A stretch of DNA of 64,000 nucleotides from Ascidiella aspersa (lineage: Eukaryota). How positions within the stretch are numbered: the stretch's first letter is position 1; each line of letters opens with the position of its first letter. The stretch lies in the NCBI GenBank assembly GCA_963924565.1, contig OZ004608.1:32674001-32738000 (forward strand), in the 5' to 3' direction. Positions 1-64,000 of the stretch are shown here, one piece after another. Below the pieces are notes generated by a model that saw only the letters and a program-made list of their open reading frames with translations, made no database searches and was not told the DNA's origin. Made by a program: the position numbers and the translations under genes.

Positions 1-1242
1 AAATAAAATTGGAATAGCGTAAATAAACAATGGGTTGTATTCGAGTATCCTTACAAAAATTCCTGCCGGTACTTTTAGAGCGTACTTAAAACTTGACGAG
101 CCTAATATTTCCTAATATCAGTGGCCGTAGCTGTAAGTTTATATAAGCTTAAAAGCGACCGTCCCGCCTAGCCAAAACACCTCGGGTGGCAAAAGGTAAA
201 AATTAACGGGGCGGGTTAACGTTTAACTCGAATTCCACTGCCCATGAGAGTCGCCGAGCTTAGATAGTGAAACCCAAATTTCGAACCGGACTTGACAGAA
301 TGCTTTGGGTGTCACACAAAGGTACTGGAATGCAAGCTCGCTTGAAACAAACGTTACTTTAAGCAGTTTACTTAGCCACCCCAAATCATCAGGTTCTATT
401 TTTTTATGACATTTTTTTTGTTTTAAAAGTATACAGTAGTTACACAAAGTGGGCAACGACTAAAAAAACTCTTTTTAGGGTAAACAGCAAACTTAAGTCT
501 GGAAGTGAAAGCGTTCTGAAAGAATGGGGCGAATTAGATCAGTCTAAATTTAGCCCTCGCTTAAAACCAAGTATTTGTGATTCAGAAAAATTTTAAGCGG
601 GAAAAGTGAAAAACACAAAGTGAATGGTTAAACGGGGACTAGGGATGTTCAAAGAGGTGCGTTAATAAAACCACTACCACATTTTAAGTGATCTTTAAAA
701 CATAGATAAGACCCTAAATTGACCGGGTGCATTCAAATGCCATGTCTTATTTAAGTTATGCATCTTATGTAGAGCTAGATGGGCCACAAAGCGCCCATTT
801 AAGTGAACATTTGACCTCCGAAAAATGCCGCATTTGTTCGGTTCGGTTACTAAGCCGCTAAAAGGGAGAACGAAATCGTTTTCTCTGTTCGCTTGCTTTA
901 CGACTTTTCCTGTATATACCTAAACTTAGCGCGATGCGAGGCCAAGTTAAAATGGTAAAAAAGTACTGTTCTAACCTACGTTATCTGCTTCAACGCTAAG
1001 GCATAGTGTAATATCGCTACATCTAAATCGACATTAACGGCTTAAATAGAAATCAACTAAGCGTTAAAAACCAAACCCTGGTCTAATGTTAGTCAAACGT
1101 TTAGCGCACGATCTGACTCAAACTCTTTCTGCGTTCTCCAGTATAGGCCTATATATAGCCTATAATTGTCTGGAACCACAAAAAAGAACAAAGCACACTG
1201 TAATAAATGAAACCATATGCCGGGTGAACAATTAACACCTAC

Positions 1243-1311
1243 CGTCGTATTCAACGTCGACATAGTCGAGTTTTCGTCATCGTAGTTCATAAAGTAGTCG
1301 AAAAAATCCAT
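1243..1311 (-). CDS. Probable first coding exon (MDFFDYFMNYDDENSTMSTLNTT) of a gene continuing leftwards; resembles the extracellular N-terminus of a class A GPCR or other membrane protein
   Basis: ATG at 1311; 23 codons, then donor ACG|GTAGGT; two N-x-S/T sequons and Tyr in an acidic context; CpG-rich region upstream (1320-1870). Downstream exons not identified. Confidence 0.45.
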
Positions 1312-3052
1312 ATCGGTCGTTGCTGTTTCTGCTGCTGCAGTTTTCAGTAGAAATTCAGCTGTTTAAGAGTAAGTCTCGGTGCTTCGCAGTTCACGCCAGC
1401 TTTAACAGGACAACGGCGTAACGCCGGCCATTTAAGTCGCCTGGAATTCCAGTAAGGCCGAGCGTTAGAAGAAAGGCAGCGCGCCGTACTGTTACGTCAC
1501 TGTGTTTGAACAATGACTGCGCGGGCGTACGGGGCGAAACTTTCGAGGTGTGTTTGCCTGTCAGACCCAAGTGCTATAGGCTTCATGGATAACGCGCCCG
1601 TTGTACTTAGATAAGGCGGATGGCAGTGACCCGGTTTTACACAGCGCCTCGTCGTATGAAACTGATAAGGAAGCGACACTACACGGTTTTTCATATGTTT
1701 TAAAACACTGGTCGCAGGAAACTTCGCAAATGGGTAGGAAGTAATACCGGGAAGGGATAGCGACATTACAGAATTCCGATACAGTCACATGACACCATCC
1801 CACAGGGAATGACTGACCTGCGGCCTGTAAACAGATCAATGGGGCCTATCGCGCTCTCCCAAACGGTAAGCTAGGGTTGCCACTTTAGGCAAATATTGAG
1901 TTATAATTATAACAATGTGCGATACATTGTGTGCTGGCTAGCTCTTAATTAGGTTTTCCAACTGTCACGATAACCAGTATAACAACCTTGGACAGCACTC
2001 AAGATACAGTTCTATATTAATATGGGTTATGTTTTAGCACCAAATTTCGAGGCATGTCTCAAAAATTGGAACAAAAATTACCCCCGGAATACGTGCTAAC
2101 GTTCCACATTAATTTAATTGTTAATTACCGCTAAAATTATGCATGTACAGGACATTCAAAGTAGCACCATACCTTAATAAATCTTCACTGCTCAAACGAA
2201 TACATAATTAGTTTTACGGTTTAACAAAACAACTGATGCGCAAGCTGCAAGTTTACAGGACTCTATCATGGGTCGTCGTCACCTTTTTGCTTGCACTATC
2301 GTCCCAACAAAAACAATGGCTGTCTTGAAGAGTTCCACTTACTTGCAATGGGTTTCTAGCGTTAAAAAATTGTTCATCATTTCATATAGTCTTCAAGAAA
2401 CACTGCAATGGCTTTTAAAGGCAGTATTACGACTATCGACAGGTATTGTTGTAAACAGATCAACACAGAGCAACGCTGCCCCTTTCCTGTGCTCTGTGTT
2501 GTCTAACTGGTAACACACGACAGCAGTGCTGCTGTACTAATTACAATACAAACAGTGAACACATACTGATCTGCTGCCTCATTTGTATTGCGCGTAAGGT
2601 AGCGGTCTGTAGTGCTGGCCATTTTAGAAAATTTACGGATTAAAGCGGAAATGTAAAAAACTCTTAATGTTTATTAAAACAAAGACTGGCGTTTCTCGTG
2701 TCAAAACATCTATGTAAACTAGTGTGACAATAAATCATTTATAAACTGTTTAAGCAAGTTTTAAACAGCTAGTAAGTTATATTTGCCAGAAATAAGGTCT
2801 TGAAGGGCTGCTAGCCAAGCCGCGAAACACAAAAAGCTCCACAATGTAGAGCTAACACCAACTTAGCTGCGAAAGTTCATCTCTACAACTGACAAACTCG
2901 TCAGTCTAAAATGTCTGTAAGGTTGTTGGCTGCCGTTTGGCACCGCCGATGAGGTCAATGACCTCAAGCAGCGCAGTGGGTAACAATATGAATTGTGAAC
3001 AACAAAGGCTGCGTTAAGGAGAAGTGAACTAGTAAACAACTAATGACTAGAC

Positions 3053-3869
3053 CAGCGGTTCTCAACCTTTTATGTCTCGTGGCCCCCTTAGAAAGGCCTT
3101 TAATCCTCATGACCCCCCTCGATTATAAAAAAAATTAGCTAGAATTTGTGGCGGTATCATTCTTTCTTCGAGAATGCTTTTTATCACGGTGATTTATAAG
3201 TTTTAAGGGTCGTAATGACGCATTTAACATCACCAGCAGATTTGCGAATTTTCGACATTGCATAACACGAAACCTTGTTTAAGCTTTCTGTAAAAACGTA
3301 TTTTCCATAGTAAACATGTAAAAGTATGTGCAATTCAACTATTTTTTGTCCTAAGCTGGCTTTAACACAATTAATTTTACAACAAAATTTATCAATGGAA
3401 CAACAACAAATATATCTCTACGAGCCAAACTGGTAATATTGTTATTTGACGTTTTGTGAAAAAAATGTTCAACTTGCTTGTATTAGTTTTGCTATCATTC
3501 TAACTTGCCGTTTACAAACTATTTAAAATGCTGGTTAAACGTTCCAAAGAAATACGAAGTAAACAAGAAAAACACAAATGTTGGTTGTAACTGACGTAAC
3601 AATGTTTGGTTATTAGGCGACAGACAAAGAATTGCAAGCTTGAGGTCAACTGTTGCAAAACTTCTCACGAACAGCAGGTAGTAACACGTAAGAAAAAATG
3701 CGTTACAATAAAAAAGTAGATTTAAAACTACAAGTTTGAGTTCAACTGAAAAAATTGAAAATAGTGACACGGTTTTGCAATACCACGACATTGCTACAAA
3801 CTTATGCTCGTGTCCCCCCAATTACAGCTCCGTGGCTTCGCGGCCAAGGGCCACGGTTGAGAAACCCTG
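3053..3869. mobile_element. Non-autonomous hAT (Charlie/Buster-like) MITE
   Basis: Ends CAGCGGTTCTCAACC ... GGTTGAGAAACCCTG; perfect 8-bp TSD GACTAGAC on both sides. Confidence 0.85.
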
Positions 3870-3894
3870 GACTAGACAATTAGACTTGTCACCT

Positions 3895-4144
3895 CAGTGG
3901 TTTCCAACCGCGGTGCCATTTTCAATACTCAATCGTACCGATAGGTATTTGGGCATGTTTTATTTCTCGTCTTTCTGTGCGATTAGAGTATATCAAATTA
4001 TATTTTACAACATGCGTTTTTGTTGTTGTTTGATTTATAGTATCAGTACAACAATCCACTCAACGAAAATCCTACTAGGGTGTCTCAATATTTTTATTAT
4101 TTCTGGGTGGTGGCAATAAAACGTTGAGAAGTGAGAACCACTAG
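3895..4144. mobile_element. Degenerate hAT-type MITE
   Basis: Starts CAGTGGTTTCCAACC and ends GTTGAGAAG/GAGAACCACTA; no clean TSD. Confidence 0.45.
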
Positions 4145-6568
4145 TGTAACTGTTAATCTTGTTTGAGTTAATTACTGTTTGGTGAGTGCTAACGATTTAA
4201 GCAGAGGCTTATAAATAAAAACTTTGCTGGTTTCGCACTACGATCGATTGGTCTTATAAACCGCGTAAGTTCATATTAGCGCCTGACGCGAAAAAGTCGT
4301 GTTGTTGTAGCGAAACATGATACTCCAATTTTATATCGTGTATGTTTAACATTCCAGTGTGCTGCATGCCATAATTTTCTGCACACTAACAAGGTCATGC
4401 AGTAAAGTTTAGCGCCTATAGACCTAGGTGTGAAAAATTTGTTATAAAAGGGGGTAATACAGCGGTAGGGTTTAACCAGGATTCCTAAAAGTTAAACAGT
4501 CCACAGAACCGGTTACTGGTCAACTTTCTCAGGCTACAATTAATTATACCCATGCCACCTTGAAAAAGTGGGTAACTGTCATGTAGATTAAATCCCATTA
4601 TTGGGGTAATGGTATTGAAATAGTGTGAAATTATATCTAGTTGATTTGCAATTCAATCGTCTTCAGTGGATGGTTGAATAACAGTGGTAAAACGGCTTTT
4701 AAAATGTTTAAATCTATTCGTTCAAGTGCTACTTTAACCGGAACTCTTTTGCGTTTCAAATTTCCATATAACCAAAGTCGGTCTAGTTATAGTAGTAGTC
4801 AAATTAGGCGGTTGACACTTGGATAAACTTGAACACCAATTTGTCACACAACAAACAGAAAACTACTTGTTTTTCGTTTAGCAAATTTCAACAAAAGCAC
4901 TCTTTCACAAAATTTAAGTCAAAAAAGGGTGTGTACTTGGTGTAATGTGTACAGGTATTCCAGCCATGTTTGCATTTTTGCGACGTTGCCTACATTGCAA
5001 GGAAATTTGTCAGAACATACAGTACAATTATAAAAACTTTTAATGCTAAATCCACGATGAAACGCTATTATGTTTTTTTTAAAGAGACAAAATAAATAAA
5101 AAAGGACCTAGTCCTTACCGATGTCAAATAAGACAGGGACTTGAGTCATTTTGCAAACTGGGACATTTGAAATTATTTTAAAACGACTGTTTTACAACAC
5201 TGCTGTTTTCAAAGCGCTTACGAAAGGCCTAATGACTGGACTTGTAGAAAATATTTAGGTATAGGCTTGTGAAATTGTGTATCTTAAAATGCAAAAGCCT
5301 CTGCAAAACAATTTTAACTTCACCAAAATGTTTACACTTAAAGCGTTTTTCTTGCTAATGTTTTGTTAAAAAGTTTGCCTTTTTCACATTTATTGGCAAA
5401 TTTTAATCTAATCACCTAACTTTCTATGCAGCGACGTGGACTGGGGCTTGACGTTTGTTACAAATGAGTGATCTGACTTGAACTAAAGTGTTCTTGCAAA
5501 TAACGTGACTAAAACTACTGATTTAAAAACGTCTTGTTTACAACTCTGAATATGGTGACAATTTATCTGCGCTAGGCCTGGATTATCGAGCAAACTGCAG
5601 CCCTTTTTGAATAAGGCCTTCAAATCTCATCAGCAAATGCTTAACGTTGCCTAGACTAGTGAAGAATAAACGGAACTCATTGCACATCCGCTCTTGGCAC
5701 GACCTTTTACCTAAATTAAATCTAAAAAGCTCACAGGATGTTTAACGCGGCGTGCTTGCCTGGTGTTTATTTTGTGTTGGTTTACCAATAGGTCTGCTTT
5801 CACTTTCCTAAAAGCTTATCGCATATACGATCGGTTTTGAATAAAAGATTATGGTCACGATAGCGAACGAAACAACGACATCGACACGAATATGAAAACA
5901 AGCCATTAAGGGTTTAGAGTTTTTGTAGTTTACAAAGTCATCTCGGCCTTTAATCTAACTTTATAGTTTTCGGAGGCGCTTAAGTTAGACTTAGCCTGAT
6001 CTTTGCTGAAATACGGTAATACACAATATTTGGCCCTGGTCTAGAATCCTACCACATTTTCGTCCGGGGGTTTATGTTGCCAACAATATTTAGGTTAGAG
6101 TTTTGTTAGTTTCGCTGAGTCAAGTATTATTATTATATTTATTCTTACATAGTTATGCCTTACTTGAAATTTACTTTGACAACTCGTTTCGTTAGTATTA
6201 AAATAAATGTGGTAGGATTCTAAATCTGCGCCAAATAGTTTGCTGATCTTCCACTTATTTAAAGTCTGGGCGTTAAATCCAGCCAGTTTCTAACTAAACA
6301 AAACTTGACTGATTCACGTGTCATACTTTGAACAAAGTCAAATACGAGCTCGGTAACTTAACGCAACTTGCACACAAGCACTGGAATGTTTCCACAGGTT
6401 ATCTTACACGAATTGCACTGCTTCTCGTTGACTATATTCTGTAAACATCAACACACAACCTAAAAGCGAAAACGTTATAGGCCTAAAGCCTATACAGCAG
6501 CCATCCTAGTGTAACGTCATAATCAACACGGTGGATTGAGAAGCGTTGGCACGAATCAGGTGCTAGAC

Positions 6569-6863
6569 CAGTGATTCCCAAACTGTGTGCCGCGGCACAC
6601 TAGTGTGAGTGATTCTTTAGTGTGCCGCAAACTTTTTGTAATTCTGTAAAATAGAGTATTTGTATTACCAATAGGCATACACGCAAGCATTTTAGACTTG
6701 ATTACGCACTATCCATTACAAATTATTCATATTAAGACATTTACATATAGTTTGTCCTGTGTTAAGGGCGATGGTAAAACGACTATTTTGTTGTACTGTT
6801 AAAAGTGTGCAGCAAAATATTTAAGATTTTGTGCCGCGAGCCAAATAAGTTTGGGAACCACTG
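6569..6863. mobile_element. Non-autonomous hAT MITE (295 bp)
   Basis: TIRs CAGTGATTCCCAAACT ... AGTTTGGGAACCACTG; perfect TSD TGCTAGAC; subterminal GTGCCGC repeats. Confidence 0.88.
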
Positions 6864-8228
6864 TGCTAGACACGCATGTTTTGGCAACAAATAAAAAGTG
6901 CTTTTACTTAAGAGCAGACTTGGACGTCTGGATAAACCTAGTCTTCTAGTTCAATGAATTATAGCAAAATGCGGCTAACCCTAATTCTATTTTAATTTGT
7001 GAATTGATTGTGTGCTCTAATTTTAGTTTTATTTTAATTCGGATTTGGTCAAACATGCTACTTTGTCCAATTAACGGCAATTTAATACTGTTTGATCAAA
7101 ACGATTTGTAGGTGACTTTTACAGTTTAAAAAGCATAGGCTATGCTAAAAGATATAAAAATTTTGTAGAGGAATATTTGCCATCTCAATCTTAGCCTATA
7201 TGAATAAATTGCGATTTAAACTAAATTGAAATTTAAGTAGTTAAATGTAATTCTAGTTTATAGTTTAGTTTTTACGAAGTAGGTCATTTTATTTCTAATC
7301 TAATTTAAGAAAACTAAAATGATCTAATTCAAATTCTAATCTAATTTATAAAAAAATGAAATGATTTAATTGTAATTCTAAACCCATTTTAAAAATCTAT
7401 AATAAATCTAGTTGGCTTAGATTGCTTCAGAGATATGATCAAATCGTTAAATCGTATCTGTTGTCCTTTTGAAACACGATTAGGTCATAGTCCACTAAAA
7501 CCTAATAGTCGCTACCACGGCAAAAATACACCAATTGAAATGCCTTGCACCATCTGAAGGATTTTTCCAGAAGCGATTTACAATCAACTACAATTCTTCC
7601 TACGTAAAATCTATTTTAACTAAGAGCACAACCTTAACATGCAATAAACTTACAACAATTCAAATTAAAGTAAAACCTAAAAATTAAACAACAAATATCA
7701 ACGTAAACGTCGACTAAACAAAAAGGCGACTCCTCAAAATTCAGACAACTATACAAGTTATACAACCTGAGGATTATGACTTTCGAGTTTCTTTCTTATT
7801 TTCTTCTTTAGTCTGGCTCAGGTCACCTGTTCTTGGTCAAAGGTTACTGTGCCAATTGTCAATTGGAGAAATAGTGGCGCAAAGAGTTCGATCACATGGC
7901 AAACTGTAGCGCTGACAGCTTCCGAGCAAAATCTGACATAAGCAAATGACAGGGCGTCACACGTGATACTATAACCAGGGAGGTAGCCAGGAGCAGGGAC
8001 GGACCCAGGGGGTGCATCAGACCATGACCCTCACACACATTTTTTTTTGCAAACTTATATTCCGTAAATACATTTTTTTTTCAAATTTTTTGTTGTTAAC
8101 TGTTTTCTTTCGAACTACGTTTTTGTCCGTTCTAAGGAAATTTATCCAACCCAAAGACCCCATGAGTACTATGGCATGTTATGCGCCGTGAACCCATAAA
8201 AACATTAAGTGCAACATTTGGTTAGGAT

Positions 8229-8558
8229 GGTGTTTCTCAGTCTATGGGCCGTGATCCTAAATTGTGTGGCCGATTAATTTGGCTTGGTCGCCGACTTCAC
8301 GTGGTGAGATTTGCTATGATTAGTTCTGAGCAACATTTCTCCGAAAATGCGATTAACCTTCGGATGCGCTACAAAGTCATGGTGCGTAATAATTAAACTT
8401 AAATTTATCATTGCCTCTCTTATTTGGGCTTTGTTTACGTTCAACATAAAATTAGTTCATTGAAGCTGAAGATAATAATTGGGGCACCAAAGTTTCGCTG
8501 GTATACTTACGCTTGGTATTACGCTTAAGTCGCCACCGAAAAAGGTTGAGAAACAGCG
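8229..8558. mobile_element. Degenerate hAT-type MITE
   Basis: GTGTTTCTCAG... at the left end and AAAAGGTTGAGAAACAGCG at the right end; TSD not recognisable. Confidence 0.4.
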
Positions 8559-9672
8559 CTTTAGCAGCTAAGCACATCAATAAACTATAAATGCTGTTGT
8601 TTCGATCGATATGCGAATCTTTTATGTGCCCAATGTGTCACGTAGGAAATTTTATTTTAAACGTTTTGCCTATTTAAACCAAATAGACGCAAATTCTTCG
8701 CGTTTCGCTCGAGGACAAGTGTTTTTAAGATTAACTGTTTAACCCCAAACACCAAAAATACGAAGCAAGGAAAAGCTATGCGATTTAAATGTAATTCGCA
8801 CTTGTTTTTTTACGCTAACTGAGGCAATAAAACACTCATCTTTACTAAAGCAAACGTTATCTCAGTAGTGCAATTTAGGTTTTGTAGCATTAGACTTCAA
8901 TCATTGTTTTTCTGTAAAACGAGAAATGTAAACAAAAATGAATTGTTCTGTCCACACAGAAATAAAAACAAGAAAAATGCAATGCAAGAACGAATTCGCC
9001 AACTAAGCATAATAATGGTTGCGCAACCCTAAATAACGGATATATTGAAGTGGTAATATAACAGCCAGGGGGGAGCAGAGTGATTTTTGCGGCCAACCGC
9101 AGAGAATATTCAACACCGTGTGCTCGGCATAGGCGTAGCCAGTGTGGCACAGGGGAATAGTCCCCCCAAAAAATGATAAATATTGTACTCTTAATAATTT
9201 GTTTTGTAGCATTTATCAGCAGTACCACAACAGTCGATTACAGGCATGTCACACCTTTAATTGCCATGCACTGTTACGTCACAACAGTGTAGTTAATATT
9301 ACGTTTCATATACTTATTAATGTAGTTTTACTACTTGTTAGTCATTTGGTGCTTGCCCTTTAAATGGTTTTCGAGTATTGCGTTAAAACTCAGTCAGTTG
9401 CTGCTCGAAACGGTTTGCTAGCATATTTGTTTGTGTTGGATATGCAGTTCATACAATGGGAAAAGCTAAACAAAAAAAGGTTCAAAATTTTTCGGCTGGC
9501 AACCTAGTGCTCGGCCTATGTTTATTTCTAGCCCTCTGCATATGTCAGCAACACAGGTTCGTATCATTCAAGGGCATTGACGTCATACAGAGGCGTGTAA
9601 GAGGTGTGGTCACCAAGGCGTCAGTCAGCATGAGAATAAACGATTGGCTTGACCCGAGTCGCTATTTTAAAA

Positions 9673-10260
9673 CAGGGAGTCGAACCGTTTGACTTTTCCG
9701 GTTCAGGTTCGGTTCGGGTTCAAGGATTTTTTTCGGAATCCGGTTCAGTTCCGGTTTCGGTTCGGAGTAATTTACAAGTTCCGGTTCAGCTCCGGTTCGA
9801 ACATCGTTATTTCAAAACCGGTTCATAAAGTTCCGGTTCAGATACAATATAATTTGCGTTAAATCTCAAAATGTGGGTCGATAAATGTAGAGAATAATCT
9901 TTGAATTGTAAGTCATTTAATGTGAGTTCCGTGACTTTTAAAAAAAAAAGCAGCAACTCAATATTGAAATATCTTTATATATATAAAATGAACGATTTTT
10001 TTATTCAATATTTATATTTTTTCATAAAATTTCGAACATGGCGTAACTTGATTCTGTAAAATAGAAGTTGTGACGTCATCCTGGAGCGAACCGCTTTTGT
10101 TTACAGGTTCGGGTTCAGGTACTTGCAAATTATTCGGTTCAGTTCCGGTTCGGCTCCTTAAAATCTTATAAAAACCGGTTCAGGTTCGGTTACGGTTCAG
10201 AAAAAAATTGACCCAAAACTGGTTCATAAAGTTCCGGTTCGGTTCCGGTTCGACTCCCTG
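9673..10260. mobile_element. hAT-type MITE rich in CCGGTTC/GGTTC repeats, copy 1 (588 bp)
   Basis: TIRs CAGGGAGTCGAACC ... GGTTCGACTCCCTG; TSD TTTTAAAA; near-identical second copy at 21128. Confidence 0.9.
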
Positions 10261-11499
10261 TTTTAAAATGACTTGCTTTCAAACCTGCAACATGGTCTAA
10301 TTTAAGTATTATCGGAAAAATAACTTTCTCGTGAACTTTAGTCTTGAGAAAAATTAGTTAACTCTTTGAGTGCATTAAGAGAACATTTTTTGGTAAGATT
10401 TAGTTATTTCTGTTACATTCTGGACGTATAACAGCCTCACTACCAAATGTTTTGTTTTAGCTGGTAGCCAATCGAAATACAGCTCAGGTTTATTCAAGCT
10501 TACCAATTTTTATTAGTTAAATTACTTGACTTGGACTAAGTTTGCTTTTAATATGAGTTGGGCGTGCACTGGGCCTTGACTTTTTGGCAAATCACTAAAA
10601 AAAAAAAAACTAAAAATGCAAAATACTTACACGGAATTTAAGTATTTTTATAACACTACACAGGGAGTTAAAGTTGAACTATATTGCAAATCGGCAGTAT
10701 CGGCGCTCGTCCGATAATATTGGATCGAAGCTGTGTTTTTTAGTCACAAACAACGCGTGTGATGCGACATACATACCGTCCAAGGAAGGTACCGTTTTAT
10801 TGTAATTCTATGAAGAAAACGACTTCTGTCTTGAAAAAAATTTACATGCGTGCGAAAACGTTTCAGAATCGAATTCTCACATAATTAACGTCGTAACTTT
10901 CTTCAAACAAAGGTAGCTTTCAGCGAGGTAACACTTTAGCGCCACTTGTTAAGTTTTTAAATTGAGAAAAAGCGTCGCTAGGTGTTTCGCGTCGTTTAGA
11001 AATTTTAAATAGGTTAGCTTTGCTTTAAATTATACACGACTTTTATTGTTATACATTTTCTAGTCGACGGGCAACAGAATATTCTGTAAATAACATATTT
11101 AGTATTTGTCCTAAATTTGGGCCCATCCACAGGTACTATTTTTGGTTACTAAACTGTAAAAATATTTACATATTCCATTACGATGATAACTGGCGTACAT
11201 ACTACTAATTCCCTACACTTTTTCATTTACATTGCGTATACGCTCAAATTGTAATGTATTACAGTTAAAACCTTATTTGTTTGGGCATAATTCCTGTTCT
11301 TCTTTAATAAAATGTCGATTTTAGCTTTGCAGAATTCCAAATTCTAAAAGCACAAACTGGAGATCGAAAAGGACATTTAGCGGTCAGCAAAATATGCCTC
11401 GGCGAAATTGCGCAGCTAATTTTCGATCTGCTTTTGACAACTATTTGGCTTATAAAAAACAAAAATAAGGGTAAAAAAGGATAAACATATGGAAAATAG

Positions 11500-11840
11500 C
11501 AGTGTTATGAACAAGTCATTCTTAAATGACGGAAGTCCCAGTCGAGTCATTCATAGAATAAGTAAACTCCAAGTCAAGTCTTGAAATAAATGACAAGTCA
11601 ATTCCCCGTCGAAGTCATTATGAGCAATAAGTCAAGTAAAAAATTACATAAACGCAACATATACGAAGCAAATCGTTTTCTGTGCACAAATTAAGAAAAT
11701 AACCCAATTTTATAAAAAAAATGCTTAATGAAAAAAAACACTTAATTTCAAGCCAAGTCATATGTTCAAAATACTTAAGTCAAGTCATTTTAAAACAAGT
11801 CATTTTAAAACACGACATAAGTGAACTTTAGTCACAAGTT
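11500..11840. mobile_element. AAGTC-repeat MITE family copy (3' end degenerate)
   Basis: Begins CAGTGTTATGAACAAGTCATT and is colinear with the intact copy at 25373-25833. Confidence 0.7.
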
Positions 11841-12119
11841 TATATGCCCTGATGAAGATTACCTGGATAGGTTATCGAAACGTCGGTACAGAATAAATAA
11901 TTGTCGGAAAAACCTTCTTTATAATTAATACAATGCCTGGCAGCAACAGTATATTCATTGAACTTTAGTCATTACAAACTGGAAAAAATGTTATTTTGCT
12001 TACATAAACCAAAAAAGAGAAACCAATTTGTTTTGCCACAGCGGATAAATCAAACACGTTAATATTTGACGAAGATCGAGAATGTAACACGTGCCCAAAC
12101 CTCCAATGCCGAAAACATA

Positions 12120-12800
12120 CTGCGAGAGAGCAAAAGAGCGCCGTTTGCAGCTCAGCCCGGGTTAGGGCCAATAACAAAAAAAGCCTAAACCACGCCTCTC
12201 CAAGCGCACGCCAGCTCTACAAAGGCGCCCATTTGTCAAACGTCGCGCAGGCGGAGAAAAAAAATCGCGCGGCAATATTTGACCAAGCTCGATCTAATCT
12301 CCGCGTTGCCACAGGAACTCACAAACGCGGGGGGTGTTGGGGGGAGGGGGGCTTGAGGTGACGGCGTCAGGTCCGCCGCCGAAATTGGCCAATGGCCTTT
12401 CGGGCGCCGTAACCCAATATTGACCCTGACTGTCCGCATTGTGCGGCCGTGCCCTTGGAATATGAAGAACCTATGGAGAGGTTCTTGCGGCCATAGCTGT
12501 TTGACCCATTTCTAGGCTTGAGTAGCCAGCAGCATGATCACTCGTTTGCCCGTGTTGTTTTTGGCCTTTGTCGGTCGACGGACGCTTTGCCTCGCGGCCT
12601 TTTAGCTTCGCCCGTCGAGCGATGGCCTGTCAGTCGGTGCCCCAGCTTTGCCTTTTTAGCCTCTCTCTGTTTTGTTAATCCAGAGCAGTTTGGCAGCGAT
12701 ACCGCGGGCCAGGCGATATTTTATTTGCGACCCGGGCTTGTGTTAGTGCGCGTGTGTGGACAGTCGAATGATGGGTGTGTTTTTCGCAGGTTTAAGTATG
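12120..12800. promoter_or_regulatory. CpG/GC-rich putative promoter upstream of the Tctex-1-family gene
   Basis: Locally high GC and CpG; RFX X-box-like GTTGCCACAGGAAC (12305-12318); TGACGGCGTCA (~12359); ATTGGCCAAT (~12384); G-rich box at 12329-12351. Motif-based only. Confidence 0.45.
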
Positions 12801-14086
12801 TGGTTTCGTGGTTTTCGTGGTCAATTAAGTCTTGCGGGACCTTAGGCTTGTGGCTCCCAAGCGGAGTGTCATTTATAATGCTCAAGGGTGCTAAAAGATA
12901 TTTTAGATTCTCAGGGACTCAAAGTTTTACTCTACTGATGAGCTAATGAGAATTTTTATGTACGATATCTTAGATTCTTATAAATTCAGGTTTTTACTCT
13001 ACTGTTAAGCCTCTGAGAATGTTTTTGTGTACGATCAGCAATAATAGAAGAAATACGCTTCTACTTTTGTACAGTTAGTTTGTGTTGTTTCAATTTCAAT
13101 TAGCGGTAAACTACTCTGCAAAAATGTTAATTTGGTTGCCGCAATATATTTATAGTATTTGTAGGTAGCGAAGTCAACAATATAGAATTAAGCTATGAAG
13201 CCCTTTTTTATCAGATCACAGGAGTCGCTTTAGGATTAAAGGGCTTTTATTCGTCGATCAGATCGCAGTTTATAAATGCGGGGATAAGTAACTGAGTCCC
13301 GAATTTCGTATGGGACCCTATGTTATAAGCAACGTAGACCCTTTTCTCTCCATAGGCGGATTGAAGAAGTTTAAAATAAATGCAAAACACCAGCTTTTTG
13401 TCTTCAGGCCCCACGTGGACTGCGAGAACCTTTAGCTTCGGTTTGTTTAGCTTATTATGCTGAACCTGTTGGCTGGTAGGAAGCTATAAATTGCGGGCAG
13501 CGCCAAAGCCAAACAGAGAAGTGCACAAATAAGTTCACCTCCGATTTTGTTCGGTAGCTTTGGTGAGATTACATTCAAACGAAGGACCCCTGTCGCGGTG
13601 TATAGGGTGCTTCAGAACAAACGACGGCTTAAACGATTTTGGATGTTTGTTTAGGCGACAATTTTTGGGGGCTTGGGGCAGGGGAAATGAAGAAACGAGT
13701 AGTATTTGATAAATCTGATAAATCAAATAGACTTTTCGTCGAAGTTTGGTCAGTACTTCATGTATTGCTCGACTTTGATTTATAATTAGGTGGTCCAAAT
13801 TATTTTTTGGCGTTATTTTCGAGTGCTCTTTAAAAACTATTTTACGTCCTGTTTCGCGTGTGTATTCTGTTATTATGTAAACATTTTCACGGTGAAGCAC
13901 ATGCAATTAAAAGGGGAAAAATGGAAAAAAATAAGATAAGTGCGATATGATTTTCTCTGAAGAGGTTTAACGTATTTTTATTGAGGGTTAACTTTCAAAT
14001 TTATGTATTTTGTACACCTGTTTTGTTTTTCAGCGTATAAATTTCTCTAAACCTAAGCCTGTTTTGGCAAGCATATAACCTTCAAG

Positions 14087-14226
14087 ATGAGCGTAAGCAC
14101 ACTAACCAGCGGCAGTTCAGGAACTGTATCATCATTCCAATACCTTCAGCGTTCCAGCACTTCTTCAGAGTCTTTTGACAAGCCGCAAGCCATGCCCTTT
14201 GCAAGACCAGGAAGAAAAATGAGCGG
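14087..14226 (+). CDS. Tctex-1-family dynein light chain, coding exon 1 (MSVSTLTSGSSGTVSSFQYLQRSSTSSESFDKPQAMPFARPGRKMSG)
   Basis: Strong acceptor TTTTGTTTTTCAG at 14033; ATG at 14087; donor GG|GTAGGT in phase 2, which matches the acceptor at 16321. Absent from the ORF track. Confidence 0.65.
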
Positions 14227-15569
14227 GTAGGTTGCTCGCCTCCTTTATAACGGGAGTGGTGTTTTTGTCTGTTTTGTAAATTAAACTCTGTTTGGAATTC
14301 ACGGCCAAGTCGGTTGTTGACAACAGCAATTTAAGTTTGCGTTTGCTTGAAATCGGTTTAAGACGATTGTAAAATAACAACTTAAATAAAATATACGGTA
14401 AAATTTTGAAATTAAAACCCAAAAAAGTCCACAATTCCATTACAATGATAACAATTAATCAAACCGTCGTACATATTACTGCTTTTCCCTACACTTTCCT
14501 ATTTACATTTCGTCTGCGTTGAACATGCAGTGTGCGTAAAATGTAGGGTATATGACAATAGTGGAATTAACAAATAAAGACAATATCAGTTAAAGCTTTG
14601 AAATTAAAGCCCAAAAAAGTCCACAATTCCATTACGATGATAGCCGGCGTACATATTACTGCAATTGTAAATACTATCATATTAACATTTGGTATACGTT
14701 CGAGGAAATGTATTGTAGATATTTTTTTATTTTGCGTTCATACTTTCGTTTAAGACAATGGTGGAATTAACAACCAAAAAACAATATCAGTTCATTTCAA
14801 ACTTCTTGCTGATATTCTCTTATGCTTTGTTCACTTACTGAAAGTTCAGTAAAAAATGGGTCAACAAGTTTTCGCTGTTAATACGTTAAGTTAAGAGTTG
14901 CCGCTAAAAAATGAGAAACATTAGTCGGTATACTTTGAAAGTAAATGTCAAATCCAAATAGGCCTACTTGGCGATGACATTCATCTTCAAGATTCATTAC
15001 AGATTCGTGCATTCTGTACTGTAGTTGTTATAGTTATGGTAAATGTAAGGACGCAGCCATAAAATAAAAAGTGTTCCACCGAGGGTAGCGTAGAATTTCA
15101 ACTGTGCTAAAATACTGTTGTTTATTTGACCCTCGCGTGTCACAATTTCTATTGCTTCTAACAGACAAGGTAACAATTGGCGCAATTTGGCAAACTTGCA
15201 CCGTAACGTACAATCGTAATTAACTCGCCTTTCAGTCGCTCTCAAAAGCAAGCACTGCTACTATTCAAACCGACAGCAAAACACAGCAATGTCGCGTGCT
15301 TCATAACCTAAACATACAAATCTAAAGCGAACACGCCGTTCGGACTCAGTTTATCTTGGGCCGAGGCAGATGCCATTGTGCAACGATCAGACAGCGATCT
15401 GTCGACGCCCGCACGATCCCTTTGTCCTAGGGGGGTTAGGGGGAGGCCTTGTTTATTTTCCTTGAGCCCTAAAATCGCACAAGGCACGTCGACATGACCT
15501 TGGCGGCTGAATGTGTACGCACCATTCGCCGGGATTTTTTAACGATTGAAAGGGCAAGATCAGGAAGCT

Positions 15570-16180
15570 AATTTTTGCTGGAAGGCTAATTTAACGCGTT
15601 GCAACATAAACTAGCTATTGCTTAAGAGTGTGGCTGTTGTATTGCCGTACAGTTCGTCAAAATTAGTGCTTTTTAACATCTACGTGGACGAACAAGCATT
15701 TTTGTGCTGGGAGGCTGCTTTAAGGCGTTTTCAAGGCAAGCTTGTGCTTGTTTATATGGGAGGCAGTTGTATGTATGCTAGATTCGCCAAAATCAGCTTT
15801 TAACCTCTTTAAGAGGCAGAACAGGCATTTTGTGTTGCTGGGAGGCTGTTAAAGACCGTTGCCAATACAAACTAACGCCTGCTCATTGCTAGCATAAGAA
15901 AGGAAAGCGAATCTTTCTACTCCTATAAGAGCACAAAAGGCGTTGTTTGCTCTAGGGCTGCTTTGGTGTTTTGCACCAAAACTGCTTTTTACTGCGAGGC
16001 TAATTCATATACGCACCAAAACAAGTTCTTCTTGTCGAAACAAATTCTTTTAACCTTATTATAAGACGGAGAAAAGGCTATTTGTTAACTGGAAGGGCGT
16101 TTAGTGCACTGCAAACGCAAACTCAGGCTTGCTTATAAGTGAGGCGACTGCATGAACGCTTAACTTAGCATAAAAAAGAA
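15570..16180. repeat. Degenerate tandem repeats (~125 bp period)
   Basis: Recurrent TTTG..CTGGRAGG motif at about 15573, 15701, 15830 and 16081, with similar following sequence. Confidence 0.5.
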
Positions 16181-16321
16181 GCGCCAACACACTAAACTTA
16201 AACAAAAGCAATAACTGGTGTATCTTTTGCTGGGGGGGGGGGGCTGTGTACACGCGTAACAACCAAAAAGCGACGCCTGCTCATGTCAGCACGCGTTTAA
16301 AGCTGTCCGCCGTTTTTGCAG

Positions 16322-16533
16322 AATGGCGATGGCCTCCCGCCTCGGATCCATCTCAGCGCCGTCCGCGCACCACGCCTCGGTCTTGGAGGGTTCCGTGGAG
16401 CAGCCCGGCGCCTCTGTGGGGGCTTGGGCCGTCCCGAACCGCAGACGATCGAGTGCCCTACACTCGCAGCAGTACGCCAGAAGCTCGACAGTGATGCCCG
16501 GGCCTTCGCGCAGACAGTCCAAGATCACTGAGA
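16322..16533 (+). CDS. Tctex-1-family dynein light chain, coding exon 2 (MAMASRLGS...RRQSKITE)
   Basis: Acceptor GTTTTTGCAG; GC-rich open frame; donor A|GTAAGC in phase 1, matching the exon at 23284. Confidence 0.8.
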
Positions 16534-16579
16534 GTAAGCATGGGGGTTTTGAATATGTCCGAATCGCTATTGGTGATGG

Positions 16580-17800
16580 GGGCTAGAAACATGTAGCTGC
16601 TATAGTTGGTTGGTGGTTGGCAAGAGTTTGAGTTTGATTTAGCTTGATTTGGCGTTTGAAAATGTAAAGAGTTACGAGTAAAATTAAACCACTATGCTCT
16701 TTAATTCATAATTGGTGTACAATGCTAGACATATGTGGATGCTGGTTGGCTGTTAGGTAACAAAAGTTTGAGTTGGATTTAATTCGATTTGCGGTCAAAA
16801 ATTTATTAGGATAAATGAAGAAAATTAGAAAAATATTGTACTTTAATTCATAATTGGTGTAGAATGCTAGAAATGTGTAACATACGGCGGTTGGAGGTTG
16901 GCAAAAATTGGGGTTGGATTAATTTTGATTTGCGCTTAAAAATATAACGAGTTACAACAAATAATCAAAATTTGCACTTTAATTGGTAATTAATTGGTTC
17001 TGAAGGCTAGATACGTGTAGCTTCTGGTCGCTTAGTGGTTAGCACGATTTAGATTTGGATTAACTCAACTTGTCGCTTGTAAAAGTAGCGAGTTACTGGT
17101 TAAATAAAGAAAACTAAACAATATTGCATTCTTATTCATAGCTGGTGAAAAATGCTATAGAGAGATGTTTAGTTGTTTGTCGGTGAAGGCTGGCAAGAGT
17201 TGAGGTTGGATTTAACTTTCCATTGCGCTTAACGAGTTACTAGAAAATTAAAAAAATTCACTTTAATTTTAAATTAGTGCTGAATGTTAGATATGTGTAG
17301 CTGTTGGTTGGTTGGGGCCACTAACCAGTGGTTAGCAAGAGTTTGAGTTTGATTTACTTTGACTTGACGCTTGAAAATGTAATGAGTTACACGAATAAGT
17401 AAAGTAAATTAAAAAATTGTGCATTTTAATTCACTATTGGTGTAGAATGCTAGATATGTGTAGATGCCGGTTGGTTGGTTGGTTGGTACCAAGAGTTTGA
17501 ATTTGATGTAACTCGACTTCGCGCTTGAAAGTGTTAAGAGTTACGAGAAAAATTACAAAAATATGACCTTTAATTCAAAATTGGTGTAAAATGCTAGAAG
17601 TGTGTCGCTGTTGGTTGGTGGAACTTAACTTTGCCCTTGTAAATATAACTGGTTACGAGAAAGATTAAAAAATCGCACTTTATTTCATATTTGGTGTGGG
17701 CTGCTAGATATGTCTAGCTGTGGGCTGTTTTTTTTATCAACAAGGGTTTTAGTCGGATTAGCATCTACATTTGTTTAAATGTAAAAAGTGACTCAAATAA
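16580..17800. repeat. Degenerate intronic satellite, about 9 units of ~140 bp
   Basis: Recurrent TTTAATTCAT..ATTGGTG..AATGCTAGA..TGTAGCT..GGTTGG..AAGAGTTTGAGTT; GCTAGA-like anchors near 16582, 16724, 16866, 17006, 17154, 17285, 17449, 17593 and 17703. Confidence 0.85.
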
Positions 17801-20800
17801 ATAAAAAAAACTTTAAGAAGACTTTGTTTAGTTCTTGTTACGGGATAAGTGTTCCCTGACTGCATTGTCGCTTAAATAAATTCTTGCAAATGTAGGGTTT
17901 AGTAAATTATGAGAAGCACTTTCTGTTGTAGCCTATAGCTATCCTAGCGACGAAGTTGGGATTTGCAAGTTTTACAGACCAATTTTTTTTACAGAATCGC
18001 GTTTTTTATGCTGGTTTGCTAAATTTTGCAGAAAAAATGTTAACGAAAGGTGCAAAAAAGTAAAAAGAGTTGAGCAATTAAATTATAAAGTTATAGGTTA
18101 GACGCCTAGCTCATCTCTAAGTCAAATCACAAGTAGCCTATCTAAATTAAACAAAAAACTATTAAAACTAGTAAACGCGTCCTATTACGAACAATAATTA
18201 AATAAAAAATACCAAAAACAACATCTATAGCAATCTAATTGTTTCAAGTGAAAAACTCGAGAAAATAGCCAAATTTGATAAAATAATGTTAATAAATACA
18301 CTTGTTTTTAACCGACTTAAGTCCAAGTCAAGTCTTTTGTATCTAAAACTCAAGTCAAGTCAATGACTTAAGTCATTACAACAGCTGAGGCTATAAGTAT
18401 TTAGCCTTTTGTGATTTGGCAGCAGCAGAACGCGATTTGTTGTAACATTACGACCGATAAAATCGCCGGTGTGACACAAAGTGCCCTCAATGCGCGGTAC
18501 CCAATTGTGCTTAACGGCATGGCTAGGAAAATAGAAACAACAAAGCGGTAGCTCGTCTAGCATAACGATCGTTGCGTAACCAAAAAGACGGATATAAAGA
18601 CTGTAAAAGGCTAAAGTAGAGGGTACAAGTTTGTACTGGCAAAACGGATATTGCAGAACGGTGAAAAGGCAGCTTAGAAGACTGTAGTTAAGTCAGTGCT
18701 TTCTTTTTGTTGTATAATAATCTGCAATAAATGCTTTTTCGTGTTTGTTCTGAAATGGAGTTGCTGTGGTAAATGTAACTTGTTTGTTTTTGAATAAGGG
18801 TGCGAACGTGTGCAGAGCAGCACATAAGTAGACAAAAAAAGAAAGTTTGTTACGATTGGCCAAACTGCTTCAATAACTGTACCAGGAGTTAATATGTAAT
18901 TAAAACGTTATGCAAAATGCAAGAAATGCATGTCAAAACGTTTTCCCCAACAAGTTAGTAAGATTTAAGGTGTAAAAAAATATATTATATGTCGGAACAT
19001 TGTTTTACATTTTGGTCCTCTAGTTTGAACAAACAGGTTTGCAATTACAGATAAGCCAGGGCATCAGTTTTGTTATGATTTAAGTGATTTCCTTCAGCTA
19101 ATATCACAATGATTGATTTGACAAATTAAAATGGTTGGAGCATTATTTAAACGCCTATTACAAGAAGAAGAATAAAGCTAGTTTAGGCGAAGTTCCAAAA
19201 CTCGACTTCATTGATATACGCGGGCAAGCAATTGGTGAAACAGTTAACATGTGTAGTACAATGTTCGACAAGTTCTGCTGACGTAGGTTACATATGGACG
19301 ACTTACTTAATCGACGGCAATAAAATACGGGTAGCAGCTTAGAGAAAGGCACAGGTAGATTGGCGGATTACGAATTTCGCAAAATTATTTCTTGTAATCG
19401 AGCTTGAAAAGCTGAGATGCTTTTAAATTGGGTAAAAATAGTAAGCTGTTGTATTAGGCAAATAAATAAGCGCTTTTAGATCTCGCCTACTTTTTTGATA
19501 AAGTTTACGCAAGGTTAAAAACAATAGTTTTGGTTTGTTAAGTTAAAAATTAAGGAATCGTTTTTCTATTTGCACTTATGAGTCCCCTTGCGTAGCGTAG
19601 TGGTTTTCAAGCCCAAATTAATTATTAGTAATTATTGACTGTTGGAAAACTTTTTTTGGAAAATTTTGTTTATTGCCTGAAACTTGAAAAAAAATCTTGG
19701 GCGTACAATTGATTCATGTACTGCACACGATATTTTTGTTTTGTTGAAATAAGAGGGCCAATGGATTTTCTTGAGACATTTAGAGATTTTCAGTTCCAAG
19801 AGGTTGATGGCCTAAATTTGGGACTTGAAGATGATATATAACGATTTGGCCTAATATTATAGGGTACTACACATTATCGTTTGATGTCGATGGAGAACAA
19901 ATCAAAACCAAGCAAAACAGATCAGACACTACCACTTTAAAAAACGTTGTCATGCCGAAGTGCTGTTTGTGATGTTTTCTCGGCGCTTGTACGCTTATTA
20001 AGAACCTGACCACGCCGTTAAGTGGGATATATTGCCCGAACAATTGACTTGACTGCAGCATGATGCTATCTCGAGCCTATTGTGGCCACAGCATGAAATG
20101 GTCGTCCGCGCGTCGCACTGATGGAGTTTGTTTGGATTGGGGCATGACTGGACCGGTATTCCTGGCCACTTCAAAAGACGCCAGGCTCCCTTTTGTGGCC
20201 ACTTTTTGTGTCTTGCACCAAGTCTTTGCTGAATTGCAAGGCCATTTTTTAAGTATTCAAGTGTAAGATATTAGCTTGGCGAAGTTTGAGTAAAGATAGG
20301 GTCCAAAAAAGATGTTGATTGCTTTTCAAGTGGTTATATTTAAACTTCTCTATATGAGTTTAAAGAAGGGCCAACATATTGGTGGAAATAGGCGGTTTTC
20401 AAGATAACCATGAAACCACTCTAGTAATTTCAAGGTAAAGTCAAGTGAGTTACATAAGTAAACTGGCCAACCTAGATAACAATTTCATCAAGAATGACTA
20501 AAACGGGCGCCTTTCGTGTGTAACGTTAAAACAAATATGGTTTATATGACGGTGGTCATGTGAAATTTGGTTCAACAATAAATGTGTAAAAAAGTTGCGG
20601 AAAATCAGATTGCCATTCACTCGGGATAATGAAAAATGCTCAAAATCAATAGTTAAAAGATATGCATTTTTAGTGGCGCTAAAGTAATTTATGTAATTAT
20701 TAGATGTGAACCAATGAAGTCACTTTAAAACATTAATTTTAACATCGAAATGCAATTTAAAATGACAAGCGATTAAACCGTGAAATTAAAACCAGCAAAC

Positions 20801-20960
20801 GAATCTATAGAAGGGAAAAATCATATATTTCATATTTCAAAGGTATAGATGCTATTTGCCCGGTTAACGTTGCTGTCATGGTAAATAGTCCCCTCCTATT
20901 TTAAAACAAACGCTTTTCAGGTGGCCTTGAACCAGTCTAGTGCATTTAAAAGGTTTTTTT

Positions 20961-21070
20961 CTTACGACAATTAATATTCCTAGGCGGTCACCCATCCAGG
21001 TACTAAACAATCCCAAGTGTGCGTAACTTCCAAAATCGGATGAGATCGGGTGCATTCAACGCTTGTGTAC
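20961..21070 (-). pseudogene. Degenerate 5S rRNA copy (pseudogene or 5S-derived SINE head)
   Basis: The reverse strand reads TGAATGCACCCGATCTCATCCGATTTTGGAAGTTACGCAC...TTAGTACCTGGATGGGTGACCGCCTAGGAATA, colinear with metazoan 5S rRNA including box A/C. Terminal stems are diverged and a short A run follows the 3' end. Confidence 0.8.
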
Positions 21071-21127
21071 AAAAAGAAGTTTTTTTTACTATCTAAAAGA
21101 AAGTAAAGAAAGTAAGTGTAAAATAAA

Positions 21128-21585
21128 CAGGCAGTCGAACCGTTTGACTTTTCCGGTTCAGGTTCGGTTCGGGTTCAAGGATTTTTTTCGGAATCCGGTT
21201 CAGTTCCGGTTTCGGTTCGGAGTAATTTACAAGTTCCGGTTCAGCTCCGGTTCGAACATCGCTATTTCAAAACCGGTTCATAAAGTTCCGGTTCAGATAC
21301 AATATAATTTGCGTTAAATCTCAAAATGTGGGTCGATAAATGTAGAGAATAATCTTTGAATTGTAAGTCATTTAATCTAAGTTCCGTGACGTCATGCTGA
21401 AGCAAACCGCTTTTGTTTACAGGTTCGGGTTCGGTTAAGGTTCAAGGTACTTTCAAATTACTCGGTTCAGTTCCGGTTTCTCCTTAAAATCTTATAAAAA
21501 CCGGTTCAGGTTCGGTTACGATTCGGAAAGAATTGACCCAAAACCGGTTCATAAAGTTCTGGTTCGGTTCCGGTTCGACTCCCTG
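21128..21585. mobile_element. CCGGTTC-rich hAT MITE, copy 2 (internally deleted)
   Basis: Near-identical to 9673-10260 apart from a ~130-bp deletion; TSD AAAATAAA/AAAATAAG. Confidence 0.9.
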
Positions 21586-23283
21586 AAAATAAGTGATGAA
21601 GGTGTAGTAGCTTTCTTCCCATTGGCTAAAACGGAGGATGGGAATGCCTGAACTGCGCATCGGCAGAAAGTTAACGTTCTTACCTTTTTGATTATGGTGT
21701 AAGCGTTATTGTCAATGTAATTAGTAGTAATAATTTTAGTATTTACACTCCCCCCCCAAAAAAAAAACAGTTGTTACCCAGGAAAAAAATGGCAGGACAC
21801 AAAGCTCACAGTGATCCGGTTAAAGATTACCGTTAGGTGTACAATGCTAACTGACCGGCCTTGAAAATGCTGTGTCGTTGCGACAATACACAGCACGCAA
21901 AAACACGGATCGTTTGTTAGCCGGAACGTCGACGCATTGTGCGTCGGCTGCGCGCCAAGCCGTGAATGCCGAGTAAAAAGTTGCGTGACATTCAGGCTTG
22001 TTTACATGCCTTTGCGATGCGGGTCGTATCCTTGTGTGTTGGTTGTTGGCGAGAAAGCTTCTTTACGCGCCTTTTAAGTAGCTGGATGTTCGCTAAAGAA
22101 GATTTATGACTGGTATTAGGATGTATGGTTGACAGATACGAACCGAATTTTAGATTTTTGTCGCATAATGGTGTTTTTGCATTGTTTAATAGGGTCTCGG
22201 GTTTCATTGGAAAAGCTAACGTCGAATGAATAGCATTAATTAATGGTTTGTGGCTTCTTTTGGTAGACCAATCTCCTGAAGTATATTGTCACGCAACTGG
22301 GAGGTTAAAAAAACTCAGACTAAGAATAACTTCGAGCTTAAGACAGTCACGCCTTTATAGCAGCCTACATTGCATTAAAAAACAGTATTGACGATGTCTG
22401 ATAAACAAAGTATTACAACCGAGGCGAAAGTTTTTTTTCAAATCTGAGAGGAATACTTGCTTCTGGTAGATTTTTCTTTAATTTTCTCAGTTTAGATGTC
22501 AATGGGTTATACAGGGATACAGCAAATTTCTTTTGCAGAATGTTGTAATTATTCTGCCAAATGTCGTAGAGGTACCGCTGCCGATTGAATTTAATTAATT
22601 TTGCTAGTTCCAGAGGTGAATCATAATGGACAGTTTGTAGCAGATTTACAGCAACAGTATATTGAATGCCTTTACCGTGCATTTTGTTCCTAACTTTGTG
22701 ATTAGTTGTTGATTGCTGACAGCAAGTAAATTCGTATTCTTTTTAATCTCTTGACGACGGACGGTGCAGTTAAAATAGCGAATTGTTATAAGACAATGAG
22801 GTTTCTTACTGAATAATAACAAATGTTTGTAGTAAGTGATTTTTTATTCAATGCAAAGACCGTAATGGCATAATGTAATGCTCAGTTACACATGACTTGT
22901 TTACAACACAGCTTTGGTAGCTCAGCCAGAATATACAAAAAGTAACTGTCATTGTCTTTTGTTTTGCTTCATTTTGTTCGAACCGCTCGCAACAACAGCC
23001 ATTAGCCTCACTACTAAGTTACACAGTGACAAAAAACTACGTGGAAACGTAAAACCACATTATTAGAAATGAGAACTAGCGACATTTCGCTTTCAATTAT
23101 ATTAAATAATACAACTAATATTATATAGAGGTGTTAAAGTCTGCTTTATATCTCCTATTCGCAGCGCCTACAATCGCAATTTAGCCCATAACTGGCAAGT
23201 GCTAAGCTAAGTTACACAATACTCAGTGATAAAAACAATTATGTGGAAACGTAAAAGCACCTCAACGCGGATTCTTCCCGCAG

Positions 23284-23468
23284 CTGCCTCCTCTTCAGGA
23301 GGAATAGGAGCAGGAGTGGGAGGAGTGGGGAGCAGCGGCGCCTCCCTCCCGGCGCTCAACGACACGCGAAGGATGAATCTGAGGGACATCATGATCTGGC
23401 GCAAGTTCACCAAGAACCTCAAACAGCGGGTTGTCGAGAAACAGAACGAACAGAGGACCTTTTGTTGG
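23284..23468 (+). CDS. Tctex-1-family dynein light chain, coding exon 3
   Basis: Acceptor TTCTTCCCGCAG, phase 1; ...RRMNLRDIMIWRKFTKNLKQRVVEKQNEQRTFCW; donor TGG|GTAAGA, phase 0. Confidence 0.8.
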
Positions 23469-23490
23469 GTAAGAGAGGCAGTGTTGAAAC

Positions 23491-23633
23491 AAGTCAATGA
23501 CGACTTGACTTGAGTGAAGTGCACTTAAGTCAATGACGACTTGACTTGAGTTAAGTGCACTTAAGTAAATGCGACTTGACTTAAGTGAAGTGCACTTAAG
23601 TAAATGACGACTTGACTTGAGTTAAGTGCACTT
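23491..23633. repeat. Four tandem ~36-bp units inside an AAGTC-family MITE end
   Basis: Unit AAGTCAATGACGACTTGACTTGAGTGAAGTGCACTT repeated head-to-tail after CAGTGTTGAAAC. Confidence 0.85.
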
Positions 23634-24159
23634 AAGTCACTGTTTTTAAACTAATAGACTTGACTTAAGTATGCTGGACAAATGACTTGACGTGGACCTA
23701 AATGCTGCGTAGATTTCGAGGTCCGTGAAGTAACTTTCTACGATTTGACTATAGTTGTACTTTTTATGTCACGGGCTCTTGGAGAACTAAATAATAAAAA
23801 CAGGTGCCAAAGACTGGGAATCATTGGTCTTATCCGTTTCCTTGTGAATTCAGGCAAATAATTTTTTTAATTTGTTGAAGTGTAACTGAATACGTTAAAG
23901 TTTGTAGGTATTGACTTGAAATTATAGAAAAACAAAACAAAAAATCATCCATTATAGGGGCACCAAACTATGGATTTACAAGAAAAAAATTATAAATAGT
24001 ACATTATCAGAACGTCCACTAAAGATTGTTTTTATGGGTGGTGCATCCCGCTAGTGTGACCTGGACCAATGCCTCTTTTAAATTCGCCAATGCCTCTTTT
24101 AAAAAAAAATCATGACGTCATTTTGAGCATGACGTCACATATATCATTCCAATCCACAG

Positions 24160-24353
24160 CTGGACCGAAGCTTCAGCAGAGGTCATCGCCGCACCTTCGC
24201 GCCACCCATGGAAGTCGAACCCACCTATAAGATGGCGCCTGACGAGAAACCGAGCTTGGACAAATGTCGACGCGTCGTCGACGATTATCTGCGACGCAAG
24301 CTCTGTGACGTCAAGTACGATGACGTCATCCAGTCTGCGTCCACGCTGTCCAG
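24160..24353 (+). CDS. Tctex-1-family dynein light chain, coding exon 4 (start of the Tctex-1 domain)
   Basis: Acceptor ATCCACAG; LDRSFSRGHRRTFAPPMEVEPTYKMAPDEKPSLDKCRRVVDDYLRRKLCDVKYDDVIQSASTLS; EPTYKMAP matches the ENTYxLxP motif of Tctex1-domain proteins; donor AG|GTAGGC, phase 2. Confidence 0.9.
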
Positions 24354-24882
24354 GTAGGCGACGTCATGAGACACACTATTAGGTTGAACAGTTCACGATA
24401 GAAGTTAAGTTAGGCGACTGCTAGCTTGGTGTCTTTACTAACCAGAAATTTTATTTTTTATTGATTTTTATTTTAAGTTTACTCCAAGATTAAGCAAAGG
24501 ACATGGGACAATTCTCCAGCATGCTGTCTTGTAGCTAAATAGAATTTAAATGTTTTTAGTATTACTATAATTTGTTTGTTTGTTTTGAGAAATCTATTCA
24601 AAACATTTTTGTTTGCCGTGTTTTGGGGATAAATCTGGACCAATGCAATTGTCAAACGAGTGAAATATTAAGATAGGAAACTGCACGGTACCGAATCGAA
24701 CCATGATAAATTAGGTAAAGACCAGTGAAAAAGTCATTCCCAGTTGGTGACAAGGTACATAATAGACTACGTCTTTCAACAGAAATGCCATTACAGTATT
24801 TCAAGGCCATGATAATTAAAACAAAACATCTCTATATTTAAAAAAATGTCTTCTGATGAAAAAAAAAATTCTCTAAATCCAG

Positions 24883-25102
24883 GAAAATCGCTGACGAGGT
24901 GAAAGAAGAAGTCAAGAGCACGGTTCTTACCCAACGCTACCGCTGCGTAGTCTACGTCACTTTGGGCCAGAAGATGGACCAGGGGGTGCAGGTGGCCAGC
25001 CTCTGCGCCTGGGACCCCAAGAGCGACAGCTACGTTTCGTGCAAGTACGAAAATGGCTCCATGTACTGCATTGTTACCGTTTTTGCCGTCTATCTGGAAT
25101 GA
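24883..25102 (+). CDS. Tctex-1-family dynein light chain, last coding exon (TCTEX1D1/DYNLT5-like group)
   Basis: KIADEVKEEVK...RYRCVVYVTLGQKMDQGVQVASLCAWDPKSDSYVSCKYENGSMYCIVTVFAVYLE*, the characteristic Tctex-1 C-terminal half (RYK, GQ, S.C.WD...D, V.AVY.E). Total spliced CDS 951 nt. Confidence 0.93.
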
Positions 25103-25168
25103 AGAACACACTAGTTGCCGAATTTCGAACTCCGGACACAAATATTCCTGGTCCGCTGTAATGTGATC

Positions 25169-26101
25169 CAGTGTTGTTAACATGTCATTTTGAAATGACT
25201 TAAGTCCTAGTCAAGTCATTTTGTAAAATAACTCAAGTCCAAGTCAAAAAATAATAAGTCATGACGCAGTCTAAGTGGTCATTTGCCCAAGTCAAGTTCA
25301 AGTCAAGTCATTGTTAGAGCTTGTCATTTTTAAATCACGATATTCACATAAAAATAAAACATTGCATTTCTACAGTGTTGTAAACAAGTCATTTTGAAAT
25401 GACTTAAGTCCCAGTCAAGTCATTCGTAAAATAACTGAAGTACAGGTCAAGTGTTGTTGAATAAATAACAAGTCAAGTCCCAGTCCAAGTCATCGGTTTC
25501 CCGAGTCAAGTCCCAGTCAATTCATAATTAGAGCAAGTCAACTTCAAGTCCAGCCCAAAAAAATAAAACTTTAAATTATGAAAACCGGCAAACTCCTCCG
25601 ATTATTATGAGCAACTCAAGTCAAAAATAACATAAAAGCAGCATATAACAAGCAAATTATTTTATGTGCAAAGATTGGGCTAAATAACGCAATTTTATAA
25701 TTAATTGCTTAATTAAAACAATTTATTTTAACCCAAGTCATTTGTCCAAATGACTTAAGTCAAGTCAAGTCATTTGCCCAAAAGACTTAAGTCAAGTCAA
25801 GTTATGTCATTGACTTAAGTCATTACAACACTGCATTTCTATAATATTCTAAATTTCTAGACACTCAACTAAAATAAAATACAACGTTTCTCAAGCTGAT
25901 TGTTTTACGAGCAAAAAGTGAGATAAATAACGTACTTTTATAAACAATTGTTTGACGAAGACACTTAGATTCAACCCAAGTAATTTTGATTGAATGACTG
26001 AATCTAAGTCAAATTATTTGTCCAAACGACTAAAGTTAACTAAAGTTATTTTACCGTAAAAACTTCAAGTCAAGTCATTGACTTAAGTCATCATAACCAT
26101 G
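25169..26101. mobile_element. Older AAGTC-repeat MITE in the Tctex 3' region, hosting a nested copy
   Basis: CAGTGTTGTTAACATGTCATTTTGAAATGACTTAAGTCC ... GACTTAAGTCATCATAACCATG; degenerate TSD ATGTGATC/ATGGGAAC. Confidence 0.7.
25373..25833. mobile_element. Intact AAGTC-repeat hAT-type MITE (461 bp)
   Basis: TIRs CAGTGTTGTAA ... TTACAACACTG; perfect 8-bp TSD CATTTCTA. Confidence 0.88.
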
Positions 26102-27270
26102 ATGGGAACCGTTTACATACACTCCCAATCGGACAGCGACTACGTGACATTAATTGGGCCCTGTGAATATTAGTTAAATGAGTGCATGAGAAACCTGTGC
26201 AATGACATTATTCCTACTTTGTTAAAAATATGAAACATACATTTATAAACGTGTATAACAACTGTGATTTATCCCTTCTGAAGTCGTCGGTTGGTAAATA
26301 TATTAGTGATTTCAATGTCTAGCTGCAGCCGTACCTGTTGGCATTTATTATGGAGAGTTGATTTAAGCATTTCGATCCACTGTGAATGGCTGTTGAATTG
26401 TATTCAAATAAACGCACTAAATAAAGACATGTTGCTTATTTTTCCTTGTGCTGAAATTTCCGTGCTACTTTTGCTTTTTTTTATCTTAAATTTTGTCACG
26501 ATCGCTCTTCCACGATTTTTAAAACACAAAAAGCGGGAAATGCACCTTCACAATCGATTAAACAAAACTCGGTGCGTTCTAGTAAAAAACATACAAAATT
26601 AAAACTATATGATTACGTGTTTAATGTTAATGATTCATTTTATAAACAGGGTTATTTTGTGCAGAAAAACAATCGATAAACGAATATGTTTTTATCTTAA
26701 GCTTTAAATGCACAGAAATAAACGAGATTTCCTAAGGGTTTTAAACCTCTACACGCCTCTTGTTTAGCATTGCAATTTTTTTTAAGTTATTGTTAAAACA
26801 AAATAAAAACAGAAAATAACAGGGTGGTATGTGTTTAATTTAAACTGGTTGCTGATGTTGCGACCAATATGTTACACCAAAGTTTCAGGACTCTCTACTA
26901 ACGGCCTGACGGATGCCTGAGCACTACACGAGACTTATCTGTGTTGTATATAATAAAGGGCGATACAGGCAAACTAACATATAAAACCTTAAACAATAAA
27001 AGGGCGTAATATAAAGCAGCCAACGACCAAAATCGGGCGTAAACGACGACGATCTAAAAAGGTGGTAATCCCAGCCTTGCCAAGCCTGACCGTCGACTAC
27101 CATAAAGCATTCCCAAAACTACATGTCATGCGAAAAAGGTGCGATGGCTACAGTAACGTAAAAATAAAAAGGTGTTAACAGCAAACGTGATAAGATAAGG
27201 TATAAACAGAAAAGGTAAGGTGCAGAAGTGAAGAGGCAAGAAATGTTAAGTGAGTGACAACGCAATAGTG

Positions 27271-27710
27271 CAGTGTTTCTTAAACTGGTGAATGGTTCAC
27301 CCCAGGGTGAACAAAATTTTTGCAGGGGTGAACCAATCAAAAGGGGTGAATAAGGGTGAACCGTCAGAAATGTATGATAGCTCTGCAGTAAATCGACTAC
27401 TGAACTGATGTTTTTTGGTGTTTTTTTGCTTATTGTAATAGTGAAGTTGGTTTGCACTGAGTGATTGTACAAAAATTTGGTGACTGTGTTTTGTGCTTTT
27501 GTAGCTTTATATTTCTGGATTCGAGAAATTGTAGATTTGCAGTGGTAAAACTTAGCTTGAGTTGATCTTAACAAAAATCGAAACCAACCTAAATCATTTT
27601 GTGCTGTTATATATGACGAGATAGTTTTATCATATCATTAGACAAGGGTGAATGAAATCTGGAGATCGATGTTAGGGGTGAACAAAACTAAAAAAGTTTA
27701 AGAAGCACTG
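27271..27710. mobile_element. hAT MITE with GGGTGAA subterminal repeats
   Basis: TIRs CAGTGTTTCTTAAACT ... AGTTTAAGAAGCACTG; TSD CAATAGTG/CAATAGTA. Confidence 0.85.
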
Positions 27711-28499
27711 CAATAGTAAACATAAGGCGAAAACAACACACAACAAACGATAAAACATTTTGTGCAACAAATACACTTTACTATTGTAGCGACTTAAGAT
27801 GTCCAATTCTCATAGGCGTACCCTTTGTTCGTTTTAGAATAGGGACAATGGCAATTATTGTGCAGACGCGAGCTTGACGCACTTACCAAGGTGTGAAAAT
27901 GCTAACGAGGCTCCTTAATGCGCTTTCTTTGTGTATGCTAAGATTCAACGAATAAGGCGCTATTCTTCAAGGCGAAACCGCAAGAAAACACGTTTAGCGG
28001 GTATAGGGCGTATTTCTCTTCGTGCCTTCTACACCACATGATACAGAACGGAACTGTTTGTAACAACGTGGGGGGTGTTGTTTCAGCAACCGGTCTACTG
28101 TAGTGTAATAGGCCATGGTGACCCTTTAGAAGTCTATTGAGGCCTGTGTTTGTTGTGGCTTTAAAGAGCTTTCGAAAATTTATTTTTTCAATTCTTTCCT
28201 ATTGGTAAAACGAGCCAACTTTTTTGCTGTTGAAACCGCCATATTTACCAGTAATAAAGTTGGGAAAAATAGACAACATCGTGTTGGAATATTTGCCTTT
28301 GCGCTTTTAGGAGCGGCGCGGCCATTCAAACTGTTCATGGTGTTTGAAATAGGAGCCGAACGGCAAATGGGCAGGCCTAGGTGATACTGGTCTTTGTAGT
28401 GTTGAAAATATTTTAGCTTTGCAAAGATTTCGCAATGGAATAAACCTTACAATTAGATGAATAAATTAGTGAAACTGGGTCAAAATTTGGTGGTGCTTT

Positions 28500-28689
28500 A
28501 AAATGTAACCCCATTTTACAAAAATAATGCTTAATAAAAACACTTTATTTCAAGTAAAGCCACCATAAGTCCAAAAGACTTAAGTCAAGTCAAGTTATTT
28601 GTACAAACAACTTAAGTCAAGTCAAGTCATTTAAAAAGTGCCTTAAGTGCCCCTAATTCTAGTTATTGACGTCAGTCATTAAAACACTG
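28500..28689. mobile_element. AAGTC-repeat MITE 3' fragment
   Basis: GACTTAAGTCAAGTCAAGT arrays ending CATTAAAACACTG. Confidence 0.6.
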
Positions 28690-29260
28690 CTAGGTGCTCA
28701 CTTAACTCAATTGTTATTCTCCCATAGCGAAAATCACCAACCCCCAATCGACCATTGTCCAACGTCATCTCGAGTGTACGTCAGCTGGTGAATGGCTCGC
28801 ACCTGGCATACAGCCAACTTGTTATGATAAGCGAGTTATCGGGCGCTTTGGCCCGGTTAAAATCAATAAGTATTTAACTGCCTTACAAAGAGGTGCGGTC
28901 ACCCAAAGCGCAGGATGTTTTTCTTTGAGTGAATCGCGCCACATATTTTGTATTTAAATCCAAACCAAAGTCCGAATTGAAGCCCGGTATAGCTGGTAGC
29001 GGGGTGAAAAAAAATGATTAAAAGAATCAACTAACTAAAAAACTTTTTACATTTAACTTCTATATTTAGCATCATCAGTATGAGGTTGCCACAAAATTTT
29101 ATAAAAATATTCATAAAAAATGTTTCAGTCTTTAAAGGCCTGAAATCAGATCACAAGAGACGTTTTGAATACAATTTAAAAAAATCAGGGTGGACGCCAT
29201 TGTTCACAGTCACACATTCCAAATGTATTGTTGAAACATTGACACTTTCTAAATACAGTA

Positions 29261-29702
29261 CAATGGTGGTTCTCACACTTTTTCACCCCGTTTGTTTTGT
29301 AACTATAATAATGCTGTTGAAGCTGTTGAATGTTTGACTGTCAATCACATTTCATACAGACATGCGCCTGTTAGTATTATTCAGTGTTTCTTAGTTTTTT
29401 TGGCAAGGACCCAATTACAAAGCGTAATTTTAAAAAGTGACGACCCAATACTTTTCACTATACGGTCTGCAAGCTTAAAGAAGTGACTAAAGAAAAACAA
29501 AACAATATAACAATATTAAAAACAGTTGTCATCAATTGGACCGTGCCTTCGTATTCTTTCGCAATTTAGGTAAATTTGAAGAAATTTTGCTCAGAACCAA
29601 TCCTAATAAGTTTAGCATGTGCTGAACTACTGCAGTGGGCGATCCAACAAAATCGAACACCGACAAAACTTTTGGTCGCGACCCATGGGTTACGAAACAC
29701 TA
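29261..29702. mobile_element. Degenerate hAT-type MITE
   Basis: GTGGTTCTCACACTTTTT at the left, GGTCGCGACCCATGGGTTACGAAACACT at the right; internal GACCCA motifs. Confidence 0.45.
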
Positions 29703-30004
29703 TTATAATTTATCAGATAATAAATTCAAAAAACATTATGCGAAGCGTTTAAACTTATTTACAGTCACCCCAGTGTGGCAATCAATTCTCCATGAAATCG
29801 ACCAAATCCTCGTACAGTTGAAACTGTAGTGCACAAAAAGATACAGTTCAAACTGAACAGATAACGCTGAAAAACGATGAATCCCGTGGGTCCAGACTAT
29901 TCGCCAGGTGTTGAAAAGCACTTGACATGAGAGGCGAGAAGTCCAACAAAATGATGCAAAGTAAACTTTCGCACCTTCAAAAGAAGCGTTGCTACAAAGT
30001 AAAC

Positions 30005-30340
30005 CGGTGTTGCAATGCCGTAAGTGACTTGACTGAAGCGCACGGTTTTCAAATGACTTGAGCTACCTTCGGTATTTCGGACAAATGACTTGATTGGACT
30101 TCAATCATTGTGTCAAATAACTAGATGTCAAATTAAGTGTTGTCAATATTATTTTTTTTAAATTGGGGTATTTATTTCAATGCTTTCCACGTATACAGTA
30201 TATTGCATTTTCGTTATTTTTTAGTTAAGATTCTCGCCATTTACGGACGAGTTTACCAATTTTAATAGTTTAACGTGTTATTTTTTTTGCTAATGGCTTA
30301 ATAAAGTTGACTTGCTCTTATAATGATTGACTGGGACTGT
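30005..30340. mobile_element. AAGTC-repeat MITE, degenerate copy in reverse orientation
   Basis: CGGTGTTGCAATG..AAGTGACTTGACT and further GACTT arrays, reverse-colinear with 25373-25833. Confidence 0.55.
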
Positions 30341-30402
30341 TTAGCTTTCGAAAAGTATCGTTTTGTTATTCGCCACAAATTACTGGTATGATTCTTATAA
30401 AC

Positions 30403-30842
30403 CAGGGATTCCCAACCTTTTTAAGATCTCGTACCATTTGGACGCTCTGTAGTGTCACGCGTACCACTTCTTGCAGAACAACTAACTTGATCGAATCTTA
30501 TTTTTATGTATTTTAAGCTTACAACTAGCATTATTCAACGCTATTTGTAGCTTTTAAGCTGTAAAACAGTAAATTATATATTTAAGAGCAATCATTTGAC
30601 TACGCTTTCCAAATCAACTGTGCTCCTTGTTGACAATTGACATGGCTTGTATTTTGAAGATCGCATTGTTTCGAAACAATAGGAATAGTTACGTAACAAT
30701 AAGAATGGGCTTCGGGGAATTTTTTTTATGTAAACAAAACCAGATAAACAAAATATAAAGTTGTGAATCCAGGGTTTTGTGCAAAAATCGGAGGCTACTC
30801 GCGTACCACCTGAAAAACCTTACCACAGGCTGGGAACCCCTG
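30403..30842. mobile_element. hAT MITE (440 bp)
   Basis: TIRs CAGGGATTCCCAACC ... GGCTGGGAACCCCTG; perfect TSD TTATAAAC; CGTACCA subterminal repeats. Confidence 0.87.
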
Positions 30843-31490
30843 TTATAAACAAACGAAGCAAAATGTAAAAGCATTTTCTAAACATAGTGTGGACCTTCCG
30901 TCACTGAAACATCATCACCATCGCAAGGAAATTGTTCGCATTATGTTCAAAAGTTTATTTCGTTTCACTATAAACAGGGAGTAAATTGAACAGACATGTT
31001 GAAAGAAATGTTGACACAAGAGCACGCTTGTCAAGTCAACACTTTCAAATTCCAATACCGAAAAATGAAAAACTTTCTCCAAAGTGCAAAGCTTAAGGAC
31101 CGCTGTTGTATTAGTTTCAGACAGTCGGATTTTGGTGATAAATCTCTGATGGAATACACAAGATTTGCACAGGTGCCACTCGACGCCTCTTTGCCAAAGC
31201 ATTGTCCTAGGACAAGGCGCCATTGTCTGGATTTTGAATGTAAACAAGTACATGTCGGCTCGTAGAACGAAACTACAATCGCGGTCGTACTCCAACTTCA
31301 GGCTAAACCTCATGCAAATAGAATAGTTTAATGAATTTCGAGCACAAATTCATAAACATGTTTTTGATGTAAGTACAACTAATAAGATTGGCCAAAAAGT
31401 GGCAGCAATTGGAACCTGATTTTGCATTAAGTAAAATATAATAGTTGTCAAATGTAAACCACGATTCGATAATATCGGACCTCTCTAGTC

Positions 31491-31804
31491 CAGGGGTTGT
31501 TGTCAACGCGAAGCCCCTTAACAATTTGAACTAGGTTCGACTTGCAGTTATTAGAAAAAACGTGTGAAGTTGACATCATAAAACAATAGACTTAAAAAAC
31601 CTGCAGTCTAACAAATGCGAAACTGAAATAAAGTTTAAATACATTTAAGAAGTAGGCGAAGCTTTGTTTTAATTAAACTTTTTAAAATTTTTTTTTTCCA
31701 TTTTTCAAGTACTACACCTAGATTTCGATTGGTACTTCATTGACCCCTAAAACTAGCCCACGTGCCCCCAAAGGGGTCAATGGGCACCAGTTTAAGAACC
31801 CCTG
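31491..31804. mobile_element. hAT MITE
   Basis: CAGGGGTT ... AGTTTAAGAACCCCTG; TSD CTCTAGTC/TTCTAGTC. Confidence 0.7.
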
Positions 31805-31876
31805 TTCTAGTCAGAGTCAAAAAACTTGTCATTCAATTTGACAATTCAACACACGGTAAAGTCTTGGAAATAAAGG

Positions 31877-31882
31877 TTTATT
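31877..31882 (-). terminator. Candidate polyadenylation signal of the latrophilin-like gene
   Basis: AATAAA on the minus strand about 760 nt after the stop, following a U-rich 3' UTR, with a GU-rich GTGTGTTG tract downstream. Confidence 0.4.
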
Positions 31883-32638
31883 AATATATATCGAGAGAGA
31901 GAGAAAGTTGGAGAAGAAAGAGAGAAAACAAAACGTTCCGCATGACCGCCTTAGGAACGCAAAGGCTTCTTTCGCACGGGGGAATACCCACCGGGGGTCC
32001 GGGGAAGTGCATGGGTACAGTGCCAAAAAAAGTGGGTGAAAAACGCAACAATACGGCGGGGCGCGCGAGTTGGATAAACGAACATCGGACAAGCACTAAC
32101 ACAAACGCAAAAAATAGGAATAAAAAAACAAACTCGGATGATGGAGTTGTATTTATGACGGGGAATTCCTCCGAAAGCGTAGATAACGACAAACACAAAA
32201 AATATTTCAAAAAAACGCATTTTTTGTGTTTTCACCCAGGCATTCGTGGGTCGCAGTGAAGTTGCTTTGTATAATATGCAATAGTGCTGACTGTAGCATA
32301 AAAAAGAACAAGCAAAAACAAGAGAAAAGACTAAAACAGCGGGACGAGACAGCAAACGCAAAAAAAATGGAACATAAAGCAAAAAAAAAAAAAACTAAAC
32401 AGAAAGCATGCTCTATCGAGAAAGCGTCGCCGACTAAAACGTAAACAGTTTAACAAGCAGGCGTCCATAAATAGCTCAAGCGCACAAAATAAACAAAAAC
32501 AATATCTAACTGATTATGCTAAAAGAAAAACGGAAATAGGGAGTTGTCAAACGCAAATCTGTCAAACAGACGCAAAAAAACTACGCGGAAAATAATGCAA
32601 TAGTCGATTTTTTAGGGGTACTTAGGGGGGGGGGGGCA

Positions 32639-34209
32639 TTATAGGCACGTCATCATGCGGGCGGACCCAGCTGAGTTCCTTCCCGCGTCCGGGTCGTTGT
32701 CGCCATGGTGATGCGACTGGGATAGCAACGACGACGCGTTGCTAGGCGAGTGGTGATCGCTGTAGCGATTTTCCGACCGCTCTGCTGCGTCGGGATAGCG
32801 CCTGTCGGTTGTGTCGGGCTCGTCGGCCGGGTGCTTGATGATCATGTCCTCGTAGACACGCTCCTTATTCCTGGCCGGGTTTCTAGACGCCTTAAAGGCC
32901 ATTGGAGGAGAGAGAACATAGCGAGGCTGCTGTTGCTGAGGCTTGTCAGTCTGTCGGGCTGCCGGCCTCTTTTGTCTGTACGTATCGTCATCACCACTTG
33001 GAAGTTCGCCGCTGCAGCCGCTCGAAGGTGAGCTGTAGTTGTGGTTGCTCGGGCTTCCTGAGAGCTCGTTCATGCTCTGGTAGAAGGCAGAGTCGCGCTG
33101 GTTGTCCAGGAGGCCCTTCTTGGCGCGCGAGATGCCGTCTTCTTCATTGTTCTCGCTCGGATCGGCCAGAGTTAGCCTCTGAACCTCGAGATCGGTTTCA
33201 TCTCTGTGGCTGTGGGTGTGGTATAAGGGGGTCCACGGCTCCCGGTGTCGCTCCTGTTGGACATCCGAACCTCCGCGCTCCTGTCCTTCATGGATGATGC
33301 TCTCGGACATCATGGAGGAGCGCGTCATGGCTCCTCGGCTCAGGGAAGCAGGATTCCCGCAGGAGGATCCGGCGCTACTGCTCGCGCTAAAATCGTTCAC
33401 AATTGGGTCATCCGAGTCCGAGCTGTTCAAGGACCGTCTTCTCCTGCTCCCGTTGCCATGGATACGGGAGGCGTGGAGCGGCTCAAGGGAGGGACGTTCC
33501 TGCTGCTGGCGGTAGTGCCCCGGATGCGGAGGCGGCTCTGGTGGTCCGTAGCAAGCGTCGCGGCAGCGCTCTTGCGGTGCGTGTTGGGGACAGGGCTGAG
33601 CTGGATGCGAGAATCTTCTAGAAGGGGAGGAGGGTCTTCTGTCTTCCCATTGGCGAGCAGGTTGCTGTGCCAACGTGCTGGAGCGCTGGAACTGAGCGGC
33701 GTGTCTTTCTTCCCCATCAACGACGTGCTTGCCTTGGTGGTGATGCGACGACTTTAGGGGGTTCATGGTCATGGAGCGGGGTTGGGGTCGCGGGGGGTTA
33801 TTCGTGGGGTTAGGGCGGGGGTAGTGGCCGGTGTGGTGCCGGTGGGTGCACTCGGCGTCGGGGGAGTGGTACAGCTGGACGCAGTCGCGACTACAGGCCT
33901 CTGTCATGTGGCAGTGGCGTTGAAGACGGTCGTACTCGAACTCCTCTTCGCCGATCAATTCGGGCGGAAATTCGCGAGCTTTGGCCGGGAGGAAAACTTC
34001 ATCTTCATGGCCTTCCGGAGCCGCGTGATCCTGTTGTTGGGAGGTGGGGGACGGGATCAGCTTCTTTTGCTCCGGGTCGAGGAGCCGCTCGGCGCTGGCC
34101 CGCCGCAGTTGCTGGGGTGACGAAGAAGAGGGAAATTGCTGAGTTGCGCTATGACGTTGCTGGCCAAGGGCGCGGTTCATTTGCTGCTGTGGCTGCTGCT
34201 GTTGTTGTT
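32639..34209 (-). CDS. ADGRL: Latrophilin-like adhesion GPCR, terminal exon: long low-complexity cytoplasmic tail ending in PDZ-binding motif (MMTCL*)
   Basis: Acceptor CTTCTCTCCCGCTTTACAG, phase 1; ~523-codon GC-rich open frame; RDSAFYQSM and terminal xxTxL recall latrophilin RDSLYTSM...LVTSL. Confidence 0.85.
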
Positions 34210-34795
34210 CTGTAAAGCGGGAGAGAAGATTTAGAATTTTCCAGAAGCGTAAAAGGGGAATTTGAAGCACTGTCTTTTGGATGGATTGAACAAAAGGGTG
34301 GAATTCATAAAAGGTTGCGTTGTTCAACATGCAGACAAAATTGGTGGGTTATAAACTGCTAGGGTTTAGTTAGGAATGTAGCACGTCAATTGCACTGGGG
34401 CCACAAATAAATGTTGCTTGGTTTCTTTGAAAACATCATGTCTCAAGCATATGTTGATGACAGTTTGAATGTGAATGCATGGTTTCTGGCATGAAATGCT
34501 GGTGATGTTAGTAGTAAAATGTGGCTGCAAAAACTTGCATGACAAATGACGCCGATGATGATAACATGCCTAAATATGGTTGCAATGAAGGTAGTTGACA
34601 ATCAAAAACAGGGCACATGCCGCTTTCTGAGGACAGCAAACGTTTTATCGATCCACGCGAATACGCAAGTGGGTTTTCTCGACAAATCTTTTCAACGTCC
34701 AAAAACGTTACGTTACACGTTACGACGTTAACCACAGAGCGTACCAAAAAACGACCATTCCATAGCTGTACGACACAGTTAACGTGCGCACGTAC

Positions 34796-34993
34796 CAACG
34801 CGACTCTTTACCGCCAGCGTGCGGGCGCGGCTCGGGCTGGCGGAGGCCGAGCGAGCGCCGCTAGGTGGCGAAGGCGATTCGTTGAGCGGGTAGAAATAGA
34901 GAATGGACGAGGATGTGGTGCCGAAGCCGCGACTTCGGAGAGTGGCGCATCGCATGCGAGGATTGGTTAGCAAGCGCTGGGCGCATTTGGACG
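34796..34993 (-). CDS. ADGRL: Latrophilin-like GPCR, symmetric (phase 1-1) 198-nt cassette exon
   Basis: Acceptor CCACCTTTCAG, donor G|GTACGT; open frame SKCAQRLLTNPRMR...ESPSPPS...; LLTNP recalls the latrophilin-1/2 tail motif. Confidence 0.65.
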
Positions 34994-35480
34994 CTGAAAG
35001 GTGGTGGAATATTTGACAAGGGATGCTTTTTAACTTGCGATAATTGTTCGATAAAAAGGAGGCCTATTTTCGGGGAAAGATGGGCTTTGTATCGTTGATT
35101 GGGGATTTAAAGGATACTGGGGACAAATAAATCTTATTAGCAGCAGGGTGTCGTTTAGCGACTAAATAATGAATTCTGTATATAAAACTTGTGCTATTTT
35201 GAAAATAAAGTATTGTATTTTGCTGGTGAGAGGTGTATATTTAGCGCGTGGATTTAGTGAGTAAAAGATACGTTCTATTTTGTGGATTATGCGGGCTACC
35301 TTCATGTAGTAAACTAATGTAATTTCAAGTTTTACCATTTTACAAAAAAAGGCGACAATGCGCAAAAAACAAAACTGACTGGGTTAGTATCAATGTGGAA
35401 CAATTAGCTTGCAACAAACGACTAAAACTTTGTCCTAATTGTCTTCCACGGAGGTAAACAGCTTTTTCCTGACAAGCGGC

Positions 35481-35571
35481 ATGAGCCATGATCCGTGAGC
35501 GGTTAATGAGTGACAAATAGTGTGAGTGGGCGTCATATGATGGCCGTGGGTGCGTGAGCGCGTGGTGGTGG
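35481..35571 (-). promoter_or_regulatory. Intronic YCAY cluster (Nova-type splicing element)
   Basis: 14 YCAY tetramers in 91 nt, starting just after the GTAAGT donor at 35578 on the pre-mRNA strand. Confidence 0.65.
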
Positions 35572-35578
35572 CACTTAC

Positions 35579-35687
35579 GCAAGGCTCTGGGCGGTTAAGT
35601 ACACTGTGACGTCACAAGAGGCTCAGTAGACGTCATCGACGCGCGGCGTTTTGCTTCCGGTGCTGACGGTGCTCGAGTCACACCATT
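35579..35687 (-). CDS. ADGRL: Latrophilin-like GPCR, 109-nt alternative exon with in-frame stop (NGVTRAPSAPEAKRRASMTSTEPLVTSQCT*)
   Basis: Acceptor CTCACTTCAG, donor GC|GTAAGT; GC-rich; length converts phase 0 to phase 1, but TAA lies at 35597-35595. Confidence 0.55.
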
Positions 35688-38141
35688 CTGAAGTGAGTCG
35701 GGCGAGTTACTATTGGGTTTTTGTGTGGAAAGCAAAGCGAGCGTGTGCTATATGGATATGGGGCAGTATATAGTGTATATAGGCAAGTCACAAAAGGCAA
35801 GACTTCCGTAAGTTGATTTTGCTTGTATTTAACACGGACTTATAGGTACGCTATCCTAGAACGGTCAAGTCAATAAAGAACAGTATTTCTTTTGGTTAAA
35901 GGGCTTATTCTCATGTTTTAATCGCAAACTTCGGCAAAACACCCATACCAATATTATGACATTAAAACTGCCCTAGCATCGGACGTGTAGCGATACTACT
36001 AATTGGCATAGGTCTATTTCTCATGCCACCTTGACGCGAAAACTTGACGGACAAATTCGCCATTTTTGCTTAAATGGAACCACTAAGGTTTTTTTTTATA
36101 AAACTCTAGATTTACACGGAAAACCTCGCTGTACCAGATAAAGTTGCTTGTCAATGATTTGACATTTTGTCATTATTCTAACGACGGTAGATTATCATTT
36201 GCCTTACAAATCGAATTTTCGGAATTGGAAAAATCGATTTCGAGTTGGCAAGTTGCACTACTATAAATCGATAAAATTGATATTCGGGCAGGAATAAATT
36301 GAATTCGAGATTTTCAACTTTGAAAATCGCAAAGAAACGTTCGCAATACTTTTAGCAATAGATGGGAAGTTTTGTCACACAATTGCTTGCGCCTAACTAT
36401 CTCTTTTGGCGGAGTGAGTTTCTAATTTGTTGTAAGTGCAAGATTTTAGCAAGCATTCGATTTTGGACATGTTTGTCAAACGTTAGTTTAGAGAAATTCA
36501 AGCTTTGTTTAGAGAAATTCAAGCATTTCAAAGTAAAGACCTCGATAGAATCAAACAATGCATTAAATCACATCCGCGTATGTGTAAACAACATCTCAAG
36601 CAGCAAGGCTATAACACCCACCTCGGTTCGGCATAGTGTTGAGATCTTGGGAGTGGGTAATCCCCGAATCAGAAGTCCTAGGGCCGTTTACCACAGTTTC
36701 TGTCCACATGCGGCGCAGCTGAGACTAAAAACGAAAAATAAAGTTGTAAGCTATACGGTAAGCAAATATAAATAGAAAGGTATATGCACTACTTTTAAAA
36801 AGAATGCATCCCAACAAAAATATGGTGAATCAATTGTAAACATGTAATGAAATCTGTAAAGTTAGGAAATTGTTTAAATTTTGATCAAAATAATGGTAGT
36901 TTCTTACACAGAATAAGAAAAAGCCCTAAAAAATTAAGCAACTGACCTTTGGCTGACCCGGTTTAGAGCAATAAATTTCACGGTGACTACCCGGTTTAGT
37001 AACATTATCCAACGGGTAAAAATAGCACAACTATTCTTTGAGTAAATGTAATTTGTCCAAAACCATAGAAACCAGTCGCTTGTCTGAGCGCATTGACAAA
37101 TAGACAAAGACAAAATCGATTCACTCGATTTAGAGACGATTTTCCGTTTCTGTATCGCCAGTGACAAGCAACGCTGGCCAATAGAATAGACTGAGTCAGT
37201 CCGCGGGATAGATTTATCATGGTTCATAAATTGCCAATAACCGGATTAGCTGCCAAGATTTAAGAGAGCCGAGCGACGCTTGCGACTCGCGATTTTGGAG
37301 TGTGTTTGATCGCTAAGTTGATTTATATCGGAGTAGTGGCGCGGGGCGGGCAAGCGCGCACAAAATTACGAGGTTTTAATCTCTCAATGTGGACACAAGC
37401 CGGTTGCATAACCACTTGCGGCAACAGATTTGTGCTGGACTTTTGAAACGAATCAAAACGCGCCGGGCTGAGACTGTACGTAAGTAATTCAACTTTAGAG
37501 ATTGCACATTTTTATACATTTATAAATAGAACGTGTGAGCGTTCACTGGATCCTTTTCATTTGATTTGCTCCTATTTAAAATGCACCTATTGTAAACCAT
37601 ATCACTGATTTATTCCAGATCAAGTTTTGGCTTCCGGGTAAGAATCAGTATGAGAATGAGTATTAATGGTGAAAATAACGGCCCAAATAGACATAAAAAG
37701 CGACATGCTTTATTATTCAAACATTTCGGCAAATGCTCATGAATCAGTATGAGAATGAGTCTTATATTTTTTTATCTTGGATCGCTATTTTTTTCTATGT
37801 TCGTAATACATTTAGGTTAAAGTATTTTTTCCTTCAACCCTTCAGTCACTTAATACTTGGTATCCGCTGAGCAATAACGTTATACTTTTCTTGCAACTTT
37901 TAGAACTTCTACCAGCCCTTTGATGGAAACAGAGTACTAATTACCGTTAAATCAATTTGCCTCAGTAAACTTTCATAAGGCATGTATTATTTTCAAGCTA
38001 GCAATAGGATAACAGGGAGAGTAATTCAAAATTTTCCTCAAGTGTTTTCATTCCGATTTCAATCCCTTCTTGCCCCCAAAACAGTTCGACACTGAATCAA
38101 AACTTCCAGGCAAGCCCCAAATGTTATTATTTGACACTTAC

Positions 38142-38315
38142 GTTGGCAGTGGGGGTGGTTAGGGTGGTGCTGTGGGTGGTGGCGGCGGTTGGGGCGCTGT
38201 ACCTTCCCGGGGTGTACTGCTTACTGAACGACATCGAGTTGCTGACGTAGGATTCCTGGCCGCGCTTTCGACAGCAAGTTGAGCGACTGAAACATCGGCT
38301 GTATTCGGTCCGAAC
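38142..38315 (-). CDS. ADGRL: Latrophilin-like GPCR, helix 8 / proximal tail exon
   Basis: VRTEYSRCFSRSTCC...YTPGRYSA... matches latrophilin VRKEYGKCLR..CC..RTPGRYS; acceptor ACCCAG, donor AAC|GTAAGT. Confidence 0.88.
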
Positions 38316-38360
38316 CTGGGTCGGAAATATAGAGGGGTTAGTGATTGTTAAAATGAAAAA

Positions 38361-38780
38361 GGGTCGTGTTGGCTTAAACTCGGGTCAGTGCTGAATAAAG
38401 AAAACTCGATTTTTGGACTGAAATTCAATCATGTATATTTTTTTACATGTCTCTTGAAAAATTAGGAATTACTACATTTAAGAGCCCGCATGTTGTCTTA
38501 CTTCTTCTGTACGCAACAAACAGAATATTAAGCATTGATTGGCGCGCCACAAATACATCCAATTTTACGAGTTTTTTTTTCCTGTTTAAAACATCTATTT
38601 GAAACATCCATAAGGGTCGCGTTGGCTTAAACTCGGGTTAGTGCTGAATAAAGAAACTGGACGTTTTGACTTAAATTCAATCATATATTTATTTTTTGAG
38701 ACGTATTTAGAAAAATCGGAATACCTATATTTAAAAGGATGTGTGTTGTTTTAGTTTCAAAATATATCCATTTTACGGGT
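38361..38780. repeat. Local tandem duplication (~253 bp period)
   Basis: GGGTCG(T/C)GTTGGCTTAAACTCGGGT(C/T)AGTGCTGAATAAAGAAA at 38361 and 38614, with continuing similarity. Confidence 0.75.
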
Positions 38781-41700
38781 CGTTTATTAATCGCCCTGTT
38801 TCATGTTTTGACCAACCTTTTATAATTGGATAGTCCTGAAAACAATGAACGCCAAGACACGCTTTCCAATCTTGTTTTTGCACAGTTTAGGTAATTTAGC
38901 TATCCTGTTTGAATGTTTAACACGGTTTTTGCTCTTTTTCATGGTGTAATGTATTAAAAATGCTACCGAATTTCCCAACCTGTTTGGTTGATGTTTGTAC
39001 ACCTCAAGGGTAAAAATGCAGACAATTAATGTTAAACAACGGCTGTCAAAGCTGTTTCTATCGAGTTTACAACAAAACGTGAAGCGTTTGTCAACACGTA
39101 GAATTTCTTGGTTCAACATGTTCACTTATCTCTTAGCAAGACTACAGTAAAACTGGAATTTTAGTTTTTACTATTCGTCGTGGTTTTACCATTCTAAGTC
39201 CTCTACACACTCGGGGTTAGATCTTGCGTGTCGTTTTGGAGACTTCATATCTTGGGGGCGTGTTTATCGCAAAATCAGCAAGCGTGTGGCTAGGGTTACA
39301 TTGTGGGGTCGGTGTTGGGTCACTACCACTAGCAAACCAAAAACTTTATTAATTTTTTGATTTATTTCAGAAGGGAAGGGTTTTGCGTTGAACGATTTTT
39401 TATTTCATTCACAGAATAGTTACTCTTTAAACATGGTTTGTATAGTAGTAACCTTTGTTAACAATTCATATTCTTAATGCCAAATCGGTGGCTCTAAAAA
39501 AACTGGCGTTTCATTAAGATTTTTTCTTCTCTTTTTAGCTTTTTATTAAATAAAGATTTACCATTTTTAAACGCTTAAACACGCATTAAACAAGGTTTTG
39601 TTAAATCTGAATAAAAATATAAGGAAGCACTTTTTTAAAAACGAAGTTTGGCAAGCGTTCGAAAAAAAATCAAAAATCTTTGTGACTAATATGTTTGGAT
39701 TCGCGAAAATGACCCTCAAAAAGTACCCATTTTAACCCCAACCCAGTTCGGGGTGCGACCGTGGGTCATGGGAAATGAAATGAACCGTTGTGGGGGGTTT
39801 ATCTCTCTGGGTCGGGGTCCTTAAGCAGGAAACAGCTATCGCGACGCAAAGTCTTGTCGCGGTGTCAAAGCAAATACTGCGACAGTTGAGTTGAACATAT
39901 AAACATATACCGGTTTGCATGACACTATATTGCTTCAGAATAAATGAGCCTTATAATTTCGACCTGTTTGGAACTAGCTTGTTTTATTTAGTGGCGTAAA
40001 TGAAAATTCTGTTTTGTAGGACTTGAATTCAATATTATGGCATGAGTGCTGATTTACAGCGACCATTTGTATGCAATACAAAAGGAAACCATTTAAAGTT
40101 CGTTTAGTAAGTTTAGTTATTAGCAAGATACTGTTACTCTATAATAAAAGTCTCGCCAAAAAAAGTTTCCTAAAAAAATTTATTATGATGTAATGTATCA
40201 GCACAAACCAAATATCTAGTATATTGCGCCATTGTATATAAACCATCTAAAATTTCATAACATACACAGTTCGCCATCTACTTCGAGTTGTGGCATTTCC
40301 TGTTCGCGTTTTTTCTCCAGCAAGGGTAAAGTATCATTTTGTCGTTCGTGTGTCATTCTAACATAAGCAGAGCGCCGTTTAGCCGCCCTAAACGGTTTCC
40401 CGAGAGGGCATTAGCCCTGCCACAAAGGGGGAACAAGGGGGGCGATAGTGTTACACGCTTAGCCTTTTACGTCGAGCCAGCAGAACGACTTTCGTGGGCG
40501 ACTTATGGAGAGGATGGCAGGTCAGACGCGGGTCAAAAAACGCCACGATTCTGTCAGTGATGTAATACGCATAACGGCACGCCATGACGTCATCAACATA
40601 AAAACACAGTCGTCATTTTTCGGCGATAAGGTCGAGAGACGAGCTGTTTACGTTTCCGGAGCGGCGCAGTTTTTTGCTTGTTGGAAAGGTGCGCGGCCCT
40701 GGCGTACCCTGCCGTGTCGGATTACGACTTTCGAGTGGGGCTCGGTTAGGATTTTCGGCTGATCCTTGTGTTGCGCTTTTTTCGGCGGTTTTAGCGGTCG
40801 CCCGCGCTGATTAGCAAAAACACGAAGAAAAATTCGGCTACATCACGCCGTTGGAATGCAGTTTGAACCGAGTGTTGCTCGACAATTGAAGCCCTTGAAT
40901 TTAAGTAATAACGCACAGAGACACTTAATCAAGTGCCAGTGACGCGGTGAAGTTGCGATTTTACCATCAATATATGATTGGAGCCAACACTTAAAGATTT
41001 AATATAGCACGTATCACTGATTTACAACCATTTTTTGGTTAATAAAAAAGTTGGCGATTTTACTACTTGCATTGTACAATGAAATCGCCGAAAGAATTTA
41101 TTACAATAGCCTACAGCGAAAATGTATGTAAAAATTTTTTTTGACAAAATATCGCAATATGGAATAATCCTAGAACCTATACAGGCCTATTAATACTGGC
41201 TGGTATTTTCGATAATTTAGGCGTTAAAAAGTTTTTAGTTTTTAACAGCTGAACCTGGAATTAGGTTTAAGACCAATTGAAAACTATATATAGTCAAGGA
41301 TGAAATTATTTGCCGATATTCAAACGAAAATTTACTGCTGTTGAAAAGTCGTGTTTCACATATTTTGAGATACAGTGTCAGCAATCATGTCGCTAGCAGT
41401 TCCATGCCGTATATACAGGGCACATCGCGTGAAGCAGTTGCAAGTTGACTGAATTATTAACGCCCCCACGAGACAAACAGTCACGCGTATAATCAATCAA
41501 AACGTGGTTCGTGAACTTTTCCGCGCAAACATGGTCGAAAAACAAAAATAGATAGCAGGTGTGTGTGCTGGTATGCTTGTTCACAGCGCTAACCGCCCCC
41601 CTATAAATTATTCCCTTCGCAAATAAACAACGCGCAAGTGGAAATTCGTGATTGAGTTGTTCTAACTACAACTTGGACACAGAAACTGTCTTTGGAACTC

Positions 41701-42101
41701 CTGTGCGGTTTTGGTAATCAAGACATTGCAGTAACTGATTAAAGTTCACTTTTATTTTATAAATTAAAAATAAATTTTATAAATTAAAAAGAAGATCAGA
41801 CTGTAGTGACTGATTAAAGTTTACTTTTTTTTTTAAAGATTTAGCAATCCTGATAGGGTATAAACGAACTATTTACTGCATTTACTATATTTTAATGATA
41901 TGAAGACCATTTTTTGTTATTAATTATTTTCAGGCATTTTCAATTTTCGACTGCAAATTGCTTGCAACTTCGCGAGAGAAGTGAATGCAACGTTTCAACA
42001 AAAAAATTGGCCCAAAATAAACCTTCTAGGCGCATTTCATCATAGCTCCCCAATTAGACTTAAAAACAATTCTCTCGAGCGCCCACGCGCGGCCGACTCA
42101 C

Positions 42102-42270
42102 CTTCTTCTGGAGGAGACAGTGGAAGACGAAGATGCAAAGTCCTTGGAAAGCGTTGAAGATGCAGAAGAGGTAGGCCATCACCGGCGCCTGCTCCCACAC
42201 CCAGAGGATGCCGAACGCCCATGTGATTCCGAGAAGACACAGGAGGACCGAGGCTCCTCGAACTGATGCT
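42102..42270 (-). CDS. ADGRL: Latrophilin-like GPCR, TM6-TM7 exon
   Basis: [56 protein letters not shown]; acceptor CTTCAG, donor AAG|GTGAGT. Confidence 0.95.
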
Positions 42271-42933
42271 CTGAAGATTGAAAGAAGGAGGGGTTTGATA
42301 AGTTGCTTAGCAACGCAGAGAAAATTTGAAAATATTTTATTTAGTAATGTTTTTCCAAGAATGTAGTTTACTAAATTGAAAACAGGCTTTTCGGAACTTC
42401 ATTTTTAGGAGAAGGTTTGGTAAGTCGATTTAGAACCTGAAGCTAACTTAGCAAAACTTTATTTTTATTTTTTGTTGGAAACAAATCTAAAGGCTTACTA
42501 TAATAATTGGCAGTAGACTTTAAGGATTTAGTGACATTTTGCTCGGAATAATTGCTATTGAAGAGCAGAGCCTAAACCTAACTTTAATATGTCTTTGCCA
42601 AACACAAATAGGAAACTACATGTTTTTAGTTCATGTAAACACTGATATAAAATATACTTTTGTTTTTAAATACTCAAATGTTTTTAAAACACTGAGACAG
42701 TTTCAGTTTTTTTTAAATACTAAAAAATACATGTTTATTTAACCAGGGAAAAACATATGTTTTCGAAATAGCAATAGTATGTTATTTTATCTTTTTTTCA
42801 GTTGTTCTTAGCACAAATTACAACTCAAGCAGGCTAATTTTACTGAGTCAAACATCACATCTTTTAGCACTCATAAAACATAAGTCCTTTTCAATTCCAA
42901 ATTTCCACTCAACAAAAAAGACAGTAGACTTAC

Positions 42934-43156
42934 TTGATCGCATTCACTTTGGACGAGTCGGTGTACGCCAGGGTGTGGCGGTACATCTTGAATACGGTGA
43001 TGGCTAGAAAGACTAGGTTGCAGAGGATAACGGCACACACTGGACCCACGAAGCTCCAGATAAAGCCGGAGTCCACTTTGAGCCAACAGGCGTCCGGCCC
43101 GCCGTACCCTGAGCTGTCCACCACAGCTGAGACGCCAACTATAACGGCTGGGATGC
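42934..43156 (-). CDS. ADGRL: Latrophilin-like GPCR, TM4-TM5 exon
   Basis: GIPAVIVGVSAVVDSSGYGGPDACWLKVDSGFIWSFVGPVCAVILCNLVFLAITVFKMYRH; CWL and FIWSF.GP hallmarks; phases 1 to 2. Confidence 0.95.
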
Positions 43157-43211
43157 CTGGAAGAAAAATCGATAAACAACAATTATGGACTGTATAGTAA
43201 ATGCAAGACAC

Positions 43212-43520
43212 TAGTGTTGAAGTGCCCGTCAAGTCATTTGAAAAATAAAATAGATGTAAGTACTTACAAAAAATAACAAGCCATATCCAAAATCATTATT
43301 GGACCAAGTCAACTTCAAATCAAGTATTTGCATAAAAACAAAACGTTAAACTATTAAAATTGGTAAAAACTAATTCCTGCGTGGGCAATATAACAACAGA
43401 AATTAACAAAAACGCAGTTTGTAGCAAATTGTTTTACGTGCAAAATTGAGATAAATAACTTCAACCCAAAGGTAATAAATGAAAACACTTCCCCGAGTTA
43501 GTTGACACTATGACTCAAGT
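43212..43520. mobile_element. AAGTC-repeat MITE, degenerate copy
   Basis: TAGTGTTG..GTCAAGTCATTTG..CAAGTCAACTTCAAATCAAG, colinear with 25373-25833. Confidence 0.55.
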
Positions 43521-45864
43521 ATGATGAATGCAAAAGTGTAGCTACAATTAGTTAAAAGCTTATCTTTTTTTCCAAACGAGTAGGACCAGAAAAATTTGCT
43601 TTTGCGCTTCATATTTGTCACATTATTTTATTCTCACTTTACGCCGTTTTATTTAAACGCCTTTCATTTTCCGCTGGTTAATTTAGAGAGCCTTTAAATA
43701 TTTAGGCAGGACGCAGCCCAAGCAGCATAAATAAGCGAGTTTCAAACACCAGCAAATGTGCAGTGTTACTGGCTTTCGTCCAAGTGTAGGTGACAAATAC
43801 AGTGCACGAAAAAGTCACAGGGTTAACTCGAAAAGGTGGCGAACCGGCAAAGGTTAACGACCAGCCAAGGGTCGGCCTTTTAAAGGGAAATTCACACAAA
43901 CTAGGAAACAAAGCTATGGAAAGGCAATCTCCGACTTGCGGTTAGAACGGAATCCCTCAATAATTAATGTTCAAACCACGTATGCTCGTTTTAGAGAAAG
44001 CTGAATGTAAGCAGTTGTAGCGTAAAGTTTTGGTGGCTTGGCATAAATCCGGTGGCTTTGGCATAAACATGATATTGCCAATATCGCTATGAGATTCAAA
44101 TCAAGATAACCCGATATCTATGTGGCCGCCCTAATGCACATAACTAGCAACCCAGATACGGATAGGATCTTTGTCGTTTTTAGCTTGTTTACGCGGTCGC
44201 TGATTTTTTATCAACGTTTATGTCTTTCATTTCCCTCAGTATAGGAAAGGAAAATCTATAATACGTTTAAAATAACCTTGTTGTGAAGCTGACTCTCAAA
44301 TAGGGTACAAAAATACCCATCTAATTTTAAGAGGGCATTGCACATATTAGGGCTTGAAAAGGAAAGTGTTATATCTATAGCCTAAACGCCATAAAAATCG
44401 CCTTTAAAACAGTGACAAACTTTTACAAGGCTTAAAAAAATGAGCCTGCTTTTTGAAGGGGTCACTTAAATTGCATAGCAGGTTAGAAAGAGCGCAAAAA
44501 GCACGTTTTAGGAAAAGCAAGCCGACTTTTTGTCGAGCGTAATTGTAAACTTAATACCAAATCAATAAATGGGCTGCAGAAAAGTAGGTAAAAAACGGCG
44601 CATTTCCGAGCGGCCGCATATAGACTTCGTGATTGTGGCTGTGGCTATAACTGGCTGAAGCTTCACGTCCGCTGTCTCGTCGCAACATACCGCTACACGC
44701 CGCGCGAAATCGGATTAGTCCGCTTTTCCCGACTCCAGACAGTAAACCGCGTCGCGTGAAAAGCGATTTCCCCTCCGAATACCCCCTCTGAATTTGGCCT
44801 TAACCGAAGTTTCGCGTTGTCACTTAAGCCCGGGTTGGTTATTTGTTGTTTGGTTTTTTTGCAAGGTTCGGTGCACTTTCTAGCGAATTGGACGCCTTTC
44901 GGAAGCGCCAGTCGCGAATTCGCTTTTAATAGAATCGCCCTTTTTTCGTGAAAACTCGCGAAATGTATCGGCTGCGCTTTGGCGTATGGGGAATGTCGGA
45001 TTGTATCTGGAATACAATTAAGGAAAGTAAAATGGTTGGGCAAGGGAACTTTATTTCCCTATAAGAAACATATAGCATTAAACATTTTTACGATTTGCGG
45101 ACTCTTGAATTTAATTGCTTTTTTGACACTACTGGTCATTATACTTTTAATACTTTTGAGAAAAAAATCGTATTTTGTATTTCACTTTTATGTAATATAA
45201 TACATATCGGTCGGTTTTCAGTCAATTCGAAAGATAAAGTTTTCCAAAATAGTAAATTTCCTATCGATCCGATATAACGAGACACGAGAGAACAAATATG
45301 TTCCGTCGCCATGGATTAGGGCCATTATATGAAAAACGAGGACAAAGTTTCGTTAAGGGTTACAGAAAACTATGAACTAGAAAACGAATCGAATCAGTTG
45401 TTGCTAATCGGCTGAAAACTTCGCACCCCCTCCCAGGCTTCTTGCAACTGCTTTTTTACCTGCCATGAAAAAAAATGGCACCTGCGCGAGATTGGTGGAT
45501 CGAAGAAAGTGCCAAGGGGCAATTTCGCGCGATATTCCATAGTTCACAGCGTCATTTTTCGCCACAACAAAGCTACTTCTGCAAAGCCAACAGCTGTCCG
45601 TTGCCCGCACGCCTTTATCAAATCTGTCAATCAGACGGGTTAACGATTCGAATCGGCGTTGTGTAATAGACGCGGCGCCAGCGACCGTGGTGCATGTAAA
45701 AGGCAGGCGAAGGCGTTCTTAAAAGTGCGCCGAGGCAGGGAAATTGATTTTGCATGTTTTCGCCGCTGATCCGTACAGGGAAGGCAACGGGTTGCCAGTC
45801 ACCGCGCGAGTTTGAGTTTGCAGGGGTCTGCGATTAGTCACTGGAGTTAAAAGGCAAAACATTT

Positions 45865-46075
45865 TTAAGAGAGTAAAGGAAGAGATTGAAAGAGAAAACG
45901 ACAGAGGGGAAGAGAGAGATCAAAGAAAGGGAAAACGACGAGAAAGAGAGAAATCGGAAAAAAGGTAAGAAAAGAGAGAGACCGAGAGAATCAGGGATAA
46001 GAAAGAAAAAGGGAGATTAAAAGAAAGAAAAAGAAGGAAACAATGGAAAAAAGAGTGGAAAAATGAGAGAGAAGC
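45865..46075. repeat. Polypurine (GA-rich) low-complexity tract
   Basis: About 210 nt almost entirely A/G on the plus strand. Confidence 0.8.
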
Positions 46076-46756
46076 CATTGCAAGATAGTGAAACTATACA
46101 AAGCCCAGCCTTTCGCTGATTGGGCTCCGAAATTCCGAAATTGCATTAATGTAGCGACAGGCGCATGACGGGACTGGGACAAGTCACGTAACTTGTGTCA
46201 TGTATGGGATCGCTTCTCGTTGGCATTGAACGCGGTGGCAATTTTGCTCTTTTTTCGAGCGCTGTTTTTTTGTTCGACGCGACATTTACCTCTACCGCCA
46301 ATCGATGATATGACATTTAGAGGGACAAGCATAATCCGGTGATTTTGCTGGTTCAAAGTCAAACTTTGACAGACCGGCTGTCAGGCGGTTTGACTCAAAA
46401 ATAGAAAGCCCATATTACATACCGAATACCTACGAGAGGAAACACATTGACAGGTCCCATTAAAAGTTTTTCATCTGCTGGGTTTAAATACTTTTGACTA
46501 TATATATTAATATTTAAGTATATAAATAATGGGTTCAACTTTCCCCAAAGTGATGTCAAGGCTGCTCTGTTATTAAGCTATCTTTTTATGGACAACATAA
46601 AAACACATTTACAAGTCGTCAGCGCAAATTACGCTCCCCATTTGTCCTGTCCTTTTAAAACTTAAAGTAAAAGCTTAGTGAGTTCTACATGAGCGCCAAA
46701 GCAAACGCATTCAAAAGCAATGGCTTAAAAAAAAGAAAAAAACAACAATGGCCTAC

Positions 46757-47010
46757 CGTAGCCGGTGAAATAGTACCACTTCCAGCGAGATCGACCCTCA
46801 AAGACCTCGACCAGCATGACGTAGAGCTGGAATCCCTCTAGCGCCATCCACATGAAAGCGGCCAAAAAGCTGTAGTGCAGGATACCAGCAATGACGGCGC
46901 ACGGAATCCGATGAGCGGTCTGTTTGATTCCGACCAGAAACACGAGCTCGGCGACGAAGAGACTCAGGCAGAGGTGCTTGTGTATTGTGTTGCGGTCGCT
47001 TTGGAGGTTT
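46757..47010 (-). CDS. ADGRL: Latrophilin-like GPCR, ICL1-TM2-TM3-ICL2 exon
   Basis: [28 protein letters not shown]...[28 protein letters not shown]; [10 protein letters not shown] and LVEVFE are latrophilin hallmarks. Confidence 0.96.
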
Positions 47011-50000
47011 CTGTTGATCAAGGAACAATGTTACTTCTGTTTTTTTAGTAGAAATGCAACACAAATCGGCAAATGTTAGGCTGTAATTCAGGTTGTCTTC
47101 TTTAGCTGTGTTAGTACATATAGGAGGGTCGATAAAATATACTACTTTTTAATAAAACTGAGGATTGTGCGCTTTCATGGTGTTATAAAATAGTGAATAA
47201 AAAACTAAGCAGTTTTAAGATTTTAGTTTTTTGATATTTATTTTCAAAGACATCTAATTTTTTCGATATTATAAGACACAAAACTCAGTTTGTGAAATTA
47301 TTAAACATAACACCAGTCCAATGAAACTTACAAAAATGAAGAATAATGTTTAAATCTCCAGCTATGCCATTTGCAAGGTTATTATCCTTCGTTGAAATGT
47401 GCACCTTGAGCTAAAACATTATCTACTATGGTGGCTACCATCCTATCTTTCTTAGTTGCACGAACAAACACCTTTAAGTTATCCGGAAAACCTTCATGTT
47501 TTACTCGCGAAAAATATCGTGCAGTAATTTCCATGATGTGCGCTATCAGTTGGTGTCAATCAGCATAGAAAAAGCCTATACAAGTCCGTTGAGCTAATAA
47601 AGACTCGCGTATACAAAGACGCACGGCCGACGATCAAAACCAGTCGATTCTTCACGGGGTCTTAGCGTTCGCATTGCCCTAAGCCTGCTGGTAAGCGCAA
47701 AACGGCCAACTTAAAGCACATCGAGGTTGGTAATATGCTCGTGGGGCCTATTTCTGGCGCTAGTCCCATAGATCGAAGGGATAACGGATTTCTTAGACAG
47801 TGCGTTATGCCAGATTAACCCGTCGCTTTACGATCAAATCGTGAGACATATGCACTTAAATAGGCCGTGGCGGCTAGAGCTGTAGGATCAAGTACGAATT
47901 GGGGAAGCAGGATATTTTGAATTCCGTGCCACTAATAGGGGCGTTTTGTATCCGAGTAAATTGAAACGCGCTTGTAAAGAGTTCGCCAGCATTGGCGATT
48001 AGTATAAAAGAAACATCTATAAATTGCTCAGGTGTTGCAGCAAATGAAGGCATAAAATTTGATGATTGAATATTGTTGTCACTTTTATTCTCGATCAAAG
48101 AATCAGAATGTTGCCAAAAAATGATTATTCGGCTAAAATAAATCAACATGAATACACTTTAAGTCACTTAGGCCGAAATACGAGTAAAATCATCCCATTA
48201 TCAACATCCAAATAATCTTTTAGTCAGAATATCACCCTCCTTTATGTTAAAATTTAGCACCGAATGCGCCTCCAGCGGACACAAAACAAGAATTATCAAC
48301 TAAAAAAGCATGTAGCCGTACGTTTTACCGCCCGAAAGCGAAACATAAGTTGAAAAGCGGTGCCAGTGAATCGCAACGGGTCTGATTTTGCCTGGCGATC
48401 CTGACGTCAGAACCCGAGCCAATGTCAATCGTGGGTGAAAATCCAAAAACACGGGTCTGCGATAAGGTTATTCGAACTCGCCATTTCGCAAAACCGAGGT
48501 TATTCATTTCGAGAACGCACTACACATGTTGTAAGGGTTGGAGCCTGAACTTCAATTCGAAAGAAAAACAGAGAGAACGAAAATCGATGATGTGAGCGCG
48601 CCCCGACATGACAAGTCAATTGAGGCCAAATCTACTTTCGCAGTGACGTTTGTGAAAGCAAACTGCCGCAAACTTCGCTGTTCTGACAGAGGATTTCCTT
48701 GTGTTCTTGTCGTTTGCGTGCAGTAGCAGTAGCAGCCCTGTGCATTTTTAATGCGACAGGCAAACGCGTCCGACTCTGTAATTGATTAATTCGCAGTTCT
48801 GTCTGCCCGGAATGGGACGAAATCGGGCGAAACTCCGGACTGCGCTAACCATTAGCGGATTAAGTTTTTAGCCTGAGTGCGAGATGCGTATATTGAAAGG
48901 GATAGGGCTTGACAACGAAGTCATTCCGAAATGGCAATGTATTTTGCTCGCCAAAGGTCGAACGGTAACACTGCGGTTTTTCCAGTTCGGGTATTGACGA
49001 GAAAACAAGGGGGTTGTACTTGAATTTAAATACGTATAAAATTGTATATCGCTTTGAGACGACGTATCTGTCATAATCTTCGAAATAAAAGTGGATGGCC
49101 AAATGAATGACAAGAAATTTATACGGTTAAGGTTATCTTTTTTAGAGGGTCTCTCTTGCACACTAAAAAGCAGGATAATATAGATAAATGAGACATATCT
49201 CAATTTCAATCAGTTCATTACATAATTGGCTTTCTATTAATCGTTAAAATCTATCGACTAAATGTTTAACACTAACAAATGAGATATTACAATTTCAGTC
49301 ATATTGGTATGAATGTAGCCTCCTGTTGTATTTTCAACTATATCGACTACATTCTGTCACAAAAACGCGTCCAGCGCTGCCAAAGTTGCAATAAACGCGG
49401 AGATGGCGCGATAGTTCTACGTTTCAGGTGGAAAATAAAATCTTATCACGAATCGGCCACCCGCCTAATTCATATAAGACCCGGAAAAATTTGACAAGAA
49501 AAGAAAAACGCTCGAGAAAGCGCATCTGGCGAGCGCAAGGGCAAGGGTGTGTGGGATAAAAATCTGCCGTGACGGACGTGACCTTGGCTTTGACCTTTGG
49601 CGGTAACGCAGGTGCAGGGGCCCGGGGCGGAATGCCATTTGGGCCGGGGGAAAAATTACCCCCGAAAACTCAAGTCCAAGGGTGGGTGGAAGGGGTAAGA
49701 CCACGCGGTCACTCTCCGATAAACGCGTTAAACAAAATTTGGCGTTGATCTTTCAGCAAACGCTTATGGTTGTATGGTTGTATTTTAAAACATTTACGAA
49801 AGAATGCCTAAACTTATCCAAAAATTTTGCGGTGAAATTTCAATCTACAACCTTGGAAATTCCGAGGCCGGCGTACTTTAGGCTAATCTACTTATAGGCG
49901 TGGTTGTATTTAAGTGTTTAACCAGTTACGGTCAAGTCGACTATAAGTCACGGCACCTTAACTTGTCCGTTATATTTTTCACTTTAATATGTTATTAAAG

Positions 50001-51993
50001 AGTAAAGACCTAAAATTGAATGTAGGAAAAAAAACACTATACATGCCATAGTCAACAAAAATTTAAAAAAAAACTTTGGTAATTGTTTTTTTAACGGCAC
50101 TTTCAATGCACATAAGCTGGACTTAAAACAAATTCAAATACTTTTTAATAACATAGCATACATTGAAAACTTTTAAATATGTAAATCAATTGAAAAACTT
50201 TTAAATATTCAAATTCAAAGCCTTTTTTGACAACCTGCGTTAGTCCTATATAGAAAACCGAGACTTTAAAACTGCTTTCGTAACCGTCGCGAAAGCAGTC
50301 TAAAGGATACTTCCCACGGAGGCACAGGTGTACATCAACAACCCCCAAGCTTGAGTTAGTTTTCTTTACAGTTTTTACAGGCTTTTACGTCACTCAACCC
50401 CTGTTCTCGTCACGCGAACTGACAGAGTTCAAGGCGGTGAAGTCAAAACCGAGATTTCTGGTCTCGGGCCCACCCAAAACAATCCCGTTTCGGTTTGCGT
50501 TTGCGCTTCGTCAAACCATAACAGGTTTAGGCGGGGGCGAAGTAACATTGCAAGGGTGGTAAAAATGCGGTGCCACCTAAACTGAACAATGTTGAAGGAC
50601 TGGTATAGGTTTAAATTCACACAGAACACTAAACTTGAAAGTTCTGGACTAAGAAAGTCTTTAAATGCCACGTGGTTGTAAATAATACGTCTTTAGGCCA
50701 GTGATAAGCATACATGTGTAACCTGTTTCAATTACATTGTTAATATGTAGTAAAACAACCACAACAATTGTTACAGAACATACAGCTTGCTCTATCCGGA
50801 AAACACTTTAAGCGTGATTTTGCATTTTGCAGTATCACTAAATAATGGGCAAATTAAACAAAATGGGAACGACGTTTTTAGCACAAGCAGCAACTTTAAA
50901 TTCGCTGCTGATAGATTACAGGACTAATTAAGCCCTACATAATTGTATTTACTGCTAAAACTCTACGGTGCGTACGCTTGCTTGCCACCTTTTGCACATT
51001 TCACCCACACAAAATCCCCATCGAGTTTGCCAAAATGGGGTTTCTTACCCTACTCCAACCGGAAACACCACGGAAATCGACACGTGTAGCAACGCCACAA
51101 AAAAGGCGAACATTCAACCGCACAAATGTCCCAAAAGTTTGCAAGAACGCGAAAATACGTCAAAGCACTTTGACTTTCGAGGACCGAGGCCTGCGACCCT
51201 TGCTAAAACAACAGCAGTGCTTGGATCCCGGAAAAGGGGGTGACTTTTAGGGGTAACAGGGGACCCTCTTACGGGGCGAATTTCATTACCCAGCGAACGC
51301 TGCCGCGAAACTCAATATCGAACGACCTATCTGGCGATTTAAATGGGCCGTGTCGACTGTATTGACCTCGCTCTCTGTCAAAATGCTGAAGTTTGACAAT
51401 CTGTCCTGTCGCAACGGTTTGTATGTACAAGGCTAAGCCGCGCTGAAAAGTAAGGGAAGGAATAGGTCTTTATGTTGAACTAGAGAGAAATGGAAAACAC
51501 CGGTAGGTAAAAGTGACAACATCCGTCTTAACCTATCGCCTGTAACAACAACCCGAATGCTTAGAAGTGGACAAATATGATGTGTAGGAGTTTCATCAGT
51601 CAGCGTTAGAAACCACCCGCCGAACGGAATTTGAACCCCAACTCTGCCTTGTATTTATAAACTACATGTCATCATAATAAACCACAAATCACATTGAAAT
51701 GCCAAGCCCAAAACATTTCCACTAAAGGTTTTTTACTAAACATATTGGAACACACAAAAGTATATCCTAGAGGTCATCCTTATGGTAAACAGTAACAAAC
51801 GTAAACAATATAGTTCAAATCTCGTCTAAAAAGTGCTTGTATCTTAAAAACTGCTAAAAAAATATTTATCTAAATCACAATATATACACCATAATTAAAC
51901 TTTAGGCGTTTTTTCGAAAAATATCGCGAAACACCACTTGTGGTTTACGCACTACCAAAAAAAGTAGAAAAAACAACACAAAACCCAACAAAC

Positions 51994-52224
51994 CTGAAGT
52001 AGGCGAAGGTGATCATGCAGATGACCAGGCAGACCAGCGAAATGCAGATGCCCACGCTGGTTATGATGTCCAGGGCCAGCTCGTTGACCGGTCCGGACAC
52101 CTGGACGCCGGCAACGTTGACCAGGACGGCGAAACTGGTCAGGTGGTCGCACGAGCACTCGGTGTGAGTCCGGTTGGACACCGTCACGTGACAGCCGTCC
52201 GAGTTCCAGCTGCCTTGGCGTTCG
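51994..52224 (-). CDS. ADGRL: Latrophilin-like GPCR, GPS motif and TM1 exon
   Basis: GSWNSDGCHVTVSNRTHTECSCDHL|TSFAVLVNV...ELALDIITSVGICISLVCLVICMITFAYFR; intact autoproteolysis consensus HL|T. Confidence 0.96.
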
Positions 52225-53078
52225 CTGTTGGGGGAAAATAGGTTTGAATATTTTTTGCTTTAAATTTTCACTAGTTTTAAGTTCAAAAATGTTTTTCGGG
52301 GTTGATAGCTTTTAATGTTTCCTGTTTATGAGTTGGAAGGAAGGTGTGATGTTATTCGCTTTAAATCTTGGTTGATTTTAAGTTAAGTAGGATTTCTGGG
52401 TGACTGCTAGGATTTTTTACATGTGTTTTTTAAACAATAGTTTTTTGGTTTACCGCATTGTATTTCGATTTAATTAAGACAGAAACAAGATGTGAGGTTA
52501 AAAGCTTTAAAATTATATTTTGTGAGTTAGAAGTATAAGATTAGTGGAGCTTTGAGTTAGAAGTATGGTTTTGTTGGGCAATAAGTATGATTTGGCACAG
52601 TTACAAACTATATACTTTTTGAATATACTGTTGCTGACAGGCATTATATCAATTTTAAAGAGGGTTCTTCTGACAAATATATATATTTATTAAAATTACA
52701 ATATATAACTACAACTTTAAGTTTGCTTGGGTGCAAATGCTAAACAACATGTAAAATCGGCAGTTCAACAAGGATAGTGTGTAATAACATTAAAAATAAA
52801 CACCTCTACGTTTTCCAGAAAGAGCAAACTTATTTCCCTTATTTTAAGTTTTACTTGGGCAAGCTGGTTAATACGTGAGTTTTAGCAAGAAACCACCATG
52901 TCATCAATTATTGATACAAGTGTCTACAGTATTACATCATCGAAATAACTAAAACGATAAGAATCGTCCCGGTGTTAAGGCCCTAATGCGCTGCCAGTTG
53001 TGATTTTATTTTTGTGCTGATTTTATTTTGATCTTAAAGTCTTTTTAAAAACAAGACAAAAATTTCAGGCAAACTTAC

Positions 53079-53125
53079 CTTTCTGAATAGGACCAGTAAA
53101 CACATTTCCGTGGAACGTCCACCTC
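53079..53125 (-). CDS. ADGRL: Latrophilin-like GPCR, 47-nt exon starting the GPS motif (EVDVPRKCVYWSYSE)
   Basis: Acceptor TTTTATTTTCAG, donor AG|GTAAGT; supplies the CxxW of the GPS; phases 0 to 2 fit both neighbours. Confidence 0.9.
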
Positions 53126-56100
53126 CTGAAAATAAAACAAAACAAAACGTTAAAATTTTAGGCAGAAGAACACAAGTATTTATGTAAAAATTTTGTGACA
53201 ATAAGAAATCAATTTTTATGAAATAACAAAGATTGGCTTGATCAAAATTTTCCAAAAAGATATTGTTTGTCCAATATTCATATAAATCGTACACAGTGTA
53301 TAAACAGACTTCAGAACATTACATTAAAAAAAAACATTATTGTTTAAAAAAACTTTTGATCAATAGCGCCTCGACAGTTCCAGGCGTAAAACTTGGCAAA
53401 AAATCAGCTCGTTATTCGTTACTCCCGGGGATTGGAAAAGCTGGAAACACTCTACAACCCTACACAACTAAATACCCAGCCTTCGCATCAATTTGCATTA
53501 CCGGGCAACTCACAGCAAAACCGAAGGCCGCATCAAGCAAAAAAAGCGGTAAGAAATAGGAGGGGGTAATGCAGTGGCTTGCCAAACAAATTAGAAGCCG
53601 GGTGTCTGGTTGGGGGAGGGTGGGCAGGGGTGGAGATGCTATCTGGGGCCAACGTACAAGGGCGCATTTAATCGGTCGGTAAATAAAGAAAACACGACAA
53701 AGCAGGCATTGCGTTTGTTTGCAGCCAAAGCGAAGCGGCGAACGGAAAAGGGGTCCACTGATCACCCCAAACAGCGAAAGTCAGCAGGTCAGCGCCTGGG
53801 CACCCCCCACCCCCCCAACAGGACCCCTATTTTTCGTCCTGTATCCACTCAGCTGACCAACTAATCAGTGCGCGGTCATCAATTAACCGACCCAGGCTTT
53901 CAACTGGTCTGGGTATGCAGAGAGAGGCCCCAAAAGTCCGGCCGGCGTGTTTTGACAAACCACATGTAGCTTACCCCAACCCCTTCACCCTTTACCCCCA
54001 TTTCTGTCCTTGCGTCAGCCACATTCCTTTTGAAAAACGAGTTTGCTTTTGTCCTAATACCGGCGGCCTTACCCTTAAAGCGGTCAGTTTTGAATTATAG
54101 CGGTCAGCCGTTTTTTCGGTCCTTGTATTTCGAGCAGATCCGCCCTAAAATCAACAGTGAAAGCGCACAAACGGTCTTCTGTTACATCACAATATACGCG
54201 CGTGACACGGCACCCGAAAAAACGCTTTAAGTCGTTGACCGATGTAGCAATTCAAAACCGGGTTTAAACTGGTCTAAAAACACCCGTGTGATTTGACCGC
54301 TAGATTATTTTAAAATCACACACCGGGCAATGAGAGACGCTTTTCAGATAAGCCTGCTGAAGTTTACTTTGCCAGACGAGGTTTCTAACTAAATTTGGTG
54401 ATCGCGGTCAGTTTTACCTCTAAGGTGCACCCACCAGACCTTTTGCGCTGCACGATTTATTCAATAATTTAATTATTCTTTAATTCTGGATAAACGGTAT
54501 AGACTTGCAATAAGTGAAAAAAGCAGAAGCTATATGTGAATTGAAAGAGCTAACTCGTACTTTGGTAATATACATGCCACTTTGCTAATTCACAAAATGT
54601 GCGATACATTTAAAACTATGCCAACTTATACCCTTAGAATATTGGAGCTAACTTAAACAAGAATCTTCCCACTATAAAAAAAATATTAGAGGTTACACCA
54701 GTGTGCACGGCTCCTGGTTTATTGATCAGGGGCCTTAACCAAACAAGCTAATTCTCCCTTGGCTATACGATTGATGCAAGTTACACGGGCATTTCCTGCA
54801 GGCAAGCATTTTCTTTATCAACGTAGATTTCAGTGGGCGGTTGCTTTAAAGGCTAGCGCTATCTTCGTAGGCGCTCTGCAGAATACACGCGACTAAAGCC
54901 CCGTGATTTGTCGGCGCTTTCAAGTCGCCATTGATACAAAGCGAACAAAAATCACAGGCAAAAAATCACACAGTGGCTACTGCTTTACGATTACGGGGTC
55001 ACTGTTTGCGGTAGTAGCGAGTAACTGACAGAAACCCGGGTCGTCAGATTGATTAATAGCGGCGACATGCTTTCGCCGTGACGCCCATTGGTCTGGGTGA
55101 GGGGGCGTTTGGGTAAAGGAGTTGGAGTGGGGCTTAAAGCTCTGCAGGGCGTGCTGCGAATGACAACAAACAATGGCTGGCCTTCACCGTGTTTTGCCTA
55201 TGCTCGGCCAGGGTCTGGTTTCGCTTGATTTGTGACCTTGTAGGCGCGCTAGATACTGCCTGCGGGAAAATGTATCCCTAAAGGGACCCTTGGGGTTCGT
55301 GGGGGCCGCTTGGTTTGTGGGGTTGGCTGGCTACTGGGGACACAAGTGTCATCTGCCCCTGTAAAGCGATAGGGGTAATCTGTTATGGAAATGCAGAAGG
55401 GTCACAGTTGTTGGCGGTGACAGCAAACCATGTCAGGCCGAATGGTCGTGATTGTGACAAATGCAGTGAGGTTTTGGCTCCGATAGGCAACCCAGCAAAT
55501 TTAACACCGAACCTAATCTCCCACTAATGTTGCGTGACAAACAGGATCGACGATTTTCGTATGGCTTTTATTAATATAGATAGCAATTTTTATGTCTAAT
55601 TTAGAAACAACCGACCTACTTGTTCTATTGTAATAAATTCAATCCCAATCTGGCTTGATTGTGCAGGTTAAACAAGACGATGAAAAACAGTACAAAACGT
55701 GATATTTCTTAACCACAGGGTAAAAATTAAACGAAACCAGTTGTAGAATAATATTCGATATAATGATAAGATTTTGTGTAGGATATACATAGCTACACTG
55801 TATCAGGTATACTCATAAACCCACAGTATATTTGGTTCTTATTGCTAATAACGAAAACACCGCAAAACCACAGTAAACAGGATTCTAACTCAGCACATAG
55901 TTTACCATCAGGAAACAGTATTGCACATATTGACAAATCTAAAAGTGAAGTTTCATAAATTTTAACAAATCCTCACGACTTGTTTTGAAGGAAATATCAG
56001 GTTTTCTCTGGGTTTGGTATATAGGTGGGCCAGGCCTCCACCCCTTACACACAAACACATCGAAAAAACAACAAATTCCTCACAAGGGCGGGCGGGTGCA

Positions 56101-56946
56101 GGTCGACTATACTATAATAGCGGAGTGGAAGGCGCATTACTCGCCCCGACCGTAATTACGACGTACGAGCGCGGTAAAGCCTAGTCGAGTGGACGCAAGC
56201 TACCGGCCATCCATTATTCATTGCGCGTACATCGCCCAGTGCTACACTGTGTTGTTGGCCGGAGCGCAGGGGAAACGTAAAACATTGCCTCGTGTTTTGG
56301 CGGTAAACAACGCGCCCGAGATATTTTCTTGTGTTGCCAGCAGTCGCCCTTCAAGCGGCGTCTAAGGAGGCGACTCGTTAGGCTTTCTTTTAAGTCGCAG
56401 TGTCGGCATTCGTCTTGCGTACTTCGACGAGCCAGATTAAAACCGGTGAATTCTCCCGCTGAAATTTAGCTTGGTGTGCGATTTCGTGTGTTCGGCCCCA
56501 TATAGTTTATAAACACTGTGGAGGTTTATAAGGCGCACAGCTTGCGTGTCCATTACACAGAACGGCTTCCGAGTTTACCCATTTGATTTTAAATTATGGA
56601 ATACCTTTAACGCCAAACAACATTCTCGGATTCAAAACATCGAATGTCGTTGCTATTACTAATAAAACATCTCGAACAGCGTTTCCCATATAAACAAATA
56701 GTAGAAGTTTCGAGCAATATTGTCAATACAAATATTAACATATCACAACAATATCAACTTAAGAAATAAAAAGTAACGTGTTCTTAGATCGTTTAAGCGT
56801 ATGCTTGACGGCTGAGCCAATTGATGAGTGGTCGCATATCCCAATGGGCGTAAGTTCGAATCCCGGGAAAGCACCTAGTTTTTATCACTTAATTCTGCAG
56901 GTCAGGGGGTTAAATTTAGATCCCCACAAACACAACTCGGACCCAC

Positions 56947-57164
56947 CTGTTTGTTTTCGAGCAGGATTCGAACCGGGGTCGTCAGAAAAACGCGGTTGCC
57001 AGGGCGACCGAGTGACGCCGAAATAATCCGTGAATTTACTTTCCACTGCTCCGATGCTGCAACGTCAGAGGCGGAAGAGGTTGTGGCGAAGGCGCCATCT
57101 TGAAGCTGGGCGTCTGCGAATTCGCCTAGGTTATTGAAGACGGCGAAGACAGCCTTGCTCACAC
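56947..57164 (-). CDS. ADGRL: Latrophilin-like GPCR, GAIN domain exon
   Basis: GVSKAVFAVFNNLGEF...KVNSRIISASLGRPGNRVFLTTPVRILLENKQ; the VNS.IISAS...VFL..PV GAIN motif. Confidence 0.92.
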
Positions 57165-60100
57165 CTGTCGAAAGAAGACAAGTGCTGGTTAAGAAGATAT
57201 TGGGGTTCAACTAACATTGCTATAGTGTTCAACTAAATATGGCTAGAGTAAGATATAGGGATTTCGCATTTATGGCCATAGCAAGATATTGGGGATAGCT
57301 AGAGAGAGATATTAGGGTTCAACAAGTATGGCCATAACGTCTCAATCTAGTGTAAGCAAATGGTGGCGTAGGGGTTACAATTAGATCTGGATTAAACATC
57401 GCTTTGGGGATTATTTGGTTTAGGAAAGTGGTTCTCAACCACTTTTACCAGACAGAAAGGTGCATTTTTTACTTATGGGCATACAAACAGATAGTAACAC
57501 TGTATTGCCGAAACAATCAACACAACATTGTCAAACTACTGCTTTATAGAGTGATTACCAACGTTACGATACCCTGTTTTAGGGGTTTACAAACATCCAA
57601 TAAATGTTGTAATTTAATAGTCGCCCAAAACAATTTACAAAATAAAACGGTCCGTTACTGAATAGGGTATACTGGTTAAAAAGTTTGTCGGGTATAGGAT
57701 TAGTGGGTTATATTTAGGGGATTAGGGTTAGGCTTTGCTTACCCCGAAAGCACAAAAATGTTGGCAAGGGATCTGGGTAATTATTGCCCCCCCCCCCCCC
57801 GTATAAAATGCAGAAAAAGCATGTTCGACAAAAAAAGTCAAAGGTAGCGTTTTTATGAAGTTCAGGCTTTAATACAAGATTACAAAGAGTGTTGATAAAG
57901 ATTTCGACTAATAGATTGGATAGCGCACACGAGCCCAATGGTCACATTCAGTTAGGATATTATTTTTCCTTTAGCTAGGATATCACTTTAGGATGGCACA
58001 ATTGCCTATCTACCGCAAGTACATCCTTTCCGAAGCGTTCTGAAGCTTGTTTTAGGCGATGTGCGTGTTTATCCGAAAGTGCTCGTTTCCGTTACGTTGT
58101 AAAAAGTCCGCTCGACTGAGCATGACACAAGACGAAATGCCCTTGTTTAGTTAACCATCCATTTCGTTGGATACAAACAACATATAGGCTCACAACCGTT
58201 TTATAGCCATAATCCTGAGACTGATTTAGCGGTTCACTCAATTGTAGTATATGTTTTATGAATATGAAGTGCCACAGTAGTACATTGTTGAAAATAGGAG
58301 GTAAAACGTAAAAATGCGGCCCTAACACAATTAAAAAAAAGTCAAAGGCTTTTCATAGAAAATGTGTAGGTTTTTAAATACCTCAAATTTGACCATTAAA
58401 CATAGTTCAAATATATAACTCACAAACAATACAGTAGAAATGCTATGGTCAACACTTTGTCGACAGTTAAAAAAATTGTTTTACAATACCTTGAACTGCA
58501 CATAAATCAGTTCGAGACTATTCAAAGATTTTTGGAAAAAATAGGGGTTTCAAAGTCTTCGCAATGCACAATTTAAATCACAGACAGTTTAATGTTCAAA
58601 GATTTTGTGGCAACCCTGACAGTGCCAATCTGTGGTAACATTAACCCGCCGCGAAAAATAAACACAGGTATGTAAACACTCGATGGTCCCGTGGCCGTTG
58701 GTCAAAACCACCAAAGAAAACGTTTTGTTTGCCGCGGGAAAGCCACTTGAAGTCCCAAGGAAGGCAAACATATGACCGGGCTTGGTCTTAGCACTCCAAA
58801 ACACAACAAACAAGTCGTAAATCTCGCCTTAATCAAGCAAAGGCGATAGCTGCACCACGTATTTATCGTGTGACACTCCATGGCGGAATTTTGCCGACGA
58901 CCGCGCCCCTTTAGTGTACTGTAGAGTATCAATTCGCTCGGAAGAGCCTGTTTAATTAGCCAACGCGGCTATGTGTGAAATACCTGGGTCCACTCTATAC
59001 GCGTTGGGTCGCTATCGTGTGTAAATAAGACTACAGGGGGCAGGACAAAATCTCACTTCGCACATAGTGGTATGTATAGGAATGGGCGTCTTGGTTGCTG
59101 AATATGGGTTTTAAATACATTTCGAAAATACCCGGAAAACTGTAAAACTGTTGCTACCAGGCATAGTAATAACTTGATCAAAAACAGCTCCTCTGGTAGT
59201 TGTTCCAGGGAAAACTGGATATTTGTAAAAAATTCACGCAAGCAGAAATCAAAACAACAACTAACTTTCTTGTATTTGTATCATAAATAGGTTTTAATCT
59301 TATATTTACCCAGACCTAAAAAGAGTCCTTTCTTGAAAGAAACTGACCGTTCAATATAAACGCGTGAATTATGTAATCAGTAAAGTAAAACAACAAACAA
59401 GTTATTGTCTTTTTTCCTTAAGTTCTAATCTATTTTAACCAGGCCAAAAAAGGCCGTGCAATCTTAAGAGAACTGACCAGTCAACGCCATAAGGTGTAAT
59501 ATCTCGATACGTTGACTTTTTGACCGTTCTTAAGCCGAAAAGAGGCTCAATCCCGGCTTAGCTTCGAATGTGTCAAATGCCTGGAGTCGAACAACAAGCA
59601 ACGGATTGTGGTAAAACCCGCAGCTGCTGCCTGATTGTCTCAGCAGTTCGACTTTTCAGCCAAGACACGTCGCTCGCTATGTTTACTGTGCGGAGGCTAA
59701 CTGGGCGTAATTAGCGCGCGTTTCGACGTTAAGCCACTGTTAAGGCGAAAGCAGGTTTACGACGGCGGCGAAGTTAAATGAACGAGAGCTTTGTTAACTT
59801 GTTAGAAGAGCTGGCTTTATAACCTGAGCGAAAAACAATTGGCTTAACTCCTGTAGTGGACATGAGAAATGTTTTTGTGGATATCAAAAAAGTTAAACAT
59901 TTTTTTGTGGTTTATTGACGCTTCGGTCTAATAGGGTCATTTCACACTAACTATAAACAATTTAAAACGTTAAAAATGCGGCAACAACAACAACTGCATT
60001 TAAAGTCACTTCAATATGGACTAAATATAAAAAAATTAAGTACCATCTATTTATCTTTAAAATCTATAAAACAAAAAGTCCCTTTTTATCTGGTATAAAA

Positions 60101-60290
60101 GGTATTTTTTTTTAGGTCTAAAAGTTATCTCCAAGGAGTAAACTGCATTAATCTCGAGTGAGCAACAAGACATTTTACAAAAAAATAGTACAGTGTTACC
60201 AAACCAATAAAAACTAAGGAAATTACGCTAAAACCTACCAGCCAGGCATAATGATTATATTTCAATTAAAAAGCTAATGCGATCTTTTAC

Positions 60291-60485
60291 CTTGACTGGC
60301 TTGAGCGTTCAAATTTTGCCTTGGCATTACGATGCGGTCGGTGATGCGTGACCAGGCCGATAGTCGGTTGGTGTTGAGGGGATCGGGGAAGGTTACAGGC
60401 TGATGACGTTGCTGTGACGTAGAGGCTGGGACGCGTTGAACTTTGACCTGGACGAAGACGTCGCTCTGTTCCGAGGTGCGAGTGA
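60291..60485 (-). CDS. ADGRL: Latrophilin-like GPCR, GAIN domain exon
   Basis: Acceptor TTCTCTTCCAG, donor G|GTAAAA; 195 nt, phase 1-1; TRTSEQSDVFVQVKVQRV...VTFPDP...DRIVMPRQNL. Confidence 0.82.
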
Positions 60486-61104
60486 CTGGAAGAGAATGGT
60501 AAGATGTAGGAAGAGAGTTTTTAGATGATAGTTTGAACCTGAGGCGAAAAGGCTGTTTTGGATGGTTTCAAAATGTAAGTTTGGATGTTAGACGGGTTTG
60601 TTTTTTGCCCCAGCTTAAACCTAAAAGTCGCTTTCTAGCTTAGAAAAGATTTTCTTGGGTATCTTGGGATGAACGTGAGCTTGATTTTAACAATCCCGAA
60701 ACGGTATCTGCAGCTTTTAGGTGTTAATTTGAACCTGCTTTTTAATCAGGTGGCTTTTTGTCGGTACTTAACTGCCTAATGCCAAGGTAGAACAAAAAAT
60801 ACGTCAAAACACTTGCATCAGACAAAGTCCGGTGAAGTTTCCTAGTGTTTCCCTGGTGTCGAATTGAGTACAGCCAATGACCCATTTCAGTTGCTGTATT
60901 GAGGTTAACCGTATAAAAACTGTCTGAGACCGCTGCATTTAACTTACAAACCCTCCCCCAAAAACATACAGACCCTCACCCAAAAACATACAGACCCTCT
61001 CCCAAAAAATCGTGGATTGCTTTTAAATAAATAACCTAGGCCACTCTATAACCAGCTTTCTTCACAACACAAATAACTCACAAATATAAAAAAAAGAAAC
61101 GTAC

Positions 61105-61288
61105 CTCCAGTCTCGGTGAGCGATTCCGAGTCCACGTTGCCGGCCACGTCGTCAGCCAATAGGAACCCGGCATTTCCCACGCTCTCTATGACGTCATTGG
61201 CGCTGGTGTGCCTTGTCGTTGCGCTCATCCGCTTCCACGACTGCGAGTTCTCCCAACTGATGAGGGTGTCCGCCGAACGGGTAATTCC
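61105..61288 (-). CDS. ADGRL: Latrophilin-like GPCR, GAIN subdomain A exon (most 5' exon found in the window)
   Basis: GITRSADTLISWENSQSWKRMSATTRHTSANDVIESVGNAGFLLADDV, matching latrophilin SWKDMN.TEQ...A..LL..LE.GAFLLADN; donor G|GTACGT. Confidence 0.88.
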
Positions 61289-64000
61289 CTGTGTTGAGAA
61301 AAGGTTTGTTTAGACATGGGGGAAATATTTAAAACTAATTTGAAGAATTATGGCAAAATGCAAGTTTTAGCTTCAATTAGTTTATGTTAGCTGAAATTTA
61401 TTTTCTATTTCTATGAACATAATTTAAACATGGAATCAAGAATATGGTTTGGTTGGTTGGCATTAAAAAAACATTAAACCTGTTTGTAACCACTTTTGGT
61501 TACAATCCATGTAATGTCCTAGAGTTAAAAAATATATATCTATTTTTTTTATCAAGAAATTTTTAAGATAGATTTTCTGTACAATATACAGGCGCAATTT
61601 TTGCAGCCGAACAAAACACTGTAAAGGTGTAATATTTGTTACGAGAATAAAGGGTTAGTATTACTTAACAAAATTGAAAAATTGTCACAATTTATACATA
61701 GATCCATTCCCACATCCGGAGATTTCAAAATCTGGCAAGCGACTTAAATAGAAAAAACAACGTCAGATGCATTTGCGAGATTTTCGCGGGGGCTTTAACT
61801 TTTTAACGCTCAGGCAGTGAACGTCGATCCGGGATCGAGATAAGACGTTTCCGTTCGTGCCAGTTATCAATATTTCATGCCGCCAAATGCCGGGCCCTAG
61901 AACCGGGCCAAAAGTGGCAAGCGTTGCGAGTGCAGAAGCCTGTAGACGTGTCATGTCGCCGTCGCCTGTGCATAAGGGCGCCCGCAAAACGTCCTGGCTC
62001 TTTGGACTATGCTGAATACGGCCCTGCTCTTTTTTTAATATTTGCTCATACCAAGCGACTTTTGATCAGCCAAAAGATCCTAGATTTGGAATACGATATA
62101 GTAGGAAAATATCAAAGTAGGAATATAAAGTTTTAAATAACTATTTATTCAGTTTCACCATTTTATGTGGGCTGAGATGTACCTGCTACGTGTAACTAAA
62201 ACCTCCAACCATTATTCTGCAAAGGAATAAAATATCTTTCCGACATGACTCGTTTTAAAATTGATATTTTTGCTGTTCTTTACATTCTTTGCTTTTGGAT
62301 TTATTTATAGGTAAATTTATCAAAAAATAGTATAGGTTAGCAACTGGAGGCAACTAAACCTCCTAAGGCTAAATCACATTTTGGCTTAAATTGTTTAAAT
62401 TTTATCCATTTTTAAATATTTAAGCTTATAAATGACGTCATGTGGTATGAGATCGCATCGCGATAGTCTTTGTGCCAAATATCGCTGGTCGCAATAATAA
62501 CTATAAATCCACATAAGGTGAAAAAAGTATCAAATTCGTTCACATTTTTCTGCTGGTTTGGTGGCAACCGAGGTTTTTGTTCCGCACTTTTGTAACTTAG
62601 CTATTTGCCAATTTTTGTGCGTCTAATTTTTTGTCCCAAGTAAAATGACGTAGCAGTTTCAGCATTTGCCCTTTCGGTATGTTGAAGATCGGATCAATGC
62701 GTAAGATTATGACGTTACAATTCCTGTGACGAATTTGACCTTTTACCGTATGCAGAAGCTAAGGGTAACTGTTTCAAGTTCGCAAACTAACCTTATAAGA
62801 AGCCCAGCGTATATAGGTTTACAAATACATACATGTATAACTTATACAGTTATGCAATTTTGAGCGTGTTTTTAGGGCATTACGTAAAATTTCCCATCAT
62901 ATATATATTTTTTTTTTGTTTCGAACGACTTCAATTCATTTTTAGTAAAATACTGCTTTGTCCATTTTACTTTAATCTCGGGAATGAATCTCCTACAGCC
63001 GCCTACGAAACAAACCCCGGGCTGCAATTTGCAGCAGTTAATTTCTGCTGTACGCCCGGGTTTTAAAGCTGGAAAGTGACAGGCGTGAAATCGGCCTACA
63101 GACCGAGATAAAACTAACAAGACGGCCTTGGATTTGACTTTTAAAGAGAGAGAGAGGCGAAATCCTGCCGCGCCGGATTATTTATAATTGCACCCGCCTT
63201 TTTATTGTTTGACTGGTGACTTATCACGCGCAAATCTAAAAAAAGTGGTGGAGAGTTGATCCTTGTGTCATGTTGTTTTACCGTTTTCTCTTCCGGAACA
63301 CGAAAGACAAGATAAACATCATAACCTAGCGACCATTGTAACATCACTGGGGAAATCATAGCGCTTTATGTCGCAATTTTCGATGATATGGTACGACGGT
63401 TAAAATATTTACCGAAAAATAACTAAACTAAGCAGACTTTAATACTTTGGCTTTCAAATGTATATTAGGAAAGAATATGGCATGACAGTGATGCCACATA
63501 GTATATTCACTTTGAAACGGTTATTTCTAGGCACGAAAAACTTGCCAAAATCATACCAAATGACCGGAGGTGGATATTTTAGCTTTCAAAGTTACATAAT
63601 AAGAAAACGAAAAAGGGTTGAGGCATTTAACTAGACCTATGTAACCCCTTAGCTTGACCCTACTGAACGCCCGAATGAGCGACAAAAGTCCCGTGTTCCC
63701 AATTCCGGCGCGCAACAACACAGCCTATATTGTATGGGTGTGTATTTTCGGCTTTGACGAACGGTAAAACGTCTACAAAAAAACGCATAAAAGATTTACG
63801 CTGCTGGAAACCGTTGCTTGAATCCGAAAATAACTTTTCTGGTGTTTGTTAAGCCAAATATACCCCTCAACTCCCGATTTTATACTGCGTTTTACCTTAT
63901 TTCAGTGCGCAACTTATTTATAATGGATAAGGCAATGCGAAAATCCCAAGTCATATTGCGTTAAAATTTCCACTTGATGTTTGTGACATCTTTTCACCGC

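Follow-up and report, generated by a model that had tools for sequence, protein, structure and literature searches.

What does a short exon with stops in all three frames do in the tail region of a tunicate latrophilin gene? The question was raised by a 109-nt exon in the Ascidiella aspersa genome, within a stretch of 64,000 nucleotides that we analyzed as a whole and refer to as the window (Table 1; all positions are those of the window unless stated otherwise). An earlier note on this DNA had taken the exon to be the only good phase bridge between the helix-8 exon and the terminal exon, and thus to gate access to the long, PDZ-type tail, as the source of a short receptor, as a poison exon or as a site of recoding, with a nonsense allele or assembly error as a further possibility. 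Our analysis points elsewhere: the exon is an optional cassette that probably gives rise to a short, PDZ-less latrophilin, with the splicing factor Nova as its likely prompter.

Table 1. Positions of the latrophilin features discussed in the text, in order along the gene (all on the minus strand).
Feature	Positions	Strand	Remarks
GAIN-region exon	56941..57165	(-)	approximate tblastn bounds; tblastn against C. savignyi latrophilin E 5e-17
GPS motif and 7TM start	51993..52253	(-)	approximate bounds; Pfam GPS E 1e-14, 7tm_2; tblastn
Three 7TM exons	42099..47012	(-)	about 47012-46743, 43157-42933 and 42272-42099; tblastn
Helix-8 / juxtamembrane exon	38142..38315	(-)	174 nt, phase 0 to 0; donor used in joint 36724-38142
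Stop-free RRMW exon	36622..36724	(-)	103 nt, phase 0 to 1; joined to 38142, 35687 and 34209
Alternative cassette exon	35579..35687	(-)	109 nt; CAG acceptor, GTAAGT donor; entered in phase 1; frameshifting, stop-containing
TGA, in-frame stop of the short isoform	35623..35625	(-)	ends 44 nt short of the last exon junction
TAA flagged earlier	35595..35597	(-)	within the short isoform's 3' UTR, out of the used frame
YCAY cluster, predicted Nova intronic splicing enhancer	35479..35578	(-)	14 motifs (35571-35484); adjoins the donor of the 109-nt exon
In-frame cassette	34796..34993	(-)	198 nt, phase 1 to 1
Terminal exon, coding part	32639..34209	(-)	1,571 nt, open when entered in phase 1; long tail, end MMTCL
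AATAAA, likely poly(A) signal	31877..31882	(-)	motif

The latrophilin gene and the exon that bridges helix 8 to the long tail

Protein and Pfam searches identify the gene on the minus strand of the window as a latrophilin (ADGRL), an adhesion GPCR. The top matches of one 7TM exon are ADGRL-like proteins of Ciona savignyi (90%), Clavelina lepadiformis (88%) and Styela clava (72%), and the three 7TM exons listed in Table 1 are 84-95% identical to the C. savignyi latrophilin (7tm_2 E 1.5e-24 for the first of them). The GAIN-region exon, being a fragment, falls below the curated Pfam cut-off (E 0.0014). Upstream of the window lie exons for the rhamnose-binding SUEL lectin domain (PF02140, E 8e-11, over the cut-off, and 2e-4) and for olfactomedin (PF02191, E 5e-16 and 3e-7), so that the gene has SUEL lectin, olfactomedin, GAIN with GPS, and a secretin-type 7TM region whose nearest relatives are latrophilins. 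The HRM domain (PF02793) is absent from the domain listings of the four tunicate matches (Ciona, Clavelina and two from Styela).

Within the 308-Mb genome the helix-8 exon is matched once, which indicates a single-copy latrophilin. A wider scan with the same exon gave nothing in 600 prokaryote and 91 viral contig stretches; at least two of 598 metagenome stretches matched (46% over 37 residues), and these were dropped on finding no tblastn match to the three tunicate latrophilins. On the opposite strand the window also holds a gene with a Tctex-1 domain, of the dynein light chain type (24860-25096, plus strand; PF03645, E 8.5e-22); additional open frames accompany it at about 23255-23497 and 24116-24379. 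Two coding-looking frames on the minus strand, 16289-16582 and 1096-1362, have no Pfam match at E 0.01 and are probably exons of other genes.

The terminal exon is 38% identical to residues 1193-1581 of the Clavelina latrophilin, a protein that ends RMMTCL; the MMTCL end we take to be a putative class I PDZ-binding-type motif, following the S/T-x-hydrophobic pattern. The 198-nt cassette upstream of it is homologous to the optional insert of both Styela paralogues (none of 300 shuffles reaches the score), with a TSSxxLYFY-type stretch in common. No joint to this cassette occurs among the four read runs mapped over 32400-38399; judged by its homology, it is a conserved tunicate alternative exon.

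As had been noted before, the helix-8 exon exits in phase 0, and the 198-nt cassette and the terminal exon are open in phase 1; our translations agree. Between 38141 and 34212 there are 40 open AG..GT candidates, and seven of these, 36724-36622 among them, are stop-free and run from phase 0 to phase 1. This 103-nt exon is 76% identical to residues 1067-1100 of the C. savignyi latrophilin (tblastn, E 8e-12), its peptide, compared with 94 distinct tails drawn from 141 proteins, outscores every one of 60 shuffles in 54 of them, and its R[RK]MW motif is present in 95 of 120 homologues. By these comparisons it is conserved from Ciona to mammals, and it is likely constitutive and equivalent to E27 of mouse Lphn3. 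Another stop-free phase 0-to-1 exon between 35.0 and 38.1 kb, the finding against which the earlier note had staked its model, thus exists, is conserved and takes part in RNA splicing; the 109-nt exon is not the only good bridge, and its length, once described as exactly right for bridging, is a one-in-three coincidence. An AG at 36718, six bases inside the 103-nt exon, could be an in-frame alternative acceptor; the joints observed use 36724.

An include-or-skip cassette and its reading frame

Four read runs, X1 to X4, were mapped over this region. X1 and X2 have coverage in every bin and no spliced joint, and so behave as DNA; X3, of unrecorded kind, contains spliced contigs and behaves as RNA; X4 is a raw RNA run, of which about 6% was read, with 100 reads on the region. 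Eight joints were listed: four are splices, and the other four are genomic indel or repeat variants. The helix-8 exon is joined to the 103-nt exon (36724-38142; two reads in X4, depth 14.9 in X3). From there, the 103-nt exon is spliced either directly to the terminal exon (34209-36622; X3 contigs only, depth 12.3) or to the 109-nt exon (35687-36622; two reads in X4, depth 5.5 in X3), which is in turn joined to the terminal exon (34207/9-35579; X3 contigs only, depth 7.7). The last of these is listed as 34207-35579, with two letters differing at the joint, and we read it as use of the 34209 acceptor. Support is slender: X4 has two raw reads for each joint seen there, contig depth is a poor measure of level, and contigs cannot place the two include joints, each seen singly, in one molecule. 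A joint from the helix-8 exon straight to the 109-nt exon (35687-38142) is not among the eight, although absence in contigs is not proof.

The 109-nt exon is therefore a genuine include-or-skip cassette, with both of its junctions, 35687 and 35579, present as spliced joints; its CAG and GTAAGT flanks stand in the sequence as previously described. The exonic half of its donor (TGC/GTAAGT) is weak. We considered an origin as a retrocopy or repeat and rejected it, since the four splice joints are missing from the DNA-like runs X1 and X2 and the exon has one match in its own genome. Retention or slow splicing contributes around the exon: X3 carries intronic sequence at depth 6-8 there, and X4 has intronic coverage too.

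Several further features of the mapped region are recorded here. One X3 contig spans the intron 36621-35688 (minus strand) at depth 6.5, with X4 reads inside it; reading past the donor of the 103-nt exon meets a TGA after eight codons (by eye), so that retention would give a third short tail. Within the 109-nt exon, a substitution at 35649 (Thr to Ser in the used frame, by eye) is present in four of four X4 reads and in X1, and not in X2 or X3. The intronic segment 37661-37768 is a very high-copy short repeat (bin depth 85,000-146,000 in X1 and X2), and one X1 contig lacks it (the joint skips 106 bases), so it is a polymorphic insertion. At the far end, X3 contig 15 runs 530 letters below 32401, to about 31871 if colinear.

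Because it is preceded by the 103-nt exon, the 109-nt exon is entered in phase 1 and translation stops at the TGA at 35625-35623. When the exon is skipped, the tail counted from the start of the helix-8 exon is 615 residues long and ends MMTCL; when it is included, the tail has 113 residues and ends RVDDVY. At the level of the reading frame, then, inclusion removes the long tail together with its PDZ-type end. The exon is no gate, since the 103-nt exon joins the terminal exon directly. Of the switch proposed in the earlier note, the choice between a short tail and a long PDZ-type tail holds, with both include and skip joints in hand and truncation on inclusion; the gating mechanism does not.

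The TAA at 35597-35595 does lie in the phase-0 frame, and the other two frames are indeed closed, as stops were found in all three. A short receptor ending ...EPLVTSQCT at that TAA would nevertheless require a frame that no observed joint uses. Readthrough or A-to-I editing of the TAA has lost its purpose as well: the codon is out of the used frame, and recoding cannot restore the MMTCL end because the 109-nt exon, read past the TGA, exits in phase 2 and the terminal exon has to be entered in phase 1. Nothing observed calls for a nonsense allele or assembly error at the TAA. Contigs of X1 and X2 cover the TAA as well as the TGA, with no difference at either among the rows listed (there were 150 further rows); X4 depth is zero in the bin 35400-35599, which contains the TAA.

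A candidate regulator and the fate of the short isoform

Directly after the donor of the 109-nt exon stands a cluster of 14 YCAY motifs in 100 nt. This is the maximum for the window on both strands (window mean 1.3) and was reached in none of 5000 dinucleotide shuffles; in a further 80 kb the maximum was 8 per 100 nt, making the cluster the densest in the 144 kb scanned. Among 576 equally degenerate 4-mers, YCAY is the most enriched in the cluster (10.8-fold; the next, 8.0). Two points weigh against this figure: 35 of the 576 motifs attain an equal fold at some place in the window, and the cluster was spotted post hoc. None of the window's 214 strong donor-like sites, a set without the weaker donor of the 109-nt exon, is followed by more than six YCAY in the next 100 nt. 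A tandem repeat was considered as the source of the cluster and set aside, as the cluster is not one. A second YCAY-rich patch (34600-34421, minus strand; 12 motifs over 180 nt), located after the 198-nt cassette and before the terminal exon, is weak, its density being reached in 207 of 5000 dinucleotide shuffles. TGCATG is absent from the 300 nt downstream of each of six exons.

A search of the genome placed a Nova orthologue at G000:C6:16458877-16468567, where three KH matches share one strand. The last of them best matches KH3 of Nova-1/2 (E 1e-26, versus 6e-9 to PCBP); of the four KH loci compared (among 37 matches), the other three best match PCBP. In Ciona, Nova is reported to promote inclusion of the Agrin Z exons via YCAY clusters in the downstream intron (PMC12445529), and where such a cluster lies, if no farther than 200 nt from a splice site, is reported to predict the direction of the Nova effect (PMC2014790). 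The Ascidiella locus has the arrangement expected of a Nova-enhanced exon: a YCAY cluster no more than 200 nt downstream of the 109-nt exon, and a Nova gene in the genome. Nova bound to the cluster after the donor would enhance inclusion of the exon. Because of the cluster, the Nova KH3 in the genome, the Ciona Agrin precedent and the position rule, we lean toward the prediction that inclusion is Nova-enhanced and so neuron-biased.

Latrophilins are not mentioned as mouse Nova targets in the main text of PMC2014790 or PMC3552424, nor do they occur in the small supplements of PMC4930328 and PMC10287156, whose full target tables may bear on the claim. File 5A of PMC6092797 has four rows for Lphn2 and one for Lphn3; that file contrasts motoneurons and spinal cord and does not tabulate Nova dependence. 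According to a 2019 review, no splicing factor had been identified for latrophilins (PMC6629964). In our literature search, neither the splicing of tunicate latrophilin tails nor the control of a latrophilin by Nova turned up as the subject of a paper, which is not proof of absence.

Inclusion of the exon would bring in the TGA and with it a receptor lacking the long tail and the PDZ-type end. Whether such a receptor is made depends on the fate of its mRNA. The rule for EJC-type decay, stated for mammals, sets the limit at a stop 50-55 nt upstream of the last junction (PMC11874985). The stop of the observed isoform lies 44 nt upstream, under that limit, so the mRNA is predicted to escape such decay, and we think there is a good chance that the short receptor is made. 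The distance is near the threshold, the rule is mammalian, and the length of the 3' UTR, about 2.4 kb as far as the AATAAA at 31882-31877, leaves decay possible.

The chief competitor to a short receptor is a regulated poison exon, possibly itself driven by Nova, whose inclusion would send the mRNA to NMD and so set the level of long receptor while yielding little short protein. Its appeal comes from a stop upstream of a junction followed by the long 3' UTR, from an exon peptide conserved in no tail tested, and from the reported control of cryptic NMD exons by mouse Nova (PMC3552424); if the 198-nt cassette were also included, moreover, the stop would fall 242 nt before the last junction. That cassette is joined to nothing in the reads, however, and in the isoform observed the 44 nt fall short of the 50-55 nt that a poison exon should exceed. 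The include joints in X3 (5.5 and 7.7) are comparable in magnitude to the skip joint (12.3), as far as contig depth can tell, and annotated short isoforms end at the same junction in Styela and fish. We regard a poison exon as unlikely, if still worth keeping in mind.

The exon might instead be a lineage-specific, weakly spliced element with no function, and the YCAY cluster a chance C/A-rich patch. The failure to find an orthologous peptide would fit, as would the weak donor and the nearby intronic depth in X3, which speaks of incomplete splicing. Yet the exon appears in two runs from two studies, its one genome match gives no sign of repeat origin, the cluster sits exactly at the enhancer position, and the exon's own position coincides with a known latrophilin splicing hot spot; we consider this improbable. 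The model in which the exon is the sole bridge, with its TAA read through, edited, or explained by a null allele or assembly error, draws on a length of 109 (1 mod 3) and a phase-0 frame open for 30 codons. The phase-0 peptide, with X at the stop, even scores 46 against one primate ADGRL3 tail (none of 300 shuffles), although over all 94 tails that score is reached by 2 of 60 shuffles. We take the match as chance: only two of the 94 tails beat all shuffles, and it falls in a Ser/Thr-rich low-complexity stretch some 265 residues into the tail, a non-equivalent place. With a conserved, stop-free bridge spliced directly to the terminal exon and the direct joint from helix 8 unlisted, this model is hardly credible. 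A cassette that yields a short, PDZ-less receptor is thus the reading that we carry forward.

Likeness to tail splicing in mouse Lphn3, Styela and fish, and to Agrin in Ciona

Mouse Lphn3 has variable exons E28-30 after the constitutive E27, with the PDZ motif reported on E31 only; E30b, which shifts the frame of the terminal E31, is reported in 20-25% of ribosome-bound mRNA and moves coupling from Gs to G12/13 (Wang et al., 2024, PMC10830413). In ADGRL3 the RRMW exon occupies tail positions 51-81. Since the mouse variable region begins 81 residues after TM7 (PMC10830413), where the RRMW exon ends, the Ascidiella cassette appears to occupy the same junction. Like E30b, the 109-nt exon is optional, shifts the frame and lies after the last constitutive tail exon and before the terminal one, and its inclusion costs the long tail and the PDZ-binding motif. 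The two differ in that the frame shift of E30b implies a stop in the terminal exon, whereas the 109-nt exon carries its stop inside the cassette, and we found no sequence similarity between them. Mouse E31 and E32 offer the same outcome, a long PDZ tail versus a short tail without PDZ, branching after the same exon; E32, however, is an alternative last exon, whereas the donor of the 109-nt exon is in use and joins it to a common terminal exon.

The 20-residue peptide of the 109-nt exon found no homologue among the 94 distinct tails, in protein searches or in a representative library (0 matches). Its best score against the tails was reached by 11 of 60 shuffles, and the E30b and E32 ends were not identified among those tails; tail-directed protein searches returned matches only from Clavelina, Ciona, Styela and one fish. 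The exon would, by analogy, work like mouse E30b, and orthology is not claimed. Loss of the tail may remove scaffold binding and could perhaps shift G-protein preference as E30b/E32 do in mouse Lphn3, the only system in which the G-protein and scaffold effects have been shown.

Database models from other chordates branch at the same place. The Styela clava latrophilin cluster has 11 members: four direct-long forms, three insert-long forms whose 76-residue insert is a homologue of the 198-nt cassette, and four short forms. The short forms, known from annotation, end 5-9 residues after the same exon, with a sequence unlike the RVDDVY peptide. The long tail of the Styela cluster ends QEECA, which is not a class I motif, whereas Ascidiella and Clavelina end MMTCL. 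Among the 95 RRMW-bearing proteins, 10 have fewer than 90 residues from the RRMW exon onward (three of them apparently partial models), and several fish isoforms, also database models, end shortly after that exon.

What the locus adds is a read-supported tail switch in a single-copy latrophilin of an invertebrate chordate, at the junction where mouse Lphn3 makes its scaffold and G-protein decision. If the switch there is confirmed, its site is either older than the split of tunicates and vertebrates or a place of repeated convergence. It is a speculative, and on present evidence doubtful, extension that the choice between a long PDZ tail and a short tail after the RRMW exon predates vertebrates with Nova as its regulator, acting also on E30b of mouse Lphn3, for which no splicing regulator is named in the available text of PMC10830413. 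Were the tunicate part true, neuronal Nova would turn latrophilin into a scaffold-free short form.

The closest precedent for such control is Agrin in Ciona robusta, like latrophilin a synaptic gene with a tunicate cassette exon. Its Z exons are reported to have dense YCAY in the downstream intron (18 sites, versus the 14 in 100 nt found here); they are in-frame microexons, and their Nova dependence was established by CRISPR and minigene, whereas that of the 109-nt exon is predicted (PMC12445529). The YCAY cluster thereby supplies a named candidate regulator that can be tested cheaply, Nova minigene and CRISPR assays being reported to work in tunicates (PMC12445529). The exon itself is a tail-truncating latrophilin cassette of a type known from mouse Lphn3, of which it is a further example, and it involves neither a gate nor recoding.
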